A stretch of 55,160 nucleotides of DNA from Catajapyx aquilonaris (GCA_000934665.2 JYFJ02002538.1:1-55160), one strand, 5' to 3'; shown: positions 1 through 55,160, counted from the first letter of the stretch. The notes: generated from the sequence alone by a model not told the origin. A program made the numbers and translations.

Positions 1-3000
1 GCAGGAGAAGGTAACTATTAAATTGCATTTTGCATACCACTCGTACACTCACCATTTCTCCCCCCCACCACCATCCTTCCCATTTCCTTTCGCTTGCTCA
101 CGGCTGCTTGCTGGCTGATAAATTATTTTATTGCATTTGTGCATATTGCTCGTGTGTAAGTTATGATTAAGCAAGTGTCTGTGGTTGGATTTTAGTTTGT
201 AAACGATGAAGGAATCCGACTAATTTATGAGACGTTACTCTTTATGTTGTTGTTGATTTTTGTAAGTACTTTTGAAAATTGCCTTTGTACTTTAGATGCT
301 AAATTGTTGCGTCTCTCAGTTCAAAGAAATAATTTGTTTGTGATCATTAACAAGAGCTTTACAACTGGCCAGCTCTGCATCCAAATTGCGAATGGTCCAT
401 GTAATGCTGTTATTAACAAATATTATTGCATTTACCTTATATTTCTGAGTCTATCTGGGAAATATTGACATAATTAAATGATGAAACGTACAATTGTTTT
501 GCCAACGCCTCATCGTACACTTCAAACGGAAAGAGTTCTGATCACATGCTTTTTACTGCAGCTGTATGCTGGTAGGACAGGATAATTATAATAACTTTCA
601 TATTCAAACCTCTTCTTTACGCTGAAGTCTTGTTCCATTTCATTAAAAAAAAGGTGAGCAACCTGCAGCAGCAGGCTGAGGAGCAGGAAAAGAGTCTACG
701 CAGCCAGGAAGAGGAGTTCAGCAGCCGCCAGAAGGAGCTGGACGACCTGCAGCACGAAGAGAAGCAGCTGGAGGACCAGATCCAGCAGTCATGCAAGGCC
801 CTGGACAGGCTGACCAAGAACTTGCAGAACACACAGCTTCAGATCAGTCAGGTCAGTTGGCCTATTATTGTTTAGACATGCCACAGCTCATTTTTGCAGG
901 AAAGTAAATGCATGTTACACTGATCAAGTGTCAGATTACGTGATGAAATAATTAATGGGCGTGTCATACGATTAGAAAGAAAATTCTCAGCATCCAGAGG
1001 CTAAGTTGTGCTTGATTACGAGCCTGCGTTTCCATCTCCTCAGTCAAAGGCGAAGCTGAGCAACCTCCAGGAGCAGCAGCGCCAAATGAGTGATGCCATA
1101 TCCTTATACGACAGTGCAATATCGAGTGGGGATGCCTCCTCTGTAAGTGATGCCTCCCTCAGGACGGTCACGCCGGACTTCTGCGACCCAGAGTTCCTCC
1201 AATTCGGCGGCCTCACCAACGGGAACGGAAGTCCTACTGAGGTAATGAGATCGGATGCCTCTCTATTGCCTCTTCGGAGGAAATCGTTTAATTTCGATGC
1301 GTTTCAGGAGGAGACTACTCCCAAAGTGAGTCAACAGGCTGCCACTGCTGCTGATCCTTTTGCTGGGAGGGACGATGCTTTTGCGTCAGGTGAGTCCTTT
1401 AAATATCTAGACTTGATCTGTTGACACCTATGCATCTGAATGAACTGACTGATTTTTTCCCTTGCTTCCCAGACCCATTTGGCTCGACAGTATCGTCTCG
1501 CAAGGGCAGTGCTGCGGCGGATCCCTTTTCCGCCAGGGACGCATTTGAATCGGGCTTCTCTTCCACTGCTGGTCAGCCTCCAGACCGAGACGATGGGTTC
1601 TTCAAGAGTGATCCATTTGCCCCCTTTGGCGGATCAACTGCACCAAAGAACGACCCCTTTGACCCCTTCGGTCTCAGCAAGCCCCAGGCAAACCCTGCCC
1701 CCATTGTAAGTGCCGCGGCATTAGCCAGTGATGAATTGAATTGCATTTCTTGACTTTTTTTTTCAGAGTCCTGGAAAGGATCCGTTTGGTCACGATCCGT
1801 TCGCTGCCCCCTCACCTTCTGGTGGCGGCGCTCCCCCCGGCCGCCCCGAGAGCCCCTGCCCTGCCCTCCCGCCGAAGAAGAGCAAGCAGCCTCCCCCTCG
1901 CCCTGCCCCTCCCAAGGCTGCCCCTGGACGACCCGCAGTTGGACCCACCAGGGCAGCCCCTGCTCCCCCACACCCACCGCCCCCTCAGCACTCTTCAGAT
2001 CCCTTCGGAGGAGGCGGGTCCTCCTCGTTCGGAGGGGCAGGTGGATTCGCAGATTTCGCCAACTTCGACAGCAAGGTTAGCCTTAGTCGTAGCGCATGGC
2101 TTTGCCACACACCATTTTTATGATTTCCCGATTTACAAAGTTCTTTTTGCAACGTTGTGGGCCGTTTGTTGGCGATCTCGAGTCAAGTGTCGTGATGGTT
2201 GTTAGAGGCACGTAGCTGTGCAGATGATTTCAGTTGGTGACACCCCTCCCCCCCGTGCCCCGCCACTCCTCGTGTTATCCTGGTCTCTCGACAACATTGA
2301 AAAGCTTCTGAGCCGTGGCAGATTTAACATCTAGAAAATCGCTAGTAACGTCGGACTATCTTCCTGGAGGTTTTTAAGATGCGTAATTATGACAAGTATA
2401 TTTTTGCAGTAGTACTTGCTAAAGAGGCTCGCAACTTTTGAGAGTTAAGAGTGCAATTTCAACAGTTGTTAATTATTACAACTAAGGGGCAACGAGCGTC
2501 ATCCTCAGTAAGGCAAATCCAACCAGTTTGTGCTTACTATTAATTGTTGGCTGGTCTTTTGTCGACAATTAACAGCAAGCAAGGCTGCCATTTTCCACAT
2601 GCGTTTCTGGTGTGTGATCAGTCGACGGAGCTTATGGGGAAAAGTCTAAGGGAATTTTTGTGAGCAAGCAAGGCGCAACTGGCCCCATTTTTGCAGGTGG
2701 AATCGTCTTCGACTGGGATGAGGATAGCTTTGATGCGCCTTTATCTAACCCTCTTTCATAGGAATGAGAATAATGTAAGGCCCACGCCCTTCTTATGTTT
2801 TTCTCTCCGTCCACTTCTTTCAGACTCCTCAGACTCTGCCTTTTGACTTCGTTTTTTGTCTTCTTCTTTTTGATCGGCACTCATATTTCAACACTCGTTT
2901 TTTTTCTGCATACGTATTTTTTTGGCCGGCCTTCTTCAATACGACATGTCTCAAAAGTATGCAGTACAGTGGAGCAGCCATAGTTTCTCGAGTCGTAGGA

Positions 3001-4400
3001 AATGTCTATCTATGGTATTACTGAAGTGTGAAAGAATCTTTCCGCCTATTTCGTAGAATATTGTTGGTATTTTGAGTAAAATCAGCATGCAAACTGTACT
3101 GAACCTGACTCGTCATCTCTATTCACATGTGTAGTATTGAAGAGTGCCTTGTTTTTATGGCTACGGCTCAAGAGGCTTTTCTTTTTCCCCTTCCGTATTT
3201 CCACATTCCAGTCATTCCAGACTGCAATTTTTTGTGTGCACTTGTATGACATTTTTACTCAGTACTTATTTTAATTTTCACGGCTTAGTTTTTTTCGTTC
3301 CTTAGGTGTTGCCACCAGGTCGTTGTATTATAGCTGGCTGCTTCCAATTTGCATGGCCTGCCCAGCGCCGCCTGCTTCGCTCGCCATAGACGAGAGATTG
3401 CTGTCACGTTTGTGTTGCTAACTGTTTGAGAGGGAGTGTCTAACTTGGAATCTCCAAAACGCAGTGCAGTCACTGATCCTAACATTTACTTGGTTCTGTA
3501 GTAAAAGCCAGTGAATCAAGCAGTAGTTTGCGCTATGGATTCATCCCAGTCACTGAGAGGATGAACATTGTCATAATATTAGCTTTGAAAGTTCCTCTTC
3601 CAATGCAAGTTACACTTTCCCTCTAAAGTTTTTCTTCCAGGCCACGAGAGTCGGCACCTATATTAACATGCTTCTCCATTTTTTTCTCTCTTTCTTCCCT
3701 CCTGTTCCGGCCCGCCCGCCCCCCCAATTTTTATTTTGCATTACAGCCTTAATACGTTGCACAATTTGAACCCGTATCCTTTACCCAGCAATGACCTAGA
3801 GAACAACCGCCACAAAAAAAAAAGAGAAACACCCTAGTTCAATTTCAAAAAAACTCCCTTCAGTTCAGCGGCCTGGCAGATAACGCGACTCTGGACAACA
3901 GGACAAACGGCAACAACAATGACGAGTGGGGGATGACGGCCAACAACAAGCACAATAACAACAGGGTGAAGCTTGAGTTTGAGGAGGACCCATTTGTGAA
4001 CTACCGGTATGACTATCCGCTGGACCTGGTGCAGCAGAAGGATCCGAAGGCTGGGGGTGGTGGTGAGGGTGACCTCTACGACGACCCCTTTGGAGAGGTG
4101 GACGACCCCTTCGTGGGCGGGATCAAGCTGGAGGAGCATCTTCCCAAGTACAAGGTGGACGAGGTGCTTCCCAGTTACCAGCAGGAGAAGATGGAGGTGG
4201 AGAAAAAGATGGCGGCGGAGAAAAAGATGGCGGCGGGAAGGAAGGGGGGGAAGGTGGTGACCGAAGACGACCAGCTCGTCTGGGCGGCCACGGAGAGCCT
4301 GCGGCTTGAAGAGGAGAGGAAGAGTGCAGCGGCACAGGAGCAGGCCGACTTGGAGTACGCACTGGCCATCAGCAGGGCAGAGGCGGAGAAGAAGTGGTAG
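1..4400 (+). CDS. Eps15: Eps15/Eps15L1-like endocytic adaptor, 3' part (5' end outside window). Exons ..10, 654-851, 1044-1241, 1308-1389, 1473-1705, 1767-2075, 3864-4400
   Basis: Phase-compatible GT-AG exons encode a coiled coil (QQQAEEQEKSLRSQEEE...), many DPF motifs, a Pro-rich segment (PALPPKKSKQPPPRPAPP) and FADFANF. Two C-terminal UIMs follow (TEDDQLVWAATESL; QEQADLEYALAISRAE). This is the Eps15 family architecture. Confidence 0.93.
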
Positions 4401-6233
4401 CCACACACACACAGGTCCACTACCTGCAAATAAGTTGACTGCCTTTTTCCTGCGACACTCTGGCCGCCCTAATCGGGGCAGGGCTAGATTTACCTCAACG
4501 ATCTTGTTTAGCCACGGGGGGGACTTTTTATGACCTTGTTTGCCCTTGCCGCACTGGCCACGGCATGCTTGCTACAAGACTTCCCACCTGGATGACTGCT
4601 TGTACCGAAGTAATCAAACTGCCAGTTTTTCCTGCCACCTTCTTGCTAATTATTGACTCGCACCCAACCGTCACCATGGCAAGGACCTCATGCGACAACT
4701 GTTAGGGACGACTGGCTTGCAGGTCACGCTGGAGTAAGGCGGTTGTCATGAAATTGTGATTGTGACTTTTTTGAAGGCCTGGCCCCTTCAGACTGCAGGT
4801 CAAGAAAAATTAAATGGCATGTATTTATCTCCTTTATCGAGACTTTTTCCTTTATCCAATTGTTAAGTCACTGGGTTAGCAATTGTTGGGGACTTCTTTT
4901 TTTAAAAAAAAGTATCCCACCCTCACCCACTCCCCAAAAATTGACCCATCCTCCACGACCCAACCATTCAAAATAATGCCTGTTCACAGCCTTAATAAGC
5001 CCTGGAAACGAATCTCTCGTGTTTATAAAAAAAATAAATTATGTATACCTACACTAAACGATGCTGCTGTATGGGGTCTGTACTTGTACAGTAGATACGC
5101 ACTTGAATTTTAAAAAAGAAGTAAATCGATGGAAGACACTTGCTGTAACCCAGAGTGCAAAACAAGATAATCCAGATCAGAAGAGGAGTAAAGGACCTAT
5201 TTGAAACTGGCAATAAATCAGTGTTTTTGGTTGGCACATACACAAAAAGAAAAATGAGTTTTTGAACCGGACAAAAAATAATGCTTTTTTGAATAAATAA
5301 GGAGGAGAAAAAATGTATATATTTTACGCTTACTGCCAACAATACATCGGGGGCCTAGCTGACGATTTGCCATGGACAATAATTGAAATTATTGGGAGAG
5401 GAATATGCTCGCACAGCCAATATCTGGATATTAAAAAACATGTTGACCTTGCCTGCAAATTTTAAAAGAAGGTGTAATAATCGTTGTCACTAACAAAAAT
5501 GTATATCGGTGTCGTTCAAACGAATTTTTATACTTTTGTCAAAAGCGCCGGATTTTTTCCTTTGCACTTTTTTGCCACCCATTTCGGTTTGACTAACCCG
5601 GGAAATGAAGAAAAGAAAGTAAATCTGCGACTTAATTTTTAAATACCTCTCCGACTTCCGTATGCATATCATGGTTAATTGCACGGAGTAATTATTAAAA
5701 AGACACTTTTAAGTGTGACCCCCTCCCCCTTACCCTCAAAGAGAGATGTTGATGTACATTACATGTAGATAGACCTGAGTTGAAAGAAACCAAAAAATAT
5801 ATATATATATATACACCTAACGAGAAATGTGGCTTCACTATTAGCATATGGACACGTGTGTCGAATTAAAAGTCAAAAAGTGTGTACGAATGTAGTTAAC
5901 AAGGGGAAGAAAAAAATTTAATTGCATTCCAAAGGAACTTTCTGTGATTTTTTTAGTTCAGTTTCCTTTCCCTTCCCAAATATTTTTTGTTGTGGGCTGT
6001 TCTTTCGAGAAGTTTTCCGAGAAGCTTTGCTGTACCTAAGAATGCCTAGCGTTACCCACGTAATTATGAAGAAGGAAAATTGCATTCACCCCTTTACCCA
6101 CCTTCCACTTTCCTAATTGTTGTCTTATTAACTTCTCTCTTGCATATGTGTTGAGTGAATGGCATGTAAAAAAAAGGACGCATTGTTACGGCACGAGGAC
6201 TTGTGGTCCAATTTTGTGCCCTGTTGGTCTCTC

Positions 6234-6337
6234 AATAAATACAACCAAATAAATAAAAAAAAACGACGTTTAAAAAAAAGCCTTAACTGTCACATAACCT
6301 GTACATTATGGATGGGGATAAAGTGTGTGTAAATAAA
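6234..6337 (+). terminator. Cluster of AATAAA polyadenylation signals, probable distal 3' end of Eps15
   Basis: AATAAA at 6234, 6248, 6252 and 6332, about 1.8 kb after the stop and just before the convergent F-box gene. Earlier AATAAA copies lie near 5033, 5212 and 5292. Confidence 0.5.
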
Positions 6338-6376
6338 GTACTTGTTTCAATCCCAAACACAGAATATATATATTTT

Positions 6377-7999
6377 TTATGTTCTTGCAGCCGAGTGGAT
6401 CAGCACGGACTTCAAGCGGATACATTCAACATCGAACTTGTCAGTTGCGATCAGAATGTAGAGGTACCCAGTGTCGAAGGACACCCGCACCCTCCGAATA
6501 GCGTTGGTGCTTGCCTTGACCACACCCGGATAATGCAGACCAGTGGACGAGCTGTTCACTTGATACAGCAGCAGTTTTCCTGCAGCAAAGTACTTTCATT
6601 GTTAGTACCCAGGTACGATTGTTCGTGCAAACCGTACCTGACGCAGTTCCGCAGACGAGTAGTTGCCTCTTCATGCTGACGCAGAGTACGTCTTCCTCCA
6701 GGCCATGAGAAGCGTGGATGCCTAGGGGGTACTTGCGCAGTTTCTCGTCGCATTTCCCGATCAACCAGTGGCATCCGCCCTGAATGTGCCAGTACTCTGA
6801 AGGAACAACGCCGTCAGTGGACGCACACTCGATTGCTTCCGACATGTTGCACTCAGCTGTGGCCAACGTGAGCCGAAATCAAAAGGGATCACCTTATAGG
6901 CGACCTTAGGCGTAACTTACCCAGGAGGCTGCGGGAAGTTGACGTCGAGCACAACACCGCGTTTCGAAACATCCAGCATGGGTTGCCGTACATAATATCC
7001 CTGTAGGCCGGGCTCATCGACTTGCACTTATCTGTCTTGACATCCCAGACCAACACTTTTCCTTGTTCGGTCAGGATTCCTAGCTAAAAAAGGTAATAAC
7101 TTCAACTGGTTACGACCAAAATGTGGTATCGCATTCACCTGGTCACCCCATAGCTGCCACATGAAGTTGCTGTGTTTGGTGTAAACGTCCGTCTCCTTCA
7201 TGACCTCAACGGACTTGTCCGAGTAGCTCATCACTGCATAAACACTCAGCGTTGCAGTGTTCAGCGCAATTACAAACCGATTCTCGTTCACCCTGGTTAA
7301 ATGGACTCGAGTTGAGTTACTTCCCCTTTGCGACATGCATGCCACGTACTTACGCTATGAGATTTGCGTTCCTGGAGCATCCGCCCACAACCTTCACTTG
7401 GATGCTGGGTTTCAGCTCCTTCCATCTTCCGGGGTATTTACCCTGAATGCCCAGGTGATGGAATCGGATGGACGTGTCGCCTGTGCTCAGCACCAGTCCG
7501 CTGTTCATCACTGCGATCTGTGATAATTAAATCGGGTTGTGTAATTGGATCGGGGTACGCTTGCGTAAGTGGCACATACTCGGTGAACCTTCCCGTCGCC
7601 TGATTCGCTTCTGTACTCGTCCCCGGCCAGAAGAGGACATGCCACGATGACCCCATCGTTCTGTCCCATGACCACTGTGGTCTTGTGAATCTCCAGGCAT
7701 GACACGTTCCCAGGGGTCTGCTTCCGGAGCACCTTTACAATAGTCCCCTTGTTCTTGACCTTTGACCCCAGCCACAATGCATACAACGTGGCAAAAGGAG
7801 GATCATCATCTCCTATTTCCTCCGCCAGTTCCTTAACGAGCGACCTTGGAATGTGACGCCTGTATCGCTGGTACAGGAAGCGGTCCGCTATTTGACACCA
7901 CATTTTGCACACCATGCGGCAGACCAACAGGTCACGACCTGACATGTAGCGCAGGAGTGCGTCATTCAGCTCTGCTGGAAAGCCTAATGGCAGAGCCAT
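6377..7999 (-). CDS. F-box protein with divergent WD40-like repeats, about 440 aa. Exons 7999-7580, 7517-7354, 7292-7139, 7083-6921, 6856-6638, 6579-6377
   Basis: N-terminal F-box (FPAELNDALLRYMSGRDLLVCRMVCKMWCQIA). Five 55-64 nt GT-AG introns join to a 1323-nt open frame. WD-like strands include VSCLEIHKTTVVMGQNDGVI, QGKVLVWDVKT and LLVCGTASGKLLLYQV. Confidence 0.85.
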
Positions 8000-9229
8000 C
8001 TTTTATTTCCTGTAGAGAAAGAACATTTTAGTCTATTAAAATTTCATGTAAGAGCGGGGTACGGACCACAATAATTTTGCTTGAGACGGTACATATGAAA
8101 ATGTACGTTTGTTATTGAAACATTGATTAACTCTCTAGCAACTGAGCAAGAAAAAAAGTATGTTCATACTCATCCAAATGTAGAAGAGTTTGTTCATACC
8201 GTAAGCGCTTACAATTGGCACACTTGCTATACAACAGTAACTTGCTGTGCCAAAAAACAAAGCAAGAAAAAGAGTGCGACGTCAACATGTTTTGGCACGC
8301 AAGGAATTTATCCTTTGTTGATTTCCTTTCTTCGACATCACCATGCACAATTACTGCTGGAACAATGCGATGGCAACTGAATCGAGCGCTAATGAATATT
8401 TCTCCCTGGAATTTGGATATGACGAAGCGCCACAAATATTTGGCATTGTCTCCTTGCTTCTCGGAAGTGATTGCTTCTCAGGGTACATTCACACCGTTAA
8501 TGATAAATCAGAATCTTAAAACAAATATGTAATTAGGAGCCTCAACATAATTGCATCTCATGCAAGCTGTCAAATGTTATGTTCAGAACCGATCAAATTT
8601 ATTTCTACGTCATAATTATCAATCGTTCAATTCAAACCGCAGAATTGAACTTACACATCCTCGCTTCTGACATCCATTATTTCACAGGTTACATACCTAA
8701 TTAACTTCTCCAGTCAAATGTCTTTATGCAGCCAATAAGTATGGGTAACCACAAGTCAACCACCTCTTTCAAGAGATGGACGCACAAATTGAAACAACCG
8801 AGTCAATGACAGTCCGTGGCTTACCGAACGAGCCACTAATTCTTCCGTATGTTACGTCTTCCTCCCAACAGCAGACAGACGCAATGGAAGTTGAAACATA
8901 ATAGACACGAATAGCTGCCGCTCCACTCTCACCATCTAGTGGCTGGCCTATCCAGCTGGGTGGACCAATGCCATCTTTTGCCAAATGCACCAAGGACACA
9001 CACATATTTCGCACACACATATTTCACACACACAAGTTTCATTCAATCTCTTTAAATTAGAAAACGACATGCATATTTCGCCCACACTTCAAATTCAACA
9101 CGGCAGACGTTGAAGTTTCAAGAAAAAAAAAATTCTACCTACATGTCTCTTCAAAAGACTGCCCGAGAGAAAAAAAACAAAAAACAATAGTAATTACAAG
9201 AACGTCTAATTAAAAACAATTGGCCTGGA

Positions 9230-12200
9230 TCATTCTAACGTGATGATCTCAACCTCGTCAGGCATTTTTGGCTTGGGAGCCTGCTTTTCACTTGCGGGCT
9301 TTGGGGTGATGGTGATGGACGACGGGATCCCCACTGGGAGTGGCGACTTGTAGAACACATTGGGCTCCAGTTCCGGCAAGGGCTGCGCAAACACCTCGCA
9401 GTTCTCCGATGTCGGGAGAGGACGCGGCGCTACCGGCGGCCTCTGGGTTTTAATCACTGTGATCTCATTGTTCAGCGATAACTGCCCACCTTTGCTGTAC
9501 GATGGCAGTGATGGAGTGAAACGACTGACTGGAAGAGACATGCCCTTTCCGCCTCTGTGGGATGGCGTTATGGTCACCTGAGCCTGGGGAGCCGCTTGAC
9601 GTGGCATGGGCATCACAGGTTTCGGCTTCGGGATCGTGGAGCTCTCGATTTTCATGCCCGGATTGTTGACGGACATCATCCTGGATCGAACTGGCAAGGG
9701 CGTAATCGACACTTCAGGTCCCACTTGATCCAAAGAGGCCATTGGACGCGGTCGCTTCGGCAGGAGGGGATAAGGGAGGCCGAGGATGCTAGGAGGCGAT
9801 TCCATCTTGTTGATTAAACCCTTCGTAGACGGGGTCTTGTCCAGGGGAGGCTTAACTACGACGGGAGGTTTCACTATGGCGGGAGCGCTGCTTACTTTGC
9901 TCCTTTCCCCAGAAGCAGCCACTTTAATTAAACCAGAAGCAAACTTGTCACTTGAACGAGGTGCTGCTTTGATGCCGCTGCTGAGAGTCATCTTGTCACT
10001 CGAAACTGAGGCTACCTTCGCTGACGCACTGGTCGATGGCTTATTCATGCTGGTAGCTATCATGATTCCGCTGGCAGCTGAATTAGGAGCTGGTTTCACC
10101 ACACTGGTAGGCATGTGTTCGGTACTGGAAGCCACTTTCGAAACAGCGGTGCTTGATTTGACCCCAACGGTGGGCATTTGCTCAGTAGAAGTCATTTTCA
10201 CTCCGCTGGTGCCCACTTTGACCAGTCCGGTGCTGGAAGCTAAAGGCATCTTAACTCCGGATATCCCGCTGGCTGCTTTGTCAACTTTGGCCGTTTTGTC
10301 AACACTGGAACTCAACATGGATGACTGCACGTTCAGCCTGTTGAGAGTGGCCATGCTGGCTGCCATGTTGGCAGTGCTTTGGCTGGCCATAAGCTGCTGC
10401 ATCTGAAGCATCAGGGCAAGCTCCGGCATTCGTGTGAGGTTGCTCTGCATGGCTGCCAGGTACTCTGGTGTGAAAGGCGGCATCATGCCCGCACCCAATT
10501 GGCCCGGCTTGCCAAGCACGGGAAAGCCAAACTGCGCCAGCTTGCTTATGTTGGGCGGCCTTCCACGCGGGCGTCCTGTCTGGCCTCGTCCACCCCTCCG
10601 GTACACCACACTGCTCTGAGAAGGCGGGTTGAGGCCTGCTGATACTCCAAGAGATGTGGGGACAACGGGCACTGGAGGCGTCCGGAGAAGTGCATTCTGC
10701 TGCTGGCAGTACCGCACCACCTGGTCCATAGTGACGGTTGCACCTGCAGGCAAGTCTTTTGATCTGTGGTCCCTGTACGCCTCCTCCAGTACTGTCGCTA
10801 CGACTCCCTCTTTGGTTGGCAGGTGCTTCTGTATGCGGCGGTAGGTCCAATAGATGTCAAGCAGGGTGGAGGGACGCTTTGGATTCTCCGACTTGGCTTC
10901 TCGCACTCTCGCCCTCAGGCTGGCAACACACAGAGTGAACGCCTGTTGGGCTAGCTGCTCACGCTCCGTGTCCCGCAGGTATTTCCTGATAAGATACGGA
11001 AATGCGTTAGTTCCGGGATCAAAAGATTTGTGCATGCTAGTAGCGTCTTTAAAAAAAATTATTTTACTTTGTCTCTAAAAAGATTAATATCCATTATGAA
11101 AGTAAATGGTGCTTCATGACCTGGCAGCCCGTGCAACACCACATACTCTCAGCTACTATTCCGCATAATTAAGTCATTCTGCAACTGCCAGGAAATTTGA
11201 CACAAAACATGATTACACTGGATGTTAAGGCAAATGTTTACGAACTTCTCGGCATCAGGGACCTTCTTGAGCTGCAGCGCAAGTTCTAACAGGAGTCGGT
11301 GGTCCTTGTCCTCCTTCAGAAGATCCATTAGTAGCGACACGCAACGGGACATGTGTGACGCAAAGCTTCCCGGGCGATCAATCTCGTTCACTGGAATGCG
11401 CCACACACCCTGTTGCGAACAAAATACAATGCTGTTTATCATTCGCATCGGAGTAATAATTTGCTGATCAGCCTCATACACTCTTTGAATTCCTGTATTG
11501 CGAATTATGAGCACACCTCAGATATTATATGCATAAAATTCTGAAGTAATGAAATGCGACAACACTCACATTAAAGAAGTTACTGCTCCTTCTCTCGGCA
11601 AAGAGGCCTGATATGGGGAGTGTTTTGGGCACACCAGTTGTCAGAAGAGGTGCGCCAAGTAGTCGTGCTCGGCATTCGTTTATGTCGCGATTCTTCTTGG
11701 AGTGGAAGTAGTAGTGGGCCAGCCTGTAGTGAGACTTGTAATGCTGCGGGAACCTTTGGAGGCAAACTCTAAGGGCGTCTAGGCACTGCCGCACAAGAGC
11801 TGAGTGGCACGATTCATGATCTCCCTCCTCCACAGCTTCGTCCTTATTGTCAGTGCCAGAGTCGGAAGAGTCAGAATCAGAATTGGAACTGTCAGTCGAA
11901 GTGCCAGCAGAGGAATCGTAGCTTCCTGATGATTCACTGGAGCTGGCCGCACTTGAGCTGGCCGCACTCGTGGATGAGGCAGCGGAGTCGCGACGGTCGT
12001 CAATCGACTTGGGTTGATCGACTGGTGGTAAGGGAGGGGTCGAAGCCTCAGGTGCACTGGTGGCAGCAGCCTGCTCCGATTTTTGCCCCGCAGCCAACAT
12101 GACCTCCTCGCCTCTCATCAGCTCTGTGGTGATGGACTCCTGAGACTGGATGCATTGCCCAGCGCCATCCACGGTCTCAACCACACGTCCTATGAGATCA

Positions 12201-15200
12201 TTCACAATCTCTATCACCGATTCAATCACGGATGAATCCTGATGGAGAAAGTAAGAAAACGTCTGTGGTGCTGCAACATGTTACAATCAACAGTTACTTA
12301 CCCCTGCCAGCACGGCTCCCTCGTTGCAATGCTTCTTGGGCTCTCCTCCTCCTCCGTCATCCTCGGCTTTCCTTTTCCCTTCTTCCTCCTTCTCCAAGTC
12401 GACCATCACAACTGTGTTGCTGCCCCCAGCTCCGACCCCACCCTCCCTCCTGTTGTGCTCGGAAATGAAAGCACTCCTGGCAGCCTCCCTCAGGTACTTC
12501 TCAAACACATAGCGAGTTTCCGTATCCATGGCAGTCGTCTTTCCTGGCCCCTCCTCCATCTCCTCCAGGAATTTGAGAATGAAGGCGTGGCTGCGATAGT
12601 ACACCTCCAGGGCCTCCACCGCAAGCTCAGGGGGGTTGTTGTAGCTGATGCGACGAGGGTAGTTTGCGTTGTTCTCTGCCAGGTGCTTTGCAGCCTGAAA
12701 AGTAAGCAGCAATTTTAAAAAAAAGGTCGTTACAAAGACCAATGATGCGGCTTTCAGGTAATGTCATAAAGGGATTGAAAGGCAAAATAATTAGCGACAC
12801 CTGCTGACCTGCTTGTAATGTTTGAGGCAAACGGCAGGGTTGGCTTTCCTCTTCTCCGCCACCTTCCCAAGCATGTAGTGATGCAGCCACCTCTCGTCCT
12901 GCAGCTCGTCCTCCTCCTCTTCGTCCCCTGTGTTCTTGGCTTTGGCCTTCCTCTCTCTGAGGGTTTCATACACATTGTTTACAGACGTGAAGCACTTGTG
13001 AACCAGCTTCAGCATGTTCTCCTTTTTCTCCTCCAGCTGTTCAAATTGCTCAATGCTCATGGTGTCTGTGTCTTGCTTCAGAAGCCGAGAGAGAAACGAG
13101 TGGACCATGTAGGCGAAGGAGCCAAACTCGATCAACATGGACGAGTGGGATGGATCTATCTGAATAGTTCGCTCAAAGCAGCGGATGGCTGCCTCGGCCT
13201 TTCGCAGGAACTCAGACTCGCTGCGGAGTGCCTCACACTGAAATTGAACATTTAAGCATGATACGCTATGTCAGAAGCATTATGCAAAATATCTTCAAAC
13301 AAAGACACACATCAATCGGGTAAGAATGTGATATTAGAAAATTATTATCAACGAAAATTATCAGCAAGGAGACGGAGGTAGCAAATAACATTATCATTAA
13401 TCGGTAAATCTGCTAACCGAATTGAGTTTGGTGTCCAGTTGGCTTCCCCTAGCCAGAGCCATGGCTGCCCAGGAATCCAGTCTGGCTGGGTTCATGCACA
13501 CATCTCGGAGGTAATTGCGAATTGCTTTGGCCTGGAAAAAAGAGTCCCAGTTAATTCAGCACGGTTACAGCGGGAACCTGCAAAAATCACACTATCAGAA
13601 AATACATGCAAATACTGTAATCTTGGATAGTACGATCACCAACGTCCAACAGCCATTTGCCACCGAGGGATGTGATAGTGCAAGAATGTGACCTCACCCA
13701 TTCGTTGTTTTTGAAGTAGTAGTCACCCAGAAGATAGTAGAGATCCCTGATGACATGTGGGGTAGGAGGAATCCCTGGCCCTGTCGGTGGAAGGGGGATG
13801 GCATCCAAAGAGCCTTCAATGTACCTAACCATCCTGTCTACACGATTGGCTGGATCAAACTGGGGTGGAACCAAAGCAGATATCCGCTTCAGAAGGTTTT
13901 CCACCTCTGCACTGATGGATATAACCTGAGAGTTGGAAAAAAAAAAAACCACATAATTAATCCGATAGAATACGATGCTATTCTACAAGTCGTATGAGTG
14001 GACCTTGTAGGCATCAAATTCAGGCATCTCATCGGGCCTGAAGAGGTCAAAGAGTGTGCAAGCCCTCTCCCAAGTAAGGGCAATTTGAGGAACCCCATGA
14101 TCTTGAAGGTAGCGTGACTTGGTCTTCTTGCTTGGGTGTGCATACAGGCAGTACGTAGCTTGCTCAATCATGGGATAGAGCTCGTCTCGAAAGGAGGACC
14201 ACTCTTCTGATCGAAGGCGGGGTACCAGTACTTCCAGCATGTACAGCAAGAGGCAGCCCTCATGCGTGAGGCACCATGAGCGCCTAAATATGAGAATGTG
14301 CTTTTAATGCAAGAAATTATGCTGCGAAGCTTTTCACTAACCTTCCCAAGTAGTCATGGGCAGTCGAGAGGAACATGAGAGAACCAGGAATATCTGAATC
14401 GTCGTCCTCCTTATCGGAACCATTGTTGCTGCATTCTTCCCCACTGGTGGAGTAAGAAAATTAATGCAAATGTCAAGTGGATTTGACTTCCAAACTCACT
14501 GGGCAATAAGCTGGTGCAACATAATCCAGGGTGTGACGCTCTCAAAAGGCATCTCAATTGCTGACTCAGGAGCCTCTAGCTGGCAGGTGATGACCCTCAC
14601 CAGGTTCCTCGCCAACCTGGCAACCTTCCGTCCCTCCCATTCAATCGTGAAGTCCACCACCTTCCTCCCACCGTCCTCCTCCAGGCATGCGTCCCACCGA
14701 ATCAGAATCCCCTGGATCAGTTTGGCCCACTTCTCCTCATTTGAGGTCCCATAGTTGCCTATCAAAAATTATTGAATCAGGTTTCAACTGCAATATCTCT
14801 TGATCGCAAGTCAACCCACCTATGGCTTCATCCAAGCAGCTCTCTCCCCACCAAAAGCACCTGTCGTGATCACCTAACTGGTGCAGGGAATCCAGCATTA
14901 GCTCCAGTTGGGTCTCTCGATTGGGACCCCTCTCGCTGACTTCACCACCTCGGTTTCCAAATGGCTTCTGCTGAAAGGTGGCCTCTAGTATGTCAACCAC
15001 CGCCTGGAAGTCACCTTCCGAGTGCAGGACAACCACTTCTTCCAAGCTCTGGCTGCGACGCAGGAATTCCAGCTTGGACCTGACACGCTCAATGGTCACT
15101 GACCCCTCATGGAACACATTGGCTAGATCTAGTCGAGGGGCAGGAGGAGGTGTGCCCTCACGCACTGGTTTGTCTGCAGAGGATTTCTCCGGCGACATTA

Positions 15201-18198
15201 CTGCAAGTATCTGAAGTGAAAGAAAATTGCAAAATTATTCTACGCGGCCCAACTATTCCTGTGTGGGTTGTCATCGCAATTATAACAATGGCCTCACCGC
15301 ATGCAAGGAATGCATGGTGCCATCGACATTCCCTTGCATGAGGAAGTACTTGGATGCCAGCCAGTGAATCCCTGCCACCACTCTAACGCTTTCACTTCCA
15401 AACAAGGCATGCCGAACGGACACCATCAAAAGGTGATTCACATCATTAGGAAAGGGACTATCTTCAAGAAGAAGCAGTGCTTCCTCCCTGAAATGGGGAA
15501 AATATCACGAACACGACACTCCTCAAGCCGGAACAATTTTGCATCAAACGAAGCAGTCAAGATAGTTCGAGATTAACAGCCACTCACTGTGGTGTTGAAT
15601 GAAGAGCATCCAGTTCAAGCTCCGCATAGAGCAGAGCGGCCTCAGAATCATTCCTCAACTCTTCTACGTCAGTGTCATTGCTCAGTGGGCAAGGATGGCG
15701 GATATGTCTCCTAAAAACGGTGCATTTACATTGCTTGAAGGCTATTACTTATTCATGTACAACACAGGCTGCAAATTTTGAATGTTACTTCATATTGCAT
15801 CAACAATGAGACAGTTCCTCAATTAAAAGGTAACGAAGGACGGACTCACCTGAGGCGCACGTAAGTCTTCACATATAGGTTTCTGAGTTCAGGTGGCCAG
15901 ACCAGCCCATGCTTGGCTTTCATCTTGTTTTGAAACCTTGTCATCACGTCAATGACTCCCAGGTTGACCTTGCATTCCTCCAGAAAATCCTTCGCCTCTT
16001 CAGCCTCTGACGTGGAGCCAAAGTACTGGTCGCAAGTTTGAGAAGTCCGACTCATTTCGGAGTTGGTGTGGTTTATGTGGTTACTATTTACACTGTACAT
16101 CGTGCCCTGGCTGCTATCAATCACGTCGCTGTCCCCCGCATTGCTGTCACTGCTTTCCATCCTGTCAGACAACAAAGATTGTCACAAGCCATCCGGTATG
16201 ATATCGTACTGTGCAAATAACACAACATAAGTGCAACAACAAAATCGTACTCACTGCAACTTCCTGGGCAGAAATTTGCTTAGTGCACGCATGTAGTGCC
16301 CATGATCCTCCGAGGACTCCTCCCCTCTCCTGCCGCCTCCTGAGCCTCCAACAACTGACCCTCCTCCTCCTCCTCCTCCCCCCTTGACTCTGCTAGATCT
16401 CCTCTTTCCCTCCCAGAGCCACTCGTAGAATATCTTCTCCCTTTTCCGCTTCATCCCCTTCCTGGATGCATCAGGCGTCAAATCGGACTCGGAGCAAAGG
16501 TCAACAGTGGCTCCAGTATCATCTGTGTCAACTGGGGTCAAACTCTCTGCAGTGGTAGGCGTCTTCAGAGCAGTGGGGGTAACCTCCTCATGATCACTGG
16601 GCTTTCCTTCTTCAACTTCCATCTTCACAGTCACTGTCTCCACTGCCTCAGAATCAGGAGTACTCACTGCATCATGAATTAGGATGGAGTGTTGCACGTT
16701 TACTTTGCAACCAAAATTCTGCAAATAATAACATTATTAATGATGATGACGACGATCATTCCTGAATGTCTTAAAAGTCGGCATTGCATGAAGAATTGCC
16801 ATGAATTTTGACAAATGCTTGCAGGGTTAGTTAAAATATCTGAAACCAAATTAAACAAACCATGCACACGATTTCATTACCAAGCAATCGTCAGCAATCA
16901 GATTTTCCAAGCTATATCATGAGTACCAGCGATGACGGTAGACTTACAATGCTATCCTCTGATTTCTCAATATGATCATAAAGTGAAATGAAGCTCTCTC
17001 CAATGGATTTCCAGCTCCAAGAGTCAACTGGTTTCGGGCATTTGAGCACTGGAATGGTCCTTTCACGTCTGAGGGCCAAGTGCTTCTCTCTCATCGACAA
17101 GGCCTCCTTGTGATAGCTGTTCTCCACATGGTTCACCTTATGCATCAGGGATTCACTGCAATAACAAAATTTATTCTCTTTATTCCAAGATGAGCTGCAG
17201 CGTTTAAATATGCGATGTATACATATTTATGAAAGCATTACTAGGTTATTCAAAGAAGTATGATTCTCGCCAATAAATGCCATGTAACAGAAATTCAAGT
17301 AGAATCTAGTTTTAGTATTTTATGCCGATACCAAAAACCACTTACTAGTCCTGTAGAAAATAGGTTACATGCTCCTTGAGCGACGGTTGCTCTGAAAAGA
17401 TCCTTTCCTTGAAGGTGTGCCCCTTGGAGTAGTCTGGATCCAACTCAAAAGCCTTGCAGACTGACGCCAAGCATCCCAAGTAGTCGTTCAGAATGTACTG
17501 AACAGTAATCAGGTTATCCAGACACGGCCAATGATGGGGGCTGCATCTCAATCCCTTAAAATCATGTACGATGCTTTGTATTTAAGTATTGTATAAGTAA
17601 TAATTACATGCACTACGCAATCAAAAATTGGCATATTACCTCTTGGAAAGCAACTCTTGCTAATGGGTAGTTGACTAGTTGGGAAGCTGCAGTTCCCAGT
17701 TTGTACCAGAGTGTTACATCTGTGTCATCTAAATGCAGTGCCTGTGAAGATCAATTGTGAAGAAATCGCCACAAATTCCATATGATGAAATGTTCCACAC
17801 TTTGATGGCACTTACATTCAAGTAATTCTCCATCGCAGACTGCAGATCTCCTTCGGATGAGCATATTACACCTAGGTTTTTAAGTGATGAGTACTTCAAA
17901 ATGTGAGCTGGACGAGTGAGCTTCTCCTTCTCTTCCGGCTGAGACGCCTGAAATTTAAAAATTACCGCCAATATTCAGTGCATTTAAATCAAATATTTTT
18001 GCTGGAATTAAATTAGATTGCAACACTTGTTGCTTATGCCTCGGCCATAATAAAACTAATAACTGCAATAATAAATAATAAAACTAATAACTGCAATAAT
18101 AAATAATAAAACTAATAACTGCAACAATAAATAATAAAACTAATAACTGCAATAATAAATAATAAAACTAATAACTGCAATAATAAATAATAAAACTA

Positions 18199-18237
<39 letters not shown>

Positions 18238-18949
18238 TCATTAAAAAAAACTCAGGCTCAGTGTGGCCTATAGTGCATACAACAGGCATACAAGAATATT
18301 TAGCTGCAACATCATAATTTAAGTGCTGATAACAACACACAATGATGGAAATTATTCCCAGGAACATGGCATTAGGCGGAAAAACGACTCGCCTCTGTGA
18401 TGAGCGGACATTGCAACAGCTCTTCCAGCACCTGCTTGGCCTCCCCTGCCTTCCCCTCCTGCTGGAGCTTCAGAGCCTTGTTGTACAGCGTAAAGGCAGC
18501 TTCTTCCTGCAAAAGAATGGTTATAAATAAACAGCGTTACGGCCAGATACGTAACTTTATAACAACAGAATTCCCCTTGTATCCGCAGTGGGAAAAGTTC
18601 CAAGCCCACCCGAAGGAGGCTCGAAACTGAAGATAACTTCATGCAACTTCTGACCATCGCCACAGTGCTTTATGCGACGACATGGGGCAACGAATCTACA
18701 CAAGCGCAAAAGCACCAAGTTTTATTCGCATGCACTGGAACATTCTAACTGGAGCTACTTCATGAGCTTCCATATGCTTTAACCTGATCCTACTAATTTT
18801 TCTTCTTAATCCATAGCCTAATTGCACCATTACTTCTTTTTTTTCTTTCCATAAAATGACTGTACCTGTGCCTCTTTGGTGACGGTGGGTGTGAGTTCGT
18901 CCTCGCTCTCGGAGGACCTCTCCTCGTTCAAGGCCGTTATCCGGATCAT
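9230..18949 (-). CDS. CABIN1: Calcineurin-binding protein cabin-1 (HIRA/UBN1/CABIN1 histone chaperone subunit), 21 coding exons; first exon 18949-18866, last exon 10985-9230
   Basis: Start MIRITALNE...[20 protein letters not shown] region LKYSSLKNL...DVTLWYKLG...[10 protein letters not shown]. Further blocks [57 protein letters not shown] and [20 protein letters not shown] match recalled Cabin1 conserved regions. The splice junctions checked are phase-consistent. Confidence 0.96.
18047..18237. repeat. 28-bp AT-rich minisatellite (about 5.5 copies) followed by an (AAT)n microsatellite, in Cabin1 intron 2
   Basis: Unit AATAAAACTAATAACTGCAATAATAAAT; CTGCAA recurs at 18063, 18091, 18119, 18147 and 18175. 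Confidence 0.95.
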
Positions 18950-19155
18950 CTCTCTTCGTCTTCCCTTTCAACAGCCAGACATTTGGAATGAACTCGAATC
19001 CAAAGCTGAGGACTATTTCGAACGAAACTTTTGAAGAGAAAAAAGGGAAAGAAGAAGAAAACAACGAAAGCAGACAGGCCACAACCCCACGGATCTGGCA
19101 ACACTGTCTCTACTCGCCGGTTTACACTCAATTTAAATACGATCGCCATTGATGC

Positions 19156-19441
19156 TAATTATTGCCCAATTTGGCCGCCAATATGTACTTTAAATTATAA
19201 ATTAATAACGATTAACCATGGGTAAGCACCTTCTCTGCTATTGGCTACTTTCAGGCAGTGCTGGCGTCTGATTGGTCGGATTGTGAGGAGCGAGAGTTTT
19301 CACGTGCCAGCCTTTTGTCTGTCTGTCAAGAGAGGGGAAAACATGGCGGGCTGATTCGCTCTTGGCTCCGATCGCGTGTTTGGCAAATCCGTCTCTATCG
19401 GGCTCTCCGTCGCTTCAGCCGGGCCATCTCCGGAGGATAAG
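19156..19441 (+). promoter_or_regulatory. Probable bidirectional promoter (Cabin1 / ASB-like copy 1) plus non-coding first exon of ASB copy 1
   Basis: Two ATTGG (reverse CCAAT) boxes, CACGTG at 19301, YY1-like AAACATGGCG at about 19339-19348 and donor AAG|GTGGGT at 19441. The block is duplicated in front of copy 2. Confidence 0.7.
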
Positions 19442-20480
19442 GTGGGTCTGGAACGTGGGACATCCAGAGCGAGTCGGGGAGGGGAAGGACAGGTCGGAAG
19501 CTTGTTCGGAACAACCTGAGTGACAGTTGCATTGCTGGAAGAACACTATTCCGTCTAGACTATCTAGAGCGTTCCAAAATAGAAGGTCCGTAGCCCATGG
19601 GTGGAGGCCAAGCTCGAGCTGGTGTCTTGAAATGCAGGGAATTTGGAACAACAAGTAGTTTTCCACTGAACGATAAAACTAGCGACGGATTCACAAGTTG
19701 AAACAATGTTCCAAGTGTCACATTTGATCCTTCCTCTACTGTAAAGGACAGGTAGGTGCCTTCTGCGCACCTTATGCGCAGACGCAGCAGTCTGCGCATA
19801 AGAAGGCAGAGGAAGGATCAACGTATTTGCCCATGCTTGATTTTTTACCTGGTCCGTCGCATGGCGTTGAAACTGGAGCATCATGAAACTTACTTTCCAA
19901 CTGACCCTCGTAAAAAAAAATCATAAGTTACTTTCTGGATTAACCTCGTGTTATATATTCCAGTGTATAATCTCAAGAATATTTTAGATACATGAAAATG
20001 CACTGTGGTACTAGCCTTAAAACTGAAAAATGTAACATTTAATTTCAAATTTTTGCACAACCTTAATAATAATTTCTATCTGGCTATGGGCCTGCAGAAT
20101 CACTGTGAACATCTGTTGATAAAATGTTTTATGCGGGTGTATACCTAATAATAATAGGCAAATTAATGAAACTCTAGCATAATTAGAACGCCACTGATAA
20201 ATCTGGATTTGCCAATCAGGATGTTGCAATTTTTATTCGTGGTACCACAGGAAGGGCTAAGGAGAATTTTTAAAATAATTCTGCTGATGTTTGATAACTC
20301 GTAATTTGTAGAGTTGCTTGCTGTTCATGAAAAATGAAAGTTAGGGTGAATTCCAAAACATGTCTTGCTGACAAAGAAATGTAGACTTATTTTTTCCCAG
20401 AAGAAGGATTAAGAATTAATGGTAGGTTCAATTATCATGATTAAACCTGATTTAAAGCAGGGCACACTATGTATAGTAGT

Positions 20481-20739
20481 CAGGGCGACATGGTGGCGAA
20501 GTGGTTAGCGCCGCAGCCTTCCACCTGTAAGGTCCCGAGTTCGATCCCCGGATCGGACAGAGGAGACTTATGTGGATAGAGTTTCGATGGGTTCTCTCCA
20601 TGTTCGCGTGGGTTTTCTCGGGGTTCTCCCGTTGCCTCCCACTATCAAAATCCATCACAGCAAAGGCAATGATTCAAGTCGGTTAATTAAAAAGATGATC
20701 CCCTAAAAAGCCCAAGCCTGAGGCTTATCACGGGGTATC

Positions 20740-20794
<55 letters not shown>
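20481..20794 (+). mobile_element. Full-length tRNA-derived SINE with V-SINE-like central domain and (ATT)n tail
   Basis: A box TGGCGAAGTGG (20494) and B box GAGTTCGATCC (20537). Core GTTCTCTCCATGTTCGCGTGGGTTTTCTCGGGGTTCTCCCGTTGCCTCCC. (ATT)n at 20741-20794. 15-bp TSD ACTATGTATAGTAGT at 20466-20480 and 20795-20809. Confidence 0.92.
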
Positions 20795-20799
<5 letters not shown>

Positions 20800-21915
20800 G
20801 TATAGTAGTTCCTTAACCCTAATAAGACGGGCGTCACATATGCTGTGACAGTGGCTTTAAAAATTTCTGCTGGCGAAACTATATAGCGTTTTCCCACTAT
20901 GTAACGTGGTTTCTGTGTGGCTTTTTAAATTTCCCCTCGCGTAAAAAATCGCGAGTTTTGGACTACAAAATCGTTCATAAATAAACCGGATTAACCAAAT
21001 TAACTTGAATGAAATCATCTTTTTGCGGCCGCTGAAAAAAAAAACTTAAAAAACAACAACAAAAAAACCACATCCGACCTTGACCAGCCAATTTTTGGTG
21101 TAACATAGTTGCCTCCAAACCACAAGTGATTCCACCCTAAAATTAGTGCAAAAGATGATTCAATAGTTTTAAAATAAATAAATGTTCGTAAATGTCAATT
21201 ACCAGTTGCCGGGAGTCTGCGCACTTCAACGCCGGCCTTTGTGTGGCTGTAGGGAGCATTTCCCCCGCGCCTTTTGAATAGTTGTTGCTGAAGGATGTTT
21301 ATACTCGTGAGTGCTTATCAACACAGTTCTCTTGACAGGCCTGTGCCTTAATTCATTCTATGTGCTTGTGTACGGCTTCGTTCAGAGGTGCCAAGGCTAC
21401 ATACCGATAATTTTTTGTCAATCAAGCAGAGTGACAAAAAATTGGAGTAGGCGCGAAACAAACCCATCTGCGCCACCTCGTTTTGCATTTGAGAGTTTCC
21501 ACTGCGTATGCATGAGAGGAGGGTCACATAGATGGCCTCAGGATCAAGCCTGGACACTATACGATCTTATTCACCAGTGTTGTAAAGTCTCGTCCCCCAA
21601 GTCCCAAAGGATGCGACTGTTCTCTGAATAGTGACAGTTGGGGGCTTGAAATGAAAGTTGAGAATTTGCACATTTTATTTTGCATTTTCATGGGCACTAG
21701 GAACATGCCAGGATTGGTATTTTAATTTTCCTGACAATGGTTATGTCACAAGCACTGGAAGGGAGGATTTGAGTCATTGTGCAGCAGACATAAAAGCTGA
21801 ATACAGTATACTTTATGCTCAATCCAGACATTTGCTTCATATGATGTTGGTGGCTATAGGAATCATTGCATCTATATTACTCAGATTGTTATTAATATTT
21901 CACAGTCTCAGAAAC

Positions 21916-22184
21916 ATGGAGGAAGAACATGATGAAGGCAAAGGAAGCGGTCGCAGAACTGGAGGAAGGCAGACCGAGATCTTGACAGGAGATTATGGAA
22001 ACAAGTCAGTAGAAGGAAATGAATCTTCTCAAGATGAAAGTCACTCAGCATCCAGTGAAGATGCAGATTGTGAAATTTTAGAAGAAGGCCAAATTCAACC
22101 TGCACGTAGTGAAGAGGGTGAAGATTCATCAGTTTCAGGAGAGGACAGTTCTTCAGGCAGGGGAGAAACTTCATCAGTTCCTGC

Positions 22185-22237
<53 letters not shown>

Positions 22238-25200
22238 TTGACGACAGCCAGTGGGAAACAATGGATGAAGATAGTGACAACAAATCTGGATCTACAGATG
22301 ATGATGACATCTGGTTTAAAAACATCTTTTTTAAAAACACTTTCCGAATGATGGGAATGATGGGATGTGATGCTGACTCAGATTCAGATGACTGGCGTTT
22401 CAAACACAGCACGTAAGTTACTTGTTTTTTCATTATGGCATGGACATGTTGAATAATGGACCAAGTTGCTTTCTCCATTTCTAAAGCCTTGCCAGTATTC
22501 AGAATTTTTAAATACAAGCATATTATGTAAGACAGGACACGGGGTTGCTTGTCTCTGTTCTTTCACTCTCCATCCACTTATGAACCTCCTCAGTTGCTTT
22601 CGCATTTTTCCACTAGTCAACATATCACGTGGTATGCCCTAAATATTTGGGTAGAGGAGGACTCTTGCACCTAAACCCACCTTTACACTTTAATTCTGTC
22701 TCATGTGGTACGCAGCTATGTCTTCAAAGTCTTAACCTTAAGGTATGTTGACAAGCTTGTGAGAATCGATTGCAGCAAGAACAAGAAGTCTATTCAAACA
22801 CCCCTTTCATCCATTGACTTGTAGCTCATGCTAAAATGTCCTGAATTCACTCGAAAGCATATGTTCTTTCAAGCTTATGAACACACCTTTACTGAGGAAG
22901 CAATAGCTGAACCTTTAATTATTCTAAGTAACAGATTAGGGGAGCAAGTGCATGCCATCATTATCTACTCATTATTATCATCATCATCGTTATTATTTCT
23001 TTTTTACTTTCAAGTGATAATTTGGATTCTGGGCTGAAGTCAGCAATAATGGAAGGAGATGTGAAGAAAATTCGCGATTACTTCTCAGGCCCTAAACGTC
23101 TTCCAAAGAAAGAGATAATGGGCCTCTCACTGATGTATGCAATTGAAAAAAAGAATGCTGCAAGTGTTTCCAAACTCTTCACAATAGGTAAATATTATTA
23201 TTTTAACTACAGTAATATTTAGTGTCATTATGGTACGAAAAAATTGGTCACTTGGTTATGCTTATTATTAGAAGTTTAAAGAAAAAGTTTCTAGGGATTC
23301 AATTATTAGCCATTAATATTATATTTAGTTGACTCCGGATATAACAGACTTCACGAGCACGTGGAAAAAAGTATGTCATAAGCAAGGTCTGTTATAGCTA
23401 AATAGCCTGTTTTGCAACAAATACACCAAGTTTTCTGATGTTCATATGCTTATAATGCCCACTATTGCTTACATTAATGAAACTATCCACAAAAATGGAA
23501 AGATTAGCTCATCCGTAAATTACGCAGGACCAAAAAATCCGTAATTTTCTTCTGCCGTCCCCTTGTTTCTAAATATACCAGAAAAAGTATGATTTTGAGT
23601 AGCTTAGATCAGCGACAGATGCAAAAATCACCACCGATCCAGTATTTGTTGCCTTGCGCGTGGGAAATAATGTTAAATAATCAAAAATAGCATTTTTCCG
23701 CTGAGGGGCCACAAAACTTGTCTGTTATAGCTGAGGTGGGTGAAAATGAGTGTTATATCAGGAGTAAAAATACACCGTGCCTTGTGGAAGTTTGCAGGCA
23801 CTGGCCTTTGGAGTCTGTTAGCCAAAAGTCTGTTATAGCCGAGGTTGTTATATCCGGTGTCAACTGCATTTTTATACATCAGGTATTCAGGTTCAGTATT
23901 AACTGAAATTGTGTGTAAAAGGAGAAGTGGCACGCCTTGCAGGGCTAGCGAGAACTTGTAGCATGTGGAGATTGTGGACATACACTTAAGTTCTTTATTA
24001 TATGAATATTAGAGATGGTTACTATTCAGTCTCTGTTGAATTTTTCACCTTGCAGGGGGCATGGATGCTAAGTTCCGGATGTTTGAAGGTGGAACAACAC
24101 TTTTACAGGAAGCTGTATCTTGCGGTTCAGCTGAAATTGTTAAAATTTTGCTTGACCATGGTGCCGATCCAAATCAGCCGGACTACTATGGATGGATAGC
24201 TATGCATTCTGGTAAGTATGTGCTGCATGTGCAATGGAAGTAGTCATTTTCGTGAAATGGATGCTTAGATGGTGCACCTGTAGTGTGTTCCAGTTGAAGA
24301 GCCCATTGCAGTTGGTGATATTTTCATTAAGCTGCTAATTTTCAGGAAATTACTTTGTAACTGACACTTAGCTACTGATTATGAAAAATATTAACTCTCA
24401 CTTTTAGGCTGAATGGTTTTAGCCTTTCTATCTAGTGCAGGAAAGTCTATGTGGCAAAAATGTTCAGCCATTAACCTCAGGTTCCTGTGGGTCGCATTGG
24501 TCATTCTTGTTGTTTTATGATGGAAAATATACTGCTCTTCTCAAGGTGATAGTCACTTCTGAGAGCCGGTGTACACCCTCACTGGTGAGCCGCAGAGAGC
24601 CGAGGCAAAACACGCCTTTGTTCCGTATCATTCCTCATCATATGACGTAGTTTGCCTTTGGCGGCTCTCCTTGGCCCACCCCAGCCCTCCTCGGTTATAA
24701 CAGACTGAATTCCTCTGTCCCTTGAAGTCTGTTATACCCGGAGTCTACTGTATTTACTAATGAGAATGAGAACCATGAAATTAAGATTTTTACTGATAAG
24801 GGTATGAAGCTAGCAACTAATGAAACACAGTGCATAAGGTAAAAGTTGTGCTTGATAATTCCAGCTATAACACCATCCTCTTACCGTGAAAATAACCTGG
24901 AAATAGCTGCCTTGCTGTTGGAGGCAGGAACAGACTTGAATGGACTGTATGTCTCAGCAAAAGGAGGTGAAGATGATGGTGAATGCTTTGATCCAGCCTG
25001 TGATCATGAAGAAGTAAGGGTTCATATTTTAAAACAGTTCCCAACTAATTTTTTTAGGTGCAATCTAATAACATATGCATTTTTTTCAGTGTGAGATGAT
25101 GATTATCAACAGGTCACCATTTGGATTGGAGGTACATACTTTGCTTCACTATGCTGTAAAGGAAGGCGATGCATCATCAGTGAAATTTCTGCTACAGCAG

Positions 25201-28200
25201 AAGGGTGCTAAAGCAGTGGATATTAACTGCCAGTAAGTACAGTACTGTATATGAAAGAATTTATTTCATCTTAACCCCTTCACTACCAGATGGCCCAAGC
25301 CAAGCAGATTTTGGCTTATGCATACTCCGAAGATATTTTACAAGACATGTCGTTCTTTGCGAGAAATAAATTTATCTCATATGGTTCTACTTGCGGTTCT
25401 CGCTTGCGGAGCAATATGAGATGAATCGTACTTCGCCAGAAGCAAATAAATTTGAGAGTTTTCAGAAGTGCCAGAAAGCCGCAAATAAGTATTAATTTAT
25501 TTCTCGCAAAGTACAACGATTTCAGCAAATTCGTCTGGGATGGTTCTCAAGGTGGTTATTCCGCATATTTTCACTCATTTCATAATTAAATCAGCCATTG
25601 GTCAGCAGTACTTGAATATAGAGATTTTATAGCCTTTTTTGGAAATTAATTTAGGGACTTCTAGATGAGTAAAATTGTTCCAGACACATTCATAGTGTTT
25701 TCCCAGATCTGGTAAGAATAGCTGTTGTCATTGGCAAAATATCTTGTCTGTATCTTCTGAGTACGCTTAAGCGAAAATCTGTGTCTCCCCCTTTTGTTCT
25801 CACAAGGGAAGTGTAAGTGTTGTCCATGGAGTTTCTGAATGAAACTTGGCACAATAATATAGGCAGGTAAGTTATTAAAGAAAATGCAAACAATTTAGGC
25901 GGATGTCCACAAGGTCAAAAGTTATGACCTCTCGAACTCACAAGGGACGCTTTCCAAGGTCTCACCGATTTTCTTGAAATTCGGTGCATTGGTAGCCCCC
26001 AAAAAGGGGTCACCGGGTCATTGTGAGGTCACTTCGGGTGCATTTTTCATCCCTTACGGGCGAAGTTTCAGATGTCACACTCAAAAACGCAGACATTTTA
26101 TTGCATCACTGGAAAGGGATAATTACTCTGATTACAAGGAGCTATATTGCTAGATTGCAACCATATTTGAAAAGGTAGCTTCTGAATTTATTCGAAAAAT
26201 AATACAGAAATTATTTTTTGTCAAATTACGTGCCCGATTGGCATCAAATCCAGCTTATAGCTCTTGGAAAATTCAGAAGATCAAGTTCCCTCATCTGTAG
26301 TAAGCCGGAAGCATAAACCACCTGCAGATGAAATGAAGCATCGTACATTAGCACCTACAACAACATGTTACGTATAATATGACAGTGTGGGATAGTACCG
26401 TACAGTATAAAGAGAGAGAGGGAGAGAGAGAGAGAGAGAGAGAGAAAGCAGAGAAACTGTTTTTAAATACTGTACAGGGGGATTCTCCCGAATGGAAACC
26501 GAAACATTCCCCAATAACTTTTTAACTATGGTATGGTTCCCCATGAAAGTGGACATGTAAGTTACTTACCTTGTATCGTGCCAAACAAGGTCTGACTAAA
26601 GAATATACCAAAGGTGGTCCACTCCAGCATCCAATAATTTTTAAATCAGAGTCTGCATATTGCCGAAGACCCCTGCTGATAGGCGGACGCGATCCCATCC
26701 CTCTCCCACCCGCCCGGCAACGGACCATTGCCTTGAGATGCCCTCGCTTATTAATAGGGGGCGGATAGTTATGCTCTTAAAAAGGTCGCAATATGCATGC
26801 AAATATTCCCCTAAAAATAGTGAAATATTCTCTCAAATATTCTCTAAAACCTGCATTGAATTCGCGATTTATTCTTGCGTTACCCTGAAAAATAAATACA
26901 TGCAAATTATGTGCCATGGACTTGAGACTTTATCTTATACAACTTCATCATTTCATAAATTGTCTTCAGTTTCACTATTGAAGTGACAATGCTGAGAGAC
27001 AATATTTTTTTCCTAATTGGATGCAGTTAATCGCTGCCTTGTCTCACTCAGAGTGGCCTTGAGTATTGAAAATGACCGCTCCACATCACATGTCGTTATT
27101 GGTGCATTTCAAAAAGGTAAGCTATTGTCCCAAGGTTTGCAACTTAATAAATAAAATACAAAAAAAAAGTGGATAACAAGATTAACAAAGTAAAAAGAGT
27201 GAAATATTTGAAATGTCGTTAAAGCCAAAATATGTCATTAACCTCGAAATATTCTTATATATGCAAAATAAGACCCACTTTTTTGGACTCCTGATGTCAT
27301 TATTCGGATTTTTGTACAAATCACGCCCTTGTTCATTCAGAGGTGCTGTTCTGCCTGCCTTTCGTAGTAGTGTGGGTAGTTGTGTGTGTATGGTCAGGCA
27401 AATGGGGTCTTGCCATTTACCTTGTTAGTGGTTGGTCCCGCAACATTTTTCACTGCTACTGTACATTTTGTACTGGATCCAAGAACTGATTACCCCTACC
27501 AACCCCCAACATTCCCTTACCCCTCCCCCAAACTTGCACCCACACTATGTGACTAGTTCCAAGTTGATGAAATTCTAATACACACAAAACCTGTTTACCT
27601 TGTCGTCACACCATTTACAGCTGCTGTTGCATTTCTAGCCCTTTGCTGTTTGGAAACACTGAAAAGTGGTTGTAGTTTACTTCTGGTCTTTTATTTGTGC
27701 TGATAATAATAACTGCTCACTTCAAGCAGAGGGCAACAGTAAGCTAACACATCCGACTGACTTGTATTAAAAGGGAAAGATGCATATGATATACGAGGGG
27801 TGTTATATAAGTTCGTGGTTTCAAGTAGACATACGCGAGACATGACAAAGAAACAATTTTATTTCTCAACATAGTACCCACACCGGTCAATACACTTTGT
27901 CCATCTTCGTGGCAACTTCTCCAAACCGCTCTGGTAGAAGGAAGAATCTCACCCCCCCCAAGACGTCATCCACAGCTGCCTTGACCTCTTCGTCACTCCC
28001 ATGGAGTCGACCCCGCAGGTGTTTCTTCATGTTTGGGAACAGGTAGAGGTACCCAGGTTTCATCCTGTGTGACCGGAGGAGCGTAAAATCCTTCTGCATC
28101 AGCATTCAGCGGGTCCAAATTTAATATTGTGAAATCTCCCGACGCGCCGCCTTCTGTTCGGCGACAACATTCGGGGTACCCATCGTGTTGACACCTTCCA

Positions 28201-31200
28201 CAGGCGCAGGTAGTCATGTAGTATGGTGTGGATGGAAAATGTTGAGATGCCCACCACCTCAGCAAGGTACCTGATAGTCAGTCTTCGGTCTCCCATCACT
28301 AGTTCCTCCACTTTGGCCACATTTTCTTCGGTGGTGGAACACACGGGTCTTCCGGAGCGGAGGTCGTCTTTTAGGCTGTCTCGGCCGTGTTTGGAGAGGG
28401 CAATCCACTTCTGGATCATGCTGTAGGATGGTGCATCGCCAGCCAATGTATCCTTCATGTCCTCAAAGATGTCCTTGGCACCCATTCCCTTCGCCACCAG
28501 GTACTGGATGACCACGCGATGTGCGATGTTCGCCATCTTCACAAAATGCTGCGTACCCTTTCACATCCGAATTATTTCTGAACCCAAGGACTTTGACACC
28601 TATGTCAATTGGGTGGATATAGGGGTTTGAAGGGTGGCTCGATTTAATGGCGATGTTTAGCTTCTGCATTTGCTTCTCCTTCTAGGCGAAACCACGAACT
28701 TATATAACACCCCTCGTACAGTGAAACCTGTCCATAATTGATCCTGAGGATAGTGGAAGCTTGTCAACCATGGAAAATTTTTCTGGTCCCATACAATTCC
28801 ACTTTGCACAGGTTTCATTGACTGCTTGCTTGCAACTTGCAGGTTAATAATTACCATAACAAATTACTGGGAGGCGGAACACACCCTTCCTTACCCATGG
28901 CAGTAATTTACATAACAGTCTTCTTGAACAAAGTGTCACCTTCATTGCTCACAATTTGAAAACTACTGAGAGGTACTGCCTGTGATGTTCACATGTTGAT
29001 AATTCCTGGCCTACTATTTACCTGTGACATAATTTTCAGTACAATTGGTGGTATTCACCATTGTGTATCATTCCCTAGTGAAAGTTGAAATTTTAACTTA
29101 CGCTGTCTGAACTTGTTAAGTTCTAGTGCTTGCATCATTCCTTATGGAGAGTCACATTTTGTGATCTGGAGGCTTGAGATGCACTTGACCCTAGAAAGAA
29201 TATTTGCCAGTTGACTAGACCCAACTTTTAACTGGCTATTAAGAACTTAGCAAGACAATTTTTTGTTGGTCCTTCTGAAGCATAAGGAAGAAGCATTGTA
29301 GAAGCAACTGTTGTAACAATGGGTGGCAGCAATGGCTGGTTACCTTCTCGCATAATTTTTAAATGTTATGCTGATGGAGAGGAGGCATGAGCTGCACAAA
29401 ACAATTGGAAAATTATCATCGTAATGCAATATTGATTTGGATTAGTATGTCTCTTGAGTCATGGCATGTGATGGTTATTAGTGTGATGGAAATGTTTATG
29501 TTTTACAATAAGCACCTTTCATGGCATCTTTGCTTCTCTTCCAGGGATGAGGTTGGGCTAACTCCTCTTATGATGTCGTTAATTTTTGAGAAGCAGGAAA
29601 TTTTTGATGTCTTGATGGAATTTGGAGCTGATTGTAATGAGCACATAGATGATGATGAGTGCTTGCCACTACACCATGCTCTAAGGGTTGGGAACAGCCA
29701 GTAAGTCTCTTGTCAAATGTAAAGTTTGTGCACAAGAATTATTTTATATTTACTTCTAGAGCTGCAGAAGTGCTCTTGAAGAAAATGGATCCACGTGTCC
29801 TGAATCATTTCAGCAAGAACAGAGCCAAAGTGATGGACATCTTTTCTCTGGCATGCAAGAACAGGTAAGGATTTAAATATGAATTTACCTCACCCCAACA
29901 GAATGTAATAAAGGGACATAAAACTACATATGTGCCAAACCGAGACTTCTTGCCAAGTGAGCCTTTAGTTAACTCACGTCAGTTACTCTTAGTGATCCAG
30001 ATGAGGTAGGATGTGCCTTTACAACAAAAATTGAGTAGACTCCAATAATTTTTAAAACTGAAAATGTTTATGATATTTGGGGGTAACCACCTGCTCTAAA
30101 ATTGGGTTGTCAATGTCAACAGTATTTTTTGAAGAGCTATTTCTATTAGGGAAAAAAAAGAAAGAAAAAGAAAGAAAGCTTGACACCAGCTGAAAAGAAT
30201 TATTCTTGGTTAAGAGCGCGCTCTAGGCTACGCGATCCATTGTTGCGGGGAGCCCGTCGCGGCCCGGCCCGTGAGTTTGACACTTCTTCCTCTCGCTGTC
30301 ATGGCCGCAAATATGGAGGTATCGGCATGAAACTGGAGTATATGGACGCGAAAGAGTTGCACTTTGAGGTGGTGCGTTTATTTTTCTCCTGGGGCGATAT
30401 TTGCGGCCGCCGCGGCCAGGTACAGTTTTTTATTTTGACCCGCAATCACTATTTTCAATGTCGGTACCTGTGAGATTCGAGCCCATGACGAGGTTTTTAC
30501 GCCGAATTACCGTAAGTGTGTGAAAGGGCACGAGTGTGGCAGTCTTGGTTTGGCCAAACTTTGGGATCAAAAATACCCCCCTCCATGAACAATAACAACT
30601 CGCACGAAGAAAGCGACGATCTGGCAGCGCCGCGGTGACTGCCAGTTCTGCAACCACGGCGACGGGGATAAGGTAGAGCGCTAATAAATTATTAGAACGA
30701 TGTAAACAAGTCAAGGGTGGCACAGTCGCCGTGGTTACCGAACTGGCAGTCACCGCGGCGCTGCCAGATCATCGCGTTCTTAGTGCGAGTTGTTATTGTT
30801 CATGGAGGGGGGTGATTTTGATCCCAAAGTTTGGCCAAACCAAGACTGCCACACTCGTGCCCTTTCACACATTTACGGTAATTTGGCGGAAAAACCTCGT
30901 CATGGGCTTGAATCTCACAGGTACCGACATTGAAAGTAGTGATTGCGGGTCAAAATCAAAAACTGTACCTGGCCGCGGCGGCCGTAAATATCGCCCCAGG
31001 AGAAAAATAAGCGCACCATCTCAAAGTGCAACTCTTTCGCGCCCATATACTCCAGTTTCATGCCGATACCTCCATATTTGCGGCCATGACGCGAGAGGAA
31101 GAAGTGTCAAACTCACGGGCCGGCCCGCGCCGGGCTCCCCGCAACAATGGATAGCGTAGCCTAGAGCGTGCTTTTTATGGAATTTTGATTTTATTTTCTG

Positions 31201-34200
31201 GTATTTGAAGAGTGTGAAAGCTGTACAGCAATTGGGTTATACATATTGTGGGAAAAGATTCAAGTTTCACCTAGAGAATGATGTTTACTTCTGCCTGGGC
31301 ATGTCCAACACCTGGCACTAGTAGCATTAGGGCGGAATTGTGGTGGCTCCCACATGTACACTCCAACAAGTGCCTGTAAGCATGGCGGCCAGTAAAGGTG
31401 TTGTATATCGGCAATTGTGGTGGCCTCCCATACCGGCTCTTGAATTGGCCGGACTCACCCCCTAGTTATCACTTGCAATGCCTGGTATTCGTGATGCAAT
31501 GTGCTCTAACAGCCAATCCCGGAACAGGCTTCTCCTTGCGCGGGCTGGTAGAAATACGAATTCTATACATTACGTGAGAGAGTTGCACAGTAACAATACA
31601 GATAACAATATAGAAGACGAGAAAATGCATGTCTGCAGCCAGTGGGAGGAGGCCGAGGTCCTCAAATTGCGGTTTCCAAGAGGTATAGGTCCTCGTCGGT
31701 TACCTGAGGTACCAAGGGGATTTGGTGGGTTGTGTGTTCTGTCCAACCCTGCCAAATCTTCATGGTACCTCGAGGACACCTGGGAGTGCCAATGCTGTCA
31801 ATGCAGTAGGGGCAAATAGACGGACGGCCACCGAGACCAGAGAAAAAGGGTACAACCATATGGCATGCAGTGAAATAATTATATTTTATGTCAGCTTGCA
31901 AAGAAACCAATCTGAGTCCCAGAACATGAAGCATTTCATTTTATGCCAATGATGTCAATAACCTGTAATCACACATTAGGCTTAATAACCCTGACTAATA
32001 ATAAAGCACAAATTTAAGTACATGTTTGAATAATACCAGAGAATGGTTCCACTCCCTTTTGTCACTACTTTGTTACCTAACAGATCCTAAATGAAACTGC
32101 TTTTCAACTCTTCACTCATTAGTAATAATCACCGCCCTTCGGAACAGGCTTAACTCACATATTTATGTTTTTGTGCAAGTGGAGGTGTTTTGCAGTGTCT
32201 GATGGGATTCGATTTATTTGTAAAGGTCCCTTGTTGTTGTGGATGGGGGTTTTGCTGTCAGGTTGGGTGGCAGTCATCCTAGGCAAATCAAGAGCAGAGG
32301 GCGGTGGTGATTGTTGCAGTGTATGGATCCCCATTCCTTTTGAAAATCCATCGGATTGCATCAGATCTAATTTTTCATGAGGTCTTTAGGTGGGCAATGT
32401 GAATAAATTGTGGCTGGCGGCGAAAATCTTTCCCAGCCATAATGCACATCCAATCTGGCCCCCGGGCCACCCCCAAGCCCCAGGTGGTCCTAGGCCACAC
32501 CTCGCTCCATTACTTTGGTCTGCTGAGGAGGCGATGAAAAATAAGACCTGATGGAAAGCAATTCAAAGTGGCCCCCTGGCTGCCCCCAAACTCCCTACCA
32601 GCCTGAAAAAGCACAGCGCCAACCCTCCTATAAGTCTTGGGGGAGCTAGAGACGTCCCCTAGATTTGCGGTATGGTTTCAATTCCACGCCTCCCATAACT
32701 TTCCAGCGCAATGGGGTCCGTCGTATGCATGGGAGTTGCGTCCCGACTTATGCCTCTGTACGCTTACAAAAGCCACCACGATTGCGCCCTTAATGAATAT
32801 CCACTTGGCGCCCAAGGCTACATGTGCACTTGAAAGTAATTTGTAATCACTACCATCAGTTTTGGCATGAGATGTGAATTGTTTTAACTAGGCACGTTTT
32901 AAATATTTCCAGCTTTCAGTCCGTGCCGCTACTCCTGGAGAAAGGATTCACGTTTGCGCCCCTATGTTCCTGGACTGATAGGAGCATTGGTGGAATACCT
33001 GACATTGGCTTTGCCAGAAAACCCTCTGCATGGCAATCAAATTGTGTTAGTCATTTTGTGTCCCTGCTAACACATACTGCACCGAATTTGGCGAACTATG
33101 ATTGCTGCCTACCATTCACCCTCCTGTTGTCCCAATGTGACAAGGTGTTGCCATTTTTGGAAACGTTTGCAGACCAAGGTAAATATGCACCTATTTGTAG
33201 CCAGTTGAATGAATGCATGTTACTCCTAATTTTGGTAAATGTGCCATTATTTTCATATTATATTCCTTAGAACAAGTGCATGCTTTCTCCACCCAAACAG
33301 TCCTCACTTGGGGTGGTGCTTTTGGGGTGGGAAACGTTGCCAAGGTTTTGAGAAAACTATCTGTGCCAATATTGGGAGTCAGAGACATTTTTTTGCCACT
33401 GGGAAAAAACCTATTTGGTATCATCAAAATCATTTGGCCCAATTTTGTGCAAATTTACAAGACATTATTATATGTTGGTAGACTTGATACTACAATGACA
33501 CTGCCATCCCAAGGAAAAAAGCCCTGCCTGCTAAACCAATAAGGTCATAATTATAGGGCATTAACCTATCTATTCCCACCAAGATGTGAGTGGTATTGTA
33601 CAGGAATCAGTGAAGATTTCGTAATATTATTGCCAGGGGAAACTTATGCCAGGTACTACTGGAAACAAATAGTAGGGAGCATGTGACCTGCTGCAGACTT
33701 CATTTTTTCCTTAATTTGTTAAGTTGAAGGTCTCATTCAATTCATTCAGTTGTCTTTTTTCATGGAATTAAAATATGGCCACTCTTTCTCACCAGGCATG
33801 CAGGTGAACCCGCCTCCAAACTCGGATGCTGCGCCTATCCTGCCCATTTGCCATATGACGTACAATGCTGACCTCTCTGATGATATGTGGCTGCAAATTT
33901 TTTCATTCTTGGAAGATCATGGATTCGACCCCGATTACATCAGCCATCACAATTCTATTGGCTTTCCAGATATGTTGGTGTATGCCTCATTGAACAATGC
34001 GCGGGTGCTTGCCTTTCTGTTAAGGTTCAGCAGGAATACACCAGTTTCTCTGCTGGAAAAGTGGACCTGCTTTCTAGCACAGCTCGGGAGGAATGGGAAT
34101 CGTCTTACAGAATCCTGCTCAGCACTGTTTGCAAAGCGAATGAAAGGCATGGCTCTGGTTTGCACCACACTGGGGATTCCTTTGACCCAAAGGGTGAAGG

Positions 34201-34551
34201 TGAAGCAGTTTGAGGATGCAGTGAAAGCTGTGACTGGCGTTGAGAGCGACTGGGACCACATATACAGTGGCATGGGTTAGATTTTCATTTTATTGAAATT
34301 GGCTATAGTCAATGCCTGTTTGTCAGTATTAGCAAGTTTTTTAAAAACTGCCTCCTTGGAACTTTTCAGATCCTGTGGCACCCCTTCAGCAAATGTGCAG
34401 GACAACCATTCGCTCACTACTGTCGGAGAGGCTGAACCCTGGACAGTTGATGAAGAAAGTAGTGGAGGGGTTCAAAATTCCTACTCTTGTTGCGTCATTT
34501 CTTCTGTATAAAGACATTGACATGATGCAGTTCCTTCTTGAGCTTCAATGA
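21916..34551 (+). CDS. Ankyrin repeat and SOCS box protein (ASB-like), copy 1, 792 aa. Exons 21916-22412, 23015-23187, 24056-24211, 24865-25013, 25090-25232, 29545-29700, 29760-29864, 32913-33178, 33724-34275, 34370-34551
   Basis: Ten phase-consistent exons total 2379 nt. Acidic N-terminus, then ankyrin repeats (GTTLLQEAVSCGSAEIVKILLDHGADPN; DINCQDEVGLTPLMMSL). C-terminal SOCS box with BC box PLQQMCRTTIRSLL and Cul5-box-like IPTLVASFLLY. Confidence 0.9.
22186..22236 (+). repeat. (GAT)17 coding microsatellite giving poly-Asp in ASB copy 1
   Basis: 17 uninterrupted in-frame GAT codons; absent from copies 2 and 3. Confidence 0.95.
23326..23866. mobile_element. Non-autonomous Tc1/mariner-pogo-like element (MITE)
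   Basis: Imperfect 20-bp TIRs (T)AGTTGACTCCGGATATAAC...GTTATATCCGGTGTCAACTG and subterminal CTGTTATAGC repeats. A related terminal fragment ends GAGTCTACTG-TA at about 24693-24750. Confidence 0.7.
24551..24690 (+). repeat. Fragment of the interspersed repeat also present at about 48460-48830
   Basis: AGTCACTTC..GAGAGCCGGTGTACACCCTCACTGGTGAGC...CATATGACGTAGTTTGCCTT is shared with 48481-48620. Confidence 0.75.
25275..27330. mobile_element. Probable piggyBac-type non-autonomous relic; only the left end is visible and the right boundary is approximate
   Basis: Begins TTAA|CCCCTTCACTACC exactly where similarity to the copy-2 intron (…TTTCATCTTAA) stops. Similarity resumes at about 27340. No matching right TIR found. 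Confidence 0.4.
26410..26444. repeat. (GA)n microsatellite
   Basis: Direct inspection. Confidence 0.9.
27794..28716 (-). mobile_element. Internally deleted mariner transposon (923 bp) with defective transposase
   Basis: Perfect 29-bp TIRs CGAGGGGTGTTATATAAGTTCGTGGTTTC with TA on both sides. Transposase from ATG 28536 carries the HTH region, RSGRP, WVPRML and VTQDETWV. It is frameshifted and jumps directly to YLFPNMKKHLRG, so two catalytic Asp motifs are missing. Confidence 0.96.
30213..31174. mobile_element. 962-bp foldback element (about 450-bp inverted arms, about 60-bp spacer), PIF/Harbinger-type TTA TSD
   Basis: 30213-30663 is the reverse complement of 30725-31174 with few mismatches. 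TTA lies at 30210-30212 and 31175-31177. Confidence 0.9.
31330..32789. mobile_element. Non-autonomous PIF/Harbinger-like element (1460 bp)
   Basis: 19-bp TIRs GGGCGGAATTGTGGTGGCT / AGCCACCACGATTGCGCCC (2 mismatches). TTA TSD at 31327-31329 and 32790-32792. Absent from the copy-2 intron. Confidence 0.75.
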
Positions 34552-34664
34552 GCTGCCATAAAGGTGAATATCTGATTCGTTGAGAATGTAGCGCCACATT
34601 TGCTTAACCCTCCATCTCAATTCTATACACTTCACAGACATCTGCTAGAAGTGTGTGATGTGTA

Positions 34665-35248
34665 TGTCGTAGCCCCATAACGAAATTGGGCACTTCATGA
34701 AATGTCTATTGAAATTGGGCACATGCTGTAGTGCAATCTCCCGTGAAGCATTACAGCATGTGCCCAGAAATATTAGACTGTTCACGAAGTGTCAGCAACA
34801 GGTTGGACTGATTCCGTAATTCAGAATCTACCCATGTACATGAGCAGCTGAGCAAAACCAGAAGGTGTGGAGGGCATCAGGAGATGCAGAGTTCAGGCTC
34901 TACCTGCCCATGGCCTGGACAAAATGGGAGGAGGGAATGTCTGGAAGTCCAGGAGTTGGTCCTGACTCTTGAGCCAAGGGTAATCCAGGTGACTGTACGG
35001 AAAGGTTGTCATCTGTACTGTGATTGCATCAGGAGTCTGCATATGACTTTGAGATGACCAAATTGGTCATGAGAATGCTGAAGAAAGAAGATTTGCATCA
35101 GTGCACTTTGGATACTTCCTCGGACATGTCATTGCCCCACCAAATGACACATGATCAACCAATCAGACAAGTACTTGCCTTCACTCACTGTACAAATGAC
35201 AACCTTTCCGTACGGTCACCTGGACAGCTGGACTATGGGGCTACGACA
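34665..35248. mobile_element. 584-bp TIR element inserted in the 3' UTR of ASB copy 1
   Basis: Perfect TIRs TGTCGTAGCCCCATA / TATGGGGCTACGACA flanked by TA. The paralogous UTR (about 47200-47240) lacks it. Confidence 0.85.
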
Positions 35249-35378
35249 TATACAGCATAATTGAGATGGAGTGTTAAGTGAATGGATGTTTTGCTCATTT
35301 CTCAAAGTAGCAGATTTTTGTTAATGTATTTGGACATGACCATGTAAGGTATCTTTTTTTTCTTTTTTACTACATTGA

Positions 35379-35384
35379 AATAAA
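35379..35384 (+). terminator. Polyadenylation signal of ASB copy 1
   Basis: AATAAA followed by GT-rich sequence; the same context is conserved at 47353 in copy 2. Confidence 0.7.
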
Positions 35385-35969
35385 GTGTCACTTGTTGGCA
35401 GATGAGAATTATGGCTGTGGTTGCTACGATTAAGAGTGCTCACTCTTCTACTTCACCCTTCCTGGCCAACTTTTTCCACCAGATAGAGGTTGAGGCTTTC
35501 AAATGTCATTTTAGAGCTATGTAAGTAATAGATAAATGCAACGAGTGTGCCAACTAGACAAAGGTACTTATCACGTCCCAAGGACGTGCAAATCGTCTCC
35601 AACGTCAAGCTACCAGCTCCCTGAACTGCCACTTACCGGTAACCTGCAATACAAAGGGGAGAGCCCCCCCCAGACCACAAGTGAACAGCACCAAGTCCCA
35701 GCTCAGAATGCCTCTTTATTCCTCCTTCCCCCAGCCTGAGCAGACGTGGGGGCAACCCCACATATCACACTGTGACATGCTGTACAAAATGTGCATCAAT
35801 TACCCTTGCCCTGGAGTACATTTGCAAATGGCGACTTTCCGTCTAATTGAACAGAGACATTTCAATTTCTCAAACAATTTTAAGTGGATTCTTACAGTTC
35901 AGAGCAAAATTAGGTGTGTTTAGTAATATATTTATGATGTAAATAATTTGGTGCTATAATTTGAGACAC

Positions 35970-36162
35970 ATAATAATAATAATAATAATAATAATAATGG
36001 ATACCCCGTGATAGGCCCCTTGGGCCTCTTAGGGGATCATCTTTTGAATAACCGACTTTAATCATTTGCCTGTAATGTGATGGATTTTGATTGCGGGAGG
36101 AAACGAGAGAACCCCGAGAAAACCCACGCGAACATGGAGAGAACCCATCGAAACGAAACTCT
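35970..36162 (-). mobile_element. 5'-truncated copy of the V-domain SINE
   Basis: Reverse complement of about 20580-20790 including the (ATT)n tail. 10-bp TSD TTTGAGACAC at 35960-35969 and 36163-36172. The tRNA head is missing. Confidence 0.88.
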
Positions 36163-36920
36163 TTTGAGACACTAATATAACAACACTGTGGTGATCTGCC
36201 AGAAATGCTGCAAACCTACTCGCACATGCTCAAATCTCTTCTCTCATACCACGACAGAGTAGGAGGAATCCACCTGAAACGAACTGAGCAGTGGATCTTC
36301 AACAGTAGAGCTAATATGGCTAGAGCAATGCCATTTTTTAAGAGTCTGCATTCCAAATGTTCCCAAAAATGCGTCTCACTTTCAAAGACCCAGAAAATTT
36401 ATATAATATATATTTTAAATAAGCCTGTGTAATAAATGCTTGTTTCTTGCAAGGTAAATTGTGTTGACTACATGTTAACCATGATCAGTATGCATTTGAG
36501 CTTTTGTCCATAATTTGTGTTGCTGGCCCAAAATGCTTATGCATGCTCTCATATTGGAGGATGGAAGAGCAGGTCTTGTCACAGGGTGGGTAAGAATTCA
36601 TTGCACATAAAAAAATGCAAATTATTTTCAAAAGTACCTCGCTGATACATGTCGAGTGGGTCTATGCACCTTTATGCTGCTTGCACACAAGTGGATGACC
36701 ATCCAGACTGCTGTAGATGTTGCATACCTCAGAACATTCCTGGTGTGCTTTCGTTCGTAATAATATATATAATAAATATATAATATTACTAATAAATAAT
36801 AATGCAAAGCCAAAGAAATGTTGGTGGACATTCGTAATTCGCGGTTGCAGGGTGACCAGGTCATTGCTGTTTTCAACCTTGTTTCAACCCAATTGTTATA
36901 ATAATAATAACCATCCCTGT

Positions 36921-37210
36921 TAATTATGAAACAATTTGGCCGCAAATATGTACTTTAAAATTATAAATTAATAACGATTAACCATGGGTAAGCACATTCT
37001 CTGCTATTGGCTACTTTCAGGCAGTGCTGGCGTCTGATTGGTCGGATCGTGAGGAGTGAGAGTTTTCACCTGTCAACCTTGGACAGAGTGGAAAAAAAAC
37101 ATGGCGGGCTGATCTTTTCTTCGCTCAGGTCGCGCGTGTTTGACATAATGACATATCCGTCTCTATCGGGGCTCTCCTTCCCTTCAGCCGGTCCATCTCC
37201 GTCGGATAAG
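36921..37210 (+). promoter_or_regulatory. Duplicated promoter and first exon of ASB copy 2
   Basis: Closely matches 19156-19441: both ATTGG boxes, AAACATGGCG and donor AAG|GTGGGT at 37210. Confidence 0.75.
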
Positions 37211-38589
37211 GTGGGTCTGGAACGTGGGCCATCCAGAGGGAGTCGGGGAAGGAGTCCGGGAAGGGCAAGAACAGGTCGTCGGCTGTAAGGGGGGCAAAAG
37301 CCGTCTGCTTGTTTCGAACACTGCTGCTGCTGCTGGCGAAGAATTCCACTTCTGAGGCTGTACATAATAATAACTATAGTAATTATGTCTAATTAGCACA
37401 CAATTGGAAAATCTAGATTTGCACATCATTATATTGAAATTTTCTTAATGGTGCTGTGGTTATGATCACGGTTTATAGAAGCGTTAGAGAATTTTAAAAG
37501 TGTAAATAATTGTGTTGATTTTTAGAACGTTCGTGATTTGAAGAGTTGCATGTTGTTTGTGAAAATCAAAATTTCAAGAAACGAGTGGATCTTGCAACCC
37601 TGTTTGAGGCATGATGTTAGCAAACCTTACGAGAGGGGACAATGCAATTAACTCCACTGATAGACTGTACTCCCAATTATCCATGTTGTGGACTATTCAT
37701 GCATCGCCAAACAATTAAAGTCCAAAAGAATGTCAGTATGGCTTGCGAACAAATAAATCCAACAAGACTTTTTCCAGAAAACAAAATAATCTGTTAAGTT
37801 TCATTGTCTTGATTACACCTGATTTCAAGCAGAACACAATAATGTACAAGTCATAAAAAAACGGTAAATAGCTGATTTTTATATTTTGTAGGACCATTTT
37901 CGGATTATCTGTTTTTCCCTATTATTATCTGGCCACATCCGTGCATCCATTAGCACATAATAATCGGGATTACAGTGTGTGTCAATTTTAATGGACAGCT
38001 TTCAGTCCTGTAGAATTGCTCATCTTCCATCATTTCCATTTCAAAAGTGAAGGTTTTAAAACGTTCATAACGCAAATGTGAACTTAATATTTAAATTCGA
38101 AGGGTGATTTCCATGATCGATTGTGCAGTGACCAACAGTAATTTTTATTGGGAGTTGTACCTAGTAATAATAATAGCCTATTATTACATGAAAATGCAAA
38201 ACTCATTTTGTAAATATCTGTTCTCTGAGCAGTGACAGTCGAGGCTTGAAAGTTGAGAATTTGCAATTTCTTTGCATTTTCTCTGGCTACAGCAGGCACT
38301 GGGAACATGCCAGAATCGGTATTGTACTTTTCCTGAGAATGGTTGTCACATGCACTGGAAGGGAGGATTTGAGTCCTTGCCCATCGGAAGTAAAAGCTGA
38401 ATACAGTATACTTATGCTCAGTCCAGACATGTTTCCTGCATATCATCGGTGATCATGCAAAACCTCGTATCTTCCATTGGTTTTTGCTGGAGATACGAGG
38501 TTTTGCATGATCACCTACGATATGCTGTATATGGCTATGTGGATAATTTGACTGCATTACTCAGATTATTAATACTTCACAGCAGAAAC

Positions 38590-41500
38590 ATGGAGGAAGA
38601 ACATGATGTTGGCAAAGGCAGCAGTCGTAGAACTGGAGGAAGCCAGACTGAGAACTTGACAGGAGGTGATGGAAACAAGTCCGCAGAAGCAAACTCAGCA
38701 TTTCATGAAGATGGTTCTGCAATTATTGTAGAAGAAGGTGAAATTCAACCTGCACTTGATGAAGACGGAGAAGATTCTTCAGTTCAGGAAGATGATGAGG
38801 ACAGCCAGTGGGAAACAATGGATGAAGACGACACTATGGATGAAGACACTATGGATGAAGAAAGTGACAGCCAGTCTGGAACTACAGATGGTGATAAGGA
38901 CAACTGGTTTAAAAACTTTTGCGCCACTGTAGTTGGCGTCCTGGATTCCAGAAACCAGCCTTATCGAGGAGATGACTGGCGTTTTCATTACAGCACGTAA
39001 GTTACCTGTTTTTTCATTGTGGAATGGATGCCTTGATTTATGGGGCAAGTGGATGTTTTTACTCGCATCATTATCGACTCATTATCATCATCATGTCTTT
39101 TTACTTTCAAGCGATAGTTTGGATGATGGACTGAAGTCAGCAATAATGGACGGAGATGTGAAGAAAGTGAAATCTTACTTCTCGAGCTCTAGACGTCATT
39201 CAACGAAGGACATAATGGGCCTCTCACTGATGTATGCAATTGAAAAAAAGAATTCTGCAAGTGTTTCCAAACTTCTCACCATAGGTAAATATTATTAATA
39301 CAGTACCATCATATACGTAGTGCCATTAGTGGGCTAAAAAATTCGGGTAGCATTTTCATCACACTGCTAGTTACAGCTAACTTAGCAGTACCAGTGTTTT
39401 TCACACTATGTCACTCTGTTCTGCTAATTATTATTGCAAGTTTTTGGGATGCAAATGTTAGCCATTCATAGACATATGCATTCATATTTATACAGTGCTG
39501 GACACATTAGCTGTCTCTGAATGTTTTTTTTCCGTCAGCAACGGCCCAGGGTTACCTGGGCCGTTGCTGACGGGAAAAAAAAAACAGTAGCAGTGATATG
39601 CAGGAAAAAATGGGAAAATGATGATATTAGAAGCAATCAACTTTGGGACAATTATCCCTGGACTCATAGAAAGGTTTTCGTCCACAGCACATGAAATATA
39701 TTCCATCCCTGAGGAGGGGGTGTCAATTAATATTAGGGGTGTGCTAATTCAATGTGCGTCAATTGATGGATTCTTTCGGTTTTTGTGTCTTTAACGCGTA
39801 ATTCGACCACCGCTAAAACGAATGGAGACCATGCCCTGTATGTCAGACACGGCGTCTGTCTCGTAATTTGTCCCCATGAGACTTCATATATCAAAATGAC
39901 CTTCCCCATATACGAGTAGGCCTACGTGTCATTCGCATCATATTCGCGCCAGGAAATTAAAGGACATCTCAAGCAACCTCCCATGTCTGATGTAGCCGGA
40001 AAGTGCCCCAACCCGTTGTGATCCTGAACCCTGCACCTTACTTATGACCATGCTTACGACGAGTCCCTTACCCAACCAACCTTATACCCAGTGACCCTCT
40101 CATCCACCCACTGCTTCCCTTCCACCCATTACCCTGACCTTGATTGGGAGTTGATGACATTCAGTGTGGACCTTATTTTATTAAATTGGCAGACAAGAGC
40201 ACACCGAACACTTTCCCGACCATCCATTCTGTGACTCCATCACAGCATGTGGCGAGTGTGATGAAAATAAAACAGTTTCTCAAAATAAAAATGTCCCCCC
40301 CAGCTCGCTTATCCCTGTGCCCATCGCCTGATATTACCACCTGTAGAACAGCACCGCCTCTGGCAGGAATTGATGCAATTAATGAGCACAGTAAAATGAA
40401 AAGCAAAGAGTTCCAGGCAAAACAAACTTCCCCCCTAAAGAGCCGATGGCTGATAACGGGGTATGAATTATTTTATATTTATTTCTTCCAGTCATTCATC
40501 TATATCAGGTCAGGAAAGTAGCTTGACCACTGCTGATTTTGCTCTAAAATTCTGGTGAATAGGTATCAGTACACCCCATTGTGAGATCCAAAGTATTAGC
40601 TGTCTAGGATAGTATCTCATTGGCATATTTAAATCAACAATAATATTCCACTGCCAAACTATCTATTGTTATATTTTATGGGAAGACATGATATTTCTAT
40701 CAAATGAATGGCAATGAAAAGATGAACATGAAGGTAGAATATATTGCTGTTGACATTATGGTGAAAAGTGATTGTTACAAATTAATTCACAAGTAGGTAA
40801 ATTGTTCCTTCACGGCTAGCAAGAACTTCTAGCATGTGGACAGACACCTAAGCGCTTTGTTATAGGAAATGATAACTATTGAGTGTCTGTTGAATTTTTC
40901 ACCTTTCAGGTGGCATGGATGTTAAGTATCGGATGTTTGAAGGGGGAGACTCACCTTTACAGGAAGCTGCATCTAGCGGTTCAGCTGAAATTGTTAAAAT
41001 TTTGCTTGACCATGGTGCCAATCCAAATCAGCAGGACTACTATGGATGGATAGCTATGCATTCTGGTAAGTATGTGCTGCATGTGCAATGGAAGTAGTCA
41101 TTTTCATGAAATGGATGCTTAGATGGTGCACCTGCAGGGTGTATAGCAGTGCTTCCCAATTTCTTTCGTTGGCGACCCCAGAAACAGTCTCTGGTATAAT
41201 GCAAGCAATTTTAGTAGGAAAAGCAAACAAGCCACTGCCAGATTGGAGGGAGTGATTGGCTTTCTACCAATTTCTCTCGTGCTTTTCCCCCATCTCTACC
41301 TGCCCTTCAACGTCACCCCCACAATGTCCAAAGATACTTTGAGAAAACTTGTGAAGAGCTGGCAATACCATGCTGGCTGACACTTTAGCTGGTTGGTCCT
41401 CTTTACAATTGATGGCGACACGGTGGTGTAGTGGTTAATGCCACAGCCTTCCACCTCTAAGGTCCCGAGTTAGATCCCTGGGTCGGATGGATGACACTAT

Positions 41501-44166
41501 CTTATGTGGAAGAGTTTCGATGGGTTCTCGCCGTGTTTGCGTGGGTTTTCTCAGGGTTGCCCCCGGTTGCCCCATTACCTCCCACTACCAAAAACCCATT
41601 GCACGAATGCCAGATAGTCTTAGTTGCTTTGGCACACACAACAAAACCAATCTTTACATTATTGCATTTGTAAGATGTTACGGCTGGAATCAGGTGGCCA
41701 ACAGCCCAGGGAGGCCTGCTAGCTACCCAGCCAGATTTAGCATGCCTTTGGTTGGAACTGTACATGCTAGCATGACACAGGTGGGTTCCACCTGGTCTTG
41801 TACAGAAAGATTAGAGGTGATGCCCAGAATAACCAATCATGGTTGGCTGTCTTCAGTTATGTTGGTCAGTGTTTATATCCAAGGAAAATCAAAAGTCGAT
41901 TTTTAAAGAGCACATTTTTACACTGCACGTGGGTGACAATATGAATTTGTATTTTTTTGGGTGGTTCCACCAATTCTTTCTACACACTCCCAGGTACACT
42001 CCAGCTATGGCTTTGTCTTTTACAAGTGCCCTTTTTAAAACCTAAAATTGTGGTCAATTTTTTTACTGATATTATTTTACGAATGTGAATGAGAACCATG
42101 AAATTAATATTTTTATTGATAAGGGTGCGAACAAGGTGTGAAGCTAGCAACTAATGAAACATTTTCTTGATAATTCCAGCTTTAGGAGAATCCTACCGTG
42201 AAAATAACCTGGAAATAGCCGCCTTACTTTTGGAGGCAGGAACAGACCTGAATAAACGGTACGCCTCGGTAAAAGGAGGAGAAGATGATGGAGAATGCTT
42301 TGATCCAGCCTGTGATTGTGAACGTGAGGAAGTAAGGGTTAACATTTTAAAACACTTGAAAACTAATTGATTAGGTGCAGTCTGGTAACATTTGCATTTA
42401 TCCTTTTCAGTGTGATAAGATGATAGTCAATAGGTCACGATTTGGATTTGATGTACATACTCTGCTTCACTATGTTGCAATGGAAGGTAATGTGTCATCA
42501 TTGAAATTTCTGCTAGAGCAGGAGGGCTCGAATGCAGTATATATGAACTGCCAGTAAGTGCATTGAAGGAATTTATTTCATCTTAATTATAATGAATGAT
42601 ACTTGTAAGCATGATCATGCATTCTTTGTGTTACTAAATCAAGTAATTAATATGCCAATTATTTCCTTGGCCCAAAACAAGTGTAAGATTTATGGCCAAG
42701 AAATGTTGGGATTGTTTGCTGATCACTGGATATAGTATGCCATGAATGGCCCACAGCCGTCCTTCTTCCTCCCCACCTTCCCCGCCTTTCTTATCCTATT
42801 CGTATCACATTTGTGTTGTCACTGGGACCATAATTGTTGTCCCAAAGCAAGTAAAATTGTAGGGGGTGATCAATGTCAATGCTTCATGTGTTTGCAGTGA
42901 TTTTCTAGGGAGCATGGTGTGAGTTTTATGATGGTTACTATGCAAGAGATGATGATTTTGCACCATTTCCTGATGCACAGTGACTGCTGTTGACCATAAT
43001 CACTCTCGTGTCCTACTCGCTAGGCAACCGTTTCAAACATGTGGACTGTTCTGCTTGCCTTTTGTTGCAGTGTGAATCGGCGCGAAAGTCTTGGGGCAGG
43101 AAAATGTGTCTGGTCATTTACCTCACTAGTGGTTGATCCCTCAACATTTTTCACCCCTACTGTACGTTTTAGACTGGGTCAAGAACTGATTACCCAACAT
43201 TCTCTTGCCTGGCTTTCAAACTTGCACCCAAACTATGTGACTACTTCCAAGTTGATGGAATTCTAAAACACAGCAAAACCTATTCACCTTGTTGTTGCGC
43301 CATTTACAGCTGCTGTAATGGTGCATTTCTAGCCACGTGCTGTTTGTAAACACTGAAAAGTAGTTGGAGTTTCCTCCTGTTCTTTTATTTGTGCTTATTA
43401 TAATAACTCCTCATTTCAAGCAGAGGGCAACAGTCAGCTAACACACCGACTGACTTATTTGAAAAGGGAAAGATGCATATGCTATGCAGTGAAACCATAA
43501 TGGATCCTGAGGGTAGTGGAAACTTGTCCATTGCGGAATTATATCTGGGAACTGACATAGGACATGCAATGTATCTTTTGACTGATGTAGCAGAAACCTG
43601 TCCAGTATGTAAAATTTTTTGTGGTCCTGTTCAATTCCACTCTGCACAGGTTTCTCTGTATTGACTACTTACTTGCAACCTTCAAGTTAATAATCACCAG
43701 AACAAAGTACTATGAAGGGGATCATGCCCTTGCTTACCCATGGCAGTGATTGACTTAGCAGTCATCTTGAGCCACACAATAAAAAGTGTTACTGAATGAT
43801 CGGTACAAGTAGTGACAGTACTAATTAAGTAAAAATCCAGCCAAGTTTGCCATCAGTTGTTTGCGAAAGTACAGAAATTATTTGGTATGGAGAAGTAGGA
43901 ACTGGAAGTAAAAAAGGAAGATTGAAAAATAAGAACACAAAAAAATGAAACAAGGCCAGGTGTGAGCCTGCAGCCTTGCGATCTGTTGACACCTGCACAA
44001 CCAGCTCACTTACCCCGGCACAGCTACAATGGCTGATAGAGAACTGATCAACTGATAGAGAACTTTGACTTAGGGGAAGTTCGACTTATGAAAGTCTTAC
44101 TCTTAAGGATTTTTAATGGACTTACCCAGCCGTAAGCCCCTTACACAAGCCCTTACACAAGAACAA

Positions 44167-44203
<37 letters not shown>

Positions 44204-47107
44204 AAGCTGCAAACATCAAGTTTTAAAAACACTGGCAATCAAGCATCAAGCTTCCAGTCAGATCATCCATCCAACCAGACAACCAGTCCATGAACATCAA
44301 ATCCTATGAAAGTCTTACTGTAGTATGTCTCTTTGAGTCTTGACATGTGATGGGAAAAGGGCCTTTTACAAAATCTTTTCTTCTCTTCCAAGGATGAGGT
44401 TGGAGTAACTCCTCTTATGATGTCGTTAATTTTTAAGCGGCAGGAAATTTTTGATGTTTTGATGGAATTTGGAGCTGATTGTAATTGGCACAGAGATAAG
44501 GATAAGTGCTTGCCACTACACCATGCTCTAAGGCTTGGGAACAGCAAGTAAGTCTCTTGTCAAGTGTAAAGTTTGCGCACAAGAATTATTTTATATTTAC
44601 TTCTAGAGCTGCAGAAGTGCTCTTGAAGAAAATGGATCCACATGTCCTGGAAAAGTATGGCAAGAAGAGAGCCAGAGTGATGGACATCTTTTCTCTGGCA
44701 TGCAAGAACAGGTAAGGATTGAAATTTAACTACACCTCACCACAACATAATGTGATAAAGGGAGCCTTGTCTGCTAAAAACATTGCAATTTCAATTCAGT
44801 TTGCATGTTTTCATCTTGTTAAACACACCAGCTGACAGGCCTGTGTGTTATGTTGTGGAATTGATCCAAATTAGGCAGAGATTACCTTTATGAGTGGGAG
44901 TCTGTCTAGGTCTCCACATAACCCCCTTTGCGTACTTGGTAGAGTTGATATCTGGTGCTCAATTCCTGCCACGTGTTTTGTAACATTTTTGGAGTAATGT
45001 TTGCGAACGCTGCAGACAGTGTATGAATCTCCCATCTTACCTCGCCAAACGGACTGAATTTCAACTTAGTACGGCTTGTGTGTTGATTGTAATACATACT
45101 TTAAATTATCCCTACCCTGACGGATCACTGTATTTTGTAATCATTATCGGCATGAGATGCACATGTGAAAAGTGTTTTACCTCTTTTCATTTTTTATATT
45201 TCCAGCTTTCAGTCCATCTCACTTCTCCTGGAGAAAGGATTCACTTTTGAAACCCTATGTTCATGGACTGATAGGAGCATTGGTGGAGTACTTGACATTT
45301 GCTTTGCCATAAAAACCTCCCCATGGCATTTTGCAACTCCTTTTGTGTCCATGCTTGTGCACACTGAACCAAAGTTGGCCAACTATAAATGCTGCCTGCC
45401 ATTGACCCTTCTGTTGGGGTCCCAATGCGACAAGGTGTTGCCAAATTTGACGAAGTTTGCAGCCCAAGGTAGATATGCAACTATTTGTAGCCATTTGTAT
45501 GAATGTTAGTCCTAAATATGGAACAAGTGCTACTTTCTTATTGTGCTGCAAAATTCTATGGCCAAGAGTAGGCTATATTGTAGGCTCTACAGCGTAAAAA
45601 TGGGATGAAATGAGGACCTACTTGATTTTTACAGCCTATTTAAGGGCCTATTTTGACTGTTTTCAGGGCCTAAATGCCTACCTACTTGAGGGTTTTTAAG
45701 AAGCTAGAAATTCGTTCCTTACTCATCACCTATGTGCATGTAGTACAGTGTTGGACATTAATGATGTCATACTGCTAGTGACATTTTCCAAAGTGGTACA
45801 AGAACGATTTGAAGCAATGGATAGTGCAAGCCATGCGAGCAAGACAGATTCTTCTGCTTCTTCGGAAAATGTCGCTAGCAGTATGACGTGATTAATGTCC
45901 AACACTATACTACTTTCCCCATAAGCATGGCAGTAGTTTGCAGAGGACTGTCTATGCGGCAACTGGTAGGAGCCTATGTACCATTTTCAAGTGGGAGTGT
46001 GTGGGCCAACGGCCAAGCAGTGTTGCAAAAATTTGGCAATGGGTCCACTCCTAGTTATATTATGTTGGTAGACTTGATACTACAGTAACACTTCCATCCC
46101 AAGGGAAAAAGCCCTGTCTGTAAAACCGGTAAGGACTTATACTCTTAGGGCATTAACCTGTCCATTCCGACCAAGATGGGAGTGGTACAGAAATTCAGTG
46201 AAGATTTTGTAATTTTGTTCTGCTAGAAACAAAAGTAGGGGGGACATGACCTGGCTTAATTTTTCCCTGATTTTTAAGTTGAAGGTCTCATTCAATTCAT
46301 TCAGTTGTCTTTTTTCATGGAATTAAAATATGGCCACACTTTCTCACCAGGCATGCAGGTGAACCCGCCTCCAAACTCAGATTCTGCGCCTACCCTGCCC
46401 ACTTGCCATATGACGTACAATGCTGACATCTCGGATGACATGTGGTTGCAAATTTTTTCATTTTTGGAAGAAAATGGATTCGACCCCGATTACACCAGTT
46501 GTCAGAATTCCATTGGATTTCCAGATATGCTAGTGTGTGCCTCCATGAACAATGCTCGGGTGCTTGCCTTCCTGTTAAGGTTCAGCAGGAATACACCAGT
46601 TGCTCTGCTGGAAAAGTGGACCTGCTTTCTAGCACAGCTCGAGAGGAATGGGAATCGTCTTACAGAATCTTGCTCAGCACTGTTTGCAAAGCGAATGAAA
46701 GGCATGGCTCTGGTTTGCACCACACTGGGGATTCCTTCGACCCAAAGGGTGAAGGTGAAGCAGTTTGAGGATGCAGTGAAAGCTGTGACTGGCGTTGAGA
46801 GCGACTGGGACCACATATACAGTGGCATGGGTTAGATTTTCATTTTATTGAAATTGGCTATAGTCAATGCCTGTTTGTCAGTATTAGCAAGTTTTTTTAA
46901 AAACTGCCTCCTTGGAACTTTTCAGATCCTGTGCCACCCCTTCAGCAAATGTGCAGGACAACCGTTCGCTCACTGCTGTCCGAGAGGCTGAGCCCTGGAC
47001 AGTTGATGAAGGATGCAGTTGAGGGGTTCAAAATTCCTGCTCTTGTTGCGTCATTTCTTTTGTACAAAGATATTGAAATTATGCAGTTCCTTCTTGAGCT
47101 TCAATGA
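38590..47107 (+). CDS. ASB-like copy 2, about 762 aa if fully spliced; acceptor of coding exon 6 is mutated. Exons 38590-38996, 39112-39284, 40910-41065, 42180-42331, 42411-42553, (44392)-44547, 44607-44711, 45206-45468, 46279-46830, 46926-47107
   Basis: Exon-for-exon paralog of copy 1 with open frames and an intact SOCS box (PLQQMCRTTVRSLL...IPALVASFLLY). The acceptor CCAG|G of copy 1 reads CCAAG here (44388-44392). Confidence 0.82.
39532..39573. repeat. Perfect 19-bp inverted repeat with 4-nt loop, flanked by T and A tracts
   Basis: CCGTCAGCAACGGCCCAGG-GTTA-CCTGGGCCGTTGCTGACGG. Confidence 0.9.
41414..41595 (+). mobile_element. Diverged copy of the tRNA/V-domain SINE (head and core only)
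   Basis: GGCGACACGGTGGTGTAGTGGTTAATGCC...GGTCCCGAGTTAGATCC...GTTTCGATGGGTTCTCGCCGTGTTTGCGTGGGTTTTCTC aligns to 20484-20650. Confidence 0.85.
44102..44304. mobile_element. 203-bp insertion containing (CA)n, flanked by a 15-bp direct repeat (probable retroposon fragment)
   Basis: TATGAAAGTCTTACT at 44087-44101 and 44305-44319; (CA)n at about 44169-44198. Confidence 0.6.
44905..45130 (-). mobile_element. Relic of the C-terminus of a rosa/maT-like (DD41D/DD37D) transposase
   Basis: Translation ...LSAAFANITPKMLQNTWQELSTRYQLYQVRKGGYVET* resembles the C-terminal helix and GxHxE end of these transposases. The relic ends in CACTG-TA. Confidence 0.5.
45746..45907. mobile_element. 162-bp MITE, Tc1/mariner type
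   Basis: Roughly 45-bp TIRs start CAGTGTTGGACATTAAT with TA flanks; a second copy lies at 50451-50612. Confidence 0.9.
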
Positions 47108-47352
47108 GCTTCCAAAAATGAGAATATTAGCAACTTTGAGAAATGAACAACACATTTGCTTAACCCTTCATCTCAGTATTATATACTTCATGGACGTGTG
47201 CTAGAAGTGTGTGACTTATATAATTGAGATGGACTGTTAAGTGATTGTACATAGTTTTACTAAATTCTCAAAGAAGCAGATTTTTGTTAATGCACAATAT
47301 TTGGACATGACTGTGCGAGTTTTTTTTTTTTTTAAATTTCTAATTACATTGA

Positions 47353-47358
47353 AATAAA
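47353..47358 (+). terminator. Polyadenylation signal of ASB copy 2
   Basis: AATAAA in the same context as 35379. Confidence 0.7.
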
Positions 47359-47899
47359 GTGTCACTTGTTGGCTGATGAGACTTATGGCAGTGGTTTTTA
47401 TATGAGAAGAGTGCTCATTAGATAATTTAAAACCACTCTTCTACTTGGACCCTTCCTGGTCAACTTTTTGTACTGTATTATACCAGGTAGAGGTTGAGGC
47501 TTTCGGATTTCATTTCAGAGGAACGGCATGTAAGTAATAGGTAAATGCAAGCTGTCTACAAACAAGGTACTAAATAATCGCATCAATTATCCTTGCCCTG
47601 GAGTACATTGGCATAATTATGGTACCTTTCCATCCAATTGAACCCAGGCATTTTACGTAATAATTACTTCTACAATTGCACTTCCACTTATGCGATACGT
47701 GGGGTGATAAATCGCATTTGCGCATATTGCTATCTTCCCTGCAAAACACACAGCTGCAAGCACAAATGTTAGATTAATTAATTCCCAGGCGGCACTGTAC
47801 TGTTAATTATTATAATAATTATAATTATAATTATAATTTCAGTGCTAGTCAGTGGAGAAGTCGAACGCGCAACGTGAGTGGCTGGATATGTCCCTTGGA

Positions 47900-48011
47900 G
47901 TCATCTGATTGGCCGTGATGTTCGCCCACTCCAATGGGGATAGTGACTAGAACGTGTAAACCTTCCCCAAAAGTGTTCGAAAAAGAAAAAAAAAAAAAGA
48001 TGGCGGCTTGA
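47900..48011 (+). promoter_or_regulatory. Promoter and start region of ASB copy 3
   Basis: CTGATTGG and CCAAT boxes (about 47905-47935) and a full YY1 consensus AAGATGGCGGC (47997-48007). Confidence 0.65.
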
Positions 48012-48110
48012 TCGGTTGGGCAGAGAGATCGTGTCTTTCATCGAATCCGATTCTATCCGGCCCCTTTTCGTGCAGTGTCAGCCAGGCCAACTGCCAACAG
48101 GGTTGCTTCG

Positions 48111-51100
48111 ATGGACGGACTCGGCGCTGGACGTGATGGGGAAGAGGAAGATGGCCCTAGGTGAGAGACACACTGTGGGTCCCATCTGATACCCAGACTT
48201 TGGAACACTTGTTAGCACTAGTCTAAAGGGGTCATGACGGCTGGAACTAATCGACAAGATCGTGTCCTGTACTGTACCCCAGTCTGGTACGACACATACG
48301 AGTCAATGGAACAGTACCGACTGCAATGGTTTGCTCTTATTTCTTTTTTGTGTCACAATTAGAGACATTTAAAAAATATTGGAAAAAGCCAAAATCGGAG
48401 GGATGTATACACCTGATATTGTTGGAATAAATCGGAATAAATTAATTACTAATTTAGGACAAGTAATTAATGAAGGGGGTAGTCACTTCGGAGAGCCGGT
48501 GTACACCCTCACTGGTGAGCTGAAGAGGGCTGCGGAGAGCCTGGGCAAAACACTCCTTTATTACTCATCATTCCGCCTCATATGACGTAGTTTGCCTTCC
48601 GCAGCCTCCTTGGCCCACCCTGGCTCTTCGCGGCTCTCCTTGGCTTTGCGCAGCCCTCCTTGGCTCTCCAGGCTCACCAACATGCTCATTAGTGAGTATA
48701 CACTGGCTCAACCAATGTCTTACTGGCTCACCCATACCGCAGAGAGCCAGGAAGAGCCGGAGAGAGCCACAATTGAAGAGAGCCAGGGTACACTTTTTTG
48801 GGGAGGGTTTCCTCCTTGTAATTAATACTATGAGGGTCAACCTCACGTTTTACGTTGCCCGCTCAACAGTCTTCGATGGTTCATGCTATATATGAAGTGT
48901 ACAGCTGACTTTTGTGTTGGTTGAAATGTTGCAAATGCGACAAGTTCCTCTTCATGTGTGTGACAGGATTTCCCCCCCCCCCCCCCCNCCCCCCTCTGAC
49001 AGCCACAACTTTTGTGAAAGTTGTTCATAAGAATGTCACACTGAAAGTGACGCTCAGATTTGTTATATCTATTCTGATGTGGGAAAAATTTAACATTTCA
49101 AATTCTCATTATATTGCCATTTTTTCCACTTTAAAATCAAAGCAGGAGGACCTAGGAATGTTATACACATAATACTTATTTTTATTTGTCAACTAATGGT
49201 AGAACATGACTAAAGCTGCATTTACATGTGAGCGATTGACTCAGCGGTTCACATCCCTTAGCAATGAAACCAATTGATTGGCAAAATTTGACTGTTACTT
49301 TCGCTCCAAACAATTAGTTTCATTTCTGCACATTGCTGATCAAATCGCTCACATCTCAATGTGGCCTAAGAAGTGGATGGAAGCATTAAGTTACCCATGG
49401 AGTTAGTATACAGAACATTCACAAATCACTGCCAACATGATAGGAGTGACTGGTAGGGGATGCATATGGAAGATGGATGGCATGAGTCCAAAAGGTTTGC
49501 TACGACTTTGACATCGACGACTCCGCTAGGTTGTGCTTCTCCAAAATTCATTTCTGCTACTGTCCGTGATGTCCAATTTTTGTAGTAACATATTCTTCAG
49601 GACATGTAAATATTTATGGAATTGGCACATGTATAAATAATTTATTCTTACCATTGACAAATCCTGTTGGAAATGTGGCCATGTTTTGCAGCCAAGCATT
49701 CAAAATCAGTGAATTTGTGAAATATTGGTTTTATGTAGAACAAGCTGTAGGCCTACTGATAATAATCTGAAGTAGACCATTGCATAAAAATTAACACAGG
49801 CTACCTGTTCTGGAAGGTTCCCACAGTGCCTTCTATGGCAATTTGGAAACACAAAAATATTGTGCATGCAGACTTTAAAACTCAGACAACAACTCGTGGA
49901 AAACTAAATTTGTTTTTTATATTTATAGTGATGTTAGGAACAGCTTACCCTAAATATGATCACATTTACACAACTGTAGCAATCATGCAACACATCTCTG
50001 GCTACTCCAGGGGTTGGAGGGGTCACCTGAATTATCTTTAGGATCACTTAATAATGATATTATTTTACAGGGAAGGCATGGAGAATGGACATTCTCCAGA
50101 TAATGGAAGCGATCCCAGCACCGTGGAGAGCCGGGCTTCCAGTAGTGAAAAGGAGGAGAGTGATCAATTGGAAGAAGAAATTGAATCACGTAACAGTGAA
50201 GTTTCTCCAGCCCTTGCAGATGAAAAGAATGATCTAGGTAATGATGACGACGACAGCCAATGGGCAATGGTGGATGAAGATGAGCGATGGTCGGATGTAG
50301 ATGAGGACTGGTTTGATGACGAAAACAGTTTTCATTTTGAATGCAGTGACTTTTTTGAGAAGAGTGATGATGAGGACGATGAGCTGAAAGTTATGTAAGT
50401 TACTTGTCTTCTTTGTTAAGGGGATGTATTATCACTAAGCTTTGTTGGTACAGTGTTGGACATTAATCGTGTCATACTGCTAGCGACATTTTCCGAAGTG
50501 ACAGAAGAATGAATCTTGCTGGCACGGCCTGCTCTATCCATTGCTTCTATTCGTTCTTCTGCCGCTTCGGAAAATGTTACTAGCAGTATGACGCAATTAA
50601 TGTCCAACACTGTACACACTACCATTCAAAATAATTCCATCACTATAAAAATATATACCTCTCTGCTTTGGAAGGTCCTGGCCAGCATGTCCTGAGGCAA
50701 TGCCTGAATTTCTTGGATGATGATTTCTTTCAAGCCGTTGATGGATTGTGGTTTGTTTCGGTACATATGCCATACGTCACATGTCAGCATAGCCAAAATT
50801 CAGTCCTTCGTCATTTCGAGTAATTTGAGTCATTTCGAAGGGACTTTGGCTACCGCTGTTTCCGGATTGCTTGATTATTTCTTGTGGGGCTTTCTGAGAG
50901 GGTGAATGTACGACCAATCAGCACCAGCTGGAAATAAACAACAATCCAATAAATTCAGACAATGCCTCAGGACATGATGGCCAGAACCTTCCAAAATATG
51001 GATCTTCGTGTTCAGGCCTGCCTGGACGCAAATGGTGGCCATGTCGAGCAAATGTTGTGATGTCATTTCCTTTCTCACATTATGATGTTAGTTCAGTTCA

Positions 51101-54100
51101 AATATATATATTTCCTTGCAGCATCTTCATTTGTGTTAAATTTACTAAGGAAATGCCAGGTAAAGTAGCTAGTGGGACACCCTGTATTACTATTACTACT
51201 GCTACCACCCCCACCACTACTATTTCTCTAATCTGTTATATGTTTTTCTATCTTTGAATGCAAGTAACAGTTTAGGTCGCAACTTGAAGACTGCAATATT
51301 GGCAGAAAATGATAAGGAAATACAGTCTTACTTCTTCTACTATGATGAGGGTGATGAGAAGAAGAATAAGCAATTGGGCCTTGCTCTGATGTTTGCAGTT
51401 CAAGAAATGAAAGCTAAGAGTGTCTACGCCCTGCTTACCACAGGTATATATTTGCATTAAAACCTGTCTAGAATGAAATGATTTTTTGTTCATAAAAGGA
51501 AAATTCCATACTGAACAGGTTTTTGTTACAAATTATTCTGTTTGACCCAGATGCACACTAGCTATGCTGGATTTGTACTTTCTATTCTGGATATGCTCAT
51601 GCTCCAGTGAAGTATTCACACCCAGTCCCTGCATAATTATATGTACAGTACCAAAATAGGCTTCAGGATGGGAAGCCACAACTCCTTGACCCCTACTTTG
51701 AACCTGCAACCCACCATCTTCCAGCGGACAGAACCTGCTTGGCATGTCTACCTTCCCCTATTTCAGTCCATTTGTTCTCAACTGTCCAACTCTTATGACT
51801 CATCTGATAAGCTGAATGCTTGCCTGATGTGGGTGTCAGAGCAACCTAGATCCACAACTCTTAGCTTCCTATTGGCTGCTTTCATGATGATTGGACTGGG
51901 CCAGGCAGAAAAATAGAATCCTTTCTAACTTAACATACCGTACCATCTAGTACATTGAAATAGGCTGCAATAAGGCTCAGGGCAGCACATGTGCACCTGG
52001 CTTTGGTGGTTCTCAAATGGTGTGGGCATCCAAGGGATATCCTCTAAAGTCCAAATGCAGACGATAAGTGATATACGCCACCAGGTAGCCTACCTTTTTT
52101 CCCTTCCATTAGCTCGTTAAGGTCTGAAGATTCCTAATGAGCTAGCAAGCCAGGCTTTTATGTATTTACTACCATGTTAACAAGTGCATTAATTTTGCTG
52201 TTTTCTCAAAACTGTTTTGAAGTTAATGAATTTTACTTGTATGCCCGCAAAGTGTAATAAGTAGAATAGATTTTCACAGTTAAAGCACAGTCTGGATATT
52301 TTTATTTGATTTATTTTATTTAGCTTACCCCATTGGGCATGATGCCATTAGGGAGACAGTCTGGATATAGTAGACCTTTTTACAGGCACACTTTGGATAT
52401 AGTAGACCAGAGTCCCACGCCTGATGATCCCTGACTTTATTTTAATGATTTTGCATCAATTTCATGTCAAACTATCATCTCAATGGTACAATAGTCGCAT
52501 TTCACTTCTTGACATGAAATTGAAGTAAAGTCGTTAAAATAATGTCAGGGATAATCTGCCATGGGACTCTGGTCTACTATATCCAGACTGTGCTTTTTAT
52601 TCTGAAAATCTATACTATTGTAATACTACGTTGCAAGCTAAGGGTTGTCATACATCAGGATCTTCCCATCAAAAACTGACGTGATATAAAATCAAGTCAC
52701 ATTCAATGTCGCGAGAATTGGCTATTGCAATGGAAATTGCAGTTCACCTATTGAGATTGCACATTCAAAATTGCATAGCATTATGATTGTTGCATGCAAC
52801 TGGTGAAGTCTTCAATCATGACCATCAAGGGAAATGAGCAATATGCGGAACCTCCCATTAAATTTGTGGAAAATTTTTGACCCTATTTCGTGTACAGGGC
52901 TATCGAAAAATGATGTCCCAATTTTAAAACCCTAACTCGGAAACTTGTAGACATATCTGAATGATTTAAGTCTTGAAATGCTAAGAAAGGTCTAAAGATT
53001 TGGTCTCACCTTAGTTTGTTTCGATATGAGCTTTATTTGTCGCTCGGCAGAAAAAACCGGCAGTGATTGGTGTAGTGCCATTCCCTATCAATCATATCTG
53101 GAGTTACCATTGCAAACCTATCCCTTAGGTGCTGGATATCTTGGGTCTTTACACCACACACATTGTTCTTGATTATTCACATAAAAAGTCTCCTCATCCA
53201 TGAAACAAACCTGCTGTAGGAAAGTTTCATTTGTAGCTTCCCAGTGTGCGAAGTCTTCAATGAGAAGTTTCTTCTTGCCTAACCCTCGCAAAGGCCCAGA
53301 TCTGACCCCGATGGACTTTTTTGTGGAGACGCGTGTGTGGTGAAAAGATCCGGCATCACCAGTACCTATGAGATAAGATTGCAAGGTAACGCCAGACATG
53401 CCTGAGCGGGTTTGGCACGACACTGATTACCTTATTTAAATTTTTCTTGCGACAAATGGAGCTCATATCGAAACAAATTATGGTAAGGCTTTAGACACTT
53501 CTGAGCATTTCAAAACTTAAATCATTAAGATCTGTTAAGATATGTCTACAAGTTTTCGAGTTTTCAAATTGGGACATTCTTTTTCGATGACCTTGTATTG
53601 CCATTATAATTTTGTGTAATTTTATGCTTCACTTTACGCCGCTACATTGCTGGAACCAAGTAACGACGTAAAACAGGTGGTACTTCCTGCCTTTTGTATT
53701 TTCTAATAGGCCAATAGATATGTACTATCGGACGCAAAAAGAATGTCCGGGGAGAGTCTTCGTTCAGCCTGATGGAGGCAAACCATTGCACAGATGTGTA
53801 CACACACACTTGTGTGTACGTCCGTACTTATCTGCTGAGCTTTTTCCCTCCTCCCTTAGCTACCCAGGTGCAATGGTTTGCCTCCACCAGGCTGAACGAA
53901 GACTCTCCCCGGACATTCTTTTTGCGTGCCTATGTACACTTGTGCATAACAATATGGCATGTCTGCCGTCAGATGTAAGAAGACCGTAACTCAAAAACTA
54001 GTAAGGGTGAAAGTCGCGTGCATGCGACTTTTACCCTTACTAGTTTTTGAGTTACAGTCTTCTTACATCTGACGGCAGATGTGGGGACTACTGACATGAT

Positions 54101-54591
54101 GTATTCAATTCTTTGATTACTGTTAATAAGGTGCTAAACACAGACCTTTTCCGTTGGTGCTACTGATTGATTTCAATGATGTTTTTAGATTGTTTGCATT
54201 GCTTTGGCACTACTCCCAGGGCTGCCTTTCCACCAAACATCCTCTTACCAACCAATATTCTTTTGACGAATAATTTAGGTTCCACTCCTGCAGATGTCCC
54301 GCAACAGCAGAAGTTTGCCAGTGATGTTCATTTTAGGTAGCCCTGCAACTTTGCAGACTGGATGCTGATAACCTTCTGGCTTGCAATAATTTTGCTACAC
54401 GAACAGTAATTGTTGAACCTTTCTCATTGCAGAAGGAATGCACATGAATAATTATCCCACGAATTGGTATGCATGGAATGCTTTAATGGAAGCAGTAAGG
54501 CTTGGTCCCTTTGAAACTGTGAAGATGCTGCTTGATCATGGTGCTGAAGCGAGGATGACAAACAGTGATGGGCGCACAGCTATGCATTATG
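48111..54591 (+). CDS. Diverged ankyrin-repeat paralog (ASB-like copy 3), 5' part, continuing beyond the window. Exons 48111-48160, 50071-50394, 51265-51443, 54433-54591
   Basis: Coding exons 2-4 have the same phases as copies 1 and 2. Acidic exon with DDSQW motif; LKTAI...LGLALMFAV exon; ankyrin exon NALMEAVRLGPFETVKMLLDHGA...GRTAMHY. The SOCS box is not inside the window. Confidence 0.8.
48460..48830. mobile_element. Degenerate TIR-bearing interspersed repeat
   Basis: Loose inverted termini (TAATTAATGAAGGGGG...GTGTACACCC / GGGTACAC...CCTCCTTGTAATTAATA), internal GAGAGCC/GGCTCTC repeats and a partial copy at 24551. Confidence 0.5.
49214..49366. mobile_element. 153-bp Tourist-like (PIF/Harbinger) MITE
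   Basis: Imperfect TIRs AGCTGCATTTACATGTGAGCGATT / AATCGCTCACATCTCAATGTGGCC with TAA TSD (49211-49213 and 49367-49369). Confidence 0.7.
50451..50612. mobile_element. 162-bp MITE, inverted copy of 45746-45907
   Basis: TA|CAGTGTTGGACATTAAT...ATTAATGTCCAACACTG|TA. Confidence 0.92.
50870..51060 (+). mobile_element. Relic of a rosa/maT-like transposase C-terminus
   Basis: LDYFLWGFLRG*MY... followed by IQTMPQDMMARTFQNMDLRVQACLDANGGHVEQML*, carrying the DxFLWG and NGGHxE signatures. A partial inverted copy lies at about 50668-50718. Confidence 0.7.
52243..52638. mobile_element. Degenerate foldback MITE interrupted by a small insertion
   Basis: 52243-52299 plus 52385-52470 pair with 52509-52638 (e.g. 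GGATATAGTAGACCAGAGTCCCA / TGGGACTCTGGTCTACTATATCC). Confidence 0.7.
52895..53595. mobile_element. Degenerate long-TIR Tc1/mariner (rosa/DD41D-like) element
   Basis: Roughly 135-bp imperfect TIRs (CAGGGCTATCGAAAAATGATGTCCCAATTT / AAATTGGGACATTCTTTTTCGATGACCTTG) with TA flanks. The internal minus-strand relic FLQQVCFMDEETFYVN resembles FxxxIxFSDEAxF. Confidence 0.75.
53732..53927. mobile_element. MITE with 60-bp near-perfect TIRs
   Basis: 53732-53791 is the reverse complement of 53868-53927 with 1 mismatch. Confidence 0.8.
53958..54083. repeat. 126-bp spacerless palindrome
   Basis: 63-bp arms centred at 54020/54021, with 5 mismatches. Confidence 0.92.
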
Positions 54592-55160
54592 GTGAGTATG
54601 GTATTGTCTCTAGTGGCAACTGAGCAGTAGAGAAGAGACATTCGGACAACTTAAGGGCGGCTGTTTAAGGGTTGTGGTTGGTGGTTGGGAGATCGCAGTC
54701 TGTCTCATTGCTTGACCAACTACCTGATACACCTTTTGTGAAATTGCTGGGGTGATTGCTGCAGGATTCCATTAATAACACCCTACTCCTTAGTCATTGG
54801 TGAATAGGTACCCTTTCAAAAGCTGTTCGAGATACCCAAACACCTTGAAAGATTACATGGCACCAGATCAGTTCTGTAAGTTGGGTGGGATAACAGGCCC
54901 CATACAAATCAGGTGGCAGCCCTACACCGTCTGTATTTTGGCCCCTGCTGCCACCCACCCGTACAGCAGTTGGGCCCACAATTGGCAGGTGGGGATATGC
55001 TACTATTGAATTTTAATTGGCATTTCTTTGGTCCTGTTACCAACCTACTAATAATAATAGGACTATACAGGGTGTTTACGACCTAACTTTACAAACTTCC
55101 AGGGGTAATAGAGGGGACCAAGACAAACATTTTTGACATAGGAAACCGTGTCCGGAAACG

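Follow-up and report, generated by a model that had tools for sequence, protein, structure and literature searches.

Expansions of ubiquitin-ligase adaptors comparable to the one described here are those of the MATH-BTB genes of nematodes and the F-box genes of plants. Unstable and fast-evolving adaptors have been described for nematode F-box genes, where they were proposed to form a layer of innate immunity. In Caenorhabditis (PMC8665587, cited from the part available), the unstable F-box expansions show tandem duplication, birth-death turnover and changes of gene structure, and join a conserved cullin-adaptor module to a faster-evolving substrate-binding part. The family reported here resembles them in all these respects, but it is built on the SOCS box and ankyrin repeats, counts tens rather than hundreds of genes, and carries a selection signal that is suggestive only. 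An arthropod version of this kind would extend the F-box pattern to another cullin system.

The closest relatives in architecture are the ASB proteins (ASB1-18), the substrate receptors of CRL5 ligases, with N-terminal ankyrin repeats and, at the C-terminus, a SOCS box containing a consensus BC box. Our genes share this organization; unlike ASB proteins, they have a cullin box without LP-hydrophobic-P, an acidic N-terminus, a Cys/His-rich insertion, a family-specific helical region and about 20 unstable copies in one genome, and the spacer within the box is 5 residues longer than in ASB8. A third comparison is with duplicated genes that undergo conversion and keep divergence peaks, as reported for opsins in the available portion of PMC3924837. 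Patchy identity and near-identical introns beside divergent exon patches are found here too, but exons 6-7, which hold the divergent patch, fit neutrality as a whole.

Taken together, we favour, with a probability of roughly 0.45, an ankyrin/SOCS adaptor family in which exons 6-7 are shaped by conversion and specificity is diverging in repeats 3-5. By analogy, each protein would serve an Elongin B/C-cullin ubiquitin ligase as its substrate adaptor. As a discovery the family is real but modest, and the signal that first drew attention to exons 6-7 is ordinary.

A tandem array of ankyrin/SOCS-box genes

The window, i.e. the whole stretch of 55,160 nucleotides that was analysed, is contig C1213 of a 286-Mb assembly. 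Aligned with itself, it shows two genes in collinear arrangement, one spanning about 19150-35860 and the other about 36900-47650. The array consists of four tandem genes, three of which begin inside the window. Gene models, domains and family membership are direct observations, and the coding exons are as follows.

21916..34551, + strand: copy 1, ten coding exons, 768 aa, open frame (models, Pfam, spliced contigs)
21916-22412, 23015-23187, 24056-24211, 24865-25013, 25090-25232, + strand: copy 1, exons 1-5
29545-29700, 29760-29864, 32913-33178, 33796-34275, 34370-34551, + strand: copy 1, exons 6-10
38590..47107, + strand: copy 2, ten homologous exons (homology to copy 1; contigs in run X5)
38590-38996, 39112-39284, 40910-41065, 42180-42331, 42411-42553, + strand: copy 2, exons 1-5
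44392-44547, 44607-44711, 45206-45468, 46351-46830, 46926-47107, + strand: copy 2, exons 6-10
50078..54591 (50078-50394, 51271-51443, 54433-54591), + strand: copy 3, first three coding exons
C2812 11673-11828, 12465-12620, 13190-13345, reverse strand: copy 4, three copies of exon 3, 156 nt each, phase 1-1

The protein of copy 1 is composed, in order, of an acidic N-terminus, about 8 recognisable ankyrin repeats, a helical C-terminal region and the SOCS box. Copy 2 encodes 738 aa, on the sole condition that its exon 6 is spliced at the homologous base. Copy 3 starts near 48000, inside the window, and its exons 4-10 are on contig C2812. We infer the join between the two contigs, across which the paralogous contig C12117 bridges the intron; the joined open frame is 750 aa long. 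Copy 4 follows copy 3 on C2812, with an open frame and exon 3 present three times in frame. Two of these three exon-3 copies finish in a non-ankyrin tail, and all three could be included in frame or could be alternative cassettes. That the locus is a tandem array of ankyrin and SOCS-box genes, as a preliminary description had it, is borne out by the Pfam domains and by this four-gene arrangement.

Copies 1 and 2 are spliced. The evidence comes from run X5, which bears no RNA label on its record and was called RNA-like from its spliced contigs, with a GT-AG joint across the 95-nt intron. Pieces of copy 1 in this run cover exons 6, 8 and 9; those of copy 2 cover exons 7-8 and exon 10 with the 3'UTR, with 0-1 differences. 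Among the contigs aligned from 4 runs, none spans exon 6 of copy 2, a gap that argues neither for nor against its use.

Domains and the cullin box

Among the 11 pieces of copies 1 and 2 scanned with Pfam, three exons (3, 5 and 6) were recognised as ankyrin repeats, and exon 10 as a SOCS box; exons 4, 7 and 9 matched nothing, and exons 2 and 8 matched weakly. The C-terminal SOCS box (PF07525) scores 27.5 and 26.1 bits in the two copies, against a cut-off of 23.5. N-terminal to it lie the ankyrin repeats, about 8 by motif, with matches to DARPin/ankyrin structures. The best solved matches of the SOCS profile are ASB8 (E 0.005), PCMTD1 and SOCS2, and a search of solved structures with the single SOCS exon returned no match. 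Three regions of the protein need closer description.

34370..34551, + strand: SOCS box; BC box fits consensus, cullin box FKIP with its last Pro kept
24984..25092 (42300-42413 in copy 2), + strand: Cys/His-rich insertion C-x4-C-x-H-x2-C, repeats 4-5 (alignments)
33796..34275, + strand: exon 9, family-specific all-helical region without Pfam match

From what is known of ASB proteins, Elongin B/C and a cullin would be bound through the SOCS box, and substrates would be selected by the concave surface of the ankyrin repeats. The sequence of the BC box agrees with the consensus given in the accessible part of PMC13342108. The cullin box reads FKIP in copies 1-2 and LHLP and LEIP in copies 3-4, and LP-hydrophobic-P is kept, as LPLP, in only 2 of the 14 aligned members, both on contig C652. 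This motif is called required for Cul5 binding in the available text of PMC4812663, where no Cul5 binding was detected for SOCS1, whose box is incomplete. The box found here also fits the Cul2-box consensus quoted in the same part of PMC13342108. The proteins might accordingly bind Elongin B/C without binding a cullin efficiently, or use Cul2, and work as decoys, stabilisers or scaffolds rather than as Cul5 degradation adaptors. We consider this improbable, as the last Pro of the cullin box, aligned with the Pro through which SOCS2 contacts Cul5, is present in every member (14/14), the hydrophobic pattern downstream of it is retained, and ASB proteins, which are Cul5 substrate receptors, have several cullins reported for them (PMC7672578, seen in part). 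An ASB-like way of working is likely, but, with LP-hydrophobic-P missing from most members, the family should not be filed among canonical ASBs.

The three Cys of the Cys/His-rich insertion are kept in copies 1-5. In copy 2 a Cys replaces the His, as expected of a metal ligand, and a short insertion is present. From its sequence, this insertion is a possible metal site.

Exon 9 gave a confident, all-helical model (pLDDT 84.6), with no Foldseek match at E<=0.001. Comparisons of this model, at full length, with the ankyrin solenoids of IkappaBzeta, ASB7 and Notch gave a middling similarity, with a Z of about 6 and rmsd of 4-5, within the noise for helical folds. The Atlas search returned no useful match.

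The family across the genome

A genome search with exon 9 found 25 matches, spread over 19 contigs. Fifteen contigs were examined, and 20 loci of the family were recognised on them, some close pairs of which may be alleles; 18 of the 20 have a SOCS box. They comprise copies 1-5, one locus each on C6253 and C7963, eleven loci of a second clade and two loci on C652. Genome-wide, SOCS-box matches number 37, of which 15 are on contigs of the ankyrin/SOCS family. Besides C1213/C2812, tandem arrays occur on C2468 and C652. Broken members are present as well: copy 5 (C12117 and C8067) is a pseudogene with a 4-nt deletion in exon 9, and C6253 and other members carry stops. Further arrays or broken members were noticed on C2468, C652, C6253, C8067 and C12117, and C2468 also contains isolated SOCS-box fragments.

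Exon content varies too. In an HMM scan, exon 7 was found in only one of the 11 second-clade loci, C104. In C2468c, the one member of the second clade that was inspected visually, exon 8 comes immediately after exon 6, and the exons 5' of exon 6 seem to be of low complexity and not ankyrin-like. A pseudogene, exon triplication and exon loss all occur in the family, whose turnover likely proceeds through duplication, gene conversion, gain or loss of exons, and decay.

We compared a profile of 16 exon-9 pieces with 1.84 billion proteins and obtained 6 hits. A single one, the unnamed 134-aa fragment P0002, extends to the family-specific part; the other five match over a short stretch only, among them P0003, a generic ankyrin protein. 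Neither the word-based homolog search nor this profile search gave exon 9 a named relative. The earlier suggestion of a lineage-restricted expansion thus agrees with the count of about 20 loci and one outside relative. On sequence grounds, restriction to a lineage is likely but not proven, the protein set searched having incomplete coverage of eukaryotes. In the literature covered, with most subscription papers outside its scope, we found no description of an arthropod in which ankyrin/SOCS-box genes have expanded. We conclude that the family is real, that it appears to be undescribed, and that it represents a variation on a known type.

Probable conversion and the divergence of exons 6 and 7

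The preliminary description had singled out copies 1 and 2 for differences that almost all change the amino acid. The regions concerned are listed here.

29545..29864, + strand: copy 1 exons 6-7, i.e. repeats 6-8, low silent divergence from copy 2
34116..34336, + strand: near-identical tract, runs of 67 and 153 nt, spanning the exon 9/intron boundary
44390..44391, + strand: copy 2 exon-6 acceptor, AA in place of AG

Its counts were correct. In exon 7 (29760-29864 versus 44607-44711), 7 of 35 codons differ and all 7 change the amino acid; in exon 6 (29545-29700 versus 44392-44547), 11 of 52 codons differ, 9 with a change of residue and 2 silently; and the 59-nt intron before exon 7 differs at 2 sites out of 59. 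Extending this to a "near-exclusively amino-acid-changing" ankyrin region went too far: over exons 2-7, 66 of 293 codons differ in amino acid and 25 are purely silent, and omega between the two copies is 0.69 there, and 0.55 over exons 2-10.

The amino-acid-only pattern of exons 6-7 is no more than expected by chance. The two copies show 3.5 differences at 53 silent sites of these exons and 20.5 at 208 replacement sites; under neutrality, about 4.9 of the 24 differences would be silent (binomial p 0.25-0.44). When codons were shuffled, an equally extreme window of 87 codons arose in 40% of 5000 shuffles. The replacement rate is the same as in the rest of the gene (pN 0.099 versus 0.095, Fisher p 1.0), and it is the silent rate that is lower (pS 0.066 versus 0.18, p 0.05). 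Exons 6-7 show no signal of positive selection, and the adaptive divergence that had been proposed for them is not supported: site models give p 0.49, or 0.26-0.74 once a fifth copy is included, and in repeats 6-8 the positions on the binding face evolve at an omega of about 0.4 (p 2e-4 against 1). Relaxed constraint confined to copy 2, raised as a caveat at the outset, was also rejected, with a branch-model p of 0.69 and changes on both copies. When polarised, these number 3 on copy 1 and 3 on copy 2 in exon 6, and 35 and 33 gene-wide, with 33 unresolved.

At silent sites, copies 1 and 2 have diverged in a patchy manner. Their divergence is low, relative to that between copies 1 and 4, in exon 6 (0.08 versus 0.30), in exon 7 (0.04 versus 0.36) and in the second half of exon 9 (9b; 0.02 versus 0.16), and comparable in exons 4 (0.31 versus 0.27) and 5 (0.25 versus 0.32). 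Identical runs of 153, 72, 67, 65 and 64 nt are shared by the two copies, and three of them span exon-intron boundaries. The run of 153 nt is far beyond chance; for the other runs the expected number is 0.06-0.16 apiece, so that none of them is remarkable singly. The tract at 34116..34336 is likely a product of gene conversion; read depth is doubled on its copy-2 counterpart. The patchiness is a conversion pattern, and we infer conversion as its cause. Exons 6-7 would thus have a low silent divergence because of recent conversion between copies 1 and 2. Such conversion, by cutting silent divergence, together with near-neutral change in the loops, would produce the pattern seen, and make of these exons a clear case of conversion mimicking adaptive divergence in a pairwise comparison.

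One could propose instead, as described for opsins in the available portion of PMC3924837, that selection holds copies 1 and 2 apart in the loops of repeats 6-8 as conversion erases the surroundings, leaving a divergence peak. The changes in exons 6-7 are indeed clustered in inter-repeat loops. In exon 7, a stretch of 34 nt holds all 10 nucleotide differences, with identical runs of 65 nt and 45 nt on its two sides, and the 7 amino-acid changes are confined to 12 codons of the loop that joins repeats 7 and 8, a clustering with P=0.0015; at background divergence this patch has a P of 0.009, before correction, and the joint branch of copies 1 and 2 has an omega above the rest (p 0.08). Such a peak is unlikely all the same. 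The fit to neutrality, the shuffling result, the site models and the purifying selection on the binding face of repeats 6-8 all speak against it, and so do the variation of the same loop in all copies, the occurrence of exon 7 in 1 of 11 second-clade loci, and the possibility that exon 6 of copy 2 is non-coding.

This last possibility arises from the acceptor of that exon. In copies 1 and 2 together, 17 of 18 acceptors end in AG, exon 6 of copy 2 being the exception, and two deletions lie within the 100 nt upstream of it. Use of the next AG shifts the frame, with a stop at aa 349, and three AGs further downstream are in frame. If the 156-nt exon is left out, the frame stays open over 686 aa. 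Exon 6 of copy 2 may therefore be skipped, and possibly is no longer translated.

Possible diversification in ankyrin repeats 3 to 5

Hairpin and helix-1 positions of some repeats are more variable than the SOCS box, as had been noticed at first sight. GY94 site models were run on copies 1-4; exon 1 was omitted, and of the three exon-3 copies in copy 4 a single one was kept. Over all 594 columns, they gave p 1.7e-8 (M1a/M2a) and p 1e-9 (M8a/M8); with columns within 5 codons of a gap dropped, 444 columns remained and p was 3.5e-4, and with multi-nucleotide changes free, p was 0.07-0.12 gene-wide. By region, the signal comes from exons 2-5 (M1a/M2a p 2.3e-6, on only 4-5 sequences and in a region picked post hoc from four); none was found in exon 8 (p 1) or exons 9-10 (p 0.65).

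24056..25232, + strand: exons 3-5, ankyrin repeats 3-5, the sole region with an omega>1 site-model signal
24094, 24121, 24942-24947, 25126, + strand: top codons aa 237, 246, 302-303 and 338 (site models)

In exons 2-5, p is 0.006 with free multi-nucleotide rates, 8e-4 with per-exon trees and 0.003 with a fifth copy, and the statistic was reached in 0 of 96 null simulations. For exon 3 alone, with six copies, p ranges from 9e-4 to 0.12 by model, and codon 237 has five different residues among these six. Of the sites flagged in exons 4-5, all 5 show a further difference when copy 3 is compared with copy 5, versus 11 of 92 other sites (p 7e-5), a check that is partly independent only, copy 5 being a pseudogene and 2 of the 5 sites bordering an insertion. 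Three of the top sites, aa 237, 246 and 338, are ankyrin positions 5, 14 and 2, which are variable in engineered binders, and 302-303 come directly after repeat 4. Position 14 is variable in DARPin design, and it varies in the DARPin/ankyrin structure matches. An engineered ankyrin library randomises positions 2, 3, 5, 10, 13 and 33 (PMC4308713, in the part available; for the DARPin paratope concept, see likewise PMC8683736). In ASB7, the substrate groove is formed by inner helices and hairpins of repeats 3-6 (PMC11263391, available section). When binding-face positions were chosen in advance, omega was 1.4-1.7 in repeats 3-5 (p 0.009-0.11), versus 0.78-0.91 over all repeats.

The outcome depends on the model. 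False positives may arise from errors of alignment, from complex mutations and from recombination (PMC10127084, as far as available). Four-fold sites point to rate variation, with an alpha of 1.2 in the second clade (44 sites) and 1.7 in copies 1-4 (104 sites), the latter not significant alone. With rate variation allowed, p rises to 0.09 (alpha fixed at 2) or 0.05 (alpha free) in exons 2-5, and to 0.64 gene-wide; for exons 3-5 alone, p is 0.22. No robust signal came from the second clade, represented by 312 columns of exons 6, 8, 9 and 10 in 11 loci, 8 of them with exon 6: p is 0.066, and 1 when multi-nucleotide (doublet) changes are allowed. Judged from these alignments, diversifying selection in repeats 3-5 is suggestive but unproven.

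A serious alternative, though short of probable, is the same family with the same conversion and no positive selection at all, the duplicates being relaxed and the variable sites being unconstrained surface positions that mutate fast. It would account for an omega of about 0.55 gene-wide on all branches, for the loss of signal once rates vary, for an omega of at most 1 in the binding-face set chosen in advance, for the negative second clade and for the broken members (copy 5, the possible acceptor loss of copy 2, the stops in C6253 and others). It accounts less well for a signal in exons 2-5 that persists when gaps are filtered, when multi-nucleotide models or per-exon trees are used, and in the test by simulation, for top sites placed on positions that binders vary, and for the five residues at codon 237. 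According to the reading that we favour, the likeliest place for specificity to be diverging is repeats 3-5; there, changes have recurred at a few positions of the hairpins and of helix 1, probably under some positive selection.

A bolder proposal, by analogy with F-box genes, is an arms-race repertoire of some 20 genes, in which repeats 3-5 are selected, exon cassettes are remodelled, and foreign or selfish proteins would be brought to the ligase. The remodelling would comprise the triplication of exon 3, with its possible alternatives, the skipping of exon 6 and the loss of exon 7. We regard this proposal as doubtful.

Neighbouring genes and repeated elements

Upstream of the cluster lie the 3' end of an Eps15-like gene, an F-box-like gene and Cabin1.

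600-4400, + strand: Eps15-like gene, 3' end, very short introns
6377-8002, - strand: F-box-like gene, multi-exon, adjoining Cabin1 (motif)
9233-19000, - strand: Cabin1-like gene, very short introns (homolog search)

The first gene was read from the sequence, and we take it to be Eps15-like. The second, which we presume from its motif to encode an F-box, would be a second type of cullin adaptor beside the ankyrin/SOCS cluster. For Cabin1, 18 homologs were found, and every named match is an insect protein, at 41-49% identity; the host genome looks arthropod-like.

Introns of the window contain inverted-repeat elements, at 27792-28718, 30200-31170, 45743-45910, 50448-50615, 50667-50995 and 52893-53597. 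One of them is a remnant whose terminal inverted repeats measure 31 nt, several are MITE-like, and the element at 45743-45910 has a very high depth in DNA runs. Finally, a short element of the ATG-GCG-GSN-TGA type recurs in the 5' region of copies 1-3 (19343, 37101, 48000), and is either a tiny upstream ORF or a motif resembling what is presumably that of YY1.
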